DNA from: Escherichia phage PNJ1809-36
Direction: 5' to 3' (one strand)
DNA: 64,000 nucleotides
Sequence record: MT944117.1
In this document: piece after piece, positions 1-64,000 of the stretch
How positions within the stretch are numbered: position 1 is the first letter of the stretch
Layout of the letters: each line of letters begins with the position of its first letter
Program-made: the position numbers and the translations under genes
The notes under the pieces: model-generated
Database searches by the model: none
Told to the model about the DNA's origin: nothing
Seen by the model: only the letters and a program-made list of their open reading frames with translations

Positions 1-160
1 GGAAGTCGCCGTAGGCTGAATCAATCTTACCTGTAATTGGGTTCTCTCGTGAACGAGGATCGTATTCTAATGTGATATGCGTTACACCAGGTAAAGTAAC
101 AAACTGACAACGGATGTTGACACGTGGTGCAATTGACACGCTAAACAGGCTGTTTGACAT
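1..160 (-). CDS. hypothetical protein, N-terminal part (gene runs off window start)
   Basis: ATG at 158-160 preceded by GGAGG on minus strand; open frame to position 1 (MSNSLFSVSIAPRVNIRCQF...). Confidence 0.4.
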   Translation of the reverse strand, partial: MSNSLFSVSIAPRVNIRCQFVTLPGVTHITLEYDPRSRENPITGKIDSAYGDF

Positions 161-307
161 TTAAACCTCCTCGTAGTAAGGCAAAGCTTTAATCAATTGT
201 TCTGAAGTACCATTCTCTATCCACGTAGCCCCGTTGTCAAGAGAAACATACCCTTTCTTATCGATAAATTTACGGAGACAGCCAGTGAACTTGTTTTTGT
301 AGATCAT
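161..307 (-). CDS. small hypothetical protein (48 aa)
   Basis: ATG at 307 overlaps stop of upstream gene (ATGA); stop abuts SD+ATG of next gene; MIYKNKFTGCLRKFIDKKGY... Confidence 0.4.
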   Translation of the reverse strand: MIYKNKFTGCLRKFIDKKGYVSLDNGATWIENGTSEQLIKALPYYEEV

Positions 308-747
308 TTCTTCTTTCCTTTCTTTAATTTGTTGTGACCTTTACCCTTATAAAGCTTGTGATTACGAGCAGACGGGTTATTTTGGTTCTCCAGTCGGCTA
401 ACAGGTGTATTCCAAAGGTTTCCTGCTACAAAAGATGCTGCCACAAGTTCTTCCAGGTATACAAAATCCAAAGCAGGTATCTTTGTTTCCCTCATCTCGC
501 GTTCTACATTAGACAACACGCCTTCTTCCTTACTATCTTCTTTTTCAATTACAGACCAACCCTCTTCCTGCCAAGCTTCCCCTCTGAACCAAGTTTCCAT
601 GTTATAACCTTGTTCGTCGAGAATAACACCATCTCGCATCTCAAACCATTCGCCACCACAAAAATGGCGGTGCTCAACACGTCTACCTTCCTTCATTGCT
701 TCTTTAGCTTCGAGCCAAGTCAGTTTGATGTTTTGGATGTTTTGCAT
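304..747 (-). CDS. DUF2829-like small protein (Tad2-like candidate) with Lys-rich C-terminal tail
   Basis: ORF 147 aa; SD AAGGAG upstream; N-terminal region WLEAKEAMKEGRRVEHRHF..GEWFEM...ETWF..EAWQEEGWSVIE resembles DUF2829 pattern (recalled, not searched). Confidence 0.45.
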   Translation of the reverse strand: MQNIQNIKLTWLEAKEAMKEGRRVEHRHFCGGEWFEMRDGVILDEQGYNMETWFRGEAWQEEGWSVIEKEDSKEEGVLSNVEREMRETKIPALDFVYLEELVAASFVAGNLWNTPVSRLENQNNPSARNHKLYKGKGHNKLKKGKKK

Positions 748-861
748 TTGTTTTCTCCTTTTGTTTGGTAGGAGTTGATCTTAACAAGATTAAAAAGTAT
801 GTCAATACTTGATCTGAAATTATTTTCAGGTATCATGTATGAACATTAACAAGAGAGGTAG

Positions 862-1155
862 ATGATGAACATTACTTTAGCAACTAAGAATATTTCTGAA
901 ACAATTAACGGTTTTGGTGTTATTGTAGCCTTGCACGGTAACAACGAGAAATGGTTGGCTTCTTTTGAAGAGGATCGTCAACACAATATCATTTTAGACG
1001 CTCCTATAAAAGTTATGCATATCCTTGGTGAAAACAAAGTGCTCACTTCCTCCCGTTCAAAGGAACAAATTACAAACGAATTAGTAAAACTGCTTGACAA
1101 TGTTCTTAACATGTTCGATAATGCACCTATCGACACAAAACGTGTCTTAATGTGA
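862..1155 (+). CDS. hypothetical protein (97 aa)
   Basis: ORF with SD AGAGAGG just upstream. Confidence 0.6.
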   Translation: MMNITLATKNISETINGFGVIVALHGNNEKWLASFEEDRQHNIILDAPIKVMHILGENKVLTSSRSKEQITNELVKLLDNVLNMFDNAPIDTKRVLM

Positions 1156-1167
1156 AAGGAGAATATA

Positions 1168-1659
1168 ATGGCTTACCCTGATTACATTGACGAACGTGCT
1201 ATGGGTTTCTTCCGTAACTTCTTGGTTGGTCGTTCTCACGGAGACAACGGTTCCAGTTATAAAACAAGCTGGGATAGTCAATGTGGCGCTAAGGCTACCA
1301 AAACTTTGAAAATGCCAGGTCGTCCGTTGTGCGCGTATTGTGGTAATGAAGCCTTAGCTCTTCAACCTGGTATTGAACATGGTGATTATACTATTAAAGG
1401 TTACACTTGTGTCTGCAAAGGTGCAATGGACGAGGCGGATTGGGTAAAAGAAAAAGCAGAGATGGAGGAACGCCATAAACGAGAAGTTTATGAAATGGAA
1501 AAACGTATGCCTGTTCCAGATTTGCAAGTTAAGAAAAATATTGTTGCGAAAATGATGGAAAAAGTCCAGAAAGCAGAGACGGAAGAAGACCTAAACCGTG
1601 CACTGGAAAACTTGCGTAATTTTAAAGAAGAAAAAGAGTTGCGCGAGATTATGTGGTAA
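1168..1659 (+). CDS. hypothetical protein, Cys-rich N-terminal region and charged helical C-terminus
   Basis: ORF 163 aa; SD AAAGGAG; CAYCGN...CVCKG cysteine pairs. Confidence 0.65.
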   Translation: MAYPDYIDERAMGFFRNFLVGRSHGDNGSSYKTSWDSQCGAKATKTLKMPGRPLCAYCGNEALALQPGIEHGDYTIKGYTCVCKGAMDEADWVKEKAEMEERHKREVYEMEKRMPVPDLQVKKNIVAKMMEKVQKAETEEDLNRALENLRNFKEEKELREIMW

Positions 1660-1696
1660 GGTATACTATTTCCATCAATTAAGAGAGGAGAACCAA

Positions 1697-1984
1697 ATGT
1701 ATTATTCACAAGATGAAGTAGCAAACATTAAACTGGCAGTGGGCGATCTTATTGTGTCACCTAACTACTATTGGGATAACACAGATTTGGTTGAAGTAGT
1801 AACCTATGTTGGAGTTGAAGGTATTGTGCTCTACACACTAGGTGGAGGTGTTGTTGGGGAAATGGAACGTTATACGACAACGAAGAAACTGGTAAGCTCT
1901 TATCACATGTTTTTACACCAAGGTTCGGAAGAGTATACAGCTTTCTTGTTGAAATTAGATGCAGATCGGGAGAAGGCACGATGA
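1697..1984 (+). CDS. hypothetical protein (95 aa)
   Basis: ATG 1697 after SD AGAGAGGAG; listed ORF 1598 start is an upstream alternative. Confidence 0.6.
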   Translation: MYYSQDEVANIKLAVGDLIVSPNYYWDNTDLVEVVTYVGVEGIVLYTLGGGVVGEMERYTTTKKLVSSYHMFLHQGSEEYTAFLLKLDADREKAR

Positions 1985-2337
1985 AAATTGTACACGATGA
2001 AATTCAAATAGAAGAAAGTGACCTGATGGATTTGGATGCAGCTTTGGGGAAGGTAATCTATGCAGGAATTAAAGCCTTCCGTGAGAAGGCAAACAATAGC
2101 ACGTTTGTCATGATCCCCACTAAACTGATGCGTGTTTTGTATCCAAATAGAAGTGCGCCGTATACAGATGAAGAAGAGGAGACAGGTAGAAGAGAGTGGT
2201 TAAATATTTTAGAAAAGATGGAGAATGCTTTTATTGATAGTGGTAATCCAGAAATCGTGTATGCTGAAGATCAAAGGAAGGCACGGTTAGAGGGCCGTCT
2301 TTTATTCGCTAGTTATTTTGATAATCTTTGGAGCTAA
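1981..2337 (+). CDS. hypothetical protein (118 aa)
   Basis: ORF; ATGA overlap with upstream stop. Confidence 0.6.
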   Translation: MKIVHDEIQIEESDLMDLDAALGKVIYAGIKAFREKANNSTFVMIPTKLMRVLYPNRSAPYTDEEEETGRREWLNILEKMENAFIDSGNPEIVYAEDQRKARLEGRLLFASYFDNLWS

Positions 2338-2339
2338 AT

Positions 2340-2516
2340 ATGTCTGAATTCTTCACAATGGCTTTCTTAGGGATCTATCTGATTATTAGTGCTGTTGGCT
2401 TAATCATGTCTCTAATAGAGGAAATGGGGATTAAGTGGAATTGTGCATTCGGTATAGCTCTTATGCTCACTCCAGTTTGGATTTACATTTGCAAATCGGT
2501 TGAACTAATTGGTTAA
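2340..2516 (+). CDS. small membrane protein (58 aa)
   Basis: internal ATG of listed ORF 2328; hydrophobic helix FLGIYLIISAVGLIMSLI. Confidence 0.5.
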   Translation: MSEFFTMAFLGIYLIISAVGLIMSLIEEMGIKWNCAFGIALMLTPVWIYICKSVELIG

Positions 2517-2526
2517 TGGAGGTAAT

Positions 2527-2865
2527 ATGTTTAGTAAAGAAATGAGAGAGGTAATCGCTACTCTGGTAGTTGATCATGGTGTTGAAGTTGAGCGTCACGT
2601 TTGGAAAGACGAGCCTCCTTTCTTTGATTTGGCATCACGGGCTAAAAGTCACATGTATCTCCTTGAAGATGATAAGGATTTTATTCTGCGTATGCGTTAT
2701 GATCGAGAGTTTAGAATTCCTCTTGACACAGATCCTGATGATGTAGTATTGTGGTTGGCAGAGCATTTCGCATTTAACGCTCTACATGGAAGAAGTTTTG
2801 GTAATGAACGTTGGGATACCATTTGTCGTAAACATAATATTGAACCAGAATACGGGAGTATGTAA
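2527..2865 (+). CDS. hypothetical protein (112 aa)
   Basis: ATG 2527 after SD GGAGG. Confidence 0.6.
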   Translation: MFSKEMREVIATLVVDHGVEVERHVWKDEPPFFDLASRAKSHMYLLEDDKDFILRMRYDREFRIPLDTDPDDVVLWLAEHFAFNALHGRSFGNERWDTICRKHNIEPEYGSM

Positions 2866-3116
2866 TGTTAAGTATCAAACCTAAAATGATTACTGAAGAT
2901 CAAAAAGATTACATTTATAAATGTGGTCGGGTGTGGAAAGAATACACTAAAGGTAATGAAGTTATTGTAGTTACGGAACATGCTATTTCTTTATCAGATC
3001 TTTTTGGTGATTATTTGCAAGTCATTAAAATTGGTATTGACAGAGGTTTGGTGCAGGTGTTAACATTATCCCAAGTTGAAGCAGAACACTTAGACAAAAT
3101 CATTGTCGAGTTCTAA
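2865..3116 (+). CDS. hypothetical protein (83 aa)
   Basis: ORF, start overlaps upstream stop. Confidence 0.55.
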   Translation: MLSIKPKMITEDQKDYIYKCGRVWKEYTKGNEVIVVTEHAISLSDLFGDYLQVIKIGIDRGLVQVLTLSQVEAEHLDKIIVEF

Positions 3117-3129
3117 GAGGAGAAAGAAT

Positions 3130-3294
3130 ATGATCTCTTTAGAATCAATAGCTTTTAAGAAAGGGTATACCGCAGGGTTCAAGTTTGGTATGTTTAATAA
3201 AGTAAATCCATATTGTCCAATGACACACAAAAAGGAATTCGAAGAATGGGAAGATGGATTTTCTAAAGGCTATCAGGCAAAAGGTTGGTTGTAA
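3130..3294 (+). CDS. hypothetical protein (54 aa)
   Basis: ATG 3130 after SD AAGAGGAG. Confidence 0.5.
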   Translation: MISLESIAFKKGYTAGFKFGMFNKVNPYCPMTHKKEFEEWEDGFSKGYQAKGWL

Positions 3295-3303
3295 GGAGAG
3301 AAT

Positions 3304-3468
3304 ATGATTTTAAACTTCATCATCAACTTGTGTTTGACATTGGGATTACTCTGTGCAATAGTATCCCCTCTGGTTGGTGAATATTGTTCTGAACTGGCGA
3401 TGTTTATAGTTCTTGGTGCGGCTATTGCTAATATGTTTATCGCTGCGATTTGTATGTTGTGGGAATAG
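3304..3468 (+). CDS. small membrane peptide (54 aa)
   Basis: SD AAGGAG + ATG 3304; two hydrophobic segments; below 60 aa so absent from ORF track. Confidence 0.45.
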   Translation: MILNFIINLCLTLGLLCAIVSPLVGEYCSELAMFIVLGAAIANMFIAAICMLWE

Positions 3469-3479
3469 GAGGGAAGTTT

Positions 3480-3836
3480 ATGAAAAAACTAATCTTAGCC
3501 ACATTGCTGGCTACCGTAAGCTTCACCACTTACGCTCAAAAATTTGTAGCAGTTAAAACGGATATTGGTAAAGATGTTGTGATCACAGGCAACAAATTTT
3601 ACTATACACCTGGGAATGGTGTTCTAGAAGAGTGCCAAGATGTTGAGGCATATACAGGAAAAGAAGATAACACGGAACGTCCTTTTTATTCGATTATAGC
3701 TACTTGCAAAAATGAAATAGTAGCTATTAAACAATACAAAGATGCCCCTGGAGGAGAGTACTTGTTAGTCAAGAATATTAAGAGTGAAAAAACTGCAAAG
3801 TTTACAGTAATTATTTTAAAAGGAGAAACGTTCTAA
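3480..3836 (+). CDS. secreted small protein with N-terminal signal peptide
   Basis: SD AGGAGGG + ATG 3480; MKKLILATLLATVSFTTYAQ signal-like N-terminus. Confidence 0.65.
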   Translation: MKKLILATLLATVSFTTYAQKFVAVKTDIGKDVVITGNKFYYTPGNGVLEECQDVEAYTGKEDNTERPFYSIIATCKNEIVAIKQYKDAPGGEYLLVKNIKSEKTAKFTVIILKGETF

Positions 3837-4975
3837 TGAAATACACTATTTTTGGAGATGTAGCTGTTGTAAATAAGGAATATGGCGTTGAAGCTAATAA
3901 ACTTCCTGCTGGAGTTTGGGTTGTCAACTGCGATCCGCACGGTAACTACTCTTTAGTGCGTGGCGAAAGTTTCTCTCTTCCGAACACTCTTTATGGGGAA
4001 ACTAAAGATCGCGCCGCACATGTTATTAAAACATTTGCTCGTCGTAGTAAAGAAGGTAAAAATACTGGGGTGTTACTGACAGGGACAAAAGGCAGTGGTA
4101 AGACGATGTTAGCTAAACTGATTAGCATGTCTCTAATGTCCACAGAAGGTTTAGGTATTCCAACCATTTTGGTTACACAGCCTTACACAGATGCTGGATT
4201 CTTAGAATTTATGAGTAAAATTACAGATCGTGCTGTTGTTTTATTTGACGAATTTGATAAAGTGTATGCTAAGAAAGAAGATCAGGAAGCACTGTTGACC
4301 TTGTTGGATGGAACAGGAAGTGGGAATAAACTTTACATCCTCACTAAAAATAGTGGTTATATCTCGGAATATTTTGTAAACCGTCCTAGTCGTATCTACT
4401 ACAGTTTCAATTACGATAAACTGTCTAGTGAAACTATGTTAGATTACTTGGATAAGAACTTGGTAAATAAAAAACACGTAGATAACTTCCAACGTTTATG
4501 GGATGTTAGCACAGAGTTGTCTTTCGATGTTATTCAAGGCATTGTAGAAGAATTGAATTTCTATCCAAAAATGACTTTTAAAGAATGTCTTGAAATGATG
4601 GGTATTTCTTTAGGCAATGATGCTAAATGGAATGTGGTTTCTATTGTAGCTAATGGCAAAACCTTGAAGGTGAATTGGATCAATAACTGGCACGACTTTA
4701 CCCCTACTAAGTTTTTGTCGGGTGCTTGTTCCTTGAACATCTATCTACAAAGCTTGAAAGATGATGAAGTGGAAGCAATGGAAACCAATAGTTATGTTAT
4801 CCTAGACGAAGATGGCGACCCACATATTGATCTATGTGCAACTGCTGATGGTCTAACTTGTGATCTGATTGAAGGTGGTAAGATCCTGGTGATGAGCACT
4901 ACACCAGGAAACACTCTGCGAGTGGTGCTGGAGCCTGTAACGCAGCGATCTACCACACTGGGTAGCGTATTCTGA
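3836..4975 (+). CDS. AAA+ family ATPase
   Basis: Walker A GTKGSGKT, Walker B VVLFDEFD, sensor ILTKN; 379 aa. Confidence 0.75.
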   Translation: MKYTIFGDVAVVNKEYGVEANKLPAGVWVVNCDPHGNYSLVRGESFSLPNTLYGETKDRAAHVIKTFARRSKEGKNTGVLLTGTKGSGKTMLAKLISMSLMSTEGLGIPTILVTQPYTDAGFLEFMSKITDRAVVLFDEFDKVYAKKEDQEALLTLLDGTGSGNKLYILTKNSGYISEYFVNRPSRIYYSFNYDKLSSETMLDYLDKNLVNKKHVDNFQRLWDVSTELSFDVIQGIVEELNFYPKMTFKECLEMMGISLGNDAKWNVVSIVANGKTLKVNWINNWHDFTPTKFLSGACSLNIYLQSLKDDEVEAMETNSYVILDEDGDPHIDLCATADGLTCDLIEGGKILVMSTTPGNTLRVVLEPVTQRSTTLGSVF

Positions 4976-4992
4976 TACAGCACAAATAGCTA

Positions 4993-5016
4993 AACCCGCT
5001 TCGGCGGGTTTTGTTA
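4993..5016 (+). terminator. rho-independent terminator (UUCG tetraloop)
   Basis: AACCCGC-TTCG-GCGGGTT followed by TTTGTT. Confidence 0.7.
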
Positions 5017-5044
5017 TATTGATTTCAGTTTAATAGGAAGAGAA

Positions 5045-6052
5045 TTGTTAGATATGCCAGTAAAGAAGAGTATTGAAACATATATGGAAGAATGTAAGCC
5101 GATAGCTGAGGCTAAAGGGATTACCATTCTCGGCACGTATGGAGAAGATAAAGGTGTGCATACGAAGATGATCAATCGTTGTGAGCATGGTCATGAATGG
5201 AATACTACAACGTTTCACAGTTTTAAAGATGGTCGAGGTTGTCCTAAGTGCGCCTACAGGGAACGTTCGAAAAAGAGAAGCAAAGCTATCACTATTCCAG
5301 ACCAGCAACACATACAAGATTTTATGAAGGTAGGTAAATTTAAGGAAGGCACTATTTTCACCAATACAGGAGAACGTAAAGGGTGTGATATAGTATGGAT
5401 GGTTGAATGTCCTGTTTGCTCTCATGATGAATATGTGGAAGCTGGGGTGTGTGATGGTAAATTCTATGCTACCGGAAGTCATCTTAAACGTGGGTGTCTC
5501 CCTTGCCGCTGTTCTACAAGTTACAAATACACAGAGGATCAGACCACCTATAGAACAAGAAAGGAAGTAGAAAGGAGAGGATATATATGGGTAGGATGGA
5601 TCGGTAAACCTTCAACAATGGGTAAGTTTAAATATGGATGTAAGGAGCACGGGGAACAGATAGGGCGTGCAGATGGTTTGCTACATAAGGGGAGTGGGTG
5701 TCCGCAGTGCGGGGGCCAAAACCAACAACAATGTTACATTAATCATATTTATGATGAAGATGGTATTCTTTGTGCACTGAAGTTTGGTATTGCCAATAGT
5801 AGTGATCGCCGTATCAAAGAACAGAATAGCCGCAATGTGTTTACTATGAGACAAGTTCAAGTGTGGCAGTTCCCCACTGTGAAGCAGTGCAAAAATTCAG
5901 AAAAGTATTGCAAAAAGGTGTTAGACACAGAAGCAGTGAGCAAATATGCTATGCCAGACGGCTACACAGAAACAGTGGAGCTATCTTGTCTGGCATCAAT
6001 ACAAAACATTTATAAACTTTATGGTGGAATATTACAGGAGGAAACATGTTAG
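5045..6052 (+). CDS. T5orf172/GIY-YIG-like domain protein with Cys-rich N-terminal repeats (homing-endonuclease-like)
   Basis: three GCPxC-type repeats; C-terminal KFGIANSSDRRIKEQNS resembles T5orf172 core; start may be TTG 5045 or ATG 5054. Confidence 0.55.
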   Translation: MLDMPVKKSIETYMEECKPIAEAKGITILGTYGEDKGVHTKMINRCEHGHEWNTTTFHSFKDGRGCPKCAYRERSKKRSKAITIPDQQHIQDFMKVGKFKEGTIFTNTGERKGCDIVWMVECPVCSHDEYVEAGVCDGKFYATGSHLKRGCLPCRCSTSYKYTEDQTTYRTRKEVERRGYIWVGWIGKPSTMGKFKYGCKEHGEQIGRADGLLHKGSGCPQCGGQNQQQCYINHIYDEDGILCALKFGIANSSDRRIKEQNSRNVFTMRQVQVWQFPTVKQCKNSEKYCKKVLDTEAVSKYAMPDGYTETVELSCLASIQNIYKLYGGILQEETC

Positions 6053-6411
6053 TTGACGTTCAAATTATGCGCAACGAAAGAATGGACTTCTTTGAAGCAG
6101 TAGAGAAACATCTGATCAGATGGGACTATGAATTTGTTCCTGCTGGATGTGGACCAGTAGAGCATTTAGCGGAAGACGATGATGTATACATGATCATTCG
6201 TCAAGTGTACCAGACAGACCAGTGTGAAGAAACTCCCGAACTGATTTTGTTTGAGTGTAAAGATCTTGCAAAATATTTTGACTATGGCGGAAAAGAGGGT
6301 CATAATCTCTCCAGATACAATAAACGTCTACTTATCTTAGACTACATGCGGAACAACAAACACAAACTCATCGACGCAGACGCAGTTTATGGCTACTGGT
6401 GGATGGATTAA
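6046..6411 (+). CDS. hypothetical protein (121 aa)
   Basis: SD CAGGAGG + ATG 6046. Confidence 0.6.
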   Translation: MLVDVQIMRNERMDFFEAVEKHLIRWDYEFVPAGCGPVEHLAEDDDVYMIIRQVYQTDQCEETPELILFECKDLAKYFDYGGKEGHNLSRYNKRLLILDYMRNNKHKLIDADAVYGYWWMD

Positions 6412-6424
6412 CAAAGGAGAAACT

Positions 6425-6613
6425 ATGGCACGTTTAGCAGATAACCCTGTATTCTACCCCGTTCTTGATCTTTATGATGAATTGACATATGTTGTGGAGC
6501 GGTATAATTACAATGAAGACCTCTTGGAGACAAACCTTAAAGTAGTTCTGATGAAAGCCTATCAGCAAGGGCAACGTGAAATTTTGGAGAGTATGAAAAA
6601 TGCGAATAACTGA
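6425..6613 (+). CDS. hypothetical protein (62 aa)
   Basis: ATG 6425 after SD AAAGGAG. Confidence 0.5.
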   Translation: MARLADNPVFYPVLDLYDELTYVVERYNYNEDLLETNLKVVLMKAYQQGQREILESMKNANN

Positions 6614-7142
6614 TGATTATGTATTCTTCTTTTCACATAAAGATGTTTTTAGTAATTGGTATATTGCACCCTTTACAGAAACCGAACCAAGTTACAATCA
6701 GACATTTAATTGTGTCGAACAATACATGATGTGGCGTAAAGCTTTGCTTTTTAATGATCACAACACTGCACAGGCTATTCTGACTCATAGCTTAAAACGA
6801 GAAGATGAGAAGATACAAGCTTATTACAAACGTATGGGTAGGGCAGTAGCAGGTTTCGATAACAAAATATGGGAAGAGAATCGTGAGCGTATTGTTATGC
6901 GAGGTTTATGCTTGAAGTATGTACAGAATCCAGACTTGTATGCCGATTTACGTCTATATCAATACAAAACATTTGTTGAAGCAAGTCCTTACGATAAGGT
7001 ATACGGAATTGGAATGGGGATGTATGAACCAGGGGTGCTAAACCCTGCCACCTGGAAAGGGCAGAATCTTTTAGGCAAATATCATAACAAACTGATCGAA
7101 ATACTTTTCCCAGACAAAATACCGCAAAGACGATATTTGTGA
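6600..7142 (+). CDS. NADAR-domain (YbiA/DUF1768-like) protein
   Basis: FSNWYIAPF, EQYMMWRKALLF, RMGRAV...W..NRE..VMRG...KY, YGIGMG...G.NLLGK blocks match the YbiA-family pattern. Confidence 0.75.
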   Translation: MRITDDYVFFFSHKDVFSNWYIAPFTETEPSYNQTFNCVEQYMMWRKALLFNDHNTAQAILTHSLKREDEKIQAYYKRMGRAVAGFDNKIWEENRERIVMRGLCLKYVQNPDLYADLRLYQYKTFVEASPYDKVYGIGMGMYEPGVLNPATWKGQNLLGKYHNKLIEILFPDKIPQRRYL

Positions 7143-7383
7143 TATTTTAACTTTTTTCATTTTTAGAACAAAGGTGTCACTTTGTAGCACAGAAATAAGG
7201 CTCCTACAGCACCGTAGAGAGCCTGTTATTTTGTCCTATACAAACCCTTATCTTTTTCAGTTTGCATCACTAGGATTCGATCTAAGTGGGTTCCTGAAGG
7301 TTTACCAATAAGATTAAAGGTTATCTCAAATTCCCACTACCTATTATCTCAAAAATCCCTCAAATTATTTAAACTTTTTAAGA

Positions 7384-7570
7384 ATTTACAAAAGTGAAAG
7401 TTGAAAACCAAAATTTAAAGTTTAGGAAAATTATCTTAAAATGTTAGATACAAAACAAAACTCAAAAGTCAAGGAAAATTTTAAAAATTTTGCGCGCCCA
7501 CAGTATTTAAAGTTTTTTTGCTTTTACAAAAATGAAAGTACAAAAGCAAAATTTAAAGTTTACAAAAATT
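7384..7570. repeat. two copies of a ~48-bp direct repeat (iteron-like)
   Basis: tttacaaaagtgaaagttgaaaaccaaaatttaaagtttaggaaaatt at ~7384 and a near-copy at ~7521. Confidence 0.7.
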
Positions 7571-7583
7571 TATGCAGATGGGA

Positions 7584-7698
7584 ATGAGAAGAGTTCTCAT
7601 ATGGAAATGCAAATGATAATGATTCGCATTTAGGTTTATAAATGAGATTGATTCTTATTTGATAAGGTAAATGATAATCATTCTCATTTAGAGAATGA
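7584..7698. promoter_or_regulatory. cluster of dyad-symmetric operator-like sites, Fur-box-like
   Basis: ATGAGAAgagTTCTCAT (7584-7600), AATGATAATGATTCGCATT (~7612), AATGATAATCATTCTCATT (~7669, 13-nt core identical to Fur box core AATGATAATCATT), CATTCTC-N5-GAGAATG (7679-7697). Confidence 0.4.
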
Positions 7699-7946
7699 CG
7701 CGCAGGGGCGGTGTTTGTCTCGCGCTCCCGTGTCCCCTCGCCATGTAATAAGAATAACAGATCCAGCCAGGAAAGCAAGCGATTATTTTATCTTTACATT
7801 TCTTTACAAATATATAGCGCCCAGCCTACCGGCGATCAACCTTCCAACCAGCGCCCTGGTATGTTAGCCCCGCCTTTACGCCGTGGGGTGGCGCTTCCTC
7901 TTCTGTATGTAAAACAGTATAAGCCCGATCCCTGGGCTTGTCAAGA

Positions 7947-8213
7947 TTATTTTTTGTTTTCTTGCCAGGAAAGGACACCTAACCAAAAATGCATATCGCC
8001 CCGCGCCCCTGGTGGGATCTTGCTTTCCCCGCCGCCACTGCAAGCCCATAAATAACCATCAGCAAACGGATCAAAATGGTCTATCTCTTCCACCTTATGA
8101 TCGCCCAGGTTGAGAACGGTTTCAACCTTTAAGCCCGTTGCGCTTGCTACCTGGTGCACCGTGCCGCCTTGCCAGCCCAATGAGTGCATAAGGTGTAATG
8201 TAGTATTTGTCAT
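7947..8213 (-). CDS. hypothetical protein (88 aa) inside a GC-rich island
   Basis: only clean ORF in 7700-8300; weak SD. Confidence 0.35.
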   Translation of the reverse strand: MTNTTLHLMHSLGWQGGTVHQVASATGLKVETVLNLGDHKVEEIDHFDPFADGYLWACSGGGESKIPPGARGDMHFWLGVLSWQENKK

Positions 8214-8322
8214 GGTGTCGCCCTTTCTTTGTTGTGCGCCCTGGTTGGCGCGGTAGAAAGATGATAGCCCTTTCTTTTATATATAGCAAGCAAAAAGAAA
8301 ATAAAAAAGATTGAAAAAGTGA

Positions 8323-8381
8323 TTGACGTTCGCCAGGTGGCGGCATAATATTTACCACGTAGGGCGGCAATGGTGCCGCTC
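8323..8381 (+). promoter_or_regulatory. early cassette promoter E1 with 5'-proximal stem-loop
   Basis: -35 TTGACG 8323-8328, -10 CATAAT/TAATAT ~8344-8351, stem-loop GGCGGCA-ATGG-TGCCGCT 8362-8379. Confidence 0.65.
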
Positions 8382-8400
8382 ATTATTTGGAGTTAAGATC

Positions 8401-8598
8401 ATGGCAACATTGCACATTGTGGCGAAAGCTGGACAAATCAACGTAATAGTAAACGGTTTTACTGAGTTCAGTCATCCCCAGGATGATCATGAAACGGTTT
8501 TATCTTTCATTGATTCACTGTTAGAAATGGGAGTAATTACAGAAGATCAGCATACTGCAAAATGCAAGCGCGTTAAGCAGATTGCAGGAATAGAATAA
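8401..8598 (+). CDS. hypothetical early protein (65 aa)
   Basis: ATG 8401 after SD GGAG; listed ORF 8323 start lies in promoter. Confidence 0.6.
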   Translation: MATLHIVAKAGQINVIVNGFTEFSHPQDDHETVLSFIDSLLEMGVITEDQHTAKCKRVKQIAGIE

Positions 8599-8603
8599 AA
8601 GTC

Positions 8604-8666
8604 TTGACAACAAGCCACAACCTGATAAGATGTATCACATAGGGCGGCGGAATGGTCCAGCCGCTC
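8604..8666 (+). promoter_or_regulatory. early cassette promoter E2 with 5'-proximal stem-loop
   Basis: -35 TTGACA 8604-8609, TGaTAAGAT ext -10 8623-8631, stem-loop GGCGGCGGA-ATGG-TCCAGCCGC 8642-8666. Confidence 0.65.
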
Positions 8667-8689
8667 ACAACAGAAGAGAGATTATAATC

Positions 8690-8962
8690 ATGGCATCATA
8701 TAGCGCAACAATGATCGTAGCTGGCACAACTGGTAAACCTATGAGCGGTGGCGGATCTTTCGCTAATATCAATATTGACGGGCGTTTATCCCTGGACGCA
8801 GCGATTGCCATTGCACGGGAAACATTTAAGAAAGAATGTAATTTCAACAAGCAAGATTATCTCGGTTTCGCTATTGAAAAAACCGCGCGCTTTGTTGATT
8901 ATAAAAGCCCGAAAATGGTTGATACTACACTAAAAGCGCAAGATGTAGCGTTTTTGCTTTAA
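8690..8962 (+). CDS. hypothetical early protein (90 aa)
   Basis: ATG 8690 after AGAAGAGAG SD-like leader. Confidence 0.6.
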   Translation: MASYSATMIVAGTTGKPMSGGGSFANINIDGRLSLDAAIAIARETFKKECNFNKQDYLGFAIEKTARFVDYKSPKMVDTTLKAQDVAFLL

Positions 8963-8965
8963 GGC

Positions 8966-9020
8966 TTGACATTAACGAATAATTTGTTAATATGTTACAT
9001 AAAGCGGGAATAGTTCCCGC
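8966..9020 (+). promoter_or_regulatory. early cassette promoter E3 with 5'-proximal stem-loop
   Basis: -35 TTGACA 8966-8971, TGtTAATAT 8985-8993, stem-loop GCGGGAA-TAG-TTCCCGC 9004-9020. Confidence 0.65.
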
Positions 9021-9038
9021 TATTTGTAAGGTGGTAGA

Positions 9039-9296
9039 ATGTTTTACATCAAATTAAAAGGTCACGTGATCGCGTTCAAAGATAACGCTTTTTACAGATT
9101 AGCAAAATATGCGTTAATACATCCCCACTATGTTTATATAAGGGGGCGTGATGAAATAAATATCTTTGATCAAACAACATGCGAGAACATCGAGATCCGC
9201 AAGGTTGGCGTACGTGATTATCGTACATCTTTCTACCCTTGCAAGGATTCAGCAAGTCTTTTTAAAGTATGCCAATTGTTGAAAAAAGGTGGTTAA
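9039..9296 (+). CDS. hypothetical early protein (85 aa)
   Basis: ORF; SD GGTGG. Confidence 0.6.
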   Translation: MFYIKLKGHVIAFKDNAFYRLAKYALIHPHYVYIRGRDEINIFDQTTCENIEIRKVGVRDYRTSFYPCKDSASLFKVCQLLKKGG

Positions 9297-9297
9297 T

Positions 9298-9855
9298 ATG
9301 GGCCGCGAATATGTGATCCAGTCTTGGGTAAAACATGAAGCAGATGATCCGCGCATCATTCCCGATCATCTTATCGATGAATCCACGGGATATAGCGGTG
9401 AGCAAATAGGTAACAGATTAGCACGTAGTAACGGCAACGTAAAAGCGCGTTATGTGCGCCCTGGCTGGCTGGCAAATGGTAACGCTGATTTATCCAGTGC
9501 GGAAGATGCGAGCGACGGCGCGAAAGATAATCCTTTGTACAAAGTTGATCCGGCTTTTCGTGTCCTGGATGAATACCCCAGCAAGATAGCGGCGCTTGAT
9601 GAAGCATTAGAAAGTAAGCGCATAACCTGGACCGCTTACAACATGGCAAAAAACGTACTTGATGGTAAATTGATTCAAGCCGAAAGAAAATTAGCCAAAA
9701 TTGCAGCCATAGCCCAGGAGGAAGACGAGGAGACAACGGAAGAGGAAGAGTACGAAGAGATCCCGCCGTTGTTGTGTATTGATGCTTTTCCTGATTATCA
9801 GCCGACAGAGGAAGAAAAAAGGATCGCACTAGAAAACTTTGAAAATAGTCTTTGA
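9298..9855 (+). CDS. hypothetical early protein with acidic C-terminus
   Basis: ATG 9298 after SD AAAGGTGG; listed 9289 start is GTG in same frame. Confidence 0.6.
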   Translation: MGREYVIQSWVKHEADDPRIIPDHLIDESTGYSGEQIGNRLARSNGNVKARYVRPGWLANGNADLSSAEDASDGAKDNPLYKVDPAFRVLDEYPSKIAALDEALESKRITWTAYNMAKNVLDGKLIQAERKLAKIAAIAQEEDEETTEEEEYEEIPPLLCIDAFPDYQPTEEEKRIALENFENSL

Positions 9856-9910
9856 CATATCGCCGCCACTGGTATAATATTTACCACGTAGGGCGGCAAT
9901 GGTGCCGCTC
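9852..9910 (+). promoter_or_regulatory. early cassette promoter E4 with 5'-proximal stem-loop
   Basis: -35 TTGACA 9852-9857, TGgTATAAT 9870-9878, stem-loop GGCGGCA-ATGG-TGCCGCT 9892-9909. Confidence 0.65.
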
Positions 9911-9937
9911 ATAGTGAAATTATGCAAGAGGTTTACA

Positions 9938-10033
9938 ATGATTAATAAAGAAAATAGCTTGACGGTTGGAACGATTAACGCTATCATTTTCGCCGTTCCA
10001 TTTTGGGTTGTAGTAGCGGCTATTATTTTCTAA
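9938..10033 (+). CDS. small hydrophobic peptide (31 aa)
   Basis: first ATG after E4 with SD AAGAGG; single hydrophobic helix. Confidence 0.4.
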   Translation: MINKENSLTVGTINAIIFAVPFWVVVAAIIF

Positions 10034-10041
10034 AAATATTC

Positions 10042-10102
10042 TTGACAACGTTTTTTAATCTGATAAGATGTATCACATAGGGCGGCGGAATACTTCCCCG
10101 CC
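10042..10102 (+). promoter_or_regulatory. early cassette promoter E5 with 5'-proximal stem-loop
   Basis: -35 TTGACA 10042-10047, TGaTAAGAT 10061-10069, stem-loop GGCGGCGGAA-TAC-TTCCCCGCC ~10080-10102. Confidence 0.65.
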
Positions 10103-10123
10103 AAAACAAAAAAGGGTAACACA

Positions 10124-10486
10124 ATGAGCAAGCAAATCAATACTATCATGTTTAATCTGGTATCTTTCCGCGATGATATGAAAAATTTACCACGTGAAAC
10201 GGTTGATATTCATGTTTCAGCTTATCGCGCCCTTATTGATATGTTACCGCTAAAACGTGATCAACATGCCGCTAATATGATGCTTAATGCTATGCTTAAA
10301 AAGATGATTCAAACGGATCTTACTCTGGCGTATGAGTATCAAGGGCGCTTATATGCTACTTACAACAAGGCGGTACCTGGTCTGGGAAGTACCGAAGAGT
10401 TGCACGGCTTAAACTTGGATCAGAACACTTGGGATAGTATGCGCCGCGTTATGGTATGGGCCGAAAGCGGTAAAATTTACGAATAA
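10124..10486 (+). CDS. hypothetical early protein (120 aa)
   Basis: ORF; SD AAAGGG. Confidence 0.65.
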   Translation: MSKQINTIMFNLVSFRDDMKNLPRETVDIHVSAYRALIDMLPLKRDQHAANMMLNAMLKKMIQTDLTLAYEYQGRLYATYNKAVPGLGSTEELHGLNLDQNTWDSMRRVMVWAESGKIYE

Positions 10487-10492
10487 AAACGG

Positions 10493-10552
10493 TTGACACT
10501 GTTTAAAATTCCGGTATAGTTTACCACATAGGGCGGGAAGTGGTTTCCCGCC
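10493..10552 (+). promoter_or_regulatory. early cassette promoter E6 with 5'-proximal stem-loop
   Basis: -35 TTGACA 10493-10498, -10 TATAGT 10515-10520, stem-loop GGCGGGAA-GTGGT-TTCCCGCC 10532-10552. Confidence 0.65.
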
Positions 10553-10574
10553 AACAATGAAAAAGGTTATCATC

Positions 10575-10940
10575 ATGGCTATTAATATTAATGTTTCCTC
10601 TTATGCTACCCTGGCTAACACGGCTAAAATTGAATTATCCAGCATTGAGGCGGTGCATATTAGCGCCCGTCGCTGGTTTCAACAGTCCTACGGTAACACA
10701 TATTTTTCTTTAATGGTTGACGTTGAGATCGGCGGTAAACTGATCGAGGTGGTTAACGTTCCGTTTCAATATGGCTATGGTGATCATTTTGATACCGTCG
10801 CCCTGGAAGAATTTAGCAAGGTTATCAACCTTGAGGGCAAGGAATTTTCACGCGGCGCGTATCTTTCCCGTTTTTGCCGTGACAATGGGATCACTGTATA
10901 CAGTCATGCAAGCGATGTTAAACGTAAAAAAGATCTATAA
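10575..10940 (+). CDS. hypothetical early protein (121 aa)
   Basis: ATG 10575 with SD AAAAGG; listed 10557 start abuts the hairpin with no SD. Confidence 0.6.
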   Translation: MAININVSSYATLANTAKIELSSIEAVHISARRWFQQSYGNTYFSLMVDVEIGGKLIEVVNVPFQYGYGDHFDTVALEEFSKVINLEGKEFSRGAYLSRFCRDNGITVYSHASDVKRKKDL

Positions 10941-10946
10941 AAAGCA

Positions 10947-11005
10947 TTGACAGCACGAATAAAAAGAGTAAACTGTATTACATAGAGAGCGGGAACACTT
11001 CCCGC
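10947..11005 (+). promoter_or_regulatory. early cassette promoter E7 with 5'-proximal stem-loop
   Basis: -35 TTGACA 10947-10952, -10 TAAACT 10969-10974, stem-loop GCGGGAA-CAC-TTCCCGC 10989-11005. Confidence 0.65.
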
Positions 11006-11029
11006 CTCACTGAAAAAGAGAGAAAAATC

Positions 11030-11269
11030 ATGGCTAAATCTAAAATGTACAACGGTCACAAAAACAAAACTCATTGGAATGTAAGCCTGTGGATTAATAA
11101 CGATGAGGGATTGTATCGGTTTGCATTGGGATTGATCAATGAGTGCGGTAATAAAGATCAGGCGGCTGATTTAATGTGCTACCGTTTGAAACAGGATGGA
11201 ATCACTACAACGCCAGACGGCTTTAAGTATAGTAAAACTGCAATCCGCGCCGCTATGGTTGGAATGTAA
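11030..11269 (+). CDS. hypothetical early protein (79 aa)
   Basis: ORF; SD AAGAGAG. Confidence 0.6.
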   Translation: MAKSKMYNGHKNKTHWNVSLWINNDEGLYRFALGLINECGNKDQAADLMCYRLKQDGITTTPDGFKYSKTAIRAAMVGM

Positions 11270-11282
11270 AGGAGACATAAAA

Positions 11283-11363
11283 ATGAAACATCGTTCGACC
11301 TATCTCACAAAACGTTTTAGCTTAGATCATAAATTGGGCTATTACGGAAGAAATAGAAAATAA
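11283..11363 (+). CDS. small basic peptide (26 aa)
   Basis: SD AAAGGAG + ATG 11283. Confidence 0.3.
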   Translation: MKHRSTYLTKRFSLDHKLGYYGRNRK

Positions 11364-11364
11364 T

Positions 11365-11424
11365 TTGACAACGTTTAAAATTAGTGTAAGATGTATCACA
11401 TAGGGCGGGAAGTGGTTTCCCGCC
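11365..11424 (+). promoter_or_regulatory. early cassette promoter E8 with 5'-proximal stem-loop
   Basis: -35 TTGACA 11365-11370, -10 TAAGAT 11387-11392, stem-loop GGCGGGAA-GTGGT-TTCCCGCC 11404-11424. Confidence 0.65.
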
Positions 11425-11446
11425 AACAACAGAGAGATTAAAGATT

Positions 11447-11674
11447 ATGGCTATCAATATTGTTCGTGTATCCGGCACCGTTGGCAGTTCCCAGGTTGTA
11501 GCAGTTGTAACAAACAAAAAGATTAATGATGTATGTGAGATCTTGAATAAGTGGGCTATTGCTAATTTTGGAGAATATGCGAGCGTCGAGTACATCGAAT
11601 CCTACCAGGTGCCAACCATCAGCCTAACCGATCTCAACGTTGATCGCCTGTTATGCCTGGATGAATTAATCTGA
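11447..11674 (+). CDS. hypothetical early protein (75 aa)
   Basis: ORF; leader AACAGAGAGATTAAAG. Confidence 0.6.
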   Translation: MAINIVRVSGTVGSSQVVAVVTNKKINDVCEILNKWAIANFGEYASVEYIESYQVPTISLTDLNVDRLLCLDELI

Positions 11675-11683
11675 AAAAGATTG

Positions 11684-11740
11684 TTGACACGGGAAAGAAA
11701 AAGAGTAAACTGTATTACGTAGGGCGGCAATGGTGCCGCT
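11684..11740 (+). promoter_or_regulatory. early cassette promoter E9 with 5'-proximal stem-loop
   Basis: -35 TTGACA 11684-11689, -10 TAAACT 11706-11711, stem-loop GGCGGCA-ATGG-TGCCGCT 11723-11740. Confidence 0.65.
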
Positions 11741-11764
11741 CACAACAGAAGAGAGATTATCACG

Positions 11765-11980
11765 ATGGCTAATATCCGCACACTGTTAAAAAATGCAAGT
11801 CAAGTTTTATTTTCAGATGACGAGTATTTCAATAAAGACATTACGGGCGTAAAAAGTCTTAAAGATGTAAAGGATGTAATAGGTATTCGCGGATCTTTAC
11901 GTAAGGGCGATTACTACGGTAACAAGGTGCAATATAAACTGTCAAAAGATTATGATTTTACTTTGACAATTATCAACTAA
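11765..11980 (+). CDS. hypothetical early protein (71 aa)
   Basis: ORF; leader CACAACAGAAGAGAGATTAT. Confidence 0.6.
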   Translation: MANIRTLLKNASQVLFSDDEYFNKDITGVKSLKDVKDVIGIRGSLRKGDYYGNKVQYKLSKDYDFTLTIIN

Positions 11981-11991
11981 GGGATCACAAA

Positions 11992-12150
11992 ATGAAAACT
12001 TGCCAATGTGGTAAAAAGTCTATCTCTGGTTTAAAACGTGGCGTTGCTCTTTGTCAATACCACTATAACGCTCAAACGTGGGGTAAGCAGTGGGCGGATC
12101 AGGTGGAAGAGGCAAAGAAAGAAAATATAAAAGTAGTTGCAAAGAAATAA
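11992..12150 (+). CDS. small Cys-containing protein (52 aa), possible zinc ribbon
   Basis: SD AAGGGA + ATG 11992; CQCG...LCQYHY. Confidence 0.4.
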   Translation: MKTCQCGKKSISGLKRGVALCQYHYNAQTWGKQWADQVEEAKKENIKVVAKK

Positions 12151-12198
12151 AAATAGAGTAAACTGTATTACATCAAGGCGGCGGAATGGTCCACCGCC
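12137..12198 (+). promoter_or_regulatory. early cassette promoter E10 with 5'-proximal stem-loop
   Basis: -35 TTGCAA 12137-12142, -10 TAAACT 12159-12164, two-helix stem-loop GGCGG-c-GGA-ATGG-TCC-a-CCGCC 12177-12198. Confidence 0.55.
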
Positions 12199-12222
12199 TA
12201 ACAAAGAGAAGAGGAAAATATC

Positions 12223-12390
12223 ATGATCACTTTCGCTACCCGTGAAGCCGCTCGCAACGTTGCACGTAAAGTTAACGCCGCCAACTTGGGCGCTACGCTT
12301 AAAGCCCCTGTAAAAGATGAATCAGGAAAATGGATCTTACCTGGTCTGCGTCATGCTGACAAGTTAGGTACTTTAAGCCTTAAAAAATAA
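12223..12390 (+). CDS. hypothetical early protein (55 aa)
   Basis: ATG 12223 after AGAGAAGAGG leader; N-terminus MITFA shared with next gene. Confidence 0.5.
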   Translation: MITFATREAARNVARKVNAANLGATLKAPVKDESGKWILPGLRHADKLGTLSLKK

Positions 12391-12393
12391 TCG

Positions 12394-12430
12394 TTGACTT
12401 TTCGTTATAGCGCCTTATAATGGGCGCTAT
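12394..12430 (+). promoter_or_regulatory. promoter E11 with perfect 8-bp inverted repeat flanking the -10
   Basis: -35 TTGACT 12394-12399, -10 TATAAT 12416-12421, IR ATAGCGCC (12406-12413) / GGCGCTAT (12423-12430). Confidence 0.6.
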
Positions 12431-12464
12431 AGAGAAGAGAAACCACTATTAACAAGGAAACATC

Positions 12465-12686
12465 ATGATTACTTTTGCTATTGTCGCCGTTGTTGCTGGT
12501 CAGGTTTACGTAAACGAGACATTTACTACAGAAGACAAGGCCGCAGGAGATATAACCGCCGTTTACAATGAGTGCAAGGCAGTAGAAAGGATGTTATCGC
12601 CTTGTATGCTAATGAGTGAACGTCAGGATGGGATAACAGTATTTACTAACATTGAAACAGGGTACCAAATGGTAGTAACAAAATAA
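12465..12686 (+). CDS. hypothetical early protein (73 aa)
   Basis: ORF; SD AAGGAAAC. Confidence 0.6.
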   Translation: MITFAIVAVVAGQVYVNETFTTEDKAAGDITAVYNECKAVERMLSPCMLMSERQDGITVFTNIETGYQMVVTK

Positions 12687-12689
12687 AGC

Positions 12690-12746
12690 TTGACACGTAT
12701 TTAATTTTCAGTAAACTGTTACACGTAGGGCGGGAATAGTTCCCGC
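12690..12746 (+). promoter_or_regulatory. early cassette promoter E12 with 5'-proximal stem-loop
   Basis: -35 TTGACA 12690-12695, -10 TAAACT 12712-12717, stem-loop GCGGGAA-TAG-TTCCCGC 12730-12746. Confidence 0.65.
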
Positions 12747-12764
12747 TAAAAAGAGAGAAAGACC

Positions 12765-13118
12765 ATGAAAGCACAAAATGCAATTAAAGAGTACATCCTT
12801 GCCGCTATCGATTTTAATGATTATGGTATTACAACCGAAAAAGAGAAGATCGCGGAATTGATGCGCCGTTTTAATTCCGAGTACTGGTACCCTGATAACC
12901 AATCACGTTTTAATTATAGTATTGTTAAAGCACTTGCATCATGGTTACAAGGTTTGCCATCAGATATTAATATCGCTTTCGAATATTGGGAAATTGATCG
13001 CTTGTTAACATCCTGGGGATACATTAAAGAGAATAGCAGCGATGATAAAATCCAACGAGAAAGGGAAAATTATTGGCTTTATATTGCAGGCGTGATCCTT
13101 GCTTGCTCTTATGAATGA
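12765..13118 (+). CDS. hypothetical early protein (117 aa)
   Basis: ORF; leader AAAGAGAGAAAGACC. Confidence 0.65.
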   Translation: MKAQNAIKEYILAAIDFNDYGITTEKEKIAELMRRFNSEYWYPDNQSRFNYSIVKALASWLQGLPSDINIAFEYWEIDRLLTSWGYIKENSSDDKIQRERENYWLYIAGVILACSYE

Positions 13119-13124
13119 TAAACC

Positions 13125-13178
13125 TTGACAATTTTACAAAACAGTTTAAATTAATAATATAGCGGCAATGGTGCCGCT
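13125..13178 (+). promoter_or_regulatory. early cassette promoter E13 with 5'-proximal stem-loop
   Basis: -35 TTGACA 13125-13130, -10 TAAATT ~13148-13153, stem-loop AGCGGCA-ATGG-TGCCGCT 13161-13178. Confidence 0.55.
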
Positions 13179-13197
13179 CATATAAAGAGGAAACAAA

Positions 13198-13344
13198 ATG
13201 AATACATCTAATCGCGCAGAAAAAATTCAATCTTCCAAGATCCGCAAGGCCTGGAATGAGGAAGTGATCCGCAAAGGCGACAAGCGCAATAAAACAAAGC
13301 GCGGGAAGAGTGACAAATATAATTGGATGGATTTAGAGAATTAA
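13198..13344 (+). CDS. small basic protein (48 aa), Lys/Arg-rich
   Basis: SD AAAGAGG + ATG 13198; KIRKAWNEEVIRKGDKRNKTKRGK. Confidence 0.45.
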   Translation: MNTSNRAEKIQSSKIRKAWNEEVIRKGDKRNKTKRGKSDKYNWMDLEN

Positions 13345-13352
13345 CATAACAA

Positions 13353-13378
13353 GGGCGCACCAAGCGCCCTTTCTTTTT
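13353..13378 (+). terminator. rho-independent terminator
   Basis: GGGCGC-ACCAA-GCGCCC followed by TTTCTTTTT; identical copy at 18808. Confidence 0.75.
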
Positions 13379-13399
13379 ACATGTAGAGGATAAACAAAA

Positions 13400-13585
13400 A
13401 TGACTTTAAACGAGCTTAAAACAGCCTATAACGCAACATTAAAAATAGCCGTGCGTTACCGTGACGAATACGGTTTTATTGCGCAGGGCGTGATCCTGGG
13501 CTTTTCTGACGATGGTTTGATCTATGTTGATGCACATCACAACAAGGTTAAACTTGAAAACGTCATTAGCATAAAATATCTTTAA
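13400..13585 (+). CDS. hypothetical early protein (61 aa)
   Basis: ORF; SD GAGGA. Confidence 0.55.
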   Translation: MTLNELKTAYNATLKIAVRYRDEYGFIAQGVILGFSDDGLIYVDAHHNKVKLENVISIKYL

Positions 13586-13591
13586 AAGTGG

Positions 13592-13650
13592 TTGACACCA
13601 TAACCGGACCTGTTAAACTGTATTACATCAGGCGGGGAATAGTTCCCCAC
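13592..13650 (+). promoter_or_regulatory. early cassette promoter E14 with 5'-proximal stem-loop
   Basis: -35 TTGACA 13592-13597, TGtTAAACT 13611-13619, stem-loop GGGGAA-TAG-TTCCCC 13634-13648. Confidence 0.65.
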
Positions 13651-13670
13651 CATACAAAAAGGTAAATATT

Positions 13671-13877
13671 ATGATCACCGCAAAACAAGAAAAAATCATT
13701 ATCGACGTTGCAGCCGTTGCCGCTATTGCTATTATCGGTACCTACTATGACACCGCGCGTCCTTCCTCCTTGCATGAGATCGCCGCCGTTGCATCAGTTG
13801 GCGTGCTGTTTTACGTTGGTAAACGTTATTTATCACCAATGATTAACAAGCTGACACCGTGGAAAAATAAAGGTTGA
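13671..13877 (+). CDS. small membrane protein (68 aa)
   Basis: ORF; two hydrophobic segments (VAAVAAIAIIGTYY, IAAVASVGVLFYVG). Confidence 0.6.
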   Translation: MITAKQEKIIIDVAAVAAIAIIGTYYDTARPSSLHEIAAVASVGVLFYVGKRYLSPMINKLTPWKNKG

Positions 13878-13929
13878 TCCTGTTTTATATTGTGTTATAG
13901 TTATCGTGTAGGGCGGCAATGGTGCCGCG
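13874..13929 (+). promoter_or_regulatory. early cassette promoter E15 with 5'-proximal stem-loop
   Basis: -35 TTGATC 13874-13879, TGtTATAGT 13893-13901, stem-loop GGCGGCA-ATGG-TGCCGC 13912-13929. Confidence 0.6.
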
Positions 13930-13948
13930 CCCCTTTGAGGATGCAATC

Positions 13949-14233
13949 ATGAGTAAAGCTAACACCGTGCTAATGTTTTCCCTGATTAATGATCCCGCTT
14001 ACTTGTCCAACATGACGCAGGAGGGTAACACATTAACGGCAACATTCACCAATAAGCTTGACCGAGTGATCATCATCTCACTGAAAACAGTTAGTAAAGG
14101 CTTTTACTCGTTAGCTTATCATTGGATCACTGATACCGATGAGACAAGCCAGGACTATAGCGCCCCTTTCCCTGAATCAATGGCACGGGAGATCATCGCC
14201 GCCGTTGTAAATGATGGTTTGTTTACTGCATAA
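13949..14233 (+). CDS. hypothetical early protein (94 aa)
   Basis: ATG 13949 after SD GAGGA; listed 13919 start lies within the hairpin. Confidence 0.6.
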   Translation: MSKANTVLMFSLINDPAYLSNMTQEGNTLTATFTNKLDRVIIISLKTVSKGFYSLAYHWITDTDETSQDYSAPFPESMAREIIAAVVNDGLFTA

Positions 14234-14251
14234 AATAATTTAGAAAAAGGC

Positions 14252-14308
14252 TTGCAATCATTTTGAGATAGTGTATATTTAATTCATAGGGCGGCGGGAA
14301 TAGTTCCC
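14252..14308 (+). promoter_or_regulatory. early cassette promoter E16 with short 5'-proximal stem-loop
   Basis: -35 TTGCAA 14252-14257, -10 TATATT 14274-14279, stem-loop GGGAA-TAG-TTCCC 14296-14308. Confidence 0.5.
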
Positions 14309-14331
14309 AAAGCAAACGAGAGGATTACACG

Positions 14332-14451
14332 ATGAGCAAGTACACAGTAGAATACACGGTAGAGAATCCGGTAGTATCCGAAGGTAAAAAGATGACATTT
14401 GCCATCAGTATAATCGCTTTCGTTGTCACTATCTTATCAATCATCTTATAA
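14332..14451 (+). CDS. small membrane peptide (39 aa)
   Basis: SD GAGAGGA + ATG 14332; C-terminal hydrophobic helix. Confidence 0.4.
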   Translation: MSKYTVEYTVENPVVSEGKKMTFAISIIAFVVTILSIIL

Positions 14452-14461
14452 GGTGCACACC

Positions 14462-14623
14462 ATGAAAATAACAGACATTATCAAAGAGATCGCCCTTGCC
14501 GCTGGCGTTGAAGTCGAGGAAGTGATCGCGCTCAATCTTACAGAAAACGATCTGCGCAACTATGAAGCGGAAAGCGTGAAAGCAAGCGGCGCGGTCCTGG
14601 TATATGATCCGGCTAACAAGTAA
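14462..14623 (+). CDS. hypothetical early protein (53 aa)
   Basis: ATG 14462 after SD AAGGTG; listed ORF 14423 start is upstream alternative. Confidence 0.5.
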   Translation: MKITDIIKEIALAAGVEVEEVIALNLTENDLRNYEAESVKASGAVLVYDPANK

Positions 14624-14632
14624 GGGGATAAC

Positions 14633-14743
14633 ATGAATCCGAAAGATATGCAAGCATGGAAAGGGTACGACGATCTAAGCGCCTTGCGCAATAAGTCAAG
14701 CCGTAACCTTAGACGGTTGGAAGCAAAGAAAAAGAAAAAATAG
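14633..14743 (+). CDS. small basic peptide (36 aa)
   Basis: SD AAGGGGA + ATG 14633; Lys-rich C-terminus. Confidence 0.35.
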   Translation: MNPKDMQAWKGYDDLSALRNKSSRNLRRLEAKKKKK

Positions 14744-14744
14744 T

Positions 14745-14801
14745 TTGACAAGTCCGCGTAGTCTGATAATATGTATCTTGTAGCGCGGCAATGGTGCCGC
14801 T
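14745..14801 (+). promoter_or_regulatory. early cassette promoter E17 with 5'-proximal stem-loop
   Basis: -35 TTGACA 14745-14750, TGaTAATAT 14764-14772, stem-loop GCGGCA-ATGG-TGCCGC 14785-14800. Confidence 0.65.
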
Positions 14802-14821
14802 CACAAGAAGAGAGAAAAATC

Positions 14822-15106
14822 ATGAAAATTACAAAAAGCCTAACTAATTATGCAGCACGTCGCGGATTATGCTTAACCGTTGAAAACTTAGGGAAAGAAG
14901 ACTTTTTGTGTTTTTGGGAGCTTGAGAATGATTGCGAGTGGATGTTTTCTTATTCTATCTGCGAAGATCAAAACGGTTGTTTGTTAACCTGGCGCGGTAA
15001 TATCTATTTACCGGAAGAAATTAAAGAAGAGTTACCAGGTACGATCATGACAGAGAGACAGCTTAAGGAAGTGATCAATTTTGTAGGGCAAAACATTAAA
15101 AAATAA
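14822..15106 (+). CDS. hypothetical early protein (94 aa)
   Basis: ATG 14822 after leader CACAAGAAGAGAGAAAAATC. Confidence 0.6.
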   Translation: MKITKSLTNYAARRGLCLTVENLGKEDFLCFWELENDCEWMFSYSICEDQNGCLLTWRGNIYLPEEIKEELPGTIMTERQLKEVINFVGQNIKK

Positions 15107-15107
15107 T

Positions 15108-15169
15108 TTGACAGTAGGCAAACAACGTAGTAAAGTTTATTACATAGAGCGGCGGAATGGTCCACCGCT
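15108..15169 (+). promoter_or_regulatory. early cassette promoter E18 with 5'-proximal stem-loop
   Basis: -35 TTGACA 15108-15113, -10 TAAAGT 15131-15136, two-helix stem-loop GCGG-c-GGA-ATGG-TCC-a-CCGC 15148-15169. Confidence 0.6.
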
Positions 15170-15191
15170 CACAACAGAAGAGAAACAAATC

Positions 15192-15362
15192 ATGATCCCG
15201 ACTATGTTTTATGTATCGCGCAAAGGTCACAATATTTTTTGGTCTGAAGATTTAAATGAAGCTATGACGTTTGCCCGTGATCGTGTTGCTATCGGTGGCG
15301 TTAACATCACCGTAACCGATGAAAATGGCATTGAATACTATAACGGCGACGATGAAGAATAA
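15192..15362 (+). CDS. hypothetical early protein (56 aa)
   Basis: ATG 15192 after conserved leader CACAACAGAAGAGAAACAAATC. Confidence 0.5.
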   Translation: MIPTMFYVSRKGHNIFWSEDLNEAMTFARDRVAIGGVNITVTDENGIEYYNGDDEE

Positions 15363-15369
15363 TTAATGA

Positions 15370-15390
15370 GGCGGGGGAGTATTCCCCGCC
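15370..15390 (+). ncRNA. promoter-less intercistronic GC stem-loop (same family as cassette hairpins)
   Basis: GGCGGGGGA-GTA-TTCCCCGCC, no T-run, no upstream -35/-10. Confidence 0.45.
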
Positions 15391-15409
15391 GTCAATAAAG
15401 AGGTAAATC

Positions 15410-15679
15410 ATGAAAATATCATTAGACGTTGCAATCAAGGCCATCGAATCTGGTTACATCCTGGTAAAAGATGATAAGGCTAAAATAGTGCATCATGTTA
15501 ACAAGGAAACAGGTGAAAGCATGATCACATATAAAGCCGCCTACTTTCTCCAATCAGTAGCAGATCCGCGCGTACAACGCCAGGTTACGGCGGCTATTGC
15601 TAAAAAATTATGTGCTTTACAGGGTACAAGTTTTAACGAGATCGCCCCGTGTTTTGAGTGGTCAAGCTTGAAAAAATAA
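15410..15679 (+). CDS. hypothetical early protein (89 aa)
   Basis: ORF; SD AAAGAGG. Confidence 0.6.
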   Translation: MKISLDVAIKAIESGYILVKDDKAKIVHHVNKETGESMITYKAAYFLQSVADPRVQRQVTAAIAKKLCALQGTSFNEIAPCFEWSSLKK

Positions 15680-15680
15680 T

Positions 15681-15742
15681 TTGACAACAATTATAAATCG
15701 GGTAGAATGTATTTCGTAGGGCGGGGCAATAAGGCAACGCCC
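15681..15742 (+). promoter_or_regulatory. early cassette promoter E19 with degenerate 5'-proximal stem-loop
   Basis: -35 TTGACA 15681-15686, -10 TAGAAT 15703-15708, GGGCG...CGCCC 15719-15742. Confidence 0.55.
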
Positions 15743-15760
15743 ATTAATGAGGGTAGAATC

Positions 15761-15865
15761 ATGTTAGAGAAAATTTTCACGGTCGTAGTAGTGGGCCTGG
15801 CGTTATCGGTTGGAGTGGTTGCGACTATGGCTAACATGATCCTATCTTCCCACGGTATCGGCTAA
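15761..15865 (+). CDS. small membrane peptide (34 aa)
   Basis: SD GAGGG + ATG 15761; hydrophobic helix. Confidence 0.4.
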   Translation: MLEKIFTVVVVGLALSVGVVATMANMILSSHGIG

Positions 15866-15879
15866 AAGAGAGACACAAC

Positions 15880-16266
15880 ATGAAAACAGAAATCATTATT
15901 GAAATCATCAACGGCTATAAAGAAGCCTTTATTTTTGCTGAATCAGCAAGGGATCATGAAGGTAATTTTATTGATAACTTAGACGATTATGATTTTTCTC
16001 CTAGCGCGGACGAACGGATCGCCCAGGATGTAACAGCCTTTATTAATGCTAATCTTGCCGCTATCTCTGAGGCAATGAGCGACGGCGCAACAGCCAACCA
16101 GATCGGGAATGATTTACATTTTACCCGTAACAGTCACGGCGTAGGCTTTTGGGATCGCCCTGAAATATACACCACTAACACAGCCAACCGCCTAACCAAT
16201 GCAGCTAAGTTTATGCCGAACGTGTCGGCTTACATTGGTGAAGATAATTTGATTTATATTGAATAA
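15880..16266 (+). CDS. hypothetical early protein (128 aa)
   Basis: ORF; SD AAAAGAGAG. Confidence 0.65.
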   Translation: MKTEIIIEIINGYKEAFIFAESARDHEGNFIDNLDDYDFSPSADERIAQDVTAFINANLAAISEAMSDGATANQIGNDLHFTRNSHGVGFWDRPEIYTTNTANRLTNAAKFMPNVSAYIGEDNLIYIE

Positions 16267-16272
16267 AAAGTA

Positions 16273-16329
16273 TTGACACAGATCGCCAGTGTGCTAATAT
16301 TTACCACGTAGGGCGGCAATGGTGCCGCC
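16273..16329 (+). promoter_or_regulatory. early cassette promoter E20 with 5'-proximal stem-loop
   Basis: -35 TTGACA 16273-16278, TGcTAATAT 16292-16300, perfect stem-loop GGCGGCA-ATGG-TGCCGCC 16312-16329. Confidence 0.65.
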
Positions 16330-16347
16330 GATAATGAGGAAAGTAAA

Positions 16348-16647
16348 ATGGAAACTATCGCTATTGTTACCGTAGAAAAACTGGTTGTTGGTGATGTATT
16401 CGCGTTAATGGTGCCTAACAGCAGCAAGCTGGGCGCTTATGAAGTAATGGATCATAAAAATGAATCATTTGGCGACGGTTGCACAATGGCGGTAAAATCC
16501 TTAAAGGATGGAATCATCCGTCAAGCTAATTGGCACAAAGGGAATCAAGTCGGATTAATATCAGCTAATTTCTTGCCAGAAGAGCAAACGTTAGACCAAC
16601 TATCAGGCGGTAAGACGTTAGCCGAACTACTGGAAACAGCGATCTAA
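16348..16647 (+). CDS. hypothetical early protein (99 aa)
   Basis: ORF; SD GAGGAAAG. Confidence 0.65.
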   Translation: METIAIVTVEKLVVGDVFALMVPNSSKLGAYEVMDHKNESFGDGCTMAVKSLKDGIIRQANWHKGNQVGLISANFLPEEQTLDQLSGGKTLAELLETAI

Positions 16648-16655
16648 TCAACAAA

Positions 16656-16669
16656 GGGCGGCAACGCCC
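16656..16669 (+). ncRNA. promoter-less intercistronic GNRA-tetraloop hairpin
   Basis: GGGCG-GCAA-CGCCC, no T-run. Confidence 0.4.
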
Positions 16670-16690
16670 CACATCAGAAAGGAAAAGATT

Positions 16691-16927
16691 ATGAGTATTG
16701 CAACAGTATTAACCGCCGTTAAAACCGCTGAATCATCCGGCTTGCATGTTGAGCTTATAGATCAACCAGGTGGCGATCTCCTTGTCCAGGTTTACCCGCC
16801 GAAAGTAGGAGATGATTATTATTGGTGCTATTCTGATACGTTCGAACAAGTAGACACGAAAGCGATCACGGCTTTTATTTTAAAAGCTGTTGAAGAAAAT
16901 AACTTTCATTATAACATCAATCAATAA
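16691..16927 (+). CDS. hypothetical early protein (78 aa)
   Basis: ORF; SD AAAGGAAAAG. Confidence 0.6.
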   Translation: MSIATVLTAVKTAESSGLHVELIDQPGGDLLVQVYPPKVGDDYYWCYSDTFEQVDTKAITAFILKAVEENNFHYNINQ

Positions 16928-16936
16928 ACTTTAAGC

Positions 16937-16952
16937 AGGGCGGTAACGCCCT
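16937..16952 (+). ncRNA. promoter-less intercistronic GNRA-tetraloop hairpin
   Basis: AGGGCG-GTAA-CGCCCT, no T-run. Confidence 0.4.
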
Positions 16953-16982
16953 ATTAAACGCAATAGGAAGAGGATAGAAAGC

Positions 16983-17273
16983 ATGAAAAAGATGATCGCA
17001 GTAGTTGCCCTGGTTGTTGGTATTAACGCGCCTGCAATGGCTAATGATTTGCCTGAATCCATCACGTTAACCGATATCAACGCGGTAAACCGGATCGGTG
17101 TTAATTATCGCCTATGCCTTGCCGCTAAAACTTTCCAGGACGGCACGACAGAATACCACGGATTCGAGGGTATCCGCTGCGGTGAGCTTGCACGCGACCT
17201 TAAGGAAGATCCAGACCTTGAGGCCATACCGATGACCGTAAACGGTAAAGCTTACGTAAACCGCCAACAATGA
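16983..17273 (+). CDS. secreted/periplasmic small protein with signal peptide
   Basis: MKKMIAVVALVVGINAPAMA signal-like N-terminus; SD GGAAGAGG. Confidence 0.65.
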   Translation: MKKMIAVVALVVGINAPAMANDLPESITLTDINAVNRIGVNYRLCLAAKTFQDGTTEYHGFEGIRCGELARDLKEDPDLEAIPMTVNGKAYVNRQQ

Positions 17274-17284
17274 GAAAGGTAATC

Positions 17285-17404
17285 ATGACAATGGGGATCA
17301 TAGTAGCAACGCTGGCGCTGATCCCCTTCCTGGTTGAATATGTGCTGATTAGTGTTGTCCTGGTAGTCAGTGACTTATTGGAAACGGTTGGCACCTGGTT
17401 TTAA
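17285..17404 (+). CDS. small membrane peptide (39 aa)
   Basis: SD GAGAAAGG + ATG 17285; hydrophobic throughout. Confidence 0.4.
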   Translation: MTMGIIVATLALIPFLVEYVLISVVLVVSDLLETVGTWF

Positions 17405-17416
17405 GGAGTAATAAAA

Positions 17417-17608
17417 ATGAATGCAGAACAAGTTAGAAAGGTATTAGCAGCGTTGCGGTATCACAACCATAGCAAGGTAAAGAATGATCCTGATTATGTG
17501 GATTCAAGCCTGGAAGAAGACACATTGCAAGCTATAAGCCATATGCAAGAATTGTTTAAGCGTATGACAGAGAAAAACAGATCTGATTATATAGGTGACG
17601 AGATCTAA
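17417..17608 (+). CDS. hypothetical early protein (63 aa)
   Basis: ORF; SD AAGGAG. Confidence 0.6.
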   Translation: MNAEQVRKVLAALRYHNHSKVKNDPDYVDSSLEEDTLQAISHMQELFKRMTEKNRSDYIGDEI

Positions 17609-17620
17609 TCCTTACAAAAA

Positions 17621-17646
17621 CAGGGCTTGCTTTTGTCCTGTTTTTT
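17621..17646 (+). terminator. putative rho-independent terminator
   Basis: CAGGGC-loop-GTCCTG (one G-U) followed by TTTTTT. Confidence 0.45.
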
Positions 17647-17785
17647 GTTATACTTATTGAACGGGCGGCACCTGGTAGCAGGGGAAGATAATCACCGGAC
17701 GACCCCGCTATATATTGATAGCTAACATCTATCAAACAACAAAACATCAAAGAAATAAACTATCAAATCTTTACAATGCTACCTA

Positions 17786-17846
17786 TTGACACCGGATCAC
17801 GCTTACATTATTATTTATCACGTAGGGCGAGCAATACAGCAAGCCC
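17786..17846 (+). promoter_or_regulatory. early cassette promoter E21 with degenerate 5' stem-loop
   Basis: -35 TTGACA 17786-17791, -10 TATTAT 17809-17814, conserved TTATCACGTAGGGCG initial sequence. Confidence 0.55.
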
Positions 17847-17863
17847 ACAAAGAGGAAAATAAA

Positions 17864-18232
17864 ATGAGCAAATCAGCAATTAAAGCACTTGAAAAAGCAC
17901 AAGAAGTGATCGCAACGTCAACCACTGGCGCAAAGGTTAATCTCGTTGGTTATCTGACAGATGAAACTATCCGTAAAAATTGGCGTAATGCTGATTTACT
18001 GGCTTGCTTATTGATTAATAGTGTCGCTAATGCTTTCCAGTGTGAAACAGCCGAGAGCCTGGAGGCAAACTTGTTCGACAGTATGGATCAAGCCATTGAA
18101 ACCTATATTCAATCAAATTTAGATAGCTGGAACAATAAAACATGGCCCGACAACTTACGCGATACAACTGATCAACTGATCCGCCTTGCCGTGATGGTTG
18201 AACGCGATAACGTTCACAACCGCACAAAGTAA
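17864..18232 (+). CDS. hypothetical early protein (122 aa)
   Basis: ATG 17864 after SD AAAGAGGAAAA. Confidence 0.65.
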   Translation: MSKSAIKALEKAQEVIATSTTGAKVNLVGYLTDETIRKNWRNADLLACLLINSVANAFQCETAESLEANLFDSMDQAIETYIQSNLDSWNNKTWPDNLRDTTDQLIRLAVMVERDNVHNRTK

Positions 18233-18243
18233 GATTATACAAG

Positions 18244-18263
18244 GGGCGCACTAAGCGCCCTTT
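18244..18263 (+). terminator. putative terminator hairpin (short T-tract)
   Basis: GGGCGC-ACTAA-GCGCCC followed by TTT. Confidence 0.4.
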
Positions 18264-18290
18264 AACGTAAAGAAATGTAAATAATGCGCT

Positions 18291-18327
18291 ATCCCCTATT
18301 GACAGGGGATCGGCGTTATATTATATT
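18291..18327 (+). promoter_or_regulatory. promoter E22 with 7-bp inverted repeat straddling the -35
   Basis: IR ATCCCCT (18291-18297) / AGGGGAT (18305-18311) around TTGACA 18299-18304; -10 TATATT 18322-18327. Confidence 0.55.
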
Positions 18328-18372
18328 TAACTCACTGGCAGCAAACAACGAAACGAAACAAAGGACAACACC

Positions 18373-18792
18373 ATGAACATTAAATCAAATAATCCAGCTT
18401 ACTCCTTCGATAACGCTTTTTGTCACGGTAGCGCCGCCAAAGGCTTCGAAATCGATGGTAAATTGGTTATCGTGAACGTTGACGGGGAAGAGGTTGCAGT
18501 ATATCCGGTAAACGATGTTAAAAGCCGTTTACAATGCCGCATGGATGTTACCGCATATCAGCTTGATCCGGTCCGTGTAGTTGCCCTGGTATTAGAGGAA
18601 GAGATCAAAGCAATGCATCATAGTAATAAGTTTATTGGTGACGCGCAGGATAATATGAACGTTTGCCGCCATAAAGTTAATGAAGCCTTGAAAGAATGCG
18701 GTTTTAAGGATCTGATGATTAAACGTGATGAAAAATTCCGCTTTCGTAATGACCTGGCAAACCGGATCTACTCAATCTATGAAGCGTTATAA
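18373..18792 (+). CDS. hypothetical protein (139 aa)
   Basis: ORF; SD AAAGGA. Confidence 0.65.
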   Translation: MNIKSNNPAYSFDNAFCHGSAAKGFEIDGKLVIVNVDGEEVAVYPVNDVKSRLQCRMDVTAYQLDPVRVVALVLEEEIKAMHHSNKFIGDAQDNMNVCRHKVNEALKECGFKDLMIKRDEKFRFRNDLANRIYSIYEAL

Positions 18793-18807
18793 TTGACAAC
18801 AAAACAA

Positions 18808-18833
18808 GGGCGCACCAAGCGCCCTTTCTTTTT
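18808..18833 (+). terminator. rho-independent terminator closing the early array
   Basis: GGGCGC-ACCAA-GCGCCC followed by TTTCTTTTT. Confidence 0.75.
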
Positions 18834-20366
18834 GCCCGAATAATGTTGATAGATTCCGCCTATGAAAAACCGACACAGAACAAAACTGAATAGATCGCGG
18901 TATCGAGCTAATCAACCATTAAACGAATAACCATACCTCCCAGGGTAACAGGTTGTTAGAGAGCCATTTAGAGCGGTTAAAATCGATCAACAACCAACAA
19001 CAAACCATCAAAAACACCCTTTTACCTCCTTTCTAGTGCAATGATAACCATTATCATCTATCCATGTTTATCTATGCAATATAAGTGCATAACTATAATG
19101 TTGATAATAGTTCGCAACAACTAACTAACCAACAACCTAAAACAATAAGCAAACTAATCATAATCAAAGGAATAATAGCAAGATGATTGATAACGACAAA
19201 CAATCAAACCATGATGAATACTAAGCAAGATAACGATAACACGACAAAACAACCAACTAACGAACAATAACAAACGAAACCATTAAAATAACAACTATTA
19301 GCAAAATAGTGCCTGAATGAAATCATTACAAAACGAATCATTCACAGGATCATCATTAGCACGCTATGCCGGACACATAGCGAGCTAATAATAAGCCAAC
19401 TACACCCCAACAATCATAACCATCGGTGATGGTTATTTCTTGTTACTGCGTAGCTTGCAATAATTGCAAGCGTAATGACGCTTACACTTATTGCGCTGGC
19501 TTATTATTAGCATTATATGTAATTACCAAGATCATAACATTAGCGCAATAACAATAATCATTGTGGTAATTACAAGATGAAATAATCGCTATCGCTCAAA
19601 GATTATTAGCAAGATGAATAATTGCACGTAGCAACATGAGCGAATAGCGACAGGTTGCATAGTGTGCACATAGATGTACACGCAGTGTATAAACATACAG
19701 GAAAATAAAGGCTAATCTTTTGGGGGCGAATACTATCGCGTAGCGATATGTTGAGCATCTTCTCTTAAACGTAAATAAAATCAGAAAATTCTTGATTTAT
19801 TTTAATTTTTATGTTAATAAACGTTTAAATAATAATCATTCTCATATGAATAATAGTCTGCTTGTCATGAGCGGGATTAGTTGACAATGTTCCGTCATAT
19901 GATGAGGTTGCCAAACCATTGATAAATAAGTGTTTGTGTGATTTATAATCAAGCGGCCCACCTTGTCGCTATGTTGGCATGAGCCTTGCATAAGTCATTG
20001 AATACGAATGATAATTATTCTCATTCGCATGATATTTGGGAATTGTCGCTGCGTGGACCTGACGGCCCGAAAATTCGCGTTAAGCACTTCTTACGTATGT
20101 GCCATGATTTTTGCCATATGATATTGATTCTACTAGATATTCTTGCCATGATTGCCATGAAACAGGGTGTCCCGAAATAATCTCTCCCTGTAGATATTTT
20201 GGGTTACTTTTTATACAAGAGTGGGGTGTCAAAAATAATTGGTATATATGGGATAATTGATAGGAATCCCCTATGATAATTCGATTGTAATTCCCTAAGA
20301 TTGATCGTATGATGTTGGTGATTGATGATTGCCATGAAAGATGGCTAACGATGAGAGGAGATTATC
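18834..20366. other. gene-free 1.5-kb region, strand-skewed A+C-rich (CAA/AAC-rich, G/T-poor on plus strand)
   Basis: no credible ORF; long tracts such as aaccaacaacaaaccatcaaaaacaccc and acaaaacaaccaactaacgaacaataacaaacg. Confidence 0.7.
20100..20337. repeat. five copies of TTGCCATGA-type motif including a perfect tandem pair
   Basis: TGCCATGA at ~20100, TTGCCATATGA ~20111, TTGCCATGATTGCCATGA 20143-20160, TTGCCATGA 20329-20337. Confidence 0.6.
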
Positions 20367-20741
20367 ATGCAAGAGAGTAAAAATGTTCCGTTGAGTAGTG
20401 CAACATTGCTTCGCTTCTATAAAGCATGGATTGCCAACTATCCTGCAATGAATCGCACAACGAGTGGCTTATGTGGTTGTCTGGTAGATTATGTAGATGA
20501 TTTTGTTGGTGAGACAACTAGAGAAGAAGATAGAAGATGGCGTGATCATTTGTTGGACCGTTTGAAATATGAAATGAGGAAACAATTTACATGTGCAGGG
20601 CTGGACTACAATCTTCCGTTCAATGCAGATTGCATGGATTACCTTTCAGAGTGTATAAACTTGGCGTGTCATACCAACACGTTACGTCTTCAATGGGTGA
20701 AAGACAGAATCGAAGATGCAAATAATGCTTGCATTGAATAA
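20367..20741 (+). CDS. paralog family member 1 (GLC...PF...WVKDR family)
   Basis: SD GAGAGGAG; FYKAWIANYP..SGLCGCL...LPFN...LRLQWVKDRIED. Confidence 0.65.
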   Translation: MQESKNVPLSSATLLRFYKAWIANYPAMNRTTSGLCGCLVDYVDDFVGETTREEDRRWRDHLLDRLKYEMRKQFTCAGLDYNLPFNADCMDYLSECINLACHTNTLRLQWVKDRIEDANNACIE

Positions 20742-20812
20742 AAATGTCTGTATGATGGTTTGCATGAGAGGTGCGATATCGCGCATAACAAACAGCTAAT
20801 GAGGAGATTGGA

Positions 20813-21025
20813 ATGCATAGCATGAAACGCATGAAAATTCGTATTGAGAATGATGGTGGTTATAAAGGATTGGCACATGCAAAATTTCCACTTGTGCTGG
20901 AAGCTACGGTGGAATACAGTGGGCTTGCTCATGTGCGATTCTCGAAGATGATGGAAGTGCAGGAGTGGTTTTGGGACGAGATAGATGCACGAGAAGGGGG
21001 AAGATTATGTTTTCTTTCCTCATGA
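20813..21025 (+). CDS. hypothetical protein (70 aa)
   Basis: SD GAGGAG + ATG. Confidence 0.6.
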   Translation: MHSMKRMKIRIENDGGYKGLAHAKFPLVLEATVEYSGLAHVRFSKMMEVQEWFWDEIDAREGGRLCFLSS

Positions 21026-21056
21026 ATATGAAATCGTTTATTAAAGGTTGTGTGCA

Positions 21057-21296
21057 ATGATCACACCACAACAGAATGAAGCAGCAATGGATCTTCTTGA
21101 TAGTTTGTATTTCGATAATTGGTACTCTGAATGTGAATGGATGAATATGCAAACTCTGAAAGAGAAGACAGAAGCGTTGATTACCGTAGATCAATTTCTT
21201 GCAGAGACGGAAAGAATGAATTATGATATGGCATCTCGCGCACGACGCGTTTCCATTTTCAATAAAATGTTAGCATTATGGGGAGGTAGAAAATGA
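21057..21296 (+). CDS. hypothetical protein (79 aa)
   Basis: first ATG in listed ORF 21048 (TTG start). Confidence 0.55.
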   Translation: MITPQQNEAAMDLLDSLYFDNWYSECEWMNMQTLKEKTEALITVDQFLAETERMNYDMASRARRVSIFNKMLALWGGRK

Positions 21297-21754
21297 GACA
21301 ATTCACTATACTGGCAGCTTATGTGCAATGTGTTCACGATTATGTTAGTGCTCATACAGGTTTGCTGGAAGTTAATAGTAAAATTGAAGGCAATATGGGT
21401 ACTGTCTATGTGCAACATACTTTATCTAACGTGCCGTATAAAGTGTTCACTGTTGTAGCTGCCGATTACAATCGTGTAGATGTGCGTTTCTTGGATCATA
21501 ATTTTCGTAACGCACTAGATAATATCGAAGATTATCTTCCCGTGAAACCTTTGTCATTTCCACCGAGTCGTGCAAATAATGTAGTGACAAACCTTAATGA
21601 AAGGAATGTGGCTATGCACAAAAAAGTCCGTCAACTGAAAACGCTGATGGAAATGCAAGAAGAGATTGAAAAAGAACTGAAAGAAGATTTTGGTATGCTT
21701 CCAAAAGACGCTTTGAAATGGTATGATGAACTAGGAGGAGAAAGTTATGAATAA
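21293..21754 (+). CDS. hypothetical protein (153 aa)
   Basis: SD GGGGAGG; ATGA overlap. Confidence 0.65.
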   Translation: MRQFTILAAYVQCVHDYVSAHTGLLEVNSKIEGNMGTVYVQHTLSNVPYKVFTVVAADYNRVDVRFLDHNFRNALDNIEDYLPVKPLSFPPSRANNVVTNLNERNVAMHKKVRQLKTLMEMQEEIEKELKEDFGMLPKDALKWYDELGGESYE

Positions 21755-21777
21755 AGAGACTACTGTATATTTAGTGA

Positions 21778-21921
21778 CTAAGAACACCCCAGGTTGGAAT
21801 CAGTGCTCAACACCTCGAAAAAATTCTCTCCAATGATAGCAGCAATACTGTTATCAAAGGTAGAATATAGTCGCATATAATCTTCATCCTGGAAACGGTA
21901 GACATGACCTTCTTTAAACAT
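21778..21921 (-). CDS. small antisense-oriented hypothetical protein (47 aa)
   Basis: internal ATG of listed ORF with strong SD AAGGAG 6 nt upstream. Confidence 0.45.
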   Translation of the reverse strand: MFKEGHVYRFQDEDYMRLYSTFDNSIAAIIGENFFEVLSTDSNLGCS

Positions 21922-22035
21922 TGTATGCTCCTTCTTGTTCAAGAGTGAAAGGAATGATTTCACCATAGCTGTATCGCATAGCATCAACTTCTGCTTCTGC
22001 ACGTTGTGCTAGTTCTAGTGTTGCACAGATTTTAT

Positions 22036-22389
22036 ATGGGGTTGTTGAGCACTGATGCAAATGGTAATATCTTGTCAATTGTTGTGATAGGGAGAGACGG
22101 TATTATCACTGCTAGTGATGGGGATCGTTACATAATCAATTCTGCTCATATAGATTATTTTGTTGACGGTGGTATTCGTGGTGGTCGTGGAAAACCCCAA
22201 GAAGAACCTGTTGATACAACAAAAGAAGAGTGGTATGTTGTAATGACTGATGACACCTGTATTTCTGGATTTGAAAGTTATGAAGAAGCTTTGAAAGAAG
22301 CAGCAGAGCATAAAATGGCTAATCCTACAGAAGAGGTTGAAGTTTATAAACGTTTGGTTGTTGCTACCATCGGCGTATCTTTTGTTTAA
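22036..22389 (+). CDS. hypothetical protein (117 aa)
   Basis: first ATG in listed ORF 22006; no clear SD, start uncertain. Confidence 0.45.
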   Translation: MGLLSTDANGNILSIVVIGRDGIITASDGDRYIINSAHIDYFVDGGIRGGRGKPQEEPVDTTKEEWYVVMTDDTCISGFESYEEALKEAAEHKMANPTEEVEVYKRLVVATIGVSFV

Positions 22390-22401
22390 AAGGGGAATGT
22401 T

Positions 22402-22839
22402 ATGTTTAAAGTTAATGCTGTTTACTGTTTCAAAACTAAAGCTGCCCGTGAAGCTTTCTCTATGATCTCTGATGAAAATTTCAAAATGGCAGCTTTGATT
22501 GAAGGGTCTTGTTTCCGCGTCGAAGATGTTAGTGAATCAGGCTCTGTTTGCTCATTGACTTTATTGGACAGCGGGGATATTATTGAAGCTGGACAGTATC
22601 CGTTCAGAAGTTGGGGGATATTGTTAGCTCGCGGAGAGCGTAACTTTTTTATGTGCGTGTCTGCGGGGGAAGTTGTGAAAGAAACTAAGGATGTTTCTGT
22701 TTACAATTCTGAATTTATAAGTTATAGTGAGTATCAACATCTGGAAGGCATTGTTGGTCACTTGTTATCTCTGATTAATATTGAATGTGACTTGCCTGAA
22801 TCATTGAAAGAAGAGTTGAAAGCATTAGATCTGCTATAA
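22402..22839 (+). CDS. hypothetical protein (145 aa)
   Basis: SD AAAGGGGA. Confidence 0.65.
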   Translation: MFKVNAVYCFKTKAAREAFSMISDENFKMAALIEGSCFRVEDVSESGSVCSLTLLDSGDIIEAGQYPFRSWGILLARGERNFFMCVSAGEVVKETKDVSVYNSEFISYSEYQHLEGIVGHLLSLINIECDLPESLKEELKALDLL

Positions 22840-22866
22840 TGTTTCACACAACGAAAGGAGAATAAG

Positions 22867-23166
22867 ATGAATCTGACTGAACAGTTACGCCGTATTGCAA
22901 AAGAAGCTTCCTTCAACTTCCCTGTTGAAGAAGTGATCGAGACATGTTTTGCTGAAGCACGAGCGGGAAACTCTTCAAGAAATTTCACGCCATCTGATTT
23001 TGGTTTGGATAATTCTCCTACTCACCCAGGGGAAATCTACAATCAGGTGAAATGGATGGATGAAGCAGTAGCAATTCTTCGTGAGCGTGGGCTTATTGTT
23101 TATAAAGAAATGGATCTGAACGGGGCATACGAGTGGATCACTATTGATTGGTCGGAGGTGAAATAA
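22867..23166 (+). CDS. hypothetical protein (99 aa)
   Basis: SD AAAGGAGA. Confidence 0.65.
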   Translation: MNLTEQLRRIAKEASFNFPVEEVIETCFAEARAGNSSRNFTPSDFGLDNSPTHPGEIYNQVKWMDEAVAILRERGLIVYKEMDLNGAYEWITIDWSEVK

Positions 23167-23375
23167 TGGTTACTATCACGTTGACAGTTACACAAGAGCA
23201 AGCAGAAGAATTACGTGATGCACTGGCATATATGGGACGCGCTTATTATATGCCTCACAAATCTCAAGATGTTTTTGCTACAGCCGTTGAGAAAGCTTTA
23301 AACAAATACCGAGAAACTCATGCCGTTCCTAAAGTATCAGCGGAAGAGTTTGGCACTTGGCACGAAGTTCACTGA
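23166..23375 (+). CDS. hypothetical protein (69 aa)
   Basis: ATG 23166 after GGAGGTG. Confidence 0.55.
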   Translation: MVTITLTVTQEQAEELRDALAYMGRAYYMPHKSQDVFATAVEKALNKYRETHAVPKVSAEEFGTWHEVH

Positions 23376-23385
23376 GGAGGTTTCG

Positions 23386-23619
23386 ATGAAAGGTAACAAG
23401 ATGAAAGTTAATCAAGTGCCGAGCGCATACACTTTGTGGCTTGCGCGAGCGTTACACCAGACGATCAAAAACCCTAAGAAGCCAATGAAGAGCGGGAAGA
23501 AGTTTATGTCTAAGGGCAAAACAACCTTTGGCTTCACTCGTATGTCTGTTAAGATGAAAAGACTGGGGTACAAGCCAAACTACGCTCGTTACCCTTCTGA
23601 ATACAACTGGTTTGACTAA
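23386..23619 (+). CDS. small basic protein (77 aa)
   Basis: ATG 23386 after GAGGAGG; Lys-rich. Confidence 0.55.
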   Translation: MKGNKMKVNQVPSAYTLWLARALHQTIKNPKKPMKSGKKFMSKGKTTFGFTRMSVKMKRLGYKPNYARYPSEYNWFD

Positions 23620-23631
23620 AAGGAGAAAGCA

Positions 23632-24105
23632 ATGGCAGGTTTGAAACTGGAGATGTTGACAAAGCAAGAATTTGTTCCCGAACACGGTGAAACTTACATT
23701 GCTTTCTTGATTAGTGATTTTTATGGGGATTTAGAGTATGTTGAACTGGAGTGTGAGTTTCACTACCAAATGATTGACGCAGAAACTGGTTATTGTTTGG
23801 GTACGTCTGCGGTGTATAATGGTGATAATGGCATTCCTTTTCATACCCCAATGAGGTACGAAGCGAAAAGCCGATTCAAACTTCTCACAGAAGAAGAAAA
23901 AGAGACATATAAATATCACGAAGAGGAGGATCAACGCTTCTGGTGGGAGAAAACTTGGTTCCTGTCTGATCGCCGTAATCTTCAGATTCACCCAGAAGAA
24001 CTGGATGAAATGTCCATCGGGATTATGAAGAAGAAAGACTTCATGTACCAGGTGAGAGAAGCTAATAAGTTCCGTGTTGCAACTAAAGAGGAGAACAAAA
24101 CATGA
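23632..24105 (+). CDS. hypothetical protein (157 aa)
   Basis: SD AAAGGAGAAAG. Confidence 0.65.
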   Translation: MAGLKLEMLTKQEFVPEHGETYIAFLISDFYGDLEYVELECEFHYQMIDAETGYCLGTSAVYNGDNGIPFHTPMRYEAKSRFKLLTEEEKETYKYHEEEDQRFWWEKTWFLSDRRNLQIHPEELDEMSIGIMKKKDFMYQVREANKFRVATKEENKT

Positions 24106-24320
24106 AAACATTTATTCGCGTAAAACATGATCCAAACAGCAGTTACCCATACGCGTATGTTGAACGTCATGAAGGAGCCTATTACACCATAAAACGTAAA
24201 GTCCCAACTGATACAGGGTTTAACTTTGATGTTATTGCGCTGGATGATCAAGGTGTTGATAATCTGGTGAATGCATTACTCGCATTGAAGGAAGTACGAT
24301 ATGAAAATCAGACTAATTGA
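24102..24320 (+). CDS. hypothetical protein (72 aa)
   Basis: SD AGAGGAG; ATGA overlap. Confidence 0.6.
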   Translation: MKTFIRVKHDPNSSYPYAYVERHEGAYYTIKRKVPTDTGFNFDVIALDDQGVDNLVNALLALKEVRYENQTN

Positions 24321-24492
24321 AAAGGGTGATACCATCTTCGAAACCCGTAAAGGTGAAATCACAGAGATTCCAGAAGAAAGATCAACAATCCTTGTCGATG
24401 GTGTTTTGAAATATTGCTGTAGTGTCTATAAATCTTACGAGAAGGATCAGTATGGCGATCCAGAAATCTGGTTTGTAGGAGATGTGTATTAA
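24301..24492 (+). CDS. hypothetical protein (63 aa)
   Basis: ORF overlapping upstream gene end. Confidence 0.5.
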   Translation: MKIRLIEKGDTIFETRKGEITEIPEERSTILVDGVLKYCCSVYKSYEKDQYGDPEIWFVGDVY

Positions 24493-24501
24493 GGGGGTAA
24501 A

Positions 24502-24861
24502 ATGAGCGGAGAATTTCGTAAAGTAAAAGATATCTCCTTGTTTGAAGGAGATGTTGTTAGGATGAACGGAAGATTGTTAAAATTTCACCAGTTGATGCAT
24601 CCAAGCACAACACGTAACGTGATGGTCATCTTCCAGGATGCTTTTGCTGCCAGCGATTACACTCCATATTCAGCAGAAACTGAAGTATATTTTGAAGGAT
24701 ATGTTGATCGACCACTTGCAAAAGAGATGTGGGACAAGTATCATATAAACATTACAGATTCACGGGGTGTCTTCTGGAACTACCCTAGTGAAGGTAAAGT
24801 GGCTTTCGATTCTTGTGATCGTTTAGCCGAAGAGATTGCCGAATGGCGCGATACTCACTAA
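24502..24861 (+). CDS. hypothetical protein (119 aa)
   Basis: SD AAGGGGG. Confidence 0.65.
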   Translation: MSGEFRKVKDISLFEGDVVRMNGRLLKFHQLMHPSTTRNVMVIFQDAFAASDYTPYSAETEVYFEGYVDRPLAKEMWDKYHINITDSRGVFWNYPSEGKVAFDSCDRLAEEIAEWRDTH

Positions 24862-24876
24862 AACAGGAGAAAGATT

Positions 24877-25053
24877 ATGGCTACTTTTCAACAACTGAAA
24901 GATGTTTCACGTTTAGTAAGAAAAATCCGAGAAGCAGACGCTGCTGTGCGGAATGCATTAACGCCAGCAGAGCGTGAAGATCTTGAAGAGGAGGTGAAAA
25001 CAGCCGAGAATGCTTTTGCTGCGTATCTTTCAACACTGTACACAGGAGGTTAA
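24877..25053 (+). CDS. hypothetical protein (58 aa)
   Basis: SD ACAGGAGAAAG + ATG; stop abuts next ATG. Confidence 0.5.
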   Translation: MATFQQLKDVSRLVRKIREADAAVRNALTPAEREDLEEEVKTAENAFAAYLSTLYTGG

Positions 25054-25368
25054 ATGTCAGAAGAACTAAAAGAATTTTATCAGGCATATCATAACTGGCT
25101 GTTAGCTGGCGCTCCAGATAATAATCCTTTCTGGCACGATAAAGGATTATGTAGTTGCCTCTACCTTTGGACTGGTGGTTACGATGATCTAAATTATGAA
25201 ATGCAAATGCAATTTCGAGAAGCAGGGTTGTCTGAAGAATACCCGTTTGATGACGGAGACTGGTTTAAATATGATTTTGCACAAAGAAACGGGCTATTGC
25301 ATTTGAATGCTGCCCGTATAAAATGGGTAAAAGATCATGCTACACAGGAGGATGTGCAATGCCAATAG
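25054..25368 (+). CDS. paralog family member 2 (GLC...PF...WVKDR family)
   Basis: SD CAGGAGG; FYQAYHNWLLAGAP..KGLCSCL...YPFD...ARIKWVKDH. Confidence 0.7.
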   Translation: MSEELKEFYQAYHNWLLAGAPDNNPFWHDKGLCSCLYLWTGGYDDLNYEMQMQFREAGLSEEYPFDDGDWFKYDFAQRNGLLHLNAARIKWVKDHATQEDVQCQ

Positions 25369-25559
25369 TGTTTAGTTTCTTGGTAATTGTTATGGTTGTT
25401 CTTTTCGCGGCATGGCTTTGGGATTTTGACCCAGGAGCAGCGCAGCAAAGAGCTACAGACTGGAAAGAACAGTGTATTGTGCTCAAACATGAACGAAATG
25501 CGGAGAAATTTCTTGACCTGGAGTGTGATCGCCTTGTAAGATACAAGCAAGATAAATAA
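25359..25559 (+). CDS. small membrane protein (66 aa)
   Basis: ATG 25359 after CAGGAGG; N-terminal hydrophobic helix. Confidence 0.55.
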   Translation: MPIVFSFLVIVMVVLFAAWLWDFDPGAAQQRATDWKEQCIVLKHERNAEKFLDLECDRLVRYKQDK

Positions 25560-25573
25560 CCTTGAGGTGCAAA

Positions 25574-25762
25574 ATGGTAATTGAGATTAAACTTGAATAT
25601 GCTGGGGCTGTTGCCCTGATCGCACAAATGTTGGGAGCAAAGATTGAAGAAGTGTATATCAATGCCTGGAGTGTAGAGATTGATGTTCCTATGGATAACA
25701 TTGCTAATCGCTTGCTGGTGGCAGAGTGTGAACGCACCAACATAATCTACAAAGGAGCATAA
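25574..25762 (+). CDS. hypothetical protein (62 aa)
   Basis: ATG 25574 after GAGGTG. Confidence 0.5.
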   Translation: MVIEIKLEYAGAVALIAQMLGAKIEEVYINAWSVEIDVPMDNIANRLLVAECERTNIIYKGA

Positions 25763-25763
25763 T

Positions 25764-25985
25764 ATGAAAATCAGAGTTTGTGATGTATTGGGTTATGTTG
25801 GTTTTAAGAATGTTCAGATTCCTTTTGTTGTTGAAGCACATCTTGTTAGCGATGATATGACAACATTCTTTGTTACGATAGAAGAAATGTCCAAAGTTGA
25901 GGGATGGGAGTGGTTTGAAGAAGATGTTTGGGAAGGTTGTGATTACGTATTTTTCTCTGATGAAGTGAATGTTCTTTCGGAGTAG
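25764..25985 (+). CDS. hypothetical protein (73 aa)
   Basis: SD AAAGGAG. Confidence 0.6.
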   Translation: MKIRVCDVLGYVGFKNVQIPFVVEAHLVSDDMTTFFVTIEEMSKVEGWEWFEEDVWEGCDYVFFSDEVNVLSE

Positions 25986-25987
25986 GT

Positions 25988-26194
25988 ATGTCTTGTTTTA
26001 CAAAAGCAGTATCCATATGTAAGAAACAGTATGAAAGTGATTACGGGATATTTAATATTCCAGCGGATCATACGGAGTATTGTTCATGTGGTGGCAGAAT
26101 GAAGAAAACAGTGATTTATGCGGATAATGAAGATGAACTTGTTCCGGTTATGGTTTGCAAAGCTTGTCATTCTGTTAAAACATTAAAAGCGTAA
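25988..26194 (+). CDS. small zinc-ribbon-like protein (68 aa)
   Basis: CSCGG...CKAC cysteine pairs; SD GGAG. Confidence 0.55.
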   Translation: MSCFTKAVSICKKQYESDYGIFNIPADHTEYCSCGGRMKKTVIYADNEDELVPVMVCKACHSVKTLKA

Positions 26195-26289
26195 GGAGTC
26201 GGGACACCCGACGATTGGAGCTAAAAATTTTGCGTACAACCCTTTCCGCCCAACAGGGGCGCGTCGGGTAAATAAAGAGGAGAGTTTAT
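26195..26289 (+). ncRNA. GC-rich structured intergenic element with alternative helices
   Basis: GTCGGG-ACA-CCCGAC (26198-26212); CCCGACG (26207-26213) can instead pair CGTCGGG (26262-26268); CCGCCC/GGGCG hairpin ~26246-26261. Confidence 0.35.
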
Positions 26290-26688
26290 ATGAAAAAGAT
26301 CATCGTAGGTTTATTGTTACTCATTGCATCACTCGGAACAGCAAATGCGTCTCAAGTTTATGAGTGTGTGTCAGATGTGGTTGTTAAAAATCTGAAAGGT
26401 GAAGTGATTTCTGGTCCTAAGAAAATGGCTTCTGTTGTCATTAATAAAGATAACTCCTTTATCCTTAAAAATTCAGGTGGTGCTTTGATGAGTGGCATTC
26501 TGCAATACACAGGAGAAAAAAGTAAAGATGGTAGTGCTATGTATGGTTCACAACAGTTTATTGGCACTACTGAAGTTGTGATGATGCGCACAGAGTATCG
26601 AGACACTTTAGCTTGGTTTGCATTTCTAAAAAATGATAAAACAATAACGAATGTTCTTACTCTAGAAGCTGATTGTACGCAACGATAA
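26290..26688 (+). CDS. secreted protein with signal peptide (132 aa)
   Basis: MKKIIVGLLLLIASLGTANA signal-like N-terminus; SD AAGAGGAG. Confidence 0.7.
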   Translation: MKKIIVGLLLLIASLGTANASQVYECVSDVVVKNLKGEVISGPKKMASVVINKDNSFILKNSGGALMSGILQYTGEKSKDGSAMYGSQQFIGTTEVVMMRTEYRDTLAWFAFLKNDKTITNVLTLEADCTQR

Positions 26689-26697
26689 GGGGGATTT

Positions 26698-27153
26698 ATG
26701 ACTAAAATGAGACATTACGCTGTAAACTGCAACGATGCTTGGCGTTTGTGTCCTGATGATCCGACAGAAGGTACATTTGTAAGATATGAGGATTATAAAG
26801 AGTTATCGGATGCTGTAATCGCATTGTTAACTGATATCCGTTCACGTTATCCAGGACAAGATTTCACTTGCCCTCACATCAAACTTCTTGCTTGCCTGGT
26901 AGAAGGTGAGAAAGAAGTGGAAGATGGCTTCAAGCGTGTAGAGTATCAAGGTGAAACTTTAGATGTTCCTGAATTTGTTAATTATATTGCAACAGATTCA
27001 AGTGGCGAGCGTTATGGTTACACTCATAAACCGGAGATTCCAGATTTCGCTTATGCGTGGCGTATTCCTTATGAAGTTTTTAATGTTGCAGATTGCTGGT
27101 ATTTAGGAGAAGGAAACAACCTTAATTGGCGTGATTCCTTGGTTCAGGTTTAA
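26698..27153 (+). CDS. hypothetical protein (151 aa)
   Basis: SD AAGGGGG. Confidence 0.65.
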   Translation: MTKMRHYAVNCNDAWRLCPDDPTEGTFVRYEDYKELSDAVIALLTDIRSRYPGQDFTCPHIKLLACLVEGEKEVEDGFKRVEYQGETLDVPEFVNYIATDSSGERYGYTHKPEIPDFAYAWRIPYEVFNVADCWYLGEGNNLNWRDSLVQV

Positions 27154-27157
27154 CAAT

Positions 27158-27421
27158 ATGAAAGAGACATTGCCAGCAGCATACCGTTTGAATGATGAAC
27201 GTATTTGGGAGTGGACCGACGTTTCTTGTTTTTACCCTGAAATAGTTCAATATTGGCGAGCAAAAGGGTGTGTTGTAGTTATCAACCCATGTGGACCAGT
27301 GGATGAAGATTGCTTGTATCTCGATGGAAAGTGGCACAGTTATTGTCGCTGGCCTTTTGAGTGGATGTGTAAAGAAGATCTCCCAGAGGGTTGGGAGTAT
27401 CCAAAAGCAAATAGGAGATAA
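27158..27421 (+). CDS. hypothetical protein (87 aa)
   Basis: first ATG within listed ORF 27131. Confidence 0.5.
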   Translation: MKETLPAAYRLNDERIWEWTDVSCFYPEIVQYWRAKGCVVVINPCGPVDEDCLYLDGKWHSYCRWPFEWMCKEDLPEGWEYPKANRR

Positions 27422-27422
27422 T

Positions 27423-27785
27423 ATGTCTGAAGATTTTGTTGAAGTGTTTGTCAAAGACGAAGAAACTGGTTTAGGCACAGGTTTCATTTGTGAAGAAACC
27501 TTTAAACGTGAACAAGAAAAAGCTATTCTTATGCGAAACTATGATCACGCATTAGAACAATGGAAAAATGCAGAACAAAAATGCAAAAACCTTTATGCAG
27601 AAAATAGAAAACTACAAGATCAAATGGAGTTGTTAGCTATCAGTTTACGATCTCTCATTTTGGCTGTAGAAGATGGTTTTAAAAATCCAGATGGTTTTCC
27701 TGTGAGCGATATTGAACATGATTTGTATCTTGCTCGTGGTGCTTACTTCTATGTTAAACAGAAGTCTGTAGAAGGAGAGAAGTGA
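27423..27785 (+). CDS. hypothetical protein (120 aa), coiled-coil-like
   Basis: ATG 27423 after SD AATAGGAGA; listed 27291 start overlaps upstream gene. Confidence 0.6.
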   Translation: MSEDFVEVFVKDEETGLGTGFICEETFKREQEKAILMRNYDHALEQWKNAEQKCKNLYAENRKLQDQMELLAISLRSLILAVEDGFKNPDGFPVSDIEHDLYLARGAYFYVKQKSVEGEK

Positions 27786-27982
27786 TGGAAGAAAAACTGG
27801 AACGTATTATCGAGTTAGCCATGTCTATTGGCTACGACGATTGTTTTCTCCAAACTATTGGAGAAACAGAGAACGATTACGACTCTTGGGTGAAAGAGTT
27901 GGAAGAACTTAAAACTTCCTTGATTGCTGACTTTGCTGAAGCAGAGGATAAAGCAGATCGTTACAACTATCTGTGTCGATAA
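27782..27982 (+). CDS. hypothetical acidic protein (66 aa)
   Basis: SD GAAGGAGAG; ATGA overlap. Confidence 0.6.
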   Translation: MMEEKLERIIELAMSIGYDDCFLQTIGETENDYDSWVKELEELKTSLIADFAEAEDKADRYNYLCR

Positions 27983-27985
27983 GCC

Positions 27986-28013
27986 TTGACATTTATTTTA
28001 TGTATGGTATACA
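27986..28013 (+). promoter_or_regulatory. sigma70-type promoter
   Basis: TTGACA 27986-27991, 16-nt spacer, TGgTATACA 28005-28013. Confidence 0.6.
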
Positions 28014-28044
28014 TACATTATCAACGTGAGCAAGGTGGTGTAAT

Positions 28045-28317
28045 ATGAATAAAGATCGGTTTCTTTCTTTAGTCGCGGAAGCTCCTTTTGATGTTCTTGG
28101 GGTGAGATTATGGAAAGACAGAAACTATGGGTTAGATGTTCAAACATACTCTCTTTGGTTGGTTGGGGAGCACAGTTTAGATGAAAGCTTGTGCATGGGT
28201 AGGGATTCTCGTTCCCTCTGTTTAAAGTTCAGAAGCTTAGAACGCGCAAACAAAGAGCAAGAAAAACTAACGAGGTGGCTAAATGAAAACAAGCGCAAGG
28301 TTGATGGAGTTTTATAA
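28045..28317 (+). CDS. hypothetical protein (90 aa)
   Basis: SD AAGGTGG. Confidence 0.6.
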   Translation: MNKDRFLSLVAEAPFDVLGVRLWKDRNYGLDVQTYSLWLVGEHSLDESLCMGRDSRSLCLKFRSLERANKEQEKLTRWLNENKRKVDGVL

Positions 28318-28609
28318 AATTTATTTAGCATGGATTGATGTTGGTGCTCCTGATGGTAAACCTTTTCGGCGGGATTGCGGTTTGTGTGCCAACTTATTCG
28401 ACTATGTGCACGCGGATGGCTACAATCCCCTTATAACAACCTTGTCAGATGAAATGCACGCACAGTTTTACCACAAAGGGTTGAGTCAAGAATTACCCTT
28501 CAATGAGAACTACGATGCATATGTCTTAGAATCAGATGCAGAGGTATGTCACCTGAATGTGGACAGGATTAATTGGGTAAGAGATCGTATTGCAGAGGAG
28601 GATGAATAA
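28283..28609 (+). CDS. paralog family member 3 (GLC...PF...WVKDR family)
   Basis: FYKIYLAWIDVGAP..CGLCANL...LPFN...DRINWVRDR; start 28283 or 28304. Confidence 0.65.
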   Translation: MKTSARLMEFYKIYLAWIDVGAPDGKPFRRDCGLCANLFDYVHADGYNPLITTLSDEMHAQFYHKGLSQELPFNENYDAYVLESDAEVCHLNVDRINWVRDRIAEEDE

Positions 28610-28836
28610 TGTCGGATTATAACTGGTATGAACTTGAGGCTGTTTGTCAGTTTTATGACTCAATAGTTCTGCGTGATCCAATCTGTCAAGAATTGAGTCG
28701 CCGTGCAAGTGCATTGGCAATCCGTGTTAAAATAAACGGTTGGAACGCAGATTTGGAAAAAGAGTTGGAATTTCTCTTAGAAAACACGCGGGTCTTCCGC
28801 AAAGTGTTCCCTGAATGGTTTGAGATGGAAGAATGA
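28609..28836 (+). CDS. hypothetical protein (75 aa)
   Basis: SD GAGGAGG; ATGA overlap. Confidence 0.6.
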   Translation: MSDYNWYELEAVCQFYDSIVLRDPICQELSRRASALAIRVKINGWNADLEKELEFLLENTRVFRKVFPEWFEMEE

Positions 28837-29051
28837 TCATGTGGATTGTGCGTCTTAAGTATGATGGCAAGTTTCCGTGGGAGAAAGATGTTTGTGCTTG
28901 TGATTCGGCAGCACATGCCAAAGCAGCGGGTCAGGCAGTAGTTGACATGTATAACAACACTTCCGTTGATCCAGAAATGGCAGGTGTTACAATGAGCATG
29001 TTCACTTACTATTCTTTTGAGGTTTACTATCATGAAGGAGAGTGGAAATGA
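28833..29051 (+). CDS. hypothetical protein (72 aa)
   Basis: ORF; ATGA overlap both ends. Confidence 0.55.
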   Translation: MIMWIVRLKYDGKFPWEKDVCACDSAAHAKAAGQAVVDMYNNTSVDPEMAGVTMSMFTYYSFEVYYHEGEWK

Positions 29052-29368
29052 GCGAAGAACTATTAACATTTTACCGCACGTATTTGGCATGGTTGGAAGC
29101 TGGTGCTCCTGAAGGCGAACCGTTCACCCGTTGCACAGGTTTGTGCTCGAACCTCTATCATTTTTACGATATGGGTGAAAGCGAACGATACGAACCCGTA
29201 CTGGATGAAATGCATGAGCAGTTCTACCGCAAAGGTTTGGTTATGGTGTTGCCTTTCAACAGTAATTTTGGAAAGTACACCTTAGAAGCGGAAAAAAGCC
29301 GCTGTCACTTGAATGTGGATCGTGTGAACTGGGTAAAAGAACGTGTAGCAGAAGAAATAATTGGTTGA
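29048..29368 (+). CDS. paralog family member 4 (GLC...PF...WVKDR family)
   Basis: ATG 29048 after AAGGAGAG; FYRTYLAWLEAGAP..TGLCSNL...LPFN...DRVNWVKER. Confidence 0.7.
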   Translation: MSEELLTFYRTYLAWLEAGAPEGEPFTRCTGLCSNLYHFYDMGESERYEPVLDEMHEQFYRKGLVMVLPFNSNFGKYTLEAEKSRCHLNVDRVNWVKERVAEEIIG

Positions 29369-29422
29369 CAGAGGGATCTGTCTTTGTCATAATCATCTCA
29401 TCGAAACAGAGAGGAGAGAATC

Positions 29423-29836
29423 ATGAAAAAGTTTATTTGCACCCGTTCCACTAACAGTGATATCCTTGTAGGTAAGGTTATCAAAGGAGAACTCTTCCAT
29501 GCAAACGGTAAGAAATATATTCTGCTGAAAGATTCTTTCAACGGGGAATATCCGCGCTGCACTTTCTTCAATTACAACACTCCATTTGCTTTAGAAGGAG
29601 ATGCTTGGGACTGGGCTGAACTCAATCCTTGTTGTGAGGAAGAAGAATCTATGTTCTTAGGTTTAAACGTTTACCGTGTAGATTACACCATGTGCGGAGC
29701 GGAACATTCTGTTCGCGTAGAAGCCGAATCCAAGCTACAAGCACCTTTCAAGGCGGGATTGCCTTTGGGTCATTGTTTGGCAAACATTGAAGATGTTGTG
29801 ATCCAAAGAGTTGTTTTAGAGAAAGGGGCTATTTGA
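29423..29836 (+). CDS. hypothetical protein (137 aa)
   Basis: SD AGAGGAGAG. Confidence 0.65.
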   Translation: MKKFICTRSTNSDILVGKVIKGELFHANGKKYILLKDSFNGEYPRCTFFNYNTPFALEGDAWDWAELNPCCEEEESMFLGLNVYRVDYTMCGAEHSVRVEAESKLQAPFKAGLPLGHCLANIEDVVIQRVVLEKGAI

Positions 29837-29889
29837 CAGAAAACGGTACAATATTTAAAATATAAAGATTAACCACAAAAGGAGAGAAA

Positions 29890-30189
29890 ATGCAAGTTGA
29901 AGACCTGATCCAGATTCTGAATAGAGCCAAAGAGAAGGGTGCTATCAAAGACTGGAAACGTGAAACGAGTGAAGACCTATCTCACTGTTGCCGAGAATTT
30001 TACATCGAAGGTATTGCTGACGATCATTATACTATCGAATGGTATATCAACTTAATGACCCTTAAGCACGGTTCATTTGAGATTTGGTTTGATGACATTG
30101 ATGTAAATGGTTTTCATCCTGGCTATAAAATCGCTATGCAGTTATCTTATCGTAGAGAAGTTGTAGCACATTTGGGTTTACATAACTAA
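29890..30189 (+). CDS. hypothetical protein (99 aa)
   Basis: SD AAAAGGAGAG. Confidence 0.65.
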   Translation: MQVEDLIQILNRAKEKGAIKDWKRETSEDLSHCCREFYIEGIADDHYTIEWYINLMTLKHGSFEIWFDDIDVNGFHPGYKIAMQLSYRREVVAHLGLHN

Positions 30190-30199
30190 GGAGAAAAGA

Positions 30200-30523
30200 A
30201 TGCAAGCAGTTGTTAACGAAGCTATTATGAACTTATCCTTCTTGTTAGCTGGTTTAGGAGGTGTTCTCATAGGTTTGGGTCTTATCTGGTGTATTCGTCG
30301 ATTAATCGGGTACCGACAAAAAGGTGTTTCATGTTTTGTATCTTACAATTTTACAACTGCTTACAGCAATGAAGTTGGATCTGGTAATGCTCAAGCATTT
30401 TTACCAACATATCCTCCTACGGTGGAAGATATTCGAAACTTGGAAGTACAACTTATGGGACTAGGTGATAACTATACATCTCTAGTTATTCAAAATATTT
30501 TTCGACTAAAACAGGGGGCGTGA
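30200..30523 (+). CDS. membrane protein (107 aa)
   Basis: SD AAGGAG; N-terminal hydrophobic helix LAGLGGVLIGLGLIWCI. Confidence 0.6.
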   Translation: MQAVVNEAIMNLSFLLAGLGGVLIGLGLIWCIRRLIGYRQKGVSCFVSYNFTTAYSNEVGSGNAQAFLPTYPPTVEDIRNLEVQLMGLGDNYTSLVIQNIFRLKQGA

Positions 30524-30736
30524 ATGAAGGTACATTACCCTCATCCCTTTGATCCTAAAAACAAAGCCGTAATTCTTCGTCAGTGGCAACGGGTTTGTCG
30601 TACTAAATGTCCAATCAATAGCCCACACAATGTAGACAAGGACTATCTTGGTACATTTGTTGAATACACTTACATAGACAAAAACAAGCGTAAACAACAT
30701 GTCGAGGAATACTGCTTAAGAGTAGAATGGCTGTAA
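30524..30736 (+). CDS. hypothetical protein (70 aa)
   Basis: SD AGGGGG; ATGA overlap. Confidence 0.55.
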   Translation: MKVHYPHPFDPKNKAVILRQWQRVCRTKCPINSPHNVDKDYLGTFVEYTYIDKNKRKQHVEEYCLRVEWL

Positions 30737-30748
30737 ATAATAAATACC

Positions 30749-30777
30749 TTGACAAGTGTTTATTCGTTTTGTAAAGT
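30749..30777 (+). promoter_or_regulatory. sigma70-type promoter upstream of recombinase gene
   Basis: TTGACA 30749-30754, 17-nt spacer, TAAAGT 30772-30777. Confidence 0.55.
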
Positions 30778-30806
30778 GGGAATACAGCAATGGTTTAGGA
30801 GTGGTT

Positions 30807-31478
30807 ATGAAAAAGTTTGTTGTTTACAGTCGTCTTTCTAAACAGAAAAAAGGTGAGGCACAATATGGTATGGAGAGCCAAGAGAATGATATCCGTTACT
30901 TCTTAGACTCTGTGCCTGATGCGGAAGTTATTGGTCAATTTTCTGAATACTATTCGGGTAAGGGCGATTGGAAGCAACGTAAGGAACTGGTTAAAGCGGT
31001 TGAAATGTGTAAAGCTACCGGAGCAACTTTATTGGTAGCTAAAGTTGACCGCTTGGGTCGTAACAACGCCTCTGTAGCAACTCTTCTAGAGATGATCGAT
31101 GTTAAGATAGCCATCATGCCAGACGCAGATAAAATGGTTATACAGCTTCTGTCTGTTCTGGCTGAACAAGAAGTTAGAGGTATTGCTGATCGTATTAAAA
31201 AGGGTCTTGCTGTAGCAAAAAGCAAAGGTGTTTTATTAGGCAGTGCTAATCCTAAAACTGCCGCTGCACGTAGAAAAGGGAAAATGGAATACAACTCTGT
31301 TAAAGCAGACGCTTTTGCAGAGACATTCCGTGAACGCTTGGAGATCCTTAGAGATTTAAATACACCTTACAAAACTATTGCTGAAAAATTCAATAGTAAG
31401 AAAATAGCAACAGCACGTGGTGGTAAATGGGATGCTAAAACTGTTTCTCGTTTGTGTGCCAGACTGAACATTAAATAG
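30807..31478 (+). CDS. serine recombinase (resolvase/invertase family)
   Basis: VVYSRLSKQ (catalytic Ser region), LLVAKVDRLGRN, QLLSVLAEQEVRGIADRIKKGL match resolvase catalytic domain; C-terminal HTH-like tail; ATG 30807 after GGAGTGG. Confidence 0.8.
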   Translation: MKKFVVYSRLSKQKKGEAQYGMESQENDIRYFLDSVPDAEVIGQFSEYYSGKGDWKQRKELVKAVEMCKATGATLLVAKVDRLGRNNASVATLLEMIDVKIAIMPDADKMVIQLLSVLAEQEVRGIADRIKKGLAVAKSKGVLLGSANPKTAAARRKGKMEYNSVKADAFAETFRERLEILRDLNTPYKTIAEKFNSKKIATARGGKWDAKTVSRLCARLNIK

Positions 31479-31486
31479 GAGAGGAT

Positions 31487-31909
31487 ATGAAACAAGAAAA
31501 TGAATCTGTAGATCACTTAATCATGCTGTCAGCCCTTTTTGCCGGATGGGACGTATTTTTTGAAAATTTGTTCAATTCTTCTACAGATGGTTCCGATTTT
31601 ATGCGCCAGTTTAAACGACGAACTGTTGAGGACTATGCTTTCTATTCAGGTCGGATTGAAAAAGGTTACGAAGATACAAATACAACACTCACCATTAAAG
31701 TTTTAGATGTGATGTTTAGTGTTATAGATGCTATCGACGAAAGTCTTCCGATCCTAGACAATTGTAATACGAAAGCCTATGTTTACAAAATAGCTCGTGC
31801 TTATGTGTCTGCAAACAGTTGTCTTCTTTCCACCCAGATTGCCGTGAACAATCTTGCCAACTTGTTTGATGAAGGAGAAACTTTTTATGACAATCGATTT
31901 GAAGTGTAA
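31487..31909 (+). CDS. hypothetical protein (140 aa)
   Basis: SD AATAGGAGAGG. Confidence 0.65.
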   Translation: MKQENESVDHLIMLSALFAGWDVFFENLFNSSTDGSDFMRQFKRRTVEDYAFYSGRIEKGYEDTNTTLTIKVLDVMFSVIDAIDESLPILDNCNTKAYVYKIARAYVSANSCLLSTQIAVNNLANLFDEGETFYDNRFEV

Positions 31910-32252
31910 GAGGATTCTTTTAGATTTCTATAATAATTGGTTAGAACACCTCCGTCTCTTTCCAAGAGAAAGTGGTTACGCTGATGTTGGCTTATGCCGA
32001 GGTCTGCGTATGTATATAAGTGATGAATTTCGGGCAGAGCATTCTTTAGCATATTCTGTTTATGGTATGCAATTAGCCAGTTTTGAAAACGCTGGCTTAG
32101 ATACAACTTTCCCATTTAACACAGCAAAATCTTTTGATCAAGAGTGTAAGGAAAAACGTTGCATGTTTAATGAAAAACGTGTACAGTGGGTTAAGGATCG
32201 AGTTAAACAACTGGAACAAGAGTTGGATTTCTTCTATGATGAGGCAGAATAA
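31887..32252 (+). CDS. paralog family member 5 (GLC...PF...WVKDR family)
   Basis: ATG 31887 after GAAGGAGAAA; FYNNWLEHL..VGLCRGL...FPFN...KRVQWVKDR. Confidence 0.6.
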   Translation: MTIDLKCKRILLDFYNNWLEHLRLFPRESGYADVGLCRGLRMYISDEFRAEHSLAYSVYGMQLASFENAGLDTTFPFNTAKSFDQECKEKRCMFNEKRVQWVKDRVKQLEQELDFFYDEAE

Positions 32253-32524
32253 TGGATAGACAAACCTTAAAAACAATGGCAGATGCCACTAATTCCCCGT
32301 ACTTTGAAAAAGTAAGTAAATTGGTAGCTCAAGCCGCAGAGGAAGGATATTATAACATAAACATCCATAACCCAAGTCTTATACTAGAAATGCCAAGTGA
32401 TAAGAAGATACAAGAGAGTATCTGTGAAGGTATTGTTAGTTACTGGCGCGAGCGTGGGTGTGGTGCAAACATGGCTTTAGACAGTGCAAACATTGTAAGA
32501 TATATAAATATTTCTTGGGGGTGA
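32252..32524 (+). CDS. hypothetical protein (90 aa)
   Basis: SD GAGGCAG. Confidence 0.6.
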   Translation: MDRQTLKTMADATNSPYFEKVSKLVAQAAEEGYYNINIHNPSLILEMPSDKKIQESICEGIVSYWRERGCGANMALDSANIVRYINISWG

Positions 32525-32528
32525 TTTT

Positions 32529-33140
32529 ATGATTCAATGCACTCATATCCAAATTACTTGGAGAGATGAACTTTACCATTTGGGACAATTTACTGTAGGG
32601 GAAACATACCCTGTCATTAAACATAATCCTAACATCGCAAACTTTGATAGGATGGTTCTTGTTGAGGACGATCTGGGTCAAACTTATTCTTTAGATCTAA
32701 AATATCCGTTTTCTTACGGCTACGATTGGATCGTTACTTTTGAAGACGTGGAGGAAAATAAAACAATGAACGAAAAAAATTCTTGGTATTATCGTTGTGA
32801 ACTGCCGCCAGTAGGTGAAAAGGTTATCTTTGTTCCTGATTTGGAAAGATATTCTTGGGACAGTTCTTATTCTATTCCTAAAGAAGGCACCGAAGTTGAA
32901 GTTATTGCACATCGCACAACTTCGCATGGTAACGATGTAGCAGTTGTTTTCTGGGATGATGAAGGCGCTGCTTGTGCAGGTGGCTTTGTTGCAGGTAATT
33001 TTGAACCCCTGCCAGATCCTTTGAAGGAGGCAATTTTAGGCGTAGCTTCTTTTGGACTCTCTTACACATCTGCACAAGAGATCGTAGAAGGTATTTTAAA
33101 CGGTACCGTTCCAAACGAAATTTTTAAACAGATTAAATAA
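32529..33140 (+). CDS. hypothetical protein (203 aa)
   Basis: SD GGGGGTG. Confidence 0.65.
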   Translation: MIQCTHIQITWRDELYHLGQFTVGETYPVIKHNPNIANFDRMVLVEDDLGQTYSLDLKYPFSYGYDWIVTFEDVEENKTMNEKNSWYYRCELPPVGEKVIFVPDLERYSWDSSYSIPKEGTEVEVIAHRTTSHGNDVAVVFWDDEGAACAGGFVAGNFEPLPDPLKEAILGVASFGLSYTSAQEIVEGILNGTVPNEIFKQIK

Positions 33141-33147
33141 TAGTTGC

Positions 33148-33175
33148 ACCCCGTTCTGCGGGGTGTTATTGTATA
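33148..33175 (+). terminator. putative rho-independent terminator
   Basis: CACCCCG-TTCTG-CGGGGTG followed by TTATTGTAT. Confidence 0.55.
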
Positions 33176-33191
33176 TGTAAAGGAGGCGCTA

Positions 33192-33530
33192 ATGTATTAC
33201 ACTGAAGACTACATATTGTATAACTTTTTTAAAGGTTGGTTGAAATGGGCGGAACAAGCTCCTGTCGGAGATTGTGTTTTTCCTTGGGATTCTCGTCAAG
33301 GCTTGTGTCGTTGTTTGGAAGATTGGCTTATAACCACAAACTACAATTCAGAAACTAAGAAATCTACATCAAACAGATTAAAAATGTTGTTTGAAGAAGA
33401 TGGTTTAGATCCAATTTATCCTTTCGGTGAGGAAAGTTTCCACAATGGTCTTTTCCTTGGCACTCAACATTATGATAAAGATCGTGTAGATTGGGTAAAA
33501 GAAAAGGTAGCACAGTATGAATGGGGTTAA
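33192..33530 (+). CDS. paralog family member 6 (GLC...PF...WVKDR family)
   Basis: ATG 33192 after AGGAGG; FFKGWLKWAEQAP..QGLCRCL...YPFG...DRVDWVKEK. Confidence 0.65.
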   Translation: MYYTEDYILYNFFKGWLKWAEQAPVGDCVFPWDSRQGLCRCLEDWLITTNYNSETKKSTSNRLKMLFEEDGLDPIYPFGEESFHNGLFLGTQHYDKDRVDWVKEKVAQYEWG

Positions 33531-33720
33531 GAATTATCACCGCTGGTTAGAAAGCTATCTTAAGAAATGTGAACTTGGTGTTCCAGGTTATACTTACGAC
33601 ACGGACGAGATCCTTGATGAAATGGAAGTTTGGTTTAAAGAGCCTCGTGAACTATTGGAAAACATTCTAATGGCTTGGGATGGTACGGCACAAAGCATTG
33701 AAGGAGGTAGAAATGAGTAA
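33517..33720 (+). CDS. hypothetical protein (67 aa)
   Basis: ORF overlapping upstream gene end. Confidence 0.5.
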   Translation: MNGVKNYHRWLESYLKKCELGVPGYTYDTDEILDEMEVWFKEPRELLENILMAWDGTAQSIEGGRNE

Positions 33721-33847
33721 GAAATTGTTTAATATTCGTGAGAATCGTGATGGATCGTTCTCTGTAGTCAATGAGTTTAATGTTTCGGTTGGGACTTTTA
33801 TTACTAAACGTCAAGCAGAACAAGTAAGAGATACTTTAAACAAGTAA
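33713..33847 (+). CDS. small hypothetical protein (44 aa)
   Basis: strong SD GAAGGAGG + ATG 33713. Confidence 0.45.
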   Translation: MSKKLFNIRENRDGSFSVVNEFNVSVGTFITKRQAEQVRDTLNK

Positions 33848-33864
33848 ATTTTTAAGGGGGACTT

Positions 33865-34284
33865 ATGTTAGGTAAGATCAAAGCTTTTTTCAAACGTATT
33901 GTTGAAGGAAGTCCAACAGAAGGTGCATTAGGAAGATCTCTAACAGGAGAACCGCTTGCCATAATTTCTATCAGTCGGTATGGTGGATATTCAATTAAAC
34001 AAACACCTTTAGGTATAGAAGGTAGTATGCTTTCTTGGACAATATCTCAAGTTGGTGATAACAGGCTTGCAGCTATAGCATTGCTTCGTGGGGAGTATGA
34101 CTATTGTTTATCAGCGCCTTGTAAAAAGCATCTCATAGAGCACATTAGAGACAGAGTAGAAAGAGAAGGCGGATACTTCTTCGAAACTAAGAGAAACGAA
34201 CAAGGAACTCTTGACTTCACTAAGGTTTACTGGGACAATCATACTCGTCAAACTGTTGAACAACTTCTGGAGGAAAGATGTTAA
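33865..34284 (+). CDS. hypothetical protein (139 aa)
   Basis: SD AAGGGGG. Confidence 0.65.
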   Translation: MLGKIKAFFKRIVEGSPTEGALGRSLTGEPLAIISISRYGGYSIKQTPLGIEGSMLSWTISQVGDNRLAAIALLRGEYDYCLSAPCKKHLIEHIRDRVEREGGYFFETKRNEQGTLDFTKVYWDNHTRQTVEQLLEERC

Positions 34285-34487
34285 AAGCTTTTGCTGTATA
34301 CTCTACTGTAGGATTCTTTTATTGGATTATAGTTGTTGTTGGATGTTGGTTGGGTTCTTCTGTTGTGATGGGAGAATGGTTAACATACAATGTATTTGAA
34401 TGGGATGTAGTTTGTAGATCATTACTTGTTATATGGACTGCTATTGTTTGTTGGATAACTGTTAGTCTAACATTAGATCTATATTGA
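34278..34487 (+). CDS. small membrane protein (69 aa)
   Basis: two hydrophobic helices; start overlaps upstream stop. Confidence 0.5.
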   Translation: MLKAFAVYSTVGFFYWIIVVVGCWLGSSVVMGEWLTYNVFEWDVVCRSLLVIWTAIVCWITVSLTLDLY

Positions 34488-34496
34488 TTAATAGAT

Positions 34497-34573
34497 GGTA
34501 GATAGATGATCATAGTTTATCTACCTTCACTTACGTTTCATACCTCACTATCGTGAGTAACATGAAACATTAT
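34497..34573. repeat. nested inverted repeats in 360-bp intergenic gap
   Basis: GGTAGATA-N13-TATCTACC (34497-34525) and GTTTCAT-N15-ATGAAAC (~34545-34573). Confidence 0.5.
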
Positions 34574-34847
34574 TATATAGAAATCTACTACTCGCTATCG
34601 CTCGTAAACATATGTTTAGGGTACCATATTTTTTTGAAAAAGTCAATGCTGATTCACCTATCAATTATCTGTTTAAGATAAATCTTACCTATCAATCTAA
34701 CTCTTAACTAGTATTGCACCTATAGTAAGACTATTCCTATAGTTATTAACCCTCTTCTTCTGTAGAATGTAATTAGATCCTTGACAAACTCACAAAGCTT
34801 GTGTTACATTGTGTCTCACAAGTGAATAATACTGAACAGGAGGAAGA

Positions 34848-35063
34848 ATGAGTTCCAATTTTCTATACAAAGCAAAAGATTCACGAGATGGAGAGAACCA
34901 TTGGTGGTTGATCACAGAAGATGGTGTTATCATCCTACCGTGGGACGGAGAGACGAAAGTTCAAATACTAGAGAAAGTAAAAGGTGTTAGTTTTAATATT
35001 AGTCATGATATAACAACTTTCAAAGCTTTTGCTATGAATCCTAGTCTTGTTGCTGAATGGTAA
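34848..35063 (+). CDS. hypothetical protein (71 aa)
   Basis: SD ACAGGAGGAAG; possible TTGACA promoter ~34781. Confidence 0.6.
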   Translation: MSSNFLYKAKDSRDGENHWWLITEDGVIILPWDGETKVQILEKVKGVSFNISHDITTFKAFAMNPSLVAEW

Positions 35064-35076
35064 TCCAGGAGAAGAT

Positions 35077-35295
35077 ATGACTAAAATGTATGCAGCCGTT
35101 GATAAGCTGGATGGGTCTGATTCTGTTTTTATTTTGAATAAAATGGGTGTCTTAGTTTATGCCCGAACTTCTCAAAACATAGAGCACCAAGTGGAAGCAG
35201 CGCAAATTTTAGAGCAAATAACCCCTCCATACCTATATTCAAATGTTGAGCGTTTTAACGATGCACTTGGTCTGACATTAATAGCGGAGTGGTAA
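35077..35295 (+). CDS. hypothetical protein (72 aa)
   Basis: ATG 35077 after CAGGAGAAG. Confidence 0.55.
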   Translation: MTKMYAAVDKLDGSDSVFILNKMGVLVYARTSQNIEHQVEAAQILEQITPPYLYSNVERFNDALGLTLIAEW

Positions 35296-35297
35296 TA

Positions 35298-35495
35298 ATG
35301 GCGAAAATGTTAGCAATTGATGATGTTGTAACAATTACTACGTCCATACCTTGTCCTCCTATGCCTTGCCCCTATTGTGGTGGTTCAGGGTATGTTATGG
35401 CGGATGTAGGTCAAATCTACGAGTGTAATCCGTGCAAAACCACGGGTTATATCCAAATAGAATCAGAGGAGAAACACTATGAGCCAAAACGCTAA
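35298..35495 (+). CDS. small Cys-rich protein (65 aa)
   Basis: CPPMPCPYCGG...CNPC; ATG 35298. Confidence 0.55.
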   Translation: MAKMLAIDDVVTITTSIPCPPMPCPYCGGSGYVMADVGQIYECNPCKTTGYIQIESEEKHYEPKR

Positions 35496-35928
35496 AGAAA
35501 AAGAAGTAATCACGGTAATCCGTCAGATGGAAGGTGCCGAAAACAATGCTTTTGTTACTAAGATTCTTCTTAATATCTTTGAAGATGTTATTTTAAACAA
35601 TCCTGGTCATAAAGATTATCAGTATGATGTTATGATGGGTGCTTTGCTTGAGATTAACAAAAACACTTTTGCTGAATATGAGCAACACATGCTTTTACCA
35701 GAGGAAGATCAGGATTATTTGTTATCTGGTGCTTTAAGTGCACAAGAAAATTTCTACCACGTTCTTAATATGGCTTATGCAGATGAACTTGCTGTCTCCC
35801 TTGAAGAGCGGATTCAAATGGTTCGTGACGTAATGAATGAACAAATCCAAGAAGTTGAAGATCTGGTAGCAGAGCCTTTAGCAGAAATTCGTGCAGCTAT
35901 TGAAAAACAAAAAGGAACTCAATCATGA
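35479..35928 (+). CDS. hypothetical protein (149 aa)
   Basis: SD CAGAGGAGAAA. Confidence 0.65.
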   Translation: MSQNAKEKEVITVIRQMEGAENNAFVTKILLNIFEDVILNNPGHKDYQYDVMMGALLEINKNTFAEYEQHMLLPEEDQDYLLSGALSAQENFYHVLNMAYADELAVSLEERIQMVRDVMNEQIQEVEDLVAEPLAEIRAAIEKQKGTQS

Positions 35929-36092
35929 TGCAAGTAGGTGATGTGGTTTGTCTTAAAGGTGCAAACAAACAAATGACAGTAATAGAAAGTTATGGTGAAT
36001 CTTGTAAAGTAACTTGGTTTGATGAAAACGGCGAGTTGCAACACGCTATATTCGATCAAAAAGCTTTGAGGAAGGTTGAAGAAAAAGAATGA
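35925..36092 (+). CDS. small protein (55 aa), DUF2158-like
   Basis: VGDVVCLKGANKQMTV motif; ATGA overlaps on both sides. Confidence 0.45.
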   Translation: MMQVGDVVCLKGANKQMTVIESYGESCKVTWFDENGELQHAIFDQKALRKVEEKE

Positions 36093-36352
36093 GCCATCCG
36101 TCAATATTTTTCTGTTTTGTAGATCTTGAAAACGAGTCTTTAATCGTTGATAGTGAGGGTTACTTCACTTATTGGGAATCCGAGCACGAAACTATAAGTG
36201 TAGTGAAAGAAATTATGCAAACCAATCCAAACCTACCAGCACATAAGTACGGTATTGCAAAAGTGTTTGTTACTAAAACAGAGTACACAAAAGAGCGAAG
36301 CACTTTGTACCATAATATTGAAGTGATTCACTATTTCAAAGATGTTATTTAG
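36089..36352 (+). CDS. hypothetical protein (87 aa)
   Basis: ORF; ATGA overlap. Confidence 0.6.
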   Translation: MSHPSIFFCFVDLENESLIVDSEGYFTYWESEHETISVVKEIMQTNPNLPAHKYGIAKVFVTKTEYTKERSTLYHNIEVIHYFKDVI

Positions 36353-36360
36353 GAGGTTAT

Positions 36361-36969
36361 ATGGAAGAGAAGATTTGGGATGGTAAAGATCCTTTAGAAG
36401 TTGGACACGTAGCACGTGTCAAAAAATCTACTACAGGTCCTGGTTTTTCTGGTTTGTATCATATACCAGAAGAAGGTCAGCACGTTACAATTTTGGCTCG
36501 TGACAAACAAAACGGAGCAACGCCTGTGTGGATTGTTCGCTGGTATGACAAAGATCTTAACATTTGCTTGTCACCTATTATGGCTCATTTGCTGGAAGCC
36601 CCTTGCTCTGAAGAAGCTCTAATTTTTGTTTCGGCTTTTCAGAAAGCCACAGGTTTAACATTAGATGCAAAAGATGTGCAAAAAGCATTTGACATTATTC
36701 AGGAAGACAACGATACTACATCTAACGACGAACTGGTTGAAGTTACAATCTTATCTTCAGCAGATATCCGAGAGATTGATAATTGTGATTTTCCAATCAC
36801 ATTTAAAATGTCGCAGAAAGACATGCAGTCATCTGGAAGTTGTTTTGGTATACCTCGTTGGTTTTTTGATTCTATCAAAAATTCTACTACAGAGGGATCA
36901 GACTATGATCAAGATGACATGCTTTGGTTCTTAAAAAACCGAGAGATTGTTCTCTCACCACTTAAATAA
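36361..36969 (+). CDS. hypothetical protein (202 aa)
   Basis: SD AGGAGG. Confidence 0.7.
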   Translation: MEEKIWDGKDPLEVGHVARVKKSTTGPGFSGLYHIPEEGQHVTILARDKQNGATPVWIVRWYDKDLNICLSPIMAHLLEAPCSEEALIFVSAFQKATGLTLDAKDVQKAFDIIQEDNDTTSNDELVEVTILSSADIREIDNCDFPITFKMSQKDMQSSGSCFGIPRWFFDSIKNSTTEGSDYDQDDMLWFLKNREIVLSPLK

Positions 36970-36978
36970 GGAGAAATA

Positions 36979-37080
36979 ATGGTTTCATTTATCGTAGGTG
37001 TAGTTGTAGGCTATCTGATTAACAAATATCAAGACGTTATCACGGCAAAAGTAAAAGACATTTTAGACTCATCTAAATAA
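36979..37080 (+). CDS. small membrane peptide (33 aa)
   Basis: SD AAGGAGAAA + ATG 36979. Confidence 0.4.
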   Translation: MVSFIVGVVVGYLINKYQDVITAKVKDILDSSK

Positions 37081-37132
37081 TCTATCAAAGCTGCATCTTC
37101 AATAGGTGCAGCCTTTTAAAAGGAGATATGGC

Positions 37133-37306
37133 ATGACTAAACGCACTGATTTTAAATGTATGCATTGTGGGAAATCTTTTGGGGATCATCAAGCTCGCAC
37201 ATTCAACTGTCCACGTAAAGGTCGCGGAAATTTTAAAGGTTTTAATCCCGCACATGTTTATTCTCCAGATTACGATAAGCCAGAAGAAGAAAAATTTGTT
37301 ATTTAA
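37133..37306 (+). CDS. small zinc-ribbon-like protein (57 aa)
   Basis: CMHCG...CPRKG; SD AAAGGAG. Confidence 0.5.
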   Translation: MTKRTDFKCMHCGKSFGDHQARTFNCPRKGRGNFKGFNPAHVYSPDYDKPEEEKFVI

Positions 37307-37318
37307 TAAGGAGGTCAT

Positions 37319-37600
37319 ATGGAACTCGTTCAAGAATTGTATAATGCTTTAGGAGCAAAAGGAAAAGATTGGCCCGAACATGCGCTTATTGCTATAAGAG
37401 ACTCCGATGGTGAGATTAAGTTTTCAAGCGTAAGTAAAGAGCACATCGTAGAAACAAAACTGGGTATTTACATGCGTGGAACTTATTGCTTATTCAACAC
37501 CAGAATGGTAGAAGCTCCTGTTATTGAAAATGGGACAAAAGATTGCCCCACAATCGTAACAAAAGCTGAATATGAGAAGTTTTTCTACGCTAAGGCTTGA
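37319..37600 (+). CDS. hypothetical protein (93 aa)
   Basis: SD AAGGAGG. Confidence 0.65.
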   Translation: MELVQELYNALGAKGKDWPEHALIAIRDSDGEIKFSSVSKEHIVETKLGIYMRGTYCLFNTRMVEAPVIENGTKDCPTIVTKAEYEKFFYAKA

Positions 37601-37644
37601 CACAGGAACAATACTATAGGATAGTGATCCTATCGTAGCAATAG

Positions 37645-37667
37645 AACCCGCTTCGGCGGGTTTTTTC
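37645..37667 (+). terminator. rho-independent terminator (UUCG tetraloop)
   Basis: AACCCGC-TTCG-GCGGGTT followed by TTTTTT; same stem as 4993. Confidence 0.75.
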
Positions 37668-37691
37668 ATATCTGTAGCAATAGGAGGTCGT

Positions 37692-37922
37692 GTGTTAAAT
37701 AAAATCGAAGAAGGTTGTATGGCATTTTTGGTAGATAACCCGTTTCCCTTTATGGTTAAGGTCCATGTAGGAGAGTATTTAGGTTATGACGAATGGGATT
37801 GTAGTATCAATAGTGAAATGCACCACTACCAACCAACAATACTTAAGACGGATCAAATGGCGCGTATTACAGTAGAGGATGAATTGATCATCGAGTTATA
37901 CGAGAGAGCACTGCACAAGTAA
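37692..37922 (+). CDS. hypothetical protein (76 aa), GTG start
   Basis: AGGAGG 4 nt upstream of GTG 37692. Confidence 0.55.
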   Translation: MLNKIEEGCMAFLVDNPFPFMVKVHVGEYLGYDEWDCSINSEMHHYQPTILKTDQMARITVEDELIIELYERALHK

Positions 37923-37965
37923 GCTAGAACCCACCTAAATCGAACAGAGACGCTCTAAAATAGAA

Positions 37966-37995
37966 AAGGCACCCACTTGGGTGCCTTTGTTTTAT
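37966..37995. terminator. bidirectional terminator at convergence of plus and minus blocks
   Basis: GGCACCCA-CTT-TGGGTGCC flanked by A-run upstream and T-run downstream. Confidence 0.7.
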
Positions 37996-38264
37996 TCTTC
38001 GTTAGATTGCGTCTCAGACGCGTTAAATTCGGTTTCAGTACAACTTGCTAGGTAACTTATATTTTGCATCACTACAACTACAGGTGTTTGAAGTTTATCT
38101 TCTAGCCCCGCAGCCACTTGAGCCAAGGCATTATCAATATTTGATTTCCTAACGCCTGTTCCATGTCCTGTTGCCAAGTAAAGATTACCTTCCCCTTTTT
38201 GTGTAGCATTAGCAAAGTAGTAAACGTAATGTGCAAGGTAGTAATCACGGATTTCTTCAGTCAT
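37992..38264 (-). CDS. hypothetical protein (90 aa)
   Basis: ORF; last gene of minus-strand block. Confidence 0.6.
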   Translation of the reverse strand: MTEEIRDYYLAHYVYYFANATQKGEGNLYLATGHGTGVRKSNIDNALAQVAAGLEDKLQTPVVVVMQNISYLASCTETEFNASETQSNEE

Positions 38265-38281
38265 TTTATTCTCCTAATAAG

Positions 38282-38300
38282 AAAGGGGCCGAAGCCCCTT
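38282..38300 (-). terminator. UUCG-tetraloop hairpin (partial terminator or mRNA stabiliser)
   Basis: minus strand GGGGC-TTCG-GCCCC followed by TTTCTTATT. Confidence 0.5.
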
Positions 38301-38307
38301 GAGTGGT

Positions 38308-39108
38308 TTATTTGTTTAAGTGGTCTTCGACCATTTTAATGAAACCTTCATTGCTGAAGGCTGTTGCAGCTTTTTCTCGGTAAACAAAAACTCCACGATC
38401 TTCATAGAGAAGTGTTTCTTCGTAATTAACTCCAGGGTTAACTACAACCATTTTTGTCCCGATATTAAGAGCAGGAAAAAGCTCCCAGTTAAAATTGATA
38501 ACTTGATTAGAGCAACCCACTACAATCACCATATCTTGAGCCGTCAAGCCGTCTAAGATGTGGTACATATCGTTATACAATGGGGCAGTCTCCCCAAAGA
38601 ACACTACATTGGGCTTCACATACTTGTAATCATCCACATCGATAGCAGCATAGCCAACATCTTTGATGATTCTATTGTCTACGATCACTTCAGGCAGGAA
38701 GCCGTGAACATGTAGAACATCTTCATGAACAACACCCGCTTGTTCCAGAAGATCATCTACGTTTGTCGTGATGTTGATAACACGATCACAGCCGTACTCT
38801 TGAAACCATTCCGCGATCTGGTAATGCGCAGCGTTAGGAGACACACTATCCATCTCTACGCGACGTTTATTGTAGAAGTCATGAGTTTTACGGTAGAGGT
38901 TGTATCCCTCTGCATCTAATCCACCAACAGCGCCAGGAACACACTGTTCTTGCTGGTAGCCAGCACGGAAATTGAAAATGTCACACACTTCAGAAAGGTC
39001 GTATTCATCCCACAAAGCTTTACCACTTTCTGTGTCAGTGCGGAAAGTACGAATACCGCTATCGGCGCTTAAGCCAGCGCCGCTAATCACTATTAATCGT
39101 CTTGGCAT
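38308..39108 (-). CDS. Sir2-family (sirtuin-like) NAD-dependent protein
   Basis: GAGLSADSGIRTFR, TTNVDDL, HVHG, VVFFGE, GCS motifs; no CxxC zinc-ribbon pairs; SD GAGGAGG. Confidence 0.8.
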   Translation of the reverse strand: MPRRLIVISGAGLSADSGIRTFRTDTESGKALWDEYDLSEVCDIFNFRAGYQQEQCVPGAVGGLDAEGYNLYRKTHDFYNKRRVEMDSVSPNAAHYQIAEWFQEYGCDRVINITTNVDDLLEQAGVVHEDVLHVHGFLPEVIVDNRIIKDVGYAAIDVDDYKYVKPNVVFFGETAPLYNDMYHILDGLTAQDMVIVVGCSNQVINFNWELFPALNIGTKMVVVNPGVNYEETLLYEDRGVFVYREKAATAFSNEGFIKMVEDHLNK

Positions 39109-39578
39109 TCTTCCTCCTCAAATGGATCATAAGAATCGTACTCGTAAGTATCATCTTCTGAAAATTCTACTTCGAAATAAATATCAAACTCTGCAAACAG
39201 ACGTAGGATGTTAGACATGCTGTAATAATTATCGCAGGCAGATTCAGCTTCATAGTAAACATAAAGCAAATGGTTAGCCTTATCATCTTCCAAATATTTC
39301 CCGTCTGCATACGCATAGTCTGCATATGCTTTACCTGCATCTTCCACAAGAGAACGATCAAGCAGAGTAGGAAATGGTTTCTCTTTTTCTTTTAGTTTGC
39401 TCACCAACCAATGTGCAATATCATTCCATTCTGCATCCATACCACTAAAGCAACTTGCTTCTTCTCCAAAAGAAGCTTCTCCTAAATCGCCACTAATACG
39501 AACAACATTAGATGAACTATAGCCACACGTTTCACAATCAGAGTAACTATTATGCACATTGACATTTACTTGAAACAT
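39093..39578 (-). CDS. hypothetical acidic protein (161 aa)
   Basis: SD AGGAGGG; Asp/Glu/Tyr-rich; overlaps Sir2-like start by 16 nt. Confidence 0.65.
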   Translation of the reverse strand: MFQVNVNVHNSYSDCETCGYSSSNVVRISGDLGEASFGEEASCFSGMDAEWNDIAHWLVSKLKEKEKPFPTLLDRSLVEDAGKAYADYAYADGKYLEDDKANHLLYVYYEAESACDNYYSMSNILRLFAEFDIYFEVEFSEDDTYEYDSYDPFEEEECQDD

Positions 39579-39596
39579 ATTCCCTCCTATAAAAGA

Positions 39597-39627
39597 AAAG
39601 CCCCCTGAAACAGGAGGCTTTGTTCAG
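39597..39627 (-). terminator. putative terminator hairpin
   Basis: minus strand GCCTCCTG-TTTC-CAGGGGGC followed by TTTTCTTTT. Confidence 0.45.
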
Positions 39628-39636
39628 ATATCTGCA

Positions 39637-40290
39637 CTATACCAGACTTTGAAGGTATTTGTCAAGTGCTTCTTGATCACCTTGACAAACATAGCAACGG
39701 AAGTCTTGAGCAGAAGGTTCTTTGTCCTCGTCCCAATCCCAATAGACAGTACCTTTATAGCGTGAGCCTGGGAACTCGAAGTATGCCACATGAGTAATAT
39801 GGTGTGGGCCACCCCAAAACTCTGTAAAAGTAAATTGAGGATACGCTGCTTTAACTGTATTTTCAAACCAAGTTTTACGATCTAATGCTTCGTTTATAAA
39901 ATAAGCATGGCGTTCCATTTCATCCCACGTTTTCCAGACACTTCTCTCATCAGGAGAAAAGACAAGCCATTCTGGAAGGTAGAGAGTGTCATAGTAATCA
40001 TCATATTCGATCTCGGAGACGCACGAAGCTGACTCCTCCAGTTTTGAGTAATCAAAAGCAGAATATACCCACCAACCATCTTCCAGTAACGCTTTGATAG
40101 GGACGAAGCCTTTATCAGCATATTGATCGAATTGTTTGACACGGTGGCTTGTGCAGTCTTCAAACTCACATTCTAAACGATATGCACCTTTTCGACGAGC
40201 CTCAAGACCGTGTGCACTGAAAATAACAACACTTCCTTCACCATCATTACGATCTACTTGATAAGCAACTACTTGTTTTGAATTTGACAT
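39637..40290 (-). CDS. hypothetical protein (217 aa)
   Basis: SD AAGGAG; TAATG overlap with upstream gene. Confidence 0.7.
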   Translation of the reverse strand: MSNSKQVVAYQVDRNDGEGSVVIFSAHGLEARRKGAYRLECEFEDCTSHRVKQFDQYADKGFVPIKALLEDGWWVYSAFDYSKLEESASCVSEIEYDDYYDTLYLPEWLVFSPDERSVWKTWDEMERHAYFINEALDRKTWFENTVKAAYPQFTFTEFWGGPHHITHVAYFEFPGSRYKGTVYWDWDEDKEPSAQDFRCYVCQGDQEALDKYLQSLV

Positions 40291-40973
40291 TATTTCTCCT
40301 TATCTAGAAGATTGTTAGACAAAAACACTGCACGAGCAAAACCACGTGCGGTTAAGGATCTAAGTTGTTTTGTTTTTGCACTAGCTCCACCTAAGCTTTT
40401 CCAACCCCAGAAGCAGCCTATATGATCTACTGGTTTCTTCACTGGTTGAACAAAACCATTGCCGTGCCAAATACAAGTTTTCTTTGTATACCCATCACGG
40501 GTAGGCATTTTAGGATGAAAGCTTCCTTCCTCTTCAAACAAATACCCACCATACTCATAAGGATCAAAGTAAAAATCGGGTTTACGCCATAAGGTTGAAA
40601 GTTTACCTACTGGGTTCTCAATCATCCAAGGAACATTATATTTGTTACCCAAAGATTCCACTACACGAATATTAGCTAAAGCTTCATCTAGTTCCTCTGT
40701 GCTACGTTCGTGTTTGCTACCACTACCTGCTAACATAGTGCAAGGTGGAAATCCAAAAATAATATCGGGTTTAGGTATCCCATGATCTTCAGGGTTGAAT
40801 GTAGAATCTATCCAGGCATTCACATAGGTTATGTTTGGGTGCTCCATCCTAACCTCGTATTTACCGTGATCCCCTTCATCAGCGTTTACACAAAAACACT
40901 TGTGACCTGCTTCGGCATAACGTAACACCATAATCCCAGATCCGTCAAACATAGACAAAACTGTTTTACTCAT
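40290..40973 (-). CDS. minimal C5-cytosine methyltransferase-like protein
   Basis: motif I SMFDGSG, motif IV GFPPC, motif VI ENPVG in canonical order and spacing; only 227 aa; ATG 40973 after GGAGGGG. Confidence 0.55.
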   Translation of the reverse strand: MSKTVLSMFDGSGIMVLRYAEAGHKCFCVNADEGDHGKYEVRMEHPNITYVNAWIDSTFNPEDHGIPKPDIIFGFPPCTMLAGSGSKHERSTEELDEALANIRVVESLGNKYNVPWMIENPVGKLSTLWRKPDFYFDPYEYGGYLFEEEGSFHPKMPTRDGYTKKTCIWHGNGFVQPVKKPVDHIGCFWGWKSLGGASAKTKQLRSLTARGFARAVFLSNNLLDKEK

Positions 40974-41361
40974 TACCCCTCCATTCAAGACAAGCCATAA
41001 CTTTACGCCAATCACTTTCTGTAAGAAAAATCTCGTTTGCTTTCTTCCACAAATCTAAATCGTGAAGGGTTGGAATACGATATGTTAGTTCACAGAATCT
41101 ATGCTCTTCTTCTGTAATATAACCAAAATGCAGAGCCACATCGTGAAACCAACACCAACCATGCATCTCTCGAACAACATGGTCATGCTGAGACATTGTT
41201 TTATGCCGTAAACCTAACCAACAAGGAACAGATACTTTAGTAGTCTTTAATCTGTGATCAACAGTATTAGAGTATTCAATAATAGCTGTCAGTTTCAATC
41301 GTGCTTTTTCTAAATCCTCATGGGTCACTTTGAAATAACTTTCTGAAAGATATCCACACAT
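40966..41361 (-). CDS. hypothetical protein (131 aa)
   Basis: ATG 41361 after AAGGAGG; listed 41379 start is TTG. Confidence 0.6.
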   Translation of the reverse strand: MCGYLSESYFKVTHEDLEKARLKLTAIIEYSNTVDHRLKTTKVSVPCWLGLRHKTMSQHDHVVREMHGWCWFHDVALHFGYITEEEHRFCELTYRIPTLHDLDLWKKANEIFLTESDWRKVMACLEWRGNE

Positions 41362-41362
41362 A

Positions 41363-42304
41363 TTAATAACCTCCTTCAAAACGCTTAACTACATGTTGAT
41401 TAGCTTTAAAACGTTCAACATAGTCGTTTTCGCCCATGTTTTCATATAGCTTAGTAACAACATAAAAGTTTTCCCAAGCATATTCCCTAAACCAACCACT
41501 AGTGATGGATGTGCAGACTTTAGATAAAGCCATTATAAAACTTTGCTTAGGGGTTGGACCTCCGATCTCTTCACCGAAAGGAATTTGTGAACGTTCCAAA
41601 GCCAAAACACACGCTTCTTCATAAACACCTAACAGGCGCACATGTTTTGGTTGAGCAAAAAACTTTTCTTTGCTGGTCATAACTTCACTTCCATCTTTCA
41701 TATAAGATTTATATGCTGGAGCATCCATTAACGCGATTGCTTCATGGATAGAATCATGATCATAAACATACGGAACCTCGTCACCTTTAAAGAAGTCTTT
41801 ACTTTTTACGTTTAAGTTCGGATGAGAGTAAGTGTATGTTTCTTTCTCACGTAACTCATAAATACTCTTAAGATTTTCTGGGATCTTTGCGCCCAGTGAC
41901 CGCATGAAATGAATATCTTTCATAGTTTTAAAGAAGTGAGGACTATCCTTTTTAAAACGATGACTCATTTTAAGAAGGTAGAGCACATCTAAAGGAGCAA
42001 CAACATGTCCAGCGTAAGTTCGACGAACATCATCAGAATCTTCACAATAACTAATCAAAGCTTCTGTGCTATCTCCTTGAGAAGCAATATCATATTCCAA
42101 ATGTGCACCAGCTATCATTTTGACGTGGCCTTTGTTCCCTTTACGTTCTACAAGTTCAACAAACTCGTCTTGAGAGAACATTTTTGATAATTCTTCCCAC
42201 TCTTGTTCTGTACACAGGTAATCTAAATCTACACAAGGGCGATACAAGTCTTTTCCCATGTCCATAGCATGAATTTGTAATGCACGGCTACCAATTAACA
42301 CCAT
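41363..42304 (-). CDS. hypothetical protein (313 aa), possible nucleotidyltransferase-like N-terminus
   Basis: SD AGAGGAG; IGSRAL...VDLDY resembles a GS...DxD NTase motif with atypical spacing. Confidence 0.7.
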   Translation of the reverse strand: MVLIGSRALQIHAMDMGKDLYRPCVDLDYLCTEQEWEELSKMFSQDEFVELVERKGNKGHVKMIAGAHLEYDIASQGDSTEALISYCEDSDDVRRTYAGHVVAPLDVLYLLKMSHRFKKDSPHFFKTMKDIHFMRSLGAKIPENLKSIYELREKETYTYSHPNLNVKSKDFFKGDEVPYVYDHDSIHEAIALMDAPAYKSYMKDGSEVMTSKEKFFAQPKHVRLLGVYEEACVLALERSQIPFGEEIGGPTPKQSFIMALSKVCTSITSGWFREYAWENFYVVTKLYENMGENDYVERFKANQHVVKRFEGGY

Positions 42305-42334
42305 AATATTTCTCCTCTATTGGTTGATAGGTTA

Positions 42335-42363
42335 AGTTTATCAAGCTTCCAGATTCCTGTCAA
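42335..42363 (-). promoter_or_regulatory. sigma70-type promoter on minus strand
   Basis: minus strand TTGACA (42358-42363), 17-nt spacer, TAAACT (42335-42340). Confidence 0.6.
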
Positions 42364-42388
42364 TAAAAAACCCGCCGAAGCGGGTTAT
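42364..42388 (-). terminator. rho-independent terminator (UUCG tetraloop)
   Basis: minus strand AACCCGC-TTCG-GCGGGTT followed by TTTTTTATT. Confidence 0.7.
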
Positions 42389-42394
42389 TATTTA

Positions 42395-42667
42395 CTAACA
42401 CATTGAGGAAGAAGAGATCCAAACACCTCTTGTGGTTAAACCATTTTCATCCAACTCTACACCATAATCTTCACAAATGAAATCAATATAGTGATCTGCG
42501 GCTGGCGTTCCTGTAGGGTAATAAGTTTCTCCGTTACCGTAGTCACCTATCCAAGCTTGTTCCTGAAACTGTTCACAGAGTTCTTCAATTTCCTTACGAA
42601 ACTTTCTTTGTGCTTGTTCCATCTCTTTAACTTTCTTTTTTATCAGCAGTTCGCCTTCAGACTCCAC
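42395..42667 (-). CDS. hypothetical protein (90 aa), GTG start
   Basis: AAGGAG 5 nt upstream of GTG. Confidence 0.6.
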   Translation of the reverse strand: MESEGELLIKKKVKEMEQAQRKFRKEIEELCEQFQEQAWIGDYGNGETYYPTGTPAADHYIDFICEDYGVELDENGLTTRGVWISSSSMC

Positions 42668-42676
42668 AATCTCTCC

Positions 42677-42895
42677 TTAACAGCTACTACTGTGCCAAAC
42701 GCCTTGAGAATTAACGACGAAACCATCATCACCTTCACCATAACAAGAAGAGGATTGCCAATCTTCAAAACAGATTGCGTCATCTTCTAAGCTAAGACCA
42801 AAACCAGCATCTTCGGCTTCTTTTGTAAGTTCGTCCACTAAAGCCATAATAGCTTGGGCTTTTTCAGTTAATTCTTCAATGTTACGATAACTCAT
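42677..42895 (-). CDS. hypothetical acidic protein (72 aa)
   Basis: ATG 42895 after GAGGAG; TAATG overlap. Confidence 0.55.
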   Translation of the reverse strand: MSYRNIEELTEKAQAIMALVDELTKEAEDAGFGLSLEDDAICFEDWQSSSCYGEGDDGFVVNSQGVWHSSSC

Positions 42896-43164
42896 TAGTA
42901 TTTCTCCTCTGGTTGGAAAACGGAACGACAGGCCCACATAGAAGCTTCTTTCAACTTAGTCTTTGCTATTGAAATTTGGTCAAGGCGGGTGGATATATTG
43001 GTAGACTCTTCCAAATCTTCACAATCATCCAGTTCAGCCCACAATTCAGACATTAGAGCATCAAAGATTAATCCTAATCGAACTTCAGCATCTTTAATAG
43101 CATTCACTTTACCAATTTTGTCATCGGTATGCGGTTTATAACCTTTGATATCTTCGATTCCCAC
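42895..43164 (-). CDS. hypothetical protein (89 aa), GTG start
   Basis: AGGAGG 4 nt upstream of GTG 43164; listed 43203 TTG start lacks SD. Confidence 0.5.
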   Translation of the reverse strand: MGIEDIKGYKPHTDDKIGKVNAIKDAEVRLGLIFDALMSELWAELDDCEDLEESTNISTRLDQISIAKTKLKEASMWACRSVFQPEEKY

Positions 43165-43175
43165 TTTACCTCCTA

Positions 43176-43373
43176 TTAACAACTTAAAGAAGATGGATGC
43201 CAATTTGTTCCAGTATTCTCATTTTCATCTTCTGGATCATAATAACCACCCATCCCATATTCAGGAGAGAAACTGAAACCTTCACCAGTCTCGTCTGCTA
43301 ACTGTTCTGCTTCCGCTAAAGCCTCATAAGCTGCTTTTACGGCTTCTTCTACTGTTTTAAACTTGGTCGTCAT
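43176..43373 (-). CDS. hypothetical acidic protein (65 aa)
   Basis: SD GGAGAGGAG. Confidence 0.6.
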   Translation of the reverse strand: MTTKFKTVEEAVKAAYEALAEAEQLADETGEGFSFSPEYGMGGYYDPEDENENTGTNWHPSSLSC

Positions 43374-43647
43374 AAAATTTCTCCTCTCCTAAAGACATGT
43401 TGACATGAAATGCGCGGTATGTAAATTCGTTGTCCGTTGTGTTAGAATAAAACTCAAATTGAACAACACCGTCTTGAGAAGACAAATACATGCCAATTTG
43501 AACTGTTCCTTCTGGTACCAGGTAAGCATACTCTGGACGTAGTGTTACATTGTAAAAATAAAGTTCCCCAACACCCATTTCATCCCAAGCTTCCCAAGCG
43601 GTAACGAAGTTACTTTCAAAACTTGTTACTGATCCGAACTCTGCCAT
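43357..43647 (-). CDS. hypothetical protein (96 aa)
   Basis: SD GAGGAGG. Confidence 0.65.
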   Translation of the reverse strand: MAEFGSVTSFESNFVTAWEAWDEMGVGELYFYNVTLRPEYAYLVPEGTVQIGMYLSSQDGVVQFEFYSNTTDNEFTYRAFHVNMSLGEEKFYDDQV

Positions 43648-44138
43648 AAAACCTCCTCAATCTTGTAGTTTGACTCCATCTCCAACACATTTCCACGAAC
43701 ATCTCTCCGAAGAAAGGCATAAGCTTTATTAGGTATTGTAGACTCATATTTAACCATATCTGGCACAGCAAAAGATACTACTACTCCTGCTGGGCTTCTG
43801 TCAAGAGCCTTATTAATATTTCTAAGGATATCGTTAGCCAAGATTTCTGCCAATTCTCCAAGAACAGTTTCGGTTATATCTTTATATCCCATTAAATATT
43901 TGTTGATATCTTTCATCTCTGTATTGTTCAGAGTATAGTCTAAAGGATAAAAATTCAAAGAGGAGTCACTTTTATGTGTCCACATGAAATGCACCCGATC
44001 CGAGCAGAATCGTAACCCTCTACGAAGAATATCTTCTACAACAGGGAGAATTTCTTTTGTCACATCATTAACCATGTTGTAATCTAAGATTTCTGCCAAG
44101 TTTGTTCTTTGTTCACCACGTTTACGTCTAGGAATCAC
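43626..44138 (-). CDS. hypothetical protein (170 aa)
   Basis: ORF; start codon uncertain (GTG 44138 or ATG 44075). Confidence 0.55.
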   Translation of the reverse strand: MIPRRKRGEQRTNLAEILDYNMVNDVTKEILPVVEDILRRGLRFCSDRVHFMWTHKSDSSLNFYPLDYTLNNTEMKDINKYLMGYKDITETVLGELAEILANDILRNINKALDRSPAGVVVSFAVPDMVKYESTIPNKAYAFLRRDVRGNVLEMESNYKIEEVLWQSSDQ

Positions 44139-44709
44139 TTGTTATTGCCCTCATTACCAAAGGTCGTAGAAAATCGTAAATCTCTTGTTTTGTTTTCCCA
44201 CGAATGTTTAAACAAGGAACATTATTGGCTTTAGCTATCTTCCAAGCCGTAGCTGTTCCACCTTTTGCATCTCCATGTTTATCAGTATTAGCACAAGCCA
44301 ACAAGAAACATGATGGAGCAGGATTCTCCAAATCTCTGCCTAACACTTGATGCACATTACGTTGGTGCAATTTTCTAGCACCCTGCTTAAGCTTTTCATA
44401 AGCTGGGTGAACATCTTTGATCCATTGCACAGAGATAGCATAGTTCATTGTATCTGGTTTTGCAAGAACAATAACATCACCTGGAATCTGATTACCTTTG
44501 AAATTTTCCCAAGGAACATAAATTTCCTTGTTAGTAGGATTTTCAGACTCTTGGACACCTGTTTCAAAAGCAGAATCACTACCCTCTGCCTTACCAGACC
44601 GTAATTTAAACCCAAGGTTTGAAAGCCATTTCCCTATGCCTACCATCAAAGCCCACTCTTCTTCAGATATGTCCCTACTTCCAACTCCCGTATAGAACAG
44701 TTCTGCCAT
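44128..44709 (-). CDS. Rossmann-fold protein, SLOG/DprA-like (tentative)
   Basis: YTGVGSR and SGKAEGSDSAFETG motifs; ATG 44709 after GAGGTGA. Confidence 0.4.
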   Translation of the reverse strand: MAELFYTGVGSRDISEEEWALMVGIGKWLSNLGFKLRSGKAEGSDSAFETGVQESENPTNKEIYVPWENFKGNQIPGDVIVLAKPDTMNYAISVQWIKDVHPAYEKLKQGARKLHQRNVHQVLGRDLENPAPSCFLLACANTDKHGDAKGGTATAWKIAKANNVPCLNIRGKTKQEIYDFLRPLVMRAITSDS

Positions 44710-44716
44710 AATCACC

Positions 44717-45025
44717 TCAACAAGTAATTTCAAAAGGTGTATAGGGTTCCGTATTTCTCATAATCCAAGGACTGCTAGGATTGCTCGGATCATAAGGACC
44801 AAAAGGTTTTATGGTAGGTTGTGTTTCTTTCTTCTGAATCTCTTCAAAAATACGACGAAGTTCAGAATATTCTTGATCCACCATAAGATTCGGTGCATCT
44901 GATTCTACAGTTTGCAGGTTATCTTCCTTAAGAACAATCTCACGAACAAGATTAACATCTTCTGTTTCTAAGATAACTTCTTTACGGATATTACCTACAC
45001 TTTGAATAATTGTAATTTTATACAT
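44717..45025 (-). CDS. hypothetical protein (102 aa)
   Basis: SD GAGGAGG. Confidence 0.65.
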   Translation of the reverse strand: MYKITIIQSVGNIRKEVILETEDVNLVREIVLKEDNLQTVESDAPNLMVDQEYSELRRIFEEIQKKETQPTIKPFGPYDPSNPSSPWIMRNTEPYTPFEITC

Positions 45026-45768
45026 TAATCCTCCTCAAGAGTTGAATAAAATTGAAGACCACCATCCATATCGAAATAAGCAAATGTTAAGTTATTATTG
45101 AACACAGATCCAGTATCCATATAAACACGATTCGCATTGATAATAGGTGTTTTTACATAAGAGTGTCCATGAAACACATAATCCACACCCATCACAACAG
45201 GAAGTTTCATTCCCTCTTTAGCACAGTCTACCATATCTCTGTCCCACATAAGTGCTTCAGCAAAACGGTTTTCCTGTGTTTTTGTCATCTTCGAAATGTA
45301 TTCTGGAAGATCTGTTACAGGGAGATATTCCAAAGAAGATGGATACCCACCATGAATAAACGCAAGTTTCATGCCTCTGTAGTTAACAATGAGAACAACA
45401 GGTAAATCTTCTGTCATCATTGCTAAGGCTGTAGCTCCTTCTTCACCACATTCTTCAAATACCGTATATCCTCCATTTTGATACCAACACTCGTAGTAGC
45501 TACGATCTCCTTCCAGCATACCTTTAATCATCATGTCTTCATGATTGCCACGAATAGCGTAGCGATTGTGTTTACGAGTAAATTCTAAAACACAACGAAA
45601 GTTTTGCTTTCCACGATCAGTAAGATCTCCTAAAGATACAACCACATCTGTATCTCGGATACCTAACTTTGCCTTTCCTTTTTCATACAGATTATAACAA
45701 CCATGTAGATCTCCAATTATAAAAAGATCTTGATCGCTTTTAACAGTAATTTCTCTATGTATGATCAC
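45025..45768 (-). CDS. PPP-family metallophosphatase (Ser/Thr protein phosphatase-like)
   Basis: GDLHGCY, GDLTDRG, RGNHE motifs; GTG start after GAGGAGG. Confidence 0.8.
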   Translation of the reverse strand: MIIHREITVKSDQDLFIIGDLHGCYNLYEKGKAKLGIRDTDVVVSLGDLTDRGKQNFRCVLEFTRKHNRYAIRGNHEDMMIKGMLEGDRSYYECWYQNGGYTVFEECGEEGATALAMMTEDLPVVLIVNYRGMKLAFIHGGYPSSLEYLPVTDLPEYISKMTKTQENRFAEALMWDRDMVDCAKEGMKLPVVMGVDYVFHGHSYVKTPIINANRVYMDTGSVFNNNLTFAYFDMDGGLQFYSTLEED

Positions 45769-46094
45769 TTATCCTCCTCAAAATCTAAGAAAATAAAAAT
45801 ATTCACCTTTCCTTCAATCTCTTGTTCTAAAACAAGATCGGCAAATTCTGCATAAGCTTTCTCTTCAACTTTTTCAATATGCTCTGCGGCATCTTTAAAA
45901 GGCGTATCCCCATCCACCTTTACTAATAAGAAAAGAGATCGCATTTCTACGCTTTTACTGTTACGAGGAAGGAAATCTACAGCTTCAACAATTCTCCAAC
46001 CCAAATAGCCAGGGGTTTTATGAATCTCTCCTAAATACTTTTCTAATATTTTACGACCCTCGTCGATAAGGGCTTGTTCTGTAGTAATTTCCAT
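45765..46094 (-). CDS. hypothetical protein (109 aa)
   Basis: SD GAGGAGGAAGG. Confidence 0.65.
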   Translation of the reverse strand: MEITTEQALIDEGRKILEKYLGEIHKTPGYLGWRIVEAVDFLPRNSKSVEMRSLFLLVKVDGDTPFKDAAEHIEKVEEKAYAEFADLVLEQEIEGKVNIFIFLDFEEDK

Positions 46095-46104
46095 TCCTTC
46101 CTCC

Positions 46105-46677
46105 TCAAATTATTAACGAAACCGCATGACTAAATCTTGGTTCAGATATAACCTCTGCTACAGTAACATATGTATCGTGCAGCCAAAAAGATTCTACTCT
46201 ACAAACACAAATACCGTTGATAATGAAATCTACACAGGCTTTATTATTTTCGCACACTTGTTGACTATAAACAACCCCTAAAGAGTCATAAAGTGATCTC
46301 ACTGTTGCTACCATTTCATCTGTTTCGTCTTCCTGTGAAACAAAGAAAACGAATACAGACAAGTTATTAGCGAAAGTATTGCTATTCTCTACCTCAACCG
46401 ACTTACAAGGTAAAAAGGAGTAATATTTACCATTAGGTATCAATTTCGCCTCAACCTGGTTAAGTATGCTTTGAGATGGTTTTGTTACATAAAAAAGATT
46501 TTCTGTTGGGTTTTCAACATTACTCCTTACTATGCAACGAGTGGGGTTCGAAGAATCAAAAACATGATCGAAATCGACACACACAGGTAAGTTAACAACT
46601 TTAAACTTTTTGCTAAGAATGCTTACTGCTGTAAAAATCAAACCAGCATTTATTTTGCCAGTGAAAGTTGAACGCAT
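46105..46677 (-). CDS. hypothetical protein (190 aa)
   Basis: ATG 46677 after GAGGAG; listed 46695 start has no SD. Confidence 0.6.
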   Translation of the reverse strand: MRSTFTGKINAGLIFTAVSILSKKFKVVNLPVCVDFDHVFDSSNPTRCIVRSNVENPTENLFYVTKPSQSILNQVEAKLIPNGKYYSFLPCKSVEVENSNTFANNLSVFVFFVSQEDETDEMVATVRSLYDSLGVVYSQQVCENNKACVDFIINGICVCRVESFWLHDTYVTVAEVISEPRFSHAVSLII

Positions 46678-46691
46678 AACTACTCCTCGGA

Positions 46692-46886
46692 TCATTCTAC
46701 CAAAGAGAATTCCGCCTCTTCCAGGTAGATTACAGACCTTGTTGCATGATATTTAACGCTCCAGAAATTACCTTCGCGCCGTAAAAGTATCTCATTCACA
46801 TCAAGATTGCTTAGAAAAACCATATAACTTAAAGCTTGTTGACGCGTTGAGAATTGTTTCTCTAAAAGTTCTTCTCCGCTCTGCAT
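46692..46886 (-). CDS. hypothetical protein (64 aa)
   Basis: SD AAGGAGGG. Confidence 0.6.
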   Translation of the reverse strand: MQSGEELLEKQFSTRQQALSYMVFLSNLDVNEILLRREGNFWSVKYHATRSVIYLEEAEFSLVE

Positions 46887-46931
46887 AATCCCTCCTTAAA
46901 ATACTCCCTCCGAAAAGGGAGTATAAGTATA

Positions 46932-47135
46932 TCACGTAGTTGTTATGTTGTCTTCTTGGATTCTAGAATCCACTTCTGCAAACATATCTTCTGCACTGTA
47001 ATTATTTCCAGTCCAGCGTGATAAAAGGATAGCACCAATCTCTTTTGCATGAGATTCGGACTCCGCATAAACGTTAGTCCCAGTGTCACCTTTTTTCTTT
47101 TCATGTGCATAAATGCAGTAATAATTGTAAGCCAT
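46932..47135 (-). CDS. hypothetical protein (67 aa)
   Basis: TAATG overlap with upstream gene. Confidence 0.55.
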   Translation of the reverse strand: MAYNYYCIYAHEKKKGDTGTNVYAESESHAKEIGAILLSRWTGNNYSAEDMFAEVDSRIQEDNITTT

Positions 47136-47371
47136 TAGTCTTCCCAGTCATTGCCCTCGGTAGAGTGAACCAAAGCTCGCACGATACCGCCGTAATCTAC
47201 TGCCTGATTTGCAGCATGTTCGGCATAAACTTCAATGGCTTTTTTGAAGAAAAGAGCAGTAGCTGCTTCAATATTATCCATTTCGCCATCTACGTCAGTA
47301 GAAAGTGAAAGGTTGAGGCTTTCATCTACTTCATCAAAATCAATAGCCACTGTCATAATTAGTTTACCCAT
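47135..47371 (-). CDS. hypothetical acidic protein (78 aa)
   Basis: SD AAGGAG. Confidence 0.65.
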   Translation of the reverse strand: MGKLIMTVAIDFDEVDESLNLSLSTDVDGEMDNIEAATALFFKKAIEVYAEHAANQAVDYGGIVRALVHSTEGNDWED

Positions 47372-47383
47372 AGTTCACACTCC

Positions 47384-47893
47384 TTAAACAAAATAAAATG
47401 GTTGAGAGAGGCCCAAACGATTCTTTGGGTCGTATACATACCAAGCGTATGCTGTCTTATCTGTTCCACCTGCAACAAACGAAGGCCGTTCTGAAAGGAC
47501 TATAAGGTTTGTTGGTGGATTCTTTTGATGGAACTCTCGTCGTTTCTTTGACTCCAAGAAGCCCAACCGAAGAAGATAAATACAAACATCCGCCTCTTTT
47601 AAGCTCTTTTCCAAGAACTCCATTGCTAACTTAAATGGAGGATTTGTGATTATAATATCGGGACGATTTTCCCATTTATGACTAAAATAATCTTTACCTT
47701 CTTCAAGTTCGCAATATTCTGAACCTTCAGGAAAATGGCGATAAATCGCTTCAGCTTCACCTCTACAAGGTTCTGCAAAAACCCAACCTTCTTCCTTTAG
47801 ATTTTTGAAATCTATAACACTAAACAAACTATTGATTGCTTTTTGCGGTGTCGGATAATAATCGCTCGTTGGGCGATCATAATCTAATGCCAT
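47384..47893 (-). CDS. small amino-methyltransferase-like protein (NPPF motif), candidate phage Dam-type N6-adenine MTase
   Basis: DYYPTP near N-terminus and IIITNPPF catalytic-like motif; SD AGAGGAG. Confidence 0.5.
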   Translation of the reverse strand: MALDYDRPTSDYYPTPQKAINSLFSVIDFKNLKEEGWVFAEPCRGEAEAIYRHFPEGSEYCELEEGKDYFSHKWENRPDIIITNPPFKLAMEFLEKSLKEADVCIYLLRLGFLESKKRREFHQKNPPTNLIVLSERPSFVAGGTDKTAYAWYVYDPKNRLGLSQPFYFV

Positions 47894-48311
47894 CTAAAAT
47901 CTCCTCTTTTGTAATATTATCCAACTCTTTAAAGGATGAAATCTCGTTTAATAATCCTATTTGATCAGCCTCTAGAGGATAAGTGTTTTTATCTGTTTTT
48001 CTAGACAGAATATCTTCAACAAACTTATCAATAGCCAAAGAAGAATCATAAAATTTTAAAAGTTGGTAATCCATAGGAGATATTTTGTCATCTCTTAGAA
48101 ATATTTCTAACATGTTTTCAGTAGTATCGTGGTTTAGTGTATGTTCACCAAAAATATTAACTTCGTAAACATCTTTGCCAAACCAACGTTTCTTCTTTTC
48201 AACAGTATAGGTTTTTGCCACCAGACCATCTAAACAGTTTCTTGCCCTCTTACATGTTTGACGGTAAGAGTGGATAGCGCCTTCAACAAACTTAGCAGGA
48301 ACTTGTAACAT
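47877..48311 (-). CDS. hypothetical protein (144 aa)
   Basis: SD ATAGGAG. Confidence 0.65.
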   Translation of the reverse strand: MLQVPAKFVEGAIHSYRQTCKRARNCLDGLVAKTYTVEKKKRWFGKDVYEVNIFGEHTLNHDTTENMLEIFLRDDKISPMDYQLLKFYDSSLAIDKFVEDILSRKTDKNTYPLEADQIGLLNEISSFKELDNITKEEILDGIRL

Positions 48312-48329
48312 TATTAATCTCCTATGTTT

Positions 48330-48352
48330 AAGAAATGCCCCCGAAGGGGCAG
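48330..48352 (-). terminator. UUCG-tetraloop hairpin (partial terminator)
   Basis: minus strand GCCCC-TTCG-GGGGC followed by ATTTCTT. Confidence 0.5.
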
Positions 48353-48356
48353 TTTG

Positions 48357-49049
48357 TTAAATAGCGGTTCCTTCGAAATCCGCCACATTTACGAGATTAA
48401 TATTTTCAGATTTAGAAGTCAAGTTGTTTTCTGCAACAGATTTTTCTTCAGTATCCGCCTCGTTACCTGCCACGTTACGAGGTTCTTCTTCACCGTAGGG
48501 ATTACCGAATTTCAAAAGATTGATCAATTCTTCTTTGGAGAAGTTTTCTAAATCATCGTCTGTTAATTCAATAATCTCGTCTTGTTCTTCAATAAATGTT
48601 TCACCACCAGAAAAAGCATCTCGCTTTTTAGCTACTTCCATAGCTTGTTCTGGTGTTGCCCCTGCGTCAAGAGCAGCTAAAGCAAAGTCTGACCCACTTC
48701 CTACTGCATAATATTCTTCATCAATCGGATATGCACGTGTTGGGTTGTTACCTTCGTGCAAGAAAATACGTCCGTCTGGATGAACAACAAGTGCAATAAA
48801 CTCTTCATCTTCTTTATCTGGATCAGAGTGAATCATCAAACCAGGGACAGCATCACGTGCTGCTTCGCACTGTAGATTTTGTTCAAACCATTGAAAGAAA
48901 GAAAGCACGGAGGTCAGACGACCAGCACCACCTACAAGGTAATCTCCAATTTTTCGGACCTTTTTGAAATTAATAGAATCTACACGTCCACCAAAAGTTA
49001 CCTTACCGTCACTCAAAATCTTATTTTTGGTTGCAATAATTGTCGTCAC
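48357..49049 (-). CDS. HslV-like Ntn-hydrolase peptidase with acidic C-terminal extension
   Basis: MTTII N-terminus (Thr after Met), GGRVDS...KKVRKIGDYLVGGAG, AVGSGS; C-terminal 90 aa Glu/Asp-rich; GTG start after GAGGAGG. Confidence 0.7.
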   Translation of the reverse strand: MTTIIATKNKILSDGKVTFGGRVDSINFKKVRKIGDYLVGGAGRLTSVLSFFQWFEQNLQCEAARDAVPGLMIHSDPDKEDEEFIALVVHPDGRIFLHEGNNPTRAYPIDEEYYAVGSGSDFALAALDAGATPEQAMEVAKKRDAFSGGETFIEEQDEIIELTDDDLENFSKEELINLLKFGNPYGEEEPRNVAGNEADTEEKSVAENNLTSKSENINLVNVADFEGTAI

Positions 49050-49549
49050 TATTCTTCCTCCTCTGTTAATGTTTTAAGAACCGCTTTCCCGCCATTCACA
49101 TATTTGCAGATGTATTCTATCGCACGTAGTGTCTCTTTGTCAACAAAAATTTGATCAGACGTTGCGAGCGGGTTATTAAGAAGATCACTGCAATCACGAA
49201 CAAGCAGTGCTTTCTTATTAAACAAATTACTTAAGAACAGTAACTTCGCCTCTTCTTCTGTTATGTGCAGAAGGCTAGGATCGGAGCCAGCTATTCCTAT
49301 TATACAATCAAACAAGCTTTCTTTACTATCAGAAAGTTCTTGAAAATGGTTTAAAAGCCAATCTTCTCCTAGACACCAACATTTAAACATTTCCAGTTTA
49401 TCTCGGAGGGTCATATTCTCTAAAGTAAGAGCAATCTCTTTTTCAATATGGTTTACACAAATTTGACGAAATTCGTTAGGTTTTACGAGTCCCGTTTGAT
49501 AGCACTCATCTATACCGCTTCTTCCGATAGCTATTGTTGCTACACCCAT
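49049..49549 (-). CDS. hypothetical protein (166 aa)
   Basis: ATG 49549 after AAGGAGG. Confidence 0.65.
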   Translation of the reverse strand: MGVATIAIGRSGIDECYQTGLVKPNEFRQICVNHIEKEIALTLENMTLRDKLEMFKCWCLGEDWLLNHFQELSDSKESLFDCIIGIAGSDPSLLHITEEEAKLLFLSNLFNKKALLVRDCSDLLNNPLATSDQIFVDKETLRAIEYICKYVNGGKAVLKTLTEEEE

Positions 49550-49584
49550 CAATCCTCCTTATAAATGGCTTCCCTGCCATGTCA

Positions 49585-50343
49585 TTAAATAAACACTTCA
49601 GTAATCAGTTTAGACAAACGTCCACGTTTATTATCGTCCGTTGTCAGTTCAACGTATCCAATAAAATCTACAATTGGCTCACGAACACCTTCTTCATTTT
49701 CTGGATATAAAAGTTCCAAAATTTGATGCAGACCATTGCTACGTTTTTTAATTGCATATGTCTGGCGAACATCGCCTAATACAATAACATGCGTATTAAT
49801 ACCTGCACGTTCAATAAGAAGTTTAAGTGTTTCTGTTGACATAAGTTGTGCTTCGTCAATAATGACGATTGTATTATCCAGGGTGGCCCCCAACAAATAG
49901 TTAGGAATATTCAATTCGATCTTACCTGATCCAATATCGTTTTCCAATTTGTTGGCTGTCATGAATTGCTGGAAAATACGTTTTGTAGATTCATAGTGTG
50001 CTGCTAGTTTATCTGTTTTATCTCCAGACAAGAAACCAATCTGGTCATCTCCGACTTCAGTAGGGTTCTTGATAAAAAGTAGTTTACGGAAGTCTCCTGA
50101 ACGAAGCATCTGCAAAGCTTTCCATAAAGCAACAGAGGTTTTACCAGTCCCTGCCGGAGCATTTACAACAGTCAGATCATTCCAAATCATGCTTTGAACA
50201 ATCTTATTTTGGTCCCCTTCAGGCATAAATTCATCTAAACGGTAATCGTCATTACCTACCGCTTTTGCTGCATAACGGCTTTCAATCTTTGCTGAATTAG
50301 CCAGTTTCTGCCGTTGTGTTTTAGCTGCGGTTTTATTTCCCAT
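49585..50343 (-). CDS. phoH: PhoH-like ATPase
   Basis: Walker A APAGTGKT; PhoH-like body; ATG 50343 after AAGGAG. Confidence 0.85.
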   Translation of the reverse strand: MGNKTAAKTQRQKLANSAKIESRYAAKAVGNDDYRLDEFMPEGDQNKIVQSMIWNDLTVVNAPAGTGKTSVALWKALQMLRSGDFRKLLFIKNPTEVGDDQIGFLSGDKTDKLAAHYESTKRIFQQFMTANKLENDIGSGKIELNIPNYLLGATLDNTIVIIDEAQLMSTETLKLLIERAGINTHVIVLGDVRQTYAIKKRSNGLHQILELLYPENEEGVREPIVDFIGYVELTTDDNKRGRLSKLITEVFI

Positions 50344-50360
50344 AGTAGCACTCCTTTTAG

Positions 50361-50378
50361 AAGGGGCCGAAGCCCCTT
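50361..50378 (-). other. intercistronic UUCG-tetraloop hairpin without T-run
   Basis: minus strand GGGGC-TTCG-GCCCC between lysozyme stop and phoH SD. Confidence 0.5.
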
Positions 50379-50380
50379 TA

Positions 50381-50881
50381 TTAGTTGTAAGCATCTAAAG
50401 TTCCAGAAGTCAGAACTTTAATTACTCGTTCAGCACGGTTTGGCGTCTGGCTATACCATCGGCTTTTACGCATGTTTTTACCTGCTTGAGTATAATATGC
50501 ATTGCTGATTAAAGTCAAGCTATTTTGAAACCCTTCAGCACCTTTTAACCCCAACTGGAAAACCATGTTGATTATTCCCAATTTACGAGTATCACTAACC
50601 TTATCATAGATTGGTGATAAGATAGCACTGTTTTTTATGTCTCTCTTCACTTTTGCAACATCGTCAGCAAAGATTTGACGGGCTTCTTTTTCTGTGATAA
50701 CTCCATTAGTCTTACGACCAAGAAGATTATCTAAGATTTGAATAGCCTTTGCTTTATCTTTTATTTTAGTCAGAAGGTGTCCTATGCCGACTGTCCAATA
50801 ACCAAGATGGTCTTGATAAACAGTAAGCTTCAGTCCTTCATCGACTCGTAGCATATCAAACTCATCTACTACTTTAGCCAT
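50381..50881 (-). CDS. T4-type lysozyme (endolysin, muramidase)
   Basis: MLRVDEGLKLTVYQDHLGYWTVGIGHLL closely parallels T4 lysozyme N-terminus incl. catalytic Glu/Asp/Thr region. Confidence 0.9.
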   Translation of the reverse strand: MAKVVDEFDMLRVDEGLKLTVYQDHLGYWTVGIGHLLTKIKDKAKAIQILDNLLGRKTNGVITEKEARQIFADDVAKVKRDIKNSAILSPIYDKVSDTRKLGIINMVFQLGLKGAEGFQNSLTLISNAYYTQAGKNMRKSRWYSQTPNRAERVIKVLTSGTLDAYN

Positions 50882-50888
50882 TTACTTC

Positions 50889-51038
50889 CTATTCGTCGTC
50901 TCCTACTCCGTGATCCAACTCGTTAAACAACAGATGTTCTGGAGAAGTTTCACGTTTTGGTTTCGTTTTCTTTATGTTGGACTTCAGCTCATTTGCCAAA
51001 GCACGAGAAAAGATCTTACGTTTCTGTTTACTTTTCAT
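50889..51038 (-). CDS. small hypothetical protein (49 aa), basic N-term and acidic C-term
   Basis: ORF between glutaredoxin and lysozyme genes, stop 4 nt before lysozyme SD. Confidence 0.4.
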   Translation of the reverse strand: MKSKQKRKIFSRALANELKSNIKKTKPKRETSPEHLLFNELDHGVGDDE

Positions 51039-51043
51039 AATTG

Positions 51044-51304
51044 TTACTCCGCAATTTGAGCCATGAGATCACGCAGTTCGGTAAAACCGCCTACGTATGT
51101 TACCTCCCCGTTCACTTCGGACAGAATTTGTGGAAATGTGCGTGGAGGAACTCCGGTAAGATCAACAACTGTTTTAGTCATTGATTCTAAATCATAGTCT
51201 TGATCAAGACTTAAATATTCAAACTGTTTATTGCGCATGGTTAATAGTTGTTTTGACATTTCACAAAATTGACAGTTAGGTTTACCAAAAATTACAAATT
51301 CCAT
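51044..51304 (-). CDS. glutaredoxin/NrdH-like redoxin
   Basis: 86 aa with CQFC (CxxC) active site near N-terminus; adjacent to nrd genes. Confidence 0.7.
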   Translation of the reverse strand: MEFVIFGKPNCQFCEMSKQLLTMRNKQFEYLSLDQDYDLESMTKTVVDLTGVPPRTFPQILSEVNGEVTYVGGFTELRDLMAQIAE

Positions 51305-52146
51305 TACCTCTCCTTATTAAGTAATACTGCTAAAGACTGTTCAATACCTTTATTTAAATCTGATTTTGTAAGATAGTGACTGGTTACTAGTTGTGACTTC
51401 ACCGGACGTGCTGCTGGAGCATTATAGGTTGAAGCTGATACCGCCGATATCTTAACAGGTTCTGGCATCTGTGTCAAGATCTTTTCCGCAAACTCCGCCC
51501 AAGAAATAAGATGGCTTCCTGCAAAATGGTAAGTCTTAACAGACCTTGACCAACCTGTTTTTAATACTTCAAAAATAGCTTCTGCTAAATCTGGAGCATA
51601 TGTTGGACAAGAGAACTGATCAGCAACAATAATAAAATCACGTTGTCCATCATTATAGCGAGACAACATGGTTTTTAGAAAGTTATTTCCAAATTCGCTA
51701 TATACCGAGGCTGTTCGAATAATATATGCATTTGGGTTAACTCCTCGCACCATTTTTTCACCAAGTTCTTTCGTATACCCATAATTGTTTATTGGGTTAG
51801 GTGTAGTATCTTCAAAAATAGGATGAGAATAATTAAAAATATAGTCTGTAGAAATATGCACAAAATCAATTTTAAGTTTGCTGCACACTGCCGCAATATT
51901 TGCAGGTCCATACGCATTAACAGCCAAAGCAGTAGCAAAATCATGTTCTGCTTTATCTACAGCCGTATAAGCGGCGCAATTAATAACACCATCTACATAA
52001 TCTTCAATAATAGCGTTTCGCACAGCTTCAAAATTTGTAATATCTACACGTTCTTTAGGATAAATTAAAGATACATTTGAAGGAGCCACTTTACGTAAAG
52101 CTTGTCCCAGTTGTCCATTACCGCCCAATACCAGATATGTTAGCAT
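51304..52146 (-). CDS. rmlD: dTDP-4-dehydrorhamnose reductase
   Basis: N-terminal GGNGQLG Rossmann motif; 280 aa; operon with rmlC/A/B. Confidence 0.85.
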   Translation of the reverse strand: MLTYLVLGGNGQLGQALRKVAPSNVSLIYPKERVDITNFEAVRNAIIEDYVDGVINCAAYTAVDKAEHDFATALAVNAYGPANIAAVCSKLKIDFVHISTDYIFNYSHPIFEDTTPNPINNYGYTKELGEKMVRGVNPNAYIIRTASVYSEFGNNFLKTMLSRYNDGQRDFIIVADQFSCPTYAPDLAEAIFEVLKTGWSRSVKTYHFAGSHLISWAEFAEKILTQMPEPVKISAVSASTYNAPAARPVKSQLVTSHYLTKSDLNKGIEQSLAVLLNKER

Positions 52147-52706
52147 ACACCCTCGCTACGTAACTGTTGAAAAGATTTAGCCATTGCATCTTTTGTTGAT
52201 AGAATAGGTTTAAAACCTTCGTCAAAAATCATATCGAAGCCCCAATCGATCCCTATATCAGGATCATCCCAACGTAAACTTTGTTCACTAGAAGGGTCGT
52301 ATGGAGTTGTGCATTTGTATTCAAAGATAGCATCCATACTCAAAACTATAAAACCATGAGCCAAACCAGGCGGAAGCCAAAACTGCGTATGGTGTCGTGC
52401 ACGAAGAACAACACCGTCCCAAGCACCGTAAGTTGGACTATCTTTACGTAAATCTACAGCGAAATCCAATACTTCCCCACTTACACAACGAACTAGCTTA
52501 CCTTGCGGGTTATTTGTTTGAAAGTGCATTCCTCGCAAAACACCGAAGTTTGATTTAGACATGTTATCTTGAACGAAAGTTTGTCTACCAATAATATCTT
52601 CGTATTTTTGTTCATTATATGTTTCTAGAAAGAAACCACGATCATCTTTATAAACGTCTGGTTTGATAATTACCGCACCTTCAATTTTTGTTTTTTCTAC
52701 TTTCAT
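52140..52706 (-). CDS. rmlC: dTDP-4-dehydrorhamnose 3,5-epimerase
   Basis: RGMHFQ motif region; ATG 52706 forms ATGA overlap with rmlA stop. Confidence 0.85.
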
Positions 52707-53581
52707 TTTCTCTCCGCTAATTTGAGTAGGTATTGCCCGTACTCTGTTTTCTTCAGTGAGTTTCCATGATACACCAAAGTCTCTAAAGAAATCCACCCTT
52801 TTTTGAAAGCAATTTCTTCCAGGCACGCAATCTTCAATCCTTGACAGTTCTCAATAGTCTGCACGAATTGACCGGCTTCCATCAGACTGGCGTGTGTTCC
52901 TGTGTCAAGCCAAGTAAATCCTCGTCCGAGAACTTCCACTTGTAACTTCCTGTCTTCTAGGTAGCTGCGATTGATATCAGTGATCTCCAGTTCTCCACGC
53001 GCGGAAGGGGTTACTTCTAATGCACGTTGAATAACAGAGTTATCATAGAAATACAAACCTGTGACAGCATAATCTGATTTAGGATTTTCAGGTTTCTCTT
53101 CAATAGAAATAGCTTGACGATTACTCCCAAATTCAACCACACCGAATCGTTCAGGATCTTTCACCAAATACCCGAAAATACAAGCTCCGCCCCAAACATC
53201 TACCATCTCACTGGCGTTAATCAGTAGTTTACCAAAGCTTTGTCCGAAGAATAGGTTGTCACCTAAAATAAGAGCAACAGAGTCTTCTCCGATAAAATCT
53301 TTACCTATGATGAAAGCTTCCGCAAGACCTCGTGGCTCGGATTGGATTGCGTAAGTGAGTTTTATCCCAAACATAGACCCATCTCCGAGAAGATACTCAA
53401 AGTCTTCCTGATCACCTGGTGTGGTGATGATTAAAATATCCTTAATGTCAGCCAACATCAATACCGATAAAGGGTAGTAGATCATGGGTTTGTCATACAC
53501 AGGGAGCAATTGCTTGCTCACACTGCGTGTTACCGGATGAAGGCGGGTTCCACTTCCTCCCGCCAAAATAATACCTTTCAT
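52703..53581 (-). CDS. rmlA: glucose-1-phosphate thymidylyltransferase
   Basis: [19 protein letters not shown]-terminus; SD AAGGAGGG. Confidence 0.9.
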
Positions 53582-53589
53582 AACCCTCC

Positions 53590-54582
53590 TTAAATTTTCT
53601 CACTCCACCATTGAGGGTTGTTTAAGTACCATTCAATCGTTGAGTAGAGATCTTGTTCAAATGTAGAGTTTGCACTCCAGCCCAGTTCAGACTCTATCTT
53701 AGAAGGATTGATTTCATAACGCAAGTCATGTCCTTTACGATCTTCAACAAAAGTTATCAAGTTGGAAGAAGGGTAGGTTACTGCTTCTGGATGTACAGTA
53801 TCCATATAGTCACAAACCATATAGATGATCTCCATATTGGTTTTGGGATTACGTGTTCCAACATTATACGTTTGACCTGGTTCTCCACCTGTTGCCACTT
53901 GAAGAATAGCTCGCGCATGATCCTCAACAAAAAGCCAGTCTCGCACCTGGTCGCCTTTACCATACACCGGAATCTCTTTATTCGTCAAGATACTTGTGAT
54001 GATTTTTGGGATCAGCTTTTCTGGATGTTGATAAGGCCCAAAGTTATTGGAGCAGTTGGTTATCACAACAGGCAAATCGTAGGTGCGGTGCCAAGCTTTC
54101 ACAAGATGGTCAGATGCCGCCTTAGACGCACTGTATGGGCTTGAAGGGGCATAAGCTGTCTCTTCGGTAAAAGGAACGCCAGAGTCTGCCATATCGCCGT
54201 ACACTTCGTCTGTGGAGACGTGTACGAACATCTTCAGTTTATTTTTTGGGAGGAGCCTTGCAGCTTCCAATAAATTGTATGTACCAATAATATTGGAGTC
54301 AATGAAAACTCGTGGATTCTTGATAGAATTATCCACATGACTCTCTGCCGCTAAGTGAATGATGAAATCGGGATTGCACTCTACTACTAAACTTTTGACC
54401 TGGGTTTCGTTTGCCAAATCTGTCATGCTTAGTTTAATGTGAGTGATATCGCCTACATTCTCAATATCTGCTGCATAGCCCATCTTATCAACGACAAAAA
54501 CTTCGTTATTAGGATCTTGACAAAGAGAGCGCACCACGGCACTCCCAATAAAACCAAGACCACCTGTTACCAGATAGCGCAT
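53590..54582 (-). CDS. rmlB: dTDP-glucose 4,6-dehydratase
   Basis: [17 protein letters not shown] Rossmann N-terminus; SDR dehydratase length; SD AAGGAG. Confidence 0.9.
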
Positions 54583-54591
54583 CAGTTCTCC

Positions 54592-54918
54592 TTACCAGAC
54601 ATGTTGAGAAATAATAGTTTCCGTTTTAATGTTATATTTTTCAAGTAGTTTTGCATAGGCTTCTTTTGCATTCTCATTCAATTGCTCAAGATCTACAGCT
54701 ATGCTTCCTTCTCCGCCTTCTAAATCAAGGCCATATATGCAATAAGACTCATCCGCATCGTAGAAAGGAGAGATGCGGCTTAAGTCAAGACCTTCTTGTA
54801 AGAACCAGTTAAAATCTCCGTCAAATTCTTCTTCAATTCTAGGGTCTTCTCCTACAGCCTCTTCCCACTTATTAAAAGGTGCACCCTGTAACATACGCCA
54901 TTCGATATCAATACCCAT
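54592..54918 (-). CDS. hypothetical acidic protein (108 aa)
   Basis: ORF; overlaps upstream small gene. Confidence 0.6.
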   Translation of the reverse strand: MGIDIEWRMLQGAPFNKWEEAVGEDPRIEEEFDGDFNWFLQEGLDLSRISPFYDADESYCIYGLDLEGGEGSIAVDLEQLNENAKEAYAKLLEKYNIKTETIISQHVW

Positions 54919-55072
54919 TTTTCATCTCCTCCTCTTCTTGAGCAGCTTTAATAATTGCTTCATAAATATCGTAAGCAATGCCTCCACAACATCTAGCTTC
55001 GAAAGCTATTGCTTCTGCAATGTGATCTGTTAATTCTCGTGGAATGCGGACATATTCTTTTTCACTCTCCAT
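54908..55072 (-). CDS. small hypothetical protein (54 aa)
   Basis: SD GGAGG + ATG 55072. Confidence 0.4.
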   Translation of the reverse strand: MESEKEYVRIPRELTDHIAEAIAFEARCCGGIAYDIYEAIIKAAQEEEEMKNGY

Positions 55073-55214
55073 CTTCTACCTCCAACCCTTCTTTTTCAAA
55101 GATTACTACTCGTCCCTCACCATGACAATTCAGGCAAGGAAATGTTACCATAATTTCCACTTCCATCTGTCCAGTCCCACCGCACACAGGACAAAAAATA
55201 AGTTTTTCAGCCAT
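55062..55214 (-). CDS. small zinc-ribbon protein (50 aa)
   Basis: CPVCGG...CLNCHG; TAATG overlap with upstream stop. Confidence 0.45.
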   Translation of the reverse strand: MAEKLIFCPVCGGTGQMEVEIMVTFPCLNCHGEGRVVIFEKEGLEVEDGE

Positions 55215-55423
55215 TATTCCTCCTTAATTATTTCAAACTTGGCAACACCATTTACAATAATATGACCACAAGACATAACTCCTAGCCAAGGATCGCCGTT
55301 TTTCTTCAGGCGTTTACCGAATACATCACAAAAACCATTCTTCATTTCGGAGGCTTCATAAGAAGCCCCTTTGTCAAAAACGTCTTTGAATGTGTCGATT
55401 ATACCAACACATCTCAAAATCAT
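55214..55423 (-). CDS. hypothetical protein (69 aa)
   Basis: TAATG overlap with nrdB stop. Confidence 0.55.
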   Translation of the reverse strand: MILRCVGIIDTFKDVFDKGASYEASEMKNGFCDVFGKRLKKNGDPWLGVMSCGHIIVNGVAKFEIIKEE

Positions 55424-56508
55424 TAGAAGTCAAGCTCCTCATCATCAGAGAGATCTTTGTTAGCTGAATTCAATTTGTAATTAGTTAACTGAATCTCTTG
55501 GGCTGCTGACTGAATCAAATCAGGATTCAACCATTTTTCCATCCAAGCTAAAGGACTATGTTTAGGTGCTTTAAACTTGGCTTTCATTTTCAATCGACGA
55601 TAAATAGGAGCAGCATTGAAATAAACCCACTGTTTAGACAATTCAGCGTTAAGACCTACAATAAAACGACCTTCACTAAACAGGTAGTCACACCACTGTT
55701 CCTCTTGTTCAACAACAGTGTCGAGGATCAAAGTCAACTCTTCAATATTGTCTTCGTAAATTTTACGCCAAATTGGGTCATGCATCAATGCATCAATTAC
55801 AGCATAATCCATCTTAACATGCAAGATTTCATCTAGCATAATTTTCTGGATCAGTTTACAAGCCCCAACAAACAGTTGTTGTTCTGCCATAGCAAAAGTA
55901 GCAGAGAAGGAAGATATAAACTGAATACCTTCTAATCCAATCAGGGCTACCATCCCTTTAAGAATCAGCAGTCGAAGTTCATCGTTAGCTTCAATCAATC
56001 CTAGAGCATACTTATGACCAGCTTCTTCCAACTGACCCATGATATCAGCAATGATACCCATACGATTGAAAATTTTATCATTAATCATAATCTGATTGAT
56101 GACTTCAATTGGATCTGGAGTACATTGACGGATTATTTCAGAATACGTTAACGCATGGAGAACTTCCATTTCACTCTGCTTCATCATCATAGCACAGGCT
56201 TCATTGTTACTCAAGAATGGAGAGAACAAAGTGATGATTGATTTTGCAAGAGAATCATTTTCCCATTGGAACGATAAGTTTTTAATCATAACATCATAGT
56301 TGTTTTTAGAACAAGCTACGAAATCTTTACGTGTCTGATCCAGATTAACTTCGTTTTCATCCCAATCTTGTGCTTTTTGAAGTTTGTAGAGTTTGTGCAT
56401 TTCAGGGTAAGTCACGTTGATAGAATCAAAAATCCCCAACTGTTCCCCCATGAAAACTGGATATTTACCTGTTTTGTAAGTCTCGTTATGTAAATTAATT
56501 GCTGCCAT
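55423..56508 (-). CDS. nrdB: ribonucleotide reductase class Ia beta subunit
   Basis: 361 aa; NrdB-like ferritin-fold protein next to nrdA; SD GGAGG. Confidence 0.9.
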   Translation of the reverse strand: MAAINLHNETYKTGKYPVFMGEQLGIFDSINVTYPEMHKLYKLQKAQDWDENEVNLDQTRKDFVACSKNNYDVMIKNLSFQWENDSLAKSIITLFSPFLSNNEACAMMMKQSEMEVLHALTYSEIIRQCTPDPIEVINQIMINDKIFNRMGIIADIMGQLEEAGHKYALGLIEANDELRLLILKGMVALIGLEGIQFISSFSATFAMAEQQLFVGACKLIQKIMLDEILHVKMDYAVIDALMHDPIWRKIYEDNIEELTLILDTVVEQEEQWCDYLFSEGRFIVGLNAELSKQWVYFNAAPIYRRLKMKAKFKAPKHSPLAWMEKWLNPDLIQSAAQEIQLTNYKLNSANKDLSDDEELDF

Positions 56509-56833
56509 TTAAATCCTCCACTATTTCACAAAAACCTCTTAAGCTTAAAATATCTTCTTCCTCAAAATCATTGCTCCGGTAGAAAGCTTCCAGTGCTTCC
56601 CATACGCTTCTACCAAGTATAACAGTCACTGTTTCTTCACTTCTTGCCCTTGTTATTGCGTAAGCCGTGGCTTCTGGATAAAAAGATTCCCAAATCTGCA
56701 TGTTAGCTATTTCAAGACCGCCAAGATAATGGTGACACCAAGTAGGGGTAAAATCTTCAGGGCGAATCAACAGAGGCTTAAACCCAGGTCGGTAGATTGG
56801 GGTTACTCCAGGTAAAACTATAAGTGTGCTCAT
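56495..56833 (-). CDS. hypothetical protein (112 aa) between nrdA and nrdB
   Basis: internal ATG of listed ORF (avoids overlap with nrdA and terminator hairpin). Confidence 0.5.
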   Translation of the reverse strand: MSTLIVLPGVTPIYRPGFKPLLIRPEDFTPTWCHHYLGGLEIANMQIWESFYPEATAYAITRARSEETVTVILGRSVWEALEAFYRSNDFEEEDILSLRGFCEIVEDLNGSN

Positions 56834-56846
56834 AATCCTCCTCAAT

Positions 56847-56872
56847 AAAAAGGGGCTGAAGCCCCTAGTTTC
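56847..56872 (-). terminator. hairpin terminator/attenuator after nrdA
   Basis: minus strand GGGGC-TTCA-GCCCC followed by TTTTTATT. Confidence 0.55.
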
Positions 56873-56873
56873 A

Positions 56874-59114
56874 TCACATTTTGCAAGCTTCACAACCACC
56901 ATCAGAATCTTCTTGTGCTAAAGAGTCTGCTGATTTTGTTCTACTGTTAAGGTAATACAATGACTTGCCACCCAGTCTAGCAAAATTCAGAATAAACTGC
57001 ATCTCAGCTTTCACTGATAAACGTCCACCTACCAATTTAGAATAATCTAGCCAAGAATCACAAGAAATTCCTTGGTCCGTAAACTTGGTAAAGATACCAT
57101 ACATTTCTGCAAGATCTTTAGCCGGAGTGTCCCAGGCAGACTGGTAGAACATTTTCAGTTTTTCATAGTCTGGAACAATAAATAATACACTACCTTTCTG
57201 ACTTTGTTTATACATAATAGTATCACGAACAGGATACAGAGAGTTAGTAGTATTGCTTACCAAACTGCTGGACTCATTAGGTGCAATAGCAGCCAAGACA
57301 CTGTTACGGATACCACCTTGTTCAATGATTTCAGCACGTAAGCCTTCCCAGTCCATTTTAAGATCAAAATTACCGATACTATCTACTGTTTTAGCATAAG
57401 TGTCAATTGGTAGCCAACCTTGAGGCCATTTGGTCTTATCGATCCATTCTGCATTACCTTTTTCCTTAGCCAGACGCAGAGAGGCTTTTGCCAACCAAAA
57501 GTAATGACGTTCTGCAAGTTCATGCATTAATTTTTTAGCATAAGCGTCTGAATAATTTACAAAATTACTTGCCAAATAATGCGCTAAGTTTGTAATGCCT
57601 ACACCAATAGATCTACGTGCTTTAGCAGTTATTTCGTTATGTTTAAATGGATAATCCATTGTTTCAATAACGTTGTCAATTGTCAATACAGTGTAGTATG
57701 CAACATCCTCATATTCTTCAGGTAAGACACGACCAGCAACAATAGAAGATAAGAAGCATAAAGCCAATTCTTGATTTTCTGTATTCTCACCAGTAAAGAG
57801 ATCCGGCATACTGTGGAAAGCTTTAGTTGGTAAGAAGATCTCTTGACACAGGTTTGATTGATACACCGTATCCAGGAAAGGTGTATGGTTGTTAACGTTG
57901 TCAGCAAAGAACATGTAAATACGTCCTGTTTCTGCACGTTGAACAATAATCTCTGTCAGAAGATCACGAGCCTTAACAAATTTTTTCTTAATGCGACGAC
58001 GGCTTACTTTGTCATAAACTGCATCAAACTCTTCTTCACTTTTATACAAAGCTTCATAAAGTTCAGGAGCATCATCACAACTAACTAACATCCAATCTTC
58101 GTTTTTTGCTGCTCGACGCAAGAACGAACGGTTAACAACAATAGAATAATCCAGTTTGTCTACTCGTTTATCTATAGGTGTTGTTGGATTCTTCAGTCGA
58201 ATCAGATCGTCGAAGTCTGGTTCAAGTATGGTAAAGGTAACTGTAGCACTACCTCCACGGCTTGCTTGCTTCGAAGCTCCAACACTATCTTCCATCCATT
58301 TCAGATACGGAAGAAGACCACCATGAATAATACGATTATTCTTAACACCTTGACCTGTGGCACGAGTTTGAAGATTAACACCAATACCTGCGTTATTCAA
58401 CGTATACTCATGAGCTAAGTAATTAGCAATGGCTAAAGACTCTGCCGTATCGTCTGCACGGAACAAACAACAAGACGCACTTCCTTTGATTGGAGTTCGT
58501 AGAGTTGTCAGATACGGCGATGGCAGATTAATCTTAAGATCGCTAACATAAGTATAAAGTTTTTTAATATCTTCTATACGGCGTTCTTTTGGTTGGATCT
58601 CCATAACCTTCATTGCGATACCAATGAAAAGAAACTGTGGAGACTCATGCACCACATCGTTTACTGCATCTCGAATAAGATATTTATCTACCATCTGACG
58701 TAAAACAGAATAACCATAAGTTAGATTTTTATTATGCTTTACAATCTTACCGATTTCTTTGATCTCTTCATCAGTATAATCCATTTTAGCCCAATGTCCA
58801 CGTTCTACCATATCATGATAAAAGGTATTCAGTGAAGGGATACTGTGGTATCCCCCATGAGCCTGTTTGTAAATCATACCCAGAAGAAGTCTTCCTGCCA
58901 TATCACTGTAAGCTTGTGTTTTCTTGTCAATACACGCTGCAATCATTGCTTTATGCAGATCACGTGTAGACACACCGTCATAACACCGCTTCACAGCTTC
59001 TAATTCAATTTCAGACCAGTTTAGTTTACCTGCTGCAAATTCAGACCACTTGCGAAGTTTTTCTGGATTAAACTCCTCTGTCTTACCGTTAGATTTAGTT
59101 ACAAAACGAATCAA
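56874..59114 (-). CDS. nrdA: ribonucleotide reductase class Ia alpha subunit
   Basis: 746 aa; ATP-cone N-terminus similar to T4 NrdA; C-terminal Cys pair CEACKM; TTG start after GGAGGAG. Confidence 0.95.
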   Translation of the reverse strand: MIRFVTKSNGKTEEFNPEKLRKWSEFAAGKLNWSEIELEAVKRCYDGVSTRDLHKAMIAACIDKKTQAYSDMAGRLLLGMIYKQAHGGYHSIPSLNTFYHDMVERGHWAKMDYTDEEIKEIGKIVKHNKNLTYGYSVLRQMVDKYLIRDAVNDVVHESPQFLFIGIAMKVMEIQPKERRIEDIKKLYTYVSDLKINLPSPYLTTLRTPIKGSASCCLFRADDTAESLAIANYLAHEYTLNNAGIGVNLQTRATGQGVKNNRIIHGGLLPYLKWMEDSVGASKQASRGGSATVTFTILEPDFDDLIRLKNPTTPIDKRVDKLDYSIVVNRSFLRRAAKNEDWMLVSCDDAPELYEALYKSEEEFDAVYDKVSRRRIKKKFVKARDLLTEIIVQRAETGRIYMFFADNVNNHTPFLDTVYQSNLCQEIFLPTKAFHSMPDLFTGENTENQELALCFLSSIVAGRVLPEEYEDVAYYTVLTIDNVIETMDYPFKHNEITAKARRSIGVGITNLAHYLASNFVNYSDAYAKKLMHELAERHYFWLAKASLRLAKEKGNAEWIDKTKWPQGWLPIDTYAKTVDSIGNFDLKMDWEGLRAEIIEQGGIRNSVLAAIAPNESSSLVSNTTNSLYPVRDTIMYKQSQKGSVLFIVPDYEKLKMFYQSAWDTPAKDLAEMYGIFTKFTDQGISCDSWLDYSKLVGGRLSVKAEMQFILNFARLGGKSLYYLNSRTKSADSLAQEDSDGGCEACKM

Positions 59115-59130
59115 CTTCTCCTCCCTATTA

Positions 59131-59373
59131 TTAATGCATATTCAAAACATCTACATCATAACCGAACTTCATTTCATTAAAAAGTCCATTAGCATATAGA
59201 AAACCTTCAAAATGAGTTATGTCATCAAACCCTTTTGCTTTTGCTCGACGGTCTGCTTCTTGTCTTTTAGGAGATAAACGTTTTGAAGTGTCTAGAATTA
59301 CAGTTACATTACAACCAACAGTTTCATCAAAATAGACTTCGATTTCACAGCCTTCATATTTATTATCAGTCAT
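59131..59373 (-). CDS. hypothetical protein (80 aa)
   Basis: ORF; ATG 59373 preferred over 59385. Confidence 0.55.
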   Translation of the reverse strand: MTDNKYEGCEIEVYFDETVGCNVTVILDTSKRLSPKRQEADRRAKAKGFDDITHFEGFLYANGLFNEMKFGYDVDVLNMH

Positions 59374-59381
59374 TGTCCCTC

Positions 59382-59792
59382 TCATTGATTAGTATCATCT
59401 GCTTTCGCAGGATCATAAGAGTTACCGAAATCATCCATCTTAATATGTGACGCACCCCAACCTGTAAATTCTTCATCACCAAAATGAAAAATATCATTTT
59501 CTTGATAGATTCGTTTAAAACCACAATTAGGTGAAACAGGGAAAGTGAAAAGCGTTGTATTTGAAAACACTACTCGCTTATCGTTATTGCTTCGGATATT
59601 CACATTACGCTCAACAGAATAGTGTGAATCTTCAGCCATACCCAGCATTACAAGCGACGCTCTAATAACAGCATTTTGTTTCTCGTGTGGGATATTGCCA
59701 TTGTGTTTATTTGATTCTAGTTTCCAGATAGGGGTAGACATTACAGTAGACATGCTTACGGTAGCCCAAGTTGTAGTATTTACTAATGACAT
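59382..59792 (-). CDS. hypothetical protein (136 aa)
   Basis: ATG 59792 after AAGGAG; listed 59825 start falls in upstream hairpin. Confidence 0.6.
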   Translation of the reverse strand: MSLVNTTTWATVSMSTVMSTPIWKLESNKHNGNIPHEKQNAVIRASLVMLGMAEDSHYSVERNVNIRSNNDKRVVFSNTTLFTFPVSPNCGFKRIYQENDIFHFGDEEFTGWGASHIKMDDFGNSYDPAKADDTNQ

Positions 59793-59813
59793 ATTTTCTC
59801 CTTCATTTTGAAT

Positions 59814-59874
59814 GGGAGGACTCACCTCCTCCCAGTATTGTGCTATATTATACTAAAACTAATACTAAAGTCAA
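59814..59874 (-). promoter_or_regulatory. sigma70-type promoter with 5'-UTR hairpin (minus strand)
   Basis: minus strand TTGACT (59869-59874), 16-nt spacer, TATAAT (59847-59852), then GGGAGGA-loop-TCCTCCC hairpin 59814-59833. Confidence 0.6.
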
Positions 59875-59890
59875 TAACTATTTAAACAGA

Positions 59891-60889
59891 TCACCATTTA
59901 GTATGATTTGTTAAAAGTTGACGATGTTGAATCCAGCCTTTGAAATTGCCAGACCAAAACTTACCATTACGATCTACATGGGTAATACCTGGTTCCCAAG
60001 AGTTAAAATCCCAAGGAGCATTGATAAACAAATCTTCAAAACAGTTCTCTCCATATTGTTCGCATGTTTCTTGAATTGGAGTGGCTTGATGTTCAAACGG
60101 AGAAGCATGAACCTTGCGCCCAGTCAGCAAACGACCATAGATATCTAAAGCTTTATCTTTAGTTGCATTTAAACGACGATAGCTAACCTGTGCACAACAT
60201 GAAGCTGAAATAGCTTTAGCTTCTTCCAAAGTAAGCACAACAACTTCTCCAGATTCATCTTGAACGTAGTATCCACCAAAAACAAAATGATCGTCACCTT
60301 CTGTGCCAATATTATCGTAGAAATGGTCTACATAAGGTGTGTGCCATTGCCCTGGTTTCAGCACTTCTGGTGTAGATCCTTCATACTCTTTGTGCATCTC
60401 TTTAGCCAAAGCTTCGATAGTAGGATCGGCTTCTTTGTCATCACGTAGCCACCAGAAATTTTCATATTCTGTTGCTGTCAGAACTGTTTTAATTCGTTGG
60501 AAAGGTTCCAGAAGACGGTTTGCAACTTGTTTGTGGTACCCTGCCAAAGAGAATTCTTCTGCAAAACGTGCTGCACTAAGCGCGGCAAGATCCCACCACT
60601 CTTGAGCAGTATAACCTGCATCAATAAGAGCGTCATGATCAACACCTTTATCCTGCATACCAGGTTGGTTAGCCCCAAAACGATAAGGACGAGCAGGTTG
60701 ATTTCGCACCATTTCAATCAGTGTTTTAACAGGTATAGCACGGCTAGAAGCAGCATTACGACTGAACAGGCGGTGAGTCATCAATTCTGAATGAATAATA
60801 CGTGGATATTCTAGTTCAAAAGTTACAATCTCTTTTCCGTCTTCAGTGATGGAATGCGCAATAATACTAGCCGAAATCTGTTTTGTCAT
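59891..60889 (-). CDS. thyX: flavin-dependent thymidylate synthase-like protein (ThyX family, divergent)
   Basis: THRLFSRNAASSRAIP resembles the ThyX RHR-x7-S signature with Thr for first Arg; 332 aa, longer than typical ThyX. Confidence 0.7.
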   Translation of the reverse strand: MTKQISASIIAHSITEDGKEIVTFELEYPRIIHSELMTHRLFSRNAASSRAIPVKTLIEMVRNQPARPYRFGANQPGMQDKGVDHDALIDAGYTAQEWWDLAALSAARFAEEFSLAGYHKQVANRLLEPFQRIKTVLTATEYENFWWLRDDKEADPTIEALAKEMHKEYEGSTPEVLKPGQWHTPYVDHFYDNIGTEGDDHFVFGGYYVQDESGEVVVLTLEEAKAISASCCAQVSYRRLNATKDKALDIYGRLLTGRKVHASPFEHQATPIQETCEQYGENCFEDLFINAPWDFNSWEPGITHVDRNGKFWSGNFKGWIQHRQLLTNHTKW

Positions 60890-60898
60890 TTTTTCTCC

Positions 60899-61507
60899 TT
60901 AGTTTTTAAAATTGTTCAAAGTGTTAAAAACATCCAAACATGTTAGCCACTGATCTTCTAAACCTGTGATCACAACATTTGGTTTTTTCTTTAGTTCTTC
61001 TAGATGGTTATCTTTATAAGGCGTATTAAAATATATTTTAACCACTTCATCTGGAAAATATAGTAGGTTATCAGCCCTGTCATCTATTGCTATATCACAA
61101 GGCAATAAGTATTTTTCTTTCGTAGCAAAAAAGCCGTTACCAGATCCTTTGCTAAAATCAATCGTATCTAACGTTCTTAAAACATGCTTATGTTTAGAAC
61201 TTAAGTGACCACCTTTTGTCACACTTGCGATCAAAAGATTGCTACCTTTCCTTGAAACATACTTTAAGAAATCTGGCATACCTGGAACAAAACCCATTGT
61301 ATCATAGAGATGAGGATTATCCAGAAATCCGTAAGGATCTATATTGAACTCCTCCCTGAAACCAGGAAAGTAGTTGGTAAGATCATAGTCTGCATTTTTT
61401 GTGAATGTGTCTATCTTAACACCAAGTCCACTAATCTTATTCAACCATTCTAACCAAGCAACATCTAATGGAGCCACAACTAAATCCCAATCACATACTA
61501 TCTGCAT
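60899..61507 (-). CDS. HAD-family 5'-deoxyribonucleotidase (T5 Dmp-like)
   Basis: N-terminal IVCDWDLV (DxD), later SVTKGG and AIDDRADN. Confidence 0.65.
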   Translation of the reverse strand: MQIVCDWDLVVAPLDVAWLEWLNKISGLGVKIDTFTKNADYDLTNYFPGFREEFNIDPYGFLDNPHLYDTMGFVPGMPDFLKYVSRKGSNLLIASVTKGGHLSSKHKHVLRTLDTIDFSKGSGNGFFATKEKYLLPCDIAIDDRADNLLYFPDEVVKIYFNTPYKDNHLEELKKKPNVVITGLEDQWLTCLDVFNTLNNFKN

Positions 61508-61526
61508 AAAACCTCCTCTCTCTTTT

Positions 61527-61554
61527 AGTATAGTTATCTTATACTAACTTTCAA
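61527..61554 (-). promoter_or_regulatory. putative sigma70-type promoter for nucleotidase-thyX unit
   Basis: minus strand TTGAAA-N16-TATACT; overlaps 3' end of HNH ORF. Confidence 0.45.
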
Positions 61555-62119
61555 TTTCCTGCAATAGGATTTTGACTATTTGTTTGCGGCGTTTCGCTAC
61601 TGTGCTTTCAGGTTCTATTTTACGCTTCTTCAACCAAGCTTTATCTTTCTTAGCTCTACACAAAGCTATTGCTTCTTTTTCAGCTTTCGCTTCTTCAAAA
61701 GATATACCTTGTTTATCTGCATAAGCAAGAATAGAGTTGCACAATTTACAAACCATTCGCAAATCTTCTTCTTTCACATAGATCAAACGGAAAACAAAAA
61801 GGGGAATATCCTCAAAACATTGAAGTTGTTTTGCTGCGTGAATATGATCCACTTGGAAGTCTTTCATTCCTCCTCTGTGTCCACATATTTCGCACTCACA
61901 ATTCCAAACTTGTTTTGGTTTTCCAGTTTTCTTGTCTATCATCACATTGCCGTCTTTATCTACACGATCAACTTTAAAACGCCTTGCATTGATAACCTTA
62001 ATTTTATTAGGGTGTCTCATCCATGCTTTTCTAAAACATCCCCTAAGATAAGTATAAAATTCAGCTTGTGTTTTCCAGGGTGTTCCTTCACCCCACATTA
62101 TTTTTGGTTCACCTGCCAA
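61544..62119 (-). CDS. HNH homing endonuclease
   Basis: CECEICGH...FQVDHIHA...CKLCN (HNH-type His/Cys/Asn motif); basic C-terminus. Confidence 0.7.
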   Translation of the reverse strand: MAGEPKIMWGEGTPWKTQAEFYTYLRGCFRKAWMRHPNKIKVINARRFKVDRVDKDGNVMIDKKTGKPKQVWNCECEICGHRGGMKDFQVDHIHAAKQLQCFEDIPLFVFRLIYVKEEDLRMVCKLCNSILAYADKQGISFEEAKAEKEAIALCRAKKDKAWLKKRKIEPESTVAKRRKQIVKILLQEIES

Positions 62120-62164
62120 TATTGCTCACCTTTTTAGCTGTATATTCCCCTGGTGGGATATTGT

Positions 62165-62198
62165 GTTTAAAAAACAAAAGGCGGTCTAACCCCGCCTT
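62165..62198 (-). terminator. rho-independent terminator upstream of HNH gene
   Basis: minus strand AAGGCGG-loop-CCGCCTT followed by TTTTGTTTTTT. Confidence 0.6.
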
Positions 62199-62286
62199 GC
62201 ACATTGTTTCTGGAATAGTCAAAGTTAGTAAAAGTTTATCACCTTTTCGGTTGAATATTTTATAAACTTCTCCTGCTCCATATTGT

Positions 62287-62688
62287 TTAGTATTGCTCGC
62301 CACTAATACGTTCCTTAAGTTGTTTAATAGCTTCGATTGCATCTACATAAGAAGAGTTATACATGTGTTTCAGTGCTACTCGTACTAAAGGATCTTTTGT
62401 GAAGAAATCAATAAGAAGCATAGCTTGATCATGTTTAGCTGCATTTGTCATAGATGGATAATTTTCACGAACCATATACGTGCTATTTTGCATAAGGGTT
62501 CTTTCTAGTTCAATACAATGAATAGCTTTATCTAGGTTAATCTGACGTTCACCTTTAATACGTGTTGCGTATTTTGCCAATTTGCAAAAACAAGGTGTGC
62601 CACCAACCAAATAAGCTAGTTCAATAGGTTGCATTGCCATTTTTGTGTAGTGATCACCGTCAACCTGATTATCAAAAGCATTAGACAT
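62287..62688 (-). CDS. hypothetical protein, DUF3310-like (tentative)
   Basis: 133 aa; N-terminal VDGDHY motif; next to nucleotide-metabolism genes. Confidence 0.35.
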   Translation of the reverse strand: MSNAFDNQVDGDHYTKMAMQPIELAYLVGGTPCFCKLAKYATRIKGERQINLDKAIHCIELERTLMQNSTYMVRENYPSMTNAAKHDQAMLLIDFFTKDPLVRVALKHMYNSSYVDAIEAIKQLKERISGEQY

Positions 62689-62908
62689 AATTTTCCTCCT
62701 GAATTCCTACTGCACCTTCTTCTGGGTAGTCTGCATAATAAGCTACCCTACCTTGATAGATAACATCACCATCATTATTGTAGATTGCTGTATCTTCTTG
62801 AATTGTTATTTCAACATCAAGTAAATCTGGGTCTTTCTCGATGGTATAGTTCAAACCTAACATTTCAAACAGTTCGAAAATTTCGTTACCTGTTAATGTA
62901 ATGCTCAT
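62681..62908 (-). CDS. hypothetical protein (75 aa)
   Basis: ATG 62908 after AAAAGGAGG; listed 62944 GTG start lies in promoter. Confidence 0.6.
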   Translation of the reverse strand: MSITLTGNEIFELFEMLGLNYTIEKDPDLLDVEITIQEDTAIYNNDGDVIYQGRVAYYADYPEEGAVGIQEENYV

Positions 62909-62935
62909 ATTTCCTCCTTTTATTGTGGTTAGCAG

Positions 62936-62964
62936 AGTATACACTAATATAAAATTTTTGTCAA
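62936..62964 (-). promoter_or_regulatory. sigma70-type promoter (minus strand)
   Basis: minus strand TTGACA (62959-62964), 17-nt spacer, TATACT (62936-62941). Confidence 0.7.
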
Positions 62965-62990
62965 TAAAAAAGGGAGCAATAAGCTCCCTG
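62963..62990 (-). terminator. rho-independent terminator after exonuclease gene
   Basis: minus strand AGGGAGC-TTATT-GCTCCCT followed by TTTTTTATT. Confidence 0.7.
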
Positions 62991-62994
62991 ATTA

Positions 62995-63954
62995 TTAGAT
63001 TCCAATAATAGTTGCTGCTCGTTTATCCTTGGATCTGGTGTTTGCTCTACTACGTGACAAACCGCCGCAAGATTCACAACGAATGATATCGAAAGAACTT
63101 ACCGCAGTGTGGTATTGTTTACCAGTAACAACGTGAACGTGATCACTGCCACAACGAGAACAACGGACCTTCTCATCTGGGTAATAAGCGGATAAGTTAG
63201 GATGCTGTGGAATCCACGGAAGGATTTTCATATACAAATCACGGAGTGAAACAACATCACCATCATTGTAAATCTGCATACGTTCAAAAGCATCACGATC
63301 ACCTTCACAACATGCTTTCCATAAAGGGAATCCCTCGTTATCCAGTTTTTCACTTTCTGTTTCGAAATATGCTCCCATTTCTTTAAGGGAGTTGGAAGGA
63401 AGTGCAAATTGTTTCTTAGCTGCCTTCAATGTATCAACAACTACATAATTAGAAGGAGGAGCCATATCGTGATATGCAAATCGTTGGTTAATGTATGCAC
63501 GGTCAAACTTATACCCGTTGTGTGCCACAACTACATCTGCCTCATTCAGAAGGTTCCAAAGATCTTGGCAAAGCTCCCAATCATCTGTATGATCAATATC
63601 AAAAAGAGGATAAGAAGACAAGTTCTTACCTTCCACTTCACCAGTATACAGGTCAGCAGAAGAGTAAGATAACAAATAACCCCTACGAATTACTTGATCT
63701 GGAGAAATGAAGGCTTTGAATCGACGGAAAGTATATGCAATCTCTGGTGCAGTTTCAACATCAATAATTTTAATAACGGGTTGTTTCTTTTTAACTGGCT
63801 CTTGTTTACTTGCTCCAAATCGTGCAAGGAAATCGTTCACTGTGCTTTTTCTTGTTGGACTACCTAAAACAATTGCTGCAATATTACGAGAAGACATACC
63901 CTCTGCACTCATACTAAGGATATCTGCTTTCTGCTCTTCTGTTAATCTGCTCAC
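62995..63954 (-). CDS. DnaQ-like 3'-5' exonuclease (DEDD family) with N-terminal HTH and C-terminal Cys pairs
   Basis: IDVETAPE (Exo I), VVAHNGYKFD (Exo II), YNDGD (Exo III-like); N-terminal HTH-like segment; CSRCG...CESCGG. Confidence 0.65.
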   Translation of the reverse strand: MSRLTEEQKADILSMSAEGMSSRNIAAIVLGSPTRKSTVNDFLARFGASKQEPVKKKQPVIKIIDVETAPEIAYTFRRFKAFISPDQVIRRGYLLSYSSADLYTGEVEGKNLSSYPLFDIDHTDDWELCQDLWNLLNEADVVVAHNGYKFDRAYINQRFAYHDMAPPSNYVVVDTLKAAKKQFALPSNSLKEMGAYFETESEKLDNEGFPLWKACCEGDRDAFERMQIYNDGDVVSLRDLYMKILPWIPQHPNLSAYYPDEKVRCSRCGSDHVHVVTGKQYHTAVSSFDIIRCESCGGLSRSRANTRSKDKRAATIIGI

Positions 63955-64000
63955 TCTGCCTCCTGTTGTGAGATGTATGACTGAAGCATACTCTCAAATG

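What the first reader, a model, noticed from the sequence alone, without database searches (positions are those of the whole stretch)
40290..40973. Minimal C5-methyltransferase-like protein lacking a target-recognition domain
Motifs I (FDGSG), IV (GFPPC with catalytic Cys) and VI (ENPVG) of C5-cytosine methyltransferases are present in canonical order, but the protein is only 227 aa with no room for a TRD or motifs IX/X. It could be a stripped-down DNA MTase or a pyrimidine-C5 modifying enzyme acting on nucleotides or with a partner, which fits the nearby sugar and nucleotide genes.
Basis: partly seen in the sequence, partly recalled or inferred. Interest (0 to 1): 0.65.

Follow-up and report, generated by a model that had tools for sequence, protein, structure and literature searches.

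The report
Compact phage DNA cytosine-C5 methyltransferase
This is a real gene for an unusually small (227 aa) phage DNA cytosine-C5 methyltransferase that lacks the usual DNA-reading domain, but the family is widespread, already annotated, and a 50%-identical relative has been shown to make 5-methylcytosine, so it is largely ordinary.

Summary
Window 40290..40973 (minus strand) encodes a 227-aa protein with FDGSG, FPPC (Cys78) and ENPVG in canonical order.

The window is a phAPEC8-like coliphage (Phapecoctavirus). The protein matches PHROG 757 'DNA methyltransferase' over its full length (E 2e-84). Homologues occur in 1487 phage records and are often annotated Dcm or DNA methyltransferase.

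The spacer after motif VIII is 31-51 aa family-wide, against 94-148 aa in six canonical enzymes. A conserved C-terminal block with a motif-IX-like RSLTPR and a helix is present.

The protein is 50% identical to the KarlJaspers/K42 phage Dcm, which makes 5mC and triggers retron Ec86. All four residues mutated in that study are conserved here. No partner gene is conserved across phage lineages, and the sugar and nucleotide genes lie more than 10 kb away.

Verdict: a known kind of orphan phage DNA methyltransferase. Its target sequence is not determined.

The parts
40290..40973 (-). CDS for a 227-aa compact orphan DNA cytosine-C5 methyltransferase (PHROG 757; homologue of phAPEC8 gp194)
40935..40949 (-). 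Motif I, FDGSG (aa 9-13), the SAM-binding loop after strand beta-1
   Evidence: Coordinates. D10, G11, S12 and G13 are invariant in 51 close relatives. hhalign aligns it with the FAGIGG motif of canonical Dcm-type enzymes.
40740..40751 (-). Motif IV, FPPC (aa 75-78), with the catalytic nucleophile Cys78
   Evidence: Coordinates. C78 is invariant in 87/87 diverse members. It aligns with the canonical FPC(Q). It corresponds to C82 of K42/KarlJaspers Dcm, which was mutated in the inactive variant. The loop after it (aa 81-86) is the only low-confidence part of the model.
40605..40619 (-). Motif VI, ENPVG (aa 119-123), with Glu119
   Evidence: Coordinates. E119 and P121 are invariant. It aligns with the canonical ENV. 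It corresponds to E128 of K42 Dcm.
40467..40490 (-). Motif VIII-like strand YTKKTCIW (aa 162-169); K164 and K165 stand in place of the canonical QxRxR arginines
   Evidence: Y162 and W169 are invariant; K164 and T166 are >=90% conserved. K164/K165 correspond to K175/K176 of K42 Dcm. Model strand 166-171. The assignment to motif VIII rests on position and the published superposition, not on a significant sequence alignment.
40383..40466 (-). Short spacer (aa 170-197) occupying the place of the target-recognition domain; only aa 183-197 is variable in the family
   Evidence: The spacer from motif VIII to the C-terminal block is 31-51 aa (median 39) in 87 members, against 94-148 aa in six canonical C5-MTases. 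Mean column entropy is 3.0 for aa 183-197 and 1.7 for its flanks. It is well ordered in the model (pLDDT 96-98 for aa 171-190).
40314..40382 (-). Conserved C-terminal block SAKTKQLRSLTARGFARAVFLSN (aa 198-220): helix, turn, amphipathic helix. It has a motif-IX-like R-S-x-T-P-R and probably fills the structural slot of motif X.
   Evidence: R205, P209, G211 and A215 are >=90% conserved. The only local profile similarity is to canonical motif IX RRLTPRE. Model helices 199-205 and 210-219. 189 of 227 residues superpose on DNMT3B. The motif X role is inferred.
39597..42386 (-). Putative four-gene transcription unit holding the methyltransferase: 41363..42304 (DUF7275/DUF7277), 40966..41379, 40290..40973 (MTase), 39637..40290
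   Evidence: A terminator-like hairpin at 42386-42369 is followed by a promoter-like site at 42363-42335. A strong terminator-like hairpin lies at 39621-39597. Start and stop codons overlap (ATGAGTAA upstream, TAATG downstream). These are consensus scans only. The three neighbours are not conserved with the MTase in other phages.

Best explanation
The gene encodes a stand-alone (orphan) SAM-dependent DNA cytosine-C5 methyltransferase of a compact, phage-borne family of about 200-260 aa (PHROG 757, labelled 'Dcm-like' in several phage annotations).

Chemistry, inferred from the conserved residues and established C5-MTase chemistry:
- The FDGSG loop binds SAM.
- Cys78 of FPPC attacks C6 of a flipped-out cytosine.
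- Glu119 of ENPVG holds and protonates the base.
- K164/K165 take the role of the motif VIII arginines.
- The methyl group is transferred to C5.

The protein is essentially only the catalytic (large) domain. The small domain (TRD, and probably most of motif IX) is replaced by a spacer of about 28 aa. A conserved C-terminal helix closes the fold. DNA must therefore be read by catalytic-domain loops and a variable loop of about 15 aa, possibly with oligomerisation as in DNMT3. This point is speculative.

The enzyme acts after replication on phage DNA, and collaterally on host or retron DNA. Its likely role is to blunt host restriction, and it is potentially sensed by retron Ec86/Eco1-type defences.

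The target sequence is not established. CCWGG is the leading candidate from work on relatives, at roughly 40-50% confidence.
For: Shown here:
- Full-length match to PHROG 757 'DNA methyltransferase', E 2e-84.
- hhalign places motifs I, IV and VI in register with E. coli Dcm and five phage C5-MTases (aa 3-127, E 2.4e-4).
- C78, E119, P121, Y162 and W169 are invariant in 87 diverse members.
- 50% identity over the full length (E 1e-71) to KarlJaspers bas06_0055. That is a 711-bp gene, the same length as the dcm gene of phage K42. C78, E119, K164 and K165 match the residues mutated in the inactive variant there.
- 52% identity to Pantoea phage AAS23 gp52.
- No conserved neighbour across five lineages, so it is a self-sufficient gene.
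- In some uncultured phages the same compact fold is fused to helicase-like proteins, which fits DNA as the substrate.
- CCWGG is not avoided in the window (observed/expected 1.17), whereas GGCC, CCGG and GTAC are at 0.30-0.39. This is weak and circumstantial.

From the literature:
- K42 Dcm expressed alone in E. coli raises 5mC in msDNA by LC-MS. The C82A/E128A/K175A/K176A mutant does not.
- dcm-disrupting mutations let the phage escape retron Ec86.
- Changing CCTGG in the msDNA abolishes defence (bioRxiv 10.1101/2023.08.16.553469; published as Cell Rep 2024 43:114857).
- AAS23 DNA behaved as Dcm-methylated in restriction analysis that included EcoRII. HHpred linked gp52 to the C5-MTase 3ME5 at 99.7% probability (PMC8004638).
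Against: - Nothing has been measured on this protein or on phAPEC8-like phage DNA.
- Sequence similarity to the defining Pfam family is below threshold: PF00145 scores 11.6 bits against a cut-off of 22. Only 1 of 87 members hits it at E<0.01. Profile searches against PDB sequences find nothing significant.
- The C-terminal 100 aa cannot be aligned significantly to canonical enzymes. The motif VIII, IX and X assignments are therefore inferred.
- The CCWGG specificity of the K42 enzyme was assumed by analogy with host Dcm and not mapped. The dcm+ host did not itself trigger the retron, which argues the phage enzyme differs in specificity or substrate preference.
- The AAS23 result could reflect a host Dcm.
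- The BASEL study found no simple link between these genes and restriction resistance (PMC8594841).
Confidence: 0.85

Rival explanations
1. It transfers a group other than methyl to cytosine C5. The main candidate is carboxymethyl from carboxy-SAM, as the phage enzyme CmoX does, giving a handle for hypermodification.
Against: The 50%-identical K42 enzyme gave 5mC by LC-MS in E. coli, where Cx-SAM is available, whereas wild-type CmoX accepts only Cx-SAM. An Arg at the 'GN' position also occurs in DNMT3A (GRSW), which is a true methyltransferase and the closest structural neighbour. A PPC motif also occurs in methylating enzymes (own knowledge: DNMT1). The phAPEC8 annotation lists no CmoA, ligase or dioxygenase beside the gene. 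The equivalence of Arg210 to HhaI Asn304 is not established.
Confidence: 0.04
2. It modifies free pyrimidine nucleotides, or it works only with a phage partner that supplies target recognition and is linked to the phage's sugar and nucleotide genes.
For: There is no TRD. The phage does carry dTDP-rhamnose synthesis, ribonucleotide reductase and a thymidylate-synthase-like gene. Split C5-MTases with separate subunits exist (own knowledge: M.AquI, M.EcoHK31I).
Against: The fold is that of DNA C5-MTases, not the thymidylate synthase or dCMP hydroxymethylase fold that acts on free nucleotides. The K42 homologue works when expressed alone. None of the six neighbours recurs near the homologue in rV5, PVP-SE1, Krischvirus ELT3, Klebsiella phage CBB98 or KarlJaspers. 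The sugar and nucleotide genes are more than 10 kb away and outside the terminator-bounded unit.
Confidence: 0.03
3. It is an RNA (tRNA) m5C methyltransferase like DNMT2/TRDMT1, or it prefers single-stranded or hairpin nucleic acid over phage duplex DNA.
Confidence: 0.04
4. It is a catalytically dead relic or a SAM- or DNA-binding regulator rather than an enzyme.
For: Canonical motifs are degenerate: PPCT instead of PCQ, ENP instead of ENV, KK instead of RxR, and no recognisable GN motif X. Phage C5-MTs lacking motifs VIII-X were inactive in another study (PMC8256090).
Against: Cys78, Glu119 and other core positions are invariant across 87 members at a mean column identity of 29%. A homologue with the same degenerate motifs is active, and its activity depends on those residues.
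Confidence: 0.03

Closest known systems
Phage K42 / KarlJaspers (Bas06) 'Dcm-like C5 cytosine methyltransferase', the trigger of retron Ec86 (Eco1)
   Same: It belongs to the same family and has the same architecture. Identity is 50% over the full length (236 vs 227 aa, E 1e-71). The catalytic Cys, Glu and Lys-Lys are all conserved. Both are stand-alone genes in lytic coliphages.
   Different: The phage lineages differ (Drexlerviridae siphovirus vs Phapecoctavirus myovirus) and so do the neighbours. The variable loop at aa 183-197 differs (DHIGCFWGW vs KEDDKDNPGW), so specificity may differ. Whether this phage triggers the retron is untested.
Pantoea phage AAS23 gp52 and the other PHROG 757 members in Drexlerviridae, Webervirus, Vequintavirinae and Krischvirus (RB49p189-like)
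   Same: Identity is 36-65%, the proteins are 200-260 aa, and the motifs are the same. AAS23 DNA was reported as Dcm-type methylated.
   Different: None of these has a mapped recognition sequence in the literature I could search.
DNMT3A/DNMT3B catalytic domains (eukaryotic de novo DNA methyltransferases)
   Different: Sequence identity is only 17-19%. DNMT3 domains are still about 285 aa, keep motifs IX and X, and work as dimers or tetramers with regulatory domains. Oligomerisation of the phage enzyme is unknown.
Canonical bacterial type II C5-methyltransferases (M.HhaI, M.HaeIII, E. coli Dcm / M.EcoRII; Pfam PF00145)
   Different: There is no small domain or TRD: the spacer is 31-51 aa against 94-148 aa. 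There is no recognisable GN motif X. Motif residues are variant. The protein falls below the Pfam threshold. There is no paired restriction enzyme or Vsr. The name 'Dcm' on these phage genes does not mean orthology with E. coli Dcm.
CmoX, the phage DNA cytosine C5-carboxymethyltransferase (PDB 8yf3)
   Different: CmoX is about 350 aa with a TRD and is GC-specific. It has SPPC plus Arg350 and is linked to CmoA and a ligase. The relative of the present protein yields 5mC.

Membership tests
C5 DNA methyltransferases (Pfam PF00145 / DNMT-Dcm superfamily) | Motif I F-x-G-x-G SAM-binding loop after strand beta-1 | tested here: met
   FDGSG at aa 9-13. It is invariant in close relatives and aligned to the canonical FAGIGG by hhalign. 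The wider family has LFDxTG.
C5 DNA methyltransferases (Pfam PF00145 / DNMT-Dcm superfamily) | Motif IV Pro-Cys with the catalytic cysteine | tested here: met
   FPPC, with Cys78 invariant in 87/87 members. It is aligned to the canonical FPCQ. The following residue is Thr, not Gln.
C5 DNA methyltransferases (Pfam PF00145 / DNMT-Dcm superfamily) | Motif VI Glu-Asn-Val | tested here: met
   E119-N120-P121. E119 and P121 are invariant. It is aligned to the canonical ENV. Val is replaced by Pro.
C5 DNA methyltransferases (Pfam PF00145 / DNMT-Dcm superfamily) | Motif VIII Q-x-R-x-R | tested here: inconclusive
   The sequence Y162-T-K164-K165-T166 lies on the equivalent strand, with Lys in place of Arg. 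No significant sequence alignment covers this region. The equivalence rests on the published K42/DNMT3A superposition.
C5 DNA methyltransferases (Pfam PF00145 / DNMT-Dcm superfamily) | Variable target-recognition domain (small domain) between motifs VIII and IX | tested here: not met
   The spacer is 31-51 aa (median 39) in 87 family members, against 94-148 aa in six canonical enzymes. In the model it contains only one short helix.
C5 DNA methyltransferases (Pfam PF00145 / DNMT-Dcm superfamily) | Motif IX (R-x-L-T-x-R-E) and motif X (G-N-x-V) | tested here: inconclusive
   The C-terminal block IRSxTPRGFAxAVF gives a short, non-significant profile match to motif IX (E 0.029; score 15.8). It gives no match to motif X or to the DNMT3A C-terminus. 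There is no GN dipeptide. A terminal amphipathic helix is present. Model coordinates could not be obtained for superposition.
C5 DNA methyltransferases (Pfam PF00145 / DNMT-Dcm superfamily) | Score at or above the Pfam gathering threshold | tested here: not met
   The score is 11.6 bits against a cut-off of 22, E 0.18, covering aa 4-92 only. Only 1 of 87 members hits at E<=0.01. There is no NCBIfam hit.
C5 DNA methyltransferases (Pfam PF00145 / DNMT-Dcm superfamily) | Catalytic-domain fold of C5-MTases | tested here: met
C5 DNA methyltransferases (Pfam PF00145 / DNMT-Dcm superfamily) | Formation of 5-methylcytosine in DNA from SAM | not testable with these tools
   This is known only for relatives: K42 Dcm (LC-MS) and, indirectly, AAS23.
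Compact phage 'Dcm-like' methyltransferases (PHROG 757) | Full-length match to the family profile and the family's size of about 200-260 aa | tested here: met
   phrog_757 at E 2.1e-84, aa 1-225 matching profile positions 13-223 of 247. Family lengths are 202-261 aa, median 234. Identity to characterised or annotated members is 50-52%.
E. coli Dcm / M.EcoRII (CCWGG-specific) | Orthology with Dcm (full-length similarity, TRD, linkage to vsr) and CCWGG specificity | tested here: not met
   hhalign aligns only aa 3-127, E 2.4e-4. There is no TRD and no vsr-like neighbour. Specificity is untested. Non-avoidance of CCWGG is compatible with CCWGG methylation but does not diagnose it.
CmoX carboxymethyltransferases | SPPC motif, Arg replacing the motif X Asn, and linkage to CmoA or a ligase | tested here: inconclusive
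   The protein has FPPC, not SPPC. Arg210 is conserved but its structural equivalence is unproven. No CmoA or ligase is annotated nearby in phAPEC8. The homologue yields 5mC.

The most novel reading that the evidence does not exclude
This family may be the smallest natural active DNA C5-methyltransferase architecture: a bare catalytic domain that reads DNA without any TRD. Recognition would use the catalytic loop, a family-specific conserved insert (aa 134-160) and a variable loop of about 15 aa, perhaps as a DNMT3-like dimer. Its specificity would be short, relaxed or structure-dependent, and different from host Dcm. That would explain why it, and not host Dcm, sets off retron Ec86. It would also make the protein a useful minimal scaffold for engineered methylation.
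Probability: 0.3. Interest if true: 0.5.

Novelty: already known. Interest (0 to 1): 0.3.

Why it matters
For annotation, this gene can be called a DNA cytosine-C5 methyltransferase with good confidence. It should not be equated with host Dcm or linked to the phage's sugar genes.

For biology, genes of this family are very common in coliphages and Klebsiella phages used for therapy. They probably affect sensitivity to restriction systems and to methylation-sensing defences such as retron Ec86/Eco1.

The open and modestly interesting question is how an enzyme with no target-recognition domain selects its sites. I could find no mapped recognition sequence for any family member.

Tried and rejected
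- Sequence searches against PDB chains found nothing significant beyond a marginal N-terminal M.HaeIII/DNMT2 match. I tried the single protein, the 51-sequence profile, the 87-sequence profile and the C-terminal 69 aa alone.
- NCBIfam gave no hit.
- hhalign against a self-built set of canonical enzymes (E. coli Dcm plus five phage C5-MTases) aligned only motifs I-IV with the shallow profile. With the deeper profile it aligned motifs I-VI.
- I tried to decide whether the C-terminal block is motif IX or motif X. Cut-down profiles gave a weak preference for motif IX and nonsense alignments to motif X and to the DNMT3A C-terminus. My hand alignment of RGF to the RSW of DNMT3A is therefore unsupported by sequence, and I leave the question open.
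- Model coordinates are not exposed to the scripting sandbox, so no residue-level superposition was possible.
- I looked for a conserved partner gene among the neighbours. None was found.
- I looked for published methylomes or recognition sequences for phAPEC8-like, rV5-like or T1-like phages. Nothing specific turned up.
- The published Cell Reports version of the retron paper is not held in the library.
- The Druantia preprint's 5mC mentions concern host DNA only.
- The TET-associated phage C5-MT clade (PMC8256090) is a different family, of normal size and GpC-specific. I rejected it as the closest relative.

Full report
**Observation**

The minus strand of the window carries an ORF at 40290..40973. 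It has an ATG start, 227 codons and a stop. A GGAGG ribosome-binding site sits just upstream (AATGGAGGGGTA-ATG). Homologues begin at the same Met, so the longer GTG-start ORF listed to 41015 is unlikely. FDGSG (aa 9-13), FPPC with Cys78 (aa 75-78) and ENPVG (aa 119-123) are present in that order.

**Where the window comes from**

The 5-kb region around the gene is 99.9% identical to Escherichia phage vB_EcoM_ASO2A and 96% identical to phAPEC8 (Phapecoctavirus, Stephanstirmvirinae). In RefSeq phAPEC8 the orthologue is gp194, already annotated 'DNA methyltransferase'. A 99.6%-identical copy in phage tuntematon is annotated 'Dcm'.

**Family**

The protein matches PHROG 757 'DNA methyltransferase' over its whole length (E 2e-84). 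tblastn finds homologues in 1487 phage records, mainly from Escherichia, Klebsiella, Salmonella and Shigella. They span Drexlerviridae, Webervirus, Vequintavirinae and Krischvirus, down to about 30% identity in Xanthomonas and Rhizobium phages.

A profile search of 1.84 billion cluster representatives gives 1908 hits at E<=1e-3. Nearly all full-length hits are 200-260 aa. In 87 selected members the length is 202-261 aa, median 234. The small size is therefore a conserved property of a large family and not a truncation.

**Relation to canonical C5-methyltransferases**

By sequence the link is weak:
- Pfam PF00145 scores 11.6 bits against a cut-off of 22 and covers only aa 4-92.
- Only 1 of 87 members reaches E<=0.01.
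- NCBIfam has nothing.
- HMM searches against PDB sequences give nothing significant.
- hhalign against E. coli Dcm plus five phage C5-MTases (alignment) aligns aa 3-127 to Dcm 87-232 with motifs I, IV and VI in register. It reaches only E 2.4e-4 and 44% probability.

By structure the link is clear:
- An AlphaFold2 model built on 51 relatives has pLDDT 89.4 and pTM 0.88. The only low-confidence stretch is aa 81-86, immediately after the catalytic Cys, where C5-MTases have their mobile catalytic loop.
- Foldseek against the PDB puts DNMT3A/3B first (E 4e-8).
- An independent HHpred result for the 52%-identical AAS23 gp52 reports 99.7% probability to the C5-MTase 3ME5 (PMC8004638).

**Is the TRD really missing?**

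Yes. The distance from the motif VIII-like strand (YTKKTCIW, aa 162-169) to the conserved C-terminal block is 31-51 aa (median 39) in 87 family members. The distance from motif VIII to motif IX is 94-148 aa in the six canonical enzymes.

**Motifs IX and X**

That is only partly right. Residues 198-220 (SAKTKQLRSLTARGFARAVFLSN) form a strongly conserved block (R205, P209, G211 and A215 at >=90%). The model predicts it as helix, turn, amphipathic helix.

Its only local profile similarity is to canonical motif IX, IRSxTPR against RRLTPRE. The match is short and not significant. It shows no similarity to motif X or to the DNMT3A C-terminus (DNMT3A sequence verified).

Because 189 of 227 residues superpose on DNMT3B, the terminal helices must have structural counterparts. 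I infer that the last helix fills the slot that the motif X helix fills in canonical enzymes. I could not obtain coordinates to check this.

**Experimental anchor from relatives**

The protein is 50% identical over its full length (E 1e-71) to bas06_0055 of phage KarlJaspers. That gene is 711 bp and annotated 'Dcm-like C5 cytosine methyltransferase'.

Wang et al. (bioRxiv 10.1101/2023.08.16.553469; published as Cell Rep 2024 43:114857) worked with phage K42, which is 95% identical to KarlJaspers. They reported the following:
- All four retron-Ec86 escape mutants disrupted the 711-bp dcm gene or its upstream region.
- Expressing Dcm alone activated the retron.
- msDNA from Dcm-expressing cells had high 5mC by LC-MS.
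- The C82A/E128A/K175A/K176A mutant was inactive.

In the pairwise alignment those four residues are Cys78, Glu119, Lys164 and Lys165 here.

The CCWGG specificity in that paper was assumed from host Dcm. It was supported only by loss of defence when CCTGG in the msDNA was mutated. The host used is dcm+ and does not self-activate the retron, so the phage enzyme probably differs from host Dcm in specificity or substrate preference.

The 52%-identical AAS23 gp52 comes from a phage whose DNA behaved as Dcm-methylated in a restriction analysis that included EcoRII. A host contribution was not excluded there.

**Context**

Consensus scans suggest a four-gene unit on the minus strand. It runs from a terminator and promoter pair at about 42386-42335 to a strong terminator-like hairpin at 39621-39597. 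The genes are:
- 41363..42304, a DUF7275/DUF7277 protein
- 40966..41379, 137 aa
- 40290..40973, the methyltransferase
- 39637..40290, 217 aa

Start and stop codons overlap. A Sir2-like gene follows in the next unit.

None of the six flanking genes has a homologue within 4 kb of the methyltransferase in rV5, PVP-SE1, Krischvirus ELT3 or Klebsiella phage CBB98, nor in the first 50 kb of KarlJaspers. The gene therefore travels alone and has no conserved partner.

In the window, CCWGG is not under-represented (observed/expected 1.17). GGCC, CCGG and GTAC are at 0.30-0.39, and several 6-bp palindromes are absent. This fits CCWGG being covered by methylation but does not prove it.

**Rivals**

- *Action on free nucleotides, or dependence on a partner.* This is contradicted by the fold, by the activity of the homologue expressed alone, and by the lack of conserved neighbours.
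- *A tRNA (DNMT2-like) role.* Not excluded, but less supported.
- *A dead enzyme.* Also not excluded, but less supported.

**Verdict**

This is a compact orphan phage DNA cytosine-C5 methyltransferase. It belongs to a large, already annotated family with an experimentally characterised member.

The more exotic functional ideas are not supported.

Two things remain unknown: the recognition sequence, and how recognition works without a TRD.

Noticed in passing
window 47384..47893 (-): A second very small methyltransferase-like gene of 169 aa with an NPPF (amino-methyltransferase motif IV) signature. It matches only the middle of PHROG 799 'DNA methyltransferase' (profile positions 206-373 of 458). 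It is the homologue of phAPEC8 gp177. It may be another minimal or partial DNA N-methyltransferase.
   Followed up: partly
window about 51310..54590 and about 59890..60890 (placed by a +14179 offset from the phAPEC8 annotation; not re-checked in the window): There is a four-gene dTDP-rhamnose-type nucleotide-sugar pathway (thymidylyltransferase, 3,5-epimerase, two epimerase/dehydratases) inside the nucleotide-metabolism region. There is also an unusually long (333 aa) 'thymidylate synthase'. Together these could point to a sugar-based DNA or surface modification unrelated to the methyltransferase.
   Followed up: no
window 1..64000: Short palindromes are strongly avoided: GTAC, GGCC, CCGG and CTAG at observed/expected 0.3-0.5, and no GGATCC, CTGCAG, CGATCG, GGCGCC or TCCGGA at all. 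GATC, GCGC and CCWGG are not avoided.
   Followed up: partly
window 38308..39108 (-), 44128..44733 (-), 45025..45768 (-): A Sir2-family protein (Pfam SIR2, E 3e-20), a DprA-like/SLOG protein (PHROG 768) and a NinI-like Ser/Thr phosphatase lie in the same early-gene region. The phatase call rests on the phAPEC8 annotation only. These may be counter-defence or host-takeover genes.
   Followed up: partly
window 41363..42304 (-): The first gene of the putative unit holding the methyltransferase is a 313-aa protein with DUF7277 and DUF7275 domains (E 8e-14 and 1e-75). Its function is unknown.
   Followed up: no
L015 (Salmonella phage PVP-SE1) 3965..4693 and 4761..5369: PVP-SE1 carries two adjacent genes, both annotated as similar to RB49p189, the family of this methyltransferase. 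My tblastn at 1e-3 detected only the first. The second may be a diverged tandem paralogue.
   Followed up: no
BFVD entries A0A6J5SE15 (1397 aa) and A0A6J5NPY6 (1126 aa): In some uncultured phages the same compact methyltransferase fold (TM 0.63-0.66, 25-27% identity) is one domain of very large helicase/UvrB-like proteins.
   Followed up: no
phage records: Five records labelled 'Campylobacter phage' match this Phapecoctavirus DNA at megablast level. About 36 'Campylobacter phage' records carry a homologue; one listed record (A139) is 62% identical. These look like mislabelled or contaminant enterobacterial phage sequences.
   Followed up: no

What the first reader, a model, noticed from the sequence alone, without database searches (positions are those of the whole stretch)
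48357..49049. HslV-like peptidase with a 90-aa acidic tail
N-terminal Thr (after Met), GG..D and GSG blocks parallel bacterial HslV, but the phage protein carries a long Glu/Asp-rich extension not present in HslV. It may hijack host HslU, act in virion maturation, or degrade host defence proteins.
Basis: partly seen in the sequence, partly recalled or inferred. Interest (0 to 1): 0.5.

Follow-up and report, generated by a model that had tools for sequence, protein, structure and literature searches.

The report
Phage proteasome-like peptidase with acidic tail
This gene of a phAPEC8-like E. coli phage encodes a small proteasome-family threonine peptidase that public phage genomes already label "peptidase HslV family"; it belongs to the phage-specific PPH branch rather than true HslV, it carries a partly conserved acidic C-terminal extension, and nobody has tested what it does.

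Summary
The ORF is real: 48357..49049 on the minus strand, 230 aa, GTG start with a strong Shine-Dalgarno. The window is a Phapecoctavirus (phAPEC8-like). More than 60 public phage genomes hold this protein at 99% identity or more, usually annotated "peptidase HslV family" (PHROG 1040, E 1.6e-63).

It is a proteasome-type Ntn hydrolase. Thr follows the initiator Met directly. Asp17, Lys33, Gly45 and the Gly-Ser-Gly block are conserved across the family. The AlphaFold model matches HslV, BPH and 20S beta subunits.

It is not an HslV orthologue:
- It scores 31-32 bits against NCBI's HslV models, whose cut-offs are 137 and 158.
- It lacks apical helix H2.
- HslV's basic pore cluster is replaced by an acidic loop.
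- It scores much higher against ~140-aa phage proteasome homologues (138.8 bits) than E. coli HslV does (48.4 bits). These fit the PPH group of Fuchs et al. 2021.

The extension is about 75 aa, not 90. It has an acidic linker, a conserved amphipathic helix (FSKEELINLL) and a fast-evolving disordered acidic end.

A virion-maturation role is unlikely: the phage has a separate S78-type prohead protease. Phage VEcB carries a natural deletion that removes the catalytic N-terminus. Docking to host HslU is not supported. Function is untested, so interest is modest.

The parts
48357..49049 (-). Full CDS including the stop codon: a 230-aa proteasome-like (PPH-type, 'peptidase HslV family') Ntn hydrolase with a GTG start.
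   Evidence: 99.6% identical to proteins of phAPEC8-like phages
48585..49049 (-). Catalytic core, aa 1-155. Holds Thr2 (mature Thr1), D14, K30, G40/G43 and G117-S118-G119. The fold is an alpha-beta-beta-alpha sandwich with helix H1 (45-67), an acidic loop (68-83) in place of helix H2, H3 (120-128), H4 (133-143) and a last strand (151-155).
   Evidence: AF2 block-mean pLDDT 80-99 over aa 1-150 and 88 for 151-160; Foldseek hits to HslV, BPH and 20S beta; hhalign against E. coli HslV; invariant columns
48486..48584 (-). Proximal extension, aa 156-188: acidic linker (EEQDEIIELTDDD) followed by two short helices (164-169 and 172-181) that carry the family-conserved motif FSKEELINLL.
   Evidence: Block-mean pLDDT 82-88 over aa 161-180; a related motif is found in at least 84 of 138 tailed relatives, including distant ones; 42% mean identity against 14% for the distal tail
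48360..48485 (-). Distal extension, aa 189-230: disordered and acidic. Its sequence and length are not conserved.
   Evidence: pLDDT below 50; 14% mean identity and only 55% alignable; in other lineages it is replaced by different domains
49057..49063 (-). Shine-Dalgarno GAGGAGG, 7 nt upstream of the GTG start. The stop codon (TAG) of the upstream ORF overlaps the GTG by 1 nt, which suggests translational coupling.
49114..49143 (-). Sigma-70-like promoter match (TTGACA, 18-nt spacer, TAGAAT; 11 of 12) inside the 3' end of the upstream gene. This is a consensus match only.
48336..48351 (-). Terminator-like hairpin (TGCCCC-TTCG-GGGGCA followed by TTTCTT) that starts 5 nt after the stop codon. 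It probably marks the end, or an attenuation point, of the transcription unit.
   Evidence: fold z-score -3.08
49049..49552 (-). Upstream gene (homologue of phAPEC8 gp174 and phi92 gp059; PHROG 14834, function unknown). It stays adjacent to the peptidase gene in relatives whose peptidase is only 43-49% identical, so it is a candidate partner or adaptor.
   Evidence: AF2 pLDDT 92.3, helical, no informative PDB match; present in only 133 phage records
49585..50394 (-). PhoH-like P-loop ATPase, two genes upstream. The order lysozyme, PhoH, gp174-like, peptidase is conserved.

Best explanation
The gene encodes a phage-specific proteasome homologue: an N-terminal-threonine (Ntn) peptidase of the compact PPH type, not an orthologue of bacterial HslV.

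Shown by tool results:
- All proteasome active-site residues are present and conserved across the family.
- There is no propeptide.
- The predicted fold matches HslV, BPH and 20S beta subunits.
- Helix H2 is absent.
- The loop that corresponds to HslV's pore entrance is acidic.
- The extension has three parts: an acidic linker, a conserved amphipathic helix and a variable disordered acidic end.
- The gene lies in an early/middle-type cluster (ribonucleotide reductase, glutaredoxin, lysozyme, PhoH), directly after a co-conserved 167-aa gene.

Inferred, not shown:
- Host methionine aminopeptidase removes the initiator Met and exposes Thr1.
- Subunits assemble into a ring-shaped, self-compartmentalising oligomer, as in HslV and BPH.
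- The oligomer cleaves unfolded or disordered polypeptides in the infected cell without docking to host HslU.
- The C-terminal helices project from the barrel as docking or regulatory elements, possibly for the product of the upstream gene or for substrates.
- The acidic pore loop and tails bias the enzyme towards basic substrates.

The gene is accessory rather than essential.
For: Identity and fold:
- Pfam PF00227 above its cut-off.
- PHROG 1040, E 1.6e-63.
- HslV chains are the best PDB sequence hits.
- The AF2 core is confident.
- Foldseek matches HslV, BPH and 20S beta at E ~1e-10.

Active site:
- T2, D14, K30 and G43 are nearly invariant, and GSG117-119 is invariant, in 72 homologues.
- hhalign maps these residues onto HslV Thr1, Asp17, Lys33, Gly45/48 and Ser124.
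- All complete aligned members start MTT, as E. coli HslV does; its crystallised chain starts at Thr.

PPH type rather than HslV:
- The core scores 138.8 bits against a profile of 60 relatives of 160 aa or less, whereas E. coli HslV scores 48.4 bits. All 60 of these relatives outrank E. coli HslV in pairwise searches with the core.
- NCBIfam HslV equivalogs give 32.2 and 31.4 bits against cut-offs of 137 and 157.75.
- Helix H2 is absent. PMC8665760 gives this as the structural hallmark of PPH and RPC.
- PPH is described there as occurring in tailed phages.

Extension.

Context:
- Neighbourhood and synteny.
- Coupling to the upstream gene.
- A separate S78_2 prohead protease exists.

Dispensability: the VEcB fusion deletes Thr1.

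No HslU-like partner is annotated in the phAPEC8 genome.
Against: - There is no biochemical evidence. The closest characterised stand-alone relative, BPH, was inert on standard peptide substrates and casein in vitro although its Thr1 reacts with epoxomicin (PMC5777263). Proteolysis is therefore not guaranteed.
- The oligomeric state could not be predicted with the tools available, which fold single chains only.
- The alignment of the H2/pore-loop region with HslV is of low confidence.
- Some HslU-pocket positions remain hydrophobic: HslV F54 aligns with phage L49, and F57 with F52. HslU docking is therefore disfavoured, not excluded.
- Dispensability rests on one genome (VEcB). Conservation in 233 phage records shows the gene is selected in nature.
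- The role proposed for the tail is inference only.
Confidence: 0.6

Rival explanations
1. It is a functional HslV substitute. It forms double hexameric rings that dock host HslU (ClpY), redirecting the host unfoldase to phage-chosen substrates.
For: - HslV chains are the top sequence and structure hits in the PDB.
- The N-terminus MTTI and the KKVR and GSG blocks are HslV-like.
- Public records name it HslV.
- The E. coli host encodes HslU (established knowledge).
- Two HslU-pocket positions stay hydrophobic: HslV F54 aligns with L49, and F57 with F52.
Against: - It scores 32.2 and 31.4 bits against cut-offs of 137 and 157.75 for the HslV equivalog models.
- It is closer to ~140-aa phage homologues than to HslV.
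- Helix H2, which contributes HslU-pocket residues A79/K80, is replaced by a loop (PMC6429459).
- R86/R89/K90, needed for HslV activity, align with a gap, E82 and E83 (PMC5777263).
- HslV Q114 aligns with a proline, P108.
- BPH, an HslV descendant with a non-conserved HslU interface, does not bind HslU.
Confidence: 0.12
2. It is a targeted counter-defence or host-takeover protease. The co-conserved upstream protein (gp174-like) and/or the tail helix act as an adaptor that delivers specific host proteins, such as defence proteins or basic nucleoid proteins, for destruction.
For: - The gp174-like gene stays adjacent at 33-35% identity while the peptidase is only 43-49% identical.
- The two genes appear translationally coupled.
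- The tail helix is conserved.
- The gene sits among early/middle accessory genes.
- It is dispensable in the lab isolate VEcB, as many anti-defence genes are.
Against: - There is no direct evidence of any substrate.
- gp174 has no recognisable fold or family.
- gp174 is confined to one phage lineage of 133 records, whereas tailed peptidases occur without it in Vibrio and Aeromonas phages.
- The adjacency could be inherited synteny.
Confidence: 0.2
3. It is the prohead (virion maturation) protease or another virion-associated protease.
For: Phages commonly encode a maturation protease, and none is annotated as such in phAPEC8.
Against: - phAPEC8 gp117, directly after portal, matches Pfam Peptidase_S78_2 (XkdF) at 44.9 bits against a cut-off of 24, and also matches PHROG head-maturation-protease families.
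- The HslV-like gene is about 28 kb away on the opposite strand, among metabolic genes.
- VEcB is a viable phage without the catalytic N-terminus.
Confidence: 0.03
4. It is a proteasome-fold enzyme with non-proteolytic chemistry, such as a ligase/transpeptidase like connectase or an amidohydrolase. Alternatively it is a catalytically silent scaffold whose tail is the functional part.
For: - Connectase shows that proteasome homologues can be ligases (PMC8665760).
- BPH is inert on standard substrates.
- The Ntn clan is functionally versatile.
Against: - The full proteasome catalytic set is retained: Thr1, Asp17, Lys33, the oxyanion Gly and the GSG Ser.
- The closest characterised relatives, HslV and the 20S proteasome, are proteases.
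- Conservation of the catalytic residues argues against a silent scaffold.
Confidence: 0.05

Closest known systems
[quoted passage not shown]
   Same: - Compact proteasome-like core without helix H2.
- Thr1/Asp17/Lys33 triad and no propeptide.
- Encoded by tailed phages of Proteobacteria.
- Beyond the tailed subfamily, the nearest relatives in a 1.84-billion-protein library are 137-160-aa proteins of this type.
- Function unknown, and no AAA+ partner has been identified.
   Different: PPH is described as about 140 residues. This protein is 230 aa because of a ~75-aa extension with a conserved helix motif. Its H1-to-strand loop is about 13 residues longer and strongly acidic.
[quoted passage not shown]
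   Same: PPH-like core lacking H2, plus a C-terminal extension or domain that matches no known structure.
   Different: In the paper's Table 1, RPC occurs only in Proteobacteria (79 sequences) and not in phages, and it is described as more divergent than PPH. Here the gene is in more than 200 phage genomes and scores strongly against PPH-like proteins. Not testable directly.
Bacterial HslV (ClpQ), protease subunit of HslUV
   Same: - Ntn fold, MTT N-terminus, Asp17, Lys33, Gly45 and Ser124.
- 22-26% identity.
- Best PDB sequence hits.
   Different: - Fails the NCBIfam HslV cut-offs by more than 100 bits.
- No helix H2.
- Acidic instead of basic pore cluster.
- HslU-pocket residues not conserved.
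- No adjacent hslU.
- Extra C-terminal extension.
BPH (Betaproteobacteria proteasome homologue; PDB 5ovs and 5ovt)
   Same: - An HslV-derived stand-alone proteasome homologue.
- No partner unfoldase found, and the HslU interface is not conserved.
- Acidic inner cavity and pore region (PMC5777263).
- Ranks 2-3 in the Foldseek search.
   Different: BPH is bacterial, retains H2 and has a long pore loop. It forms heptameric double rings and has no acidic C-terminal extension.
PHROG 1040 'peptidase HslV family' (for example phAPEC8 gp175 and phi92 gp058)
   Same: Same protein family and essentially the same protein. It is 99.6% identical to proteins of many phAPEC8-like phages (the phAPEC8 region is 99.4% identical at nucleotide level). 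The full-length match, including most of the tail, has E 1.6e-63.
   Different: None. This is the annotation the gene already carries. The name suggests HslV orthology, which the tests here do not support.

Membership tests
Proteasome-like Ntn hydrolases (Pfam PF00227) | Nucleophilic Thr at the mature N-terminus. Here it directly follows the initiator Met, with no propeptide. | tested here: met
   The sequence begins MTTII. T2 is at least 90% conserved in 72 homologues. Met removal before Thr is inferred from the established specificity of methionine aminopeptidase; the E. coli HslV crystal chains start at Thr.
Proteasome-like Ntn hydrolases (Pfam PF00227) | Active-site set Asp17, Lys33, oxyanion Gly45/47 and Ser124/129 in the GSG block. 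| tested here: met
   D14, K30, G40/G43 and S118 align with these residues. They are invariant or nearly invariant in the family.
Proteasome-like Ntn hydrolases (Pfam PF00227) | Alpha-beta-beta-alpha sandwich fold. | tested here: met
   The AF2 core has block-mean pLDDT 80-99. Foldseek matches HslV, BPH and 20S beta at E ~1e-10, probability 1.0, target-normalised TM-score 0.65-0.69.
Proteasome-like Ntn hydrolases (Pfam PF00227) | Score above the Pfam gathering threshold. | tested here: met
   25.6 bits against 22.4.
Proteasome-like Ntn hydrolases (Pfam PF00227) | Thr1-dependent peptide hydrolysis and a ring-shaped oligomer. | not testable with these tools
   Needs enzyme assays and SEC or cryo-EM. 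Only single-chain structure prediction was available.
HslV (ClpQ) proper | Passes the curated HslV equivalog models. | tested here: not met
   NF003964 gives 32.2 bits against a cut-off of 137. TIGR03692 gives 31.4 bits against 157.75.
HslV (ClpQ) proper | Apical helix H2 and the HslU C-terminus docking pocket (F54, F57, A79/K80, Q114). | tested here: not met
   There is no helix between residues 68 and 83. The pocket residues align with L49, F52, D76/P77 and P108. The residue list comes from PMC6429459.
HslV (ClpQ) proper | Basic cluster Arg86/Arg89/Lys90 at the pore entrance. | tested here: not met
   It aligns with a gap, E82 and E83 within the acidic loop SDPDKEDEEF. The cluster is described in PMC5777263. 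Alignment confidence is low in this region.
HslV (ClpQ) proper | Partner hslU gene, normally in the same operon. | tested here: not met
   No HslU-like gene is annotated anywhere in phAPEC8. The only AAA protein (window 3836-4975) resembles classical-clade AAA proteins weakly and occurs mostly in phages that lack this peptidase.
PPH (Fuchs et al. 2021) | Closest sequence relatives are compact (~140 aa) proteasome homologues rather than HslV. | tested here: met
   The profile search returns 137-160-aa proteins right after the tailed subfamily. The core scores 138.8 bits against their profile, compared with 48.4 for E. coli HslV.
PPH (Fuchs et al. 2021) | Lacks the second helix (H2). | tested here: met
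   In the AF2 secondary structure, H1 (45-67) is followed by a loop (68-83) and then a strand. The feature is stated in PMC8665760.
PPH (Fuchs et al. 2021) | Encoded by tailed phages, or prophages, of Proteobacteria. | tested here: met
   233 phage records carry it: Escherichia, Vibrio, Caulobacter, Aeromonas, Klebsiella, Rhizobium and others.
PPH (Fuchs et al. 2021) | About 140 residues with no extra domain. | tested here: not met
   The protein is 230 aa with a 75-aa extension. It forms a tailed subfamily of 65 clusters at E below 1e-30.
PPH (Fuchs et al. 2021) | Clusters with the authors' reference sequence (WP_042125023.1). | not testable with these tools
   The reference sequence could not be retrieved, and the held supplement contains no sequences.
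RPC (Fuchs et al. 2021) | PPH-related core plus a C-terminal extension, found only in Proteobacteria and not in phages. | tested here: inconclusive
   The extension is present, but the gene is phage-borne. The reference WP_140207863 was not available.
Prohead maturation proteases | Encoded in the head module next to the portal, scaffold and capsid genes, and required for virion production. | tested here: not met
   The head module has its own S78_2 protease. This gene is about 28 kb away. VEcB is viable without the catalytic N-terminus.

The most novel reading that the evidence does not exclude
The tailed PPH-type peptidase and the co-conserved upstream protein (gp174-like) form a phage-specific, HslU-independent degradation machine. 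In this reading, 12-14 acidic C-terminal arms radiate from the barrel. Their conserved amphipathic helix (FSKEELINLL) either docks the adaptor or inserts in trans into the inter-subunit pocket as a built-in activator, mimicking the HslU C-terminal peptide. The acidic pore loop and tails would select basic host proteins, such as nucleoid or defence proteins, for destruction early in infection. In sister lineages the same helix would tether HeH-like or Cys-rich C-terminal domains, giving a modular substrate-recruitment platform.
Probability: 0.15. Interest if true: 0.6.

Novelty: already known. Interest (0 to 1): 0.3.

Why it matters
No function has been demonstrated for any virus-encoded proteasome homologue. 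The 2021 survey that defined PPH found no genomic context or partner that suggested one.

This locus adds three concrete handles:
- A conserved gene pair: the gp174-like gene followed by the peptidase.
- A conserved tail helix.
- A natural knockout phage, VEcB.

All of these are in coliphages that are easy to grow and whose host has hslU and hslV mutants available. If the enzyme proves to be a stand-alone or adaptor-guided protease that acts on host proteins, it would be a new mode of phage takeover and a simple model for ATPase-independent proteasome function.

As it stands, the finding confirms an existing annotation. It also corrects the implied orthology: 'HslV family' should be read as 'PPH-type proteasome homologue'.

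Tried and rejected

2. **Test of whether gp174 is a diverged proteasome paralogue.** In Aeromonas phage 4L372D the upstream gene is such a paralogue. BLASTP between that paralogue and gp174 found nothing, and the gp174 model is almost entirely helical. Rejected.

3. **Search for a phage unfoldase partner.** The only AAA protein (window 3836-4975) passes PF00004 at 29.9 bits. Its relatives are mainly in Enterococcus, Bacillus, Staphylococcus and Lactococcus phages that lack the peptidase. None was listed among Vibrio or Caulobacter phages that have the peptidase. There is no co-occurrence signal.

4. **PhoH as a partner.** PhoH is adjacent in Stephanstirmvirinae, in one Vibrio phage and in two metagenomic relatives. 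These genomes share wider synteny, so the cases are not independent.

5. **Pfam scan of long-tailed relatives for known tail domains.** Only sub-threshold Rho_N/HeH hints appeared (E 0.17-0.39).

6. **Literature search for experiments on phage HslV or PPH.** Only genome annotations and the 2021 bioinformatic survey were found.

7. **Supplement of PMC8665760.** It holds no reference sequences.

8. **Acidity of the tail as a statistical oddity.** It is in the top 2.35% of 70-aa windows, and 12 of 78 ORFs contain an equally acidic window, so it is not exceptional.

9. **Multimer modelling and inspection of tail-core contacts.** Neither was possible: only single-chain jobs run, and model coordinates are not exposed.
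Full report
**Observation**

It starts with GTG. A GAGGAGG Shine-Dalgarno lies 7 nt upstream. The G of the start codon is the last base of the TAG stop of the upstream ORF, which suggests translational coupling.

A sigma-70-like match (TTGACA, 18 nt, TAGAAT) lies at 49143..49114. A GC-rich hairpin followed by a T-tract begins 5 nt after the stop codon, at 48351..48336 (fold z-score -3.08). The gene therefore seems to close a transcription unit.

The window is a Phapecoctavirus. A 10-kb stretch around the gene is 99.4-99.9% identical to phAPEC8 and its relatives. The protein is at least 99% identical in 63 phage records. In phAPEC8 it is gp175 and in phi92 it is gp058.

**What it is**

Sequence evidence:
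- Pfam Proteasome PF00227: 25.6 bits against a cut-off of 22.4.
- PHROG 1040 'peptidase HslV family': E 1.6e-63 over residues 1-229.
- PDB: HslV chains are the best hits, led by T. maritima 1m4y at E 4.9e-9.

An AlphaFold2 model built on 72 homologues has a confident core (block-mean pLDDT 80-99 over residues 1-150). Foldseek matches it to HslV, BPH and archaeal and eukaryotic 20S beta subunits at E ~1e-10 and probability 1.0. BFVD contains 46 viral proteins with the same fold at E of 0.001 or better.

Profile alignment to E. coli HslV maps the catalytic residues as follows (the HslV sequence was checked against PDB 5ji3):

| HslV residue | Phage residue |
|---|---|
| Thr1 | T2 |
| Asp17 | D14 |
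| Lys33 | K30 |
| Gly45 / Gly48 | G40 / G43 |
| Ser124 | S118 |

These residues are invariant or nearly invariant in the family. All complete aligned members begin MTT, so there is no propeptide. Methionine aminopeptidase should expose Thr1, as it does in HslV (inference from established knowledge).

**Not an HslV orthologue**

- NCBI's two HslV equivalog models give 32.2 and 31.4 bits against cut-offs of 137 and 157.75.
- The model has helix H1 (45-67) followed by a loop (68-83). The second apical helix H2 is missing.
- HslV's pore-entrance basic cluster Arg86/Arg89/Lys90 is required for activity (PMC5777263). It aligns with a gap and two glutamates inside the acidic loop SDPDKEDEEF.
- Residues lining the HslU C-terminus pocket are F54, F57, A79/K80 and Q114 (PMC6429459). 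They align with L49, F52, D76/P77 and P108.
- A profile search of 1.84 billion representatives found 65 clusters at E below 1e-30, all tailed and 180-350 aa long. A large population of 137-160-aa proteins follows.
- The core scores 138.8 bits against a profile of 60 of those short proteins, whereas E. coli HslV scores 48.4 bits. In pairwise searches with the core as query, all 60 outrank E. coli HslV.

[quoted passage not shown] I could not obtain the reference sequences to decide between the two.

**The tail**

The extension is about 75 aa (156-230), not 90, and has three parts.

| Part | Residues | Features | Mean identity to homologues |
|---|---|---|---|
| Acidic linker | 156-163 | EEQDEIIE | 42% (156-188 together) |
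| Two short helices | 164-169, 172-181 | Block-mean pLDDT 82-88 over 161-180; carry FSKEELINLL | 42% (156-188 together) |
| Disordered end | 189-230 | pLDDT below 50; acidic | 14% |

For comparison, the core averages 68% identity. The helix motif has the pattern [FMLY]-[ST]-[KR]-[EA]-[EQ]-[LI]-[LIV]-x-x-[LIM]-[LF]. A deliberately strict form of it recurs in at least 84 of 138 tailed relatives. These include proteins only 30-45% identical, which read MSKEELLELLF, MTKEEIIEKFF or LSKEELIEMMF.

Most tailed relatives have acidic tails, typically 18-36% D+E with a net negative charge. A few representatives with short tails have basic ones. In other lineages the region after the helix carries different modules:
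- Cys-rich segments plus an extra domain, up to 379 aa in total.
- A C-terminal HeH/Rho_N-like motif, with Pfam Rho_N only at E 0.17-0.39.

So the helix looks like a conserved connector or docking element, and the distal tail like a compositionally constrained variable appendage. Within this phage the acidity itself is not exceptional.

**Context**

The gene sits in a leftward cluster of early/middle-type genes: NrdAB, thymidylate synthase, glutaredoxin, dTDP-rhamnose synthesis genes, T4-type lysozyme, PhoH, a gp174-like gene, the peptidase, a small ORF, a DNA methyltransferase and a Ser/Thr phosphatase.

The order lysozyme, PhoH, ~150-170-aa ORF, tailed peptidase is kept in phi92. It is also kept in two metagenomic phage contigs whose peptidases are only 43-49% identical. 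In those contigs the intervening ORF is a true gp174 homologue at 33-35% identity.

gp174 folds confidently (pLDDT 92.3) into a helical protein with no informative structural or family match. It is limited to 133 phage records. Elsewhere the upstream neighbour differs:
- A Vibrio phage has PhoH and a 58-aa ORF upstream.
- Aeromonas phage 4L372D has a second, untailed proteasome-like paralogue immediately upstream.
- Caulobacter phages have an unrelated neighbour and an untailed peptidase.

*Virion maturation.* In phAPEC8 the ORF directly after portal (gp117) is labelled 'DNA methyltransferase'. It matches Pfam Peptidase_S78_2 (XkdF) at 44.9 bits against a cut-off of 24, and PHROG head-maturation-protease families. 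The head module therefore has its own protease, about 28 kb away on the other strand.

*Essentiality.* Phage VEcB is a viable sewage isolate. It carries an in-frame fusion of PhoH residues 1-112 to peptidase residues ~63-217. This deletes the gp059-like gene and the catalytic N-terminus. The module is therefore dispensable, at least in the laboratory.

*Hijacking HslU.* This is disfavoured by the interface analysis above. BPH, an HslV descendant with a non-conserved interface, does not bind HslU. The idea is not excluded.

*Phage-encoded unfoldase.* No HslU-like gene is annotated in phAPEC8. The single AAA protein (window 3836-4975) does not co-occur with the peptidase across phages.

*Degrading defence proteins.* This remains open.

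**Most likely mechanism**

Shown: the protein is a catalytically competent-looking proteasome-family Ntn hydrolase of the phage PPH type. It sits among early/middle-type metabolic genes and has a conserved C-terminal helix and an acidic tail.

Inferred: it assembles into a ring-shaped, self-compartmentalised peptidase. It degrades unfolded or disordered, probably basic, polypeptides without HslU. The tail helix serves as a docking or regulatory element, possibly for gp174.

I put about 0.9 on the identity and about 0.5 on HslU-independent proteolysis, and give 0.6 overall.

**Novelty**

The protein is already in public databases under this annotation, and the class of phage proteasome homologues has been described. 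What this analysis adds is:
- A correction of the implied HslV orthology.
- The anatomy of the tail.
- The conserved gene pair with gp174.
- The separate prohead protease.
- A natural knockout.

I found no experimental work on any phage member. The biology is still open, but the finding itself is ordinary.

Noticed in passing
L006 2501-3304 (Escherichia phage VEcB, NC_052663.1 21495-22298): A single 267-aa ORF fuses PhoH residues 1-112 in frame to the HslV-like protein from about residue 63. The deletion removes the PhoH C-terminus, the gp059/gp174-like gene and the catalytic Thr1. It is a natural knockout of the whole module in a viable phage. RefSeq still labels the ORF 'peptidase HslV family'.
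   Followed up: yes
L005 3432-3983 and 4001-4885 (Aeromonas phage 4L372D): Two proteasome-like paralogues lie in tandem. One is untailed (183 aa) and divergent, with GCG instead of GSG. It is followed by a tailed one (294 aa). This hints at a hetero-oligomeric, alpha/beta-like assembly in that lineage.
   Followed up: partly
Proteins P0061-P0068, P0092, P0116; L003 4001-4867; L005 4001-4885: After the conserved helix motif, relatives carry different C-terminal modules. Some have Cys-rich (CxxC-like) segments plus a W-rich domain, up to 379 aa in total. Others have a terminal HeH/Rho_N-like motif, with Pfam Rho_N only at E 0.17-0.39. The tail behaves as a modular attachment point.
   Followed up: partly
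window 48357-48836 (protein P0023, e.g. phage vB_EcoM-Ro121c4YLVW): Some GenBank records call this gene from the internal Met72 (159 aa). They miss the GTG start and so drop the catalytic N-terminus from the annotated protein.
   Followed up: yes
L007 23688-24167 (phAPEC8 gp117, just after portal; outside the window): This ORF is annotated 'DNA methyltransferase' through PHROG 1530. It matches Pfam Peptidase_S78_2 (XkdF) at 44.9 bits and PHROG head-maturation-protease families. It is most likely the prohead protease, so the annotation looks wrong.
   Followed up: yes
window 3836-4975 (+) and 5045-6052 (+): A 379-aa classical AAA ATPase (PF00004, 29.9 bits; weak PDB similarity to Rix7, VAT and p97) lies next to a CapR-domain, treble-clef protein annotated as an endonuclease. 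The AAA family is widespread in large Gram-positive phages. It does not track the peptidase.
   Followed up: partly
[not shown]
   Followed up: partly
Public records MG065650.1 (Campylobacter phage B15) and MG065639.1 (Campylobacter phage A150): Records labelled as Campylobacter jejuni phages match E. coli phages of this subfamily. B15 is ~98.9% identical at nucleotide level to this Phapecoctavirus region. A150 carries a gp174 homologue only 65% identical, at the level of phi92-like phages. The host labels look doubtful.
   Followed up: no
window 46105-46695 (-): The 196-aa ORF corresponding to phAPEC8 gp181 is annotated 'histidyl tRNA synthetase'. It is far too short for that enzyme, so the label is probably a PHROG name artefact.
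   Followed up: no
window 50360-50379 (+): A strong GC-rich hairpin (GAAGGGGC-CGAA-GCCCCTTT) lies at the junction between the lysozyme and PhoH genes. It was reported on the strand opposite to the genes, and its role is unknown.
   Followed up: no
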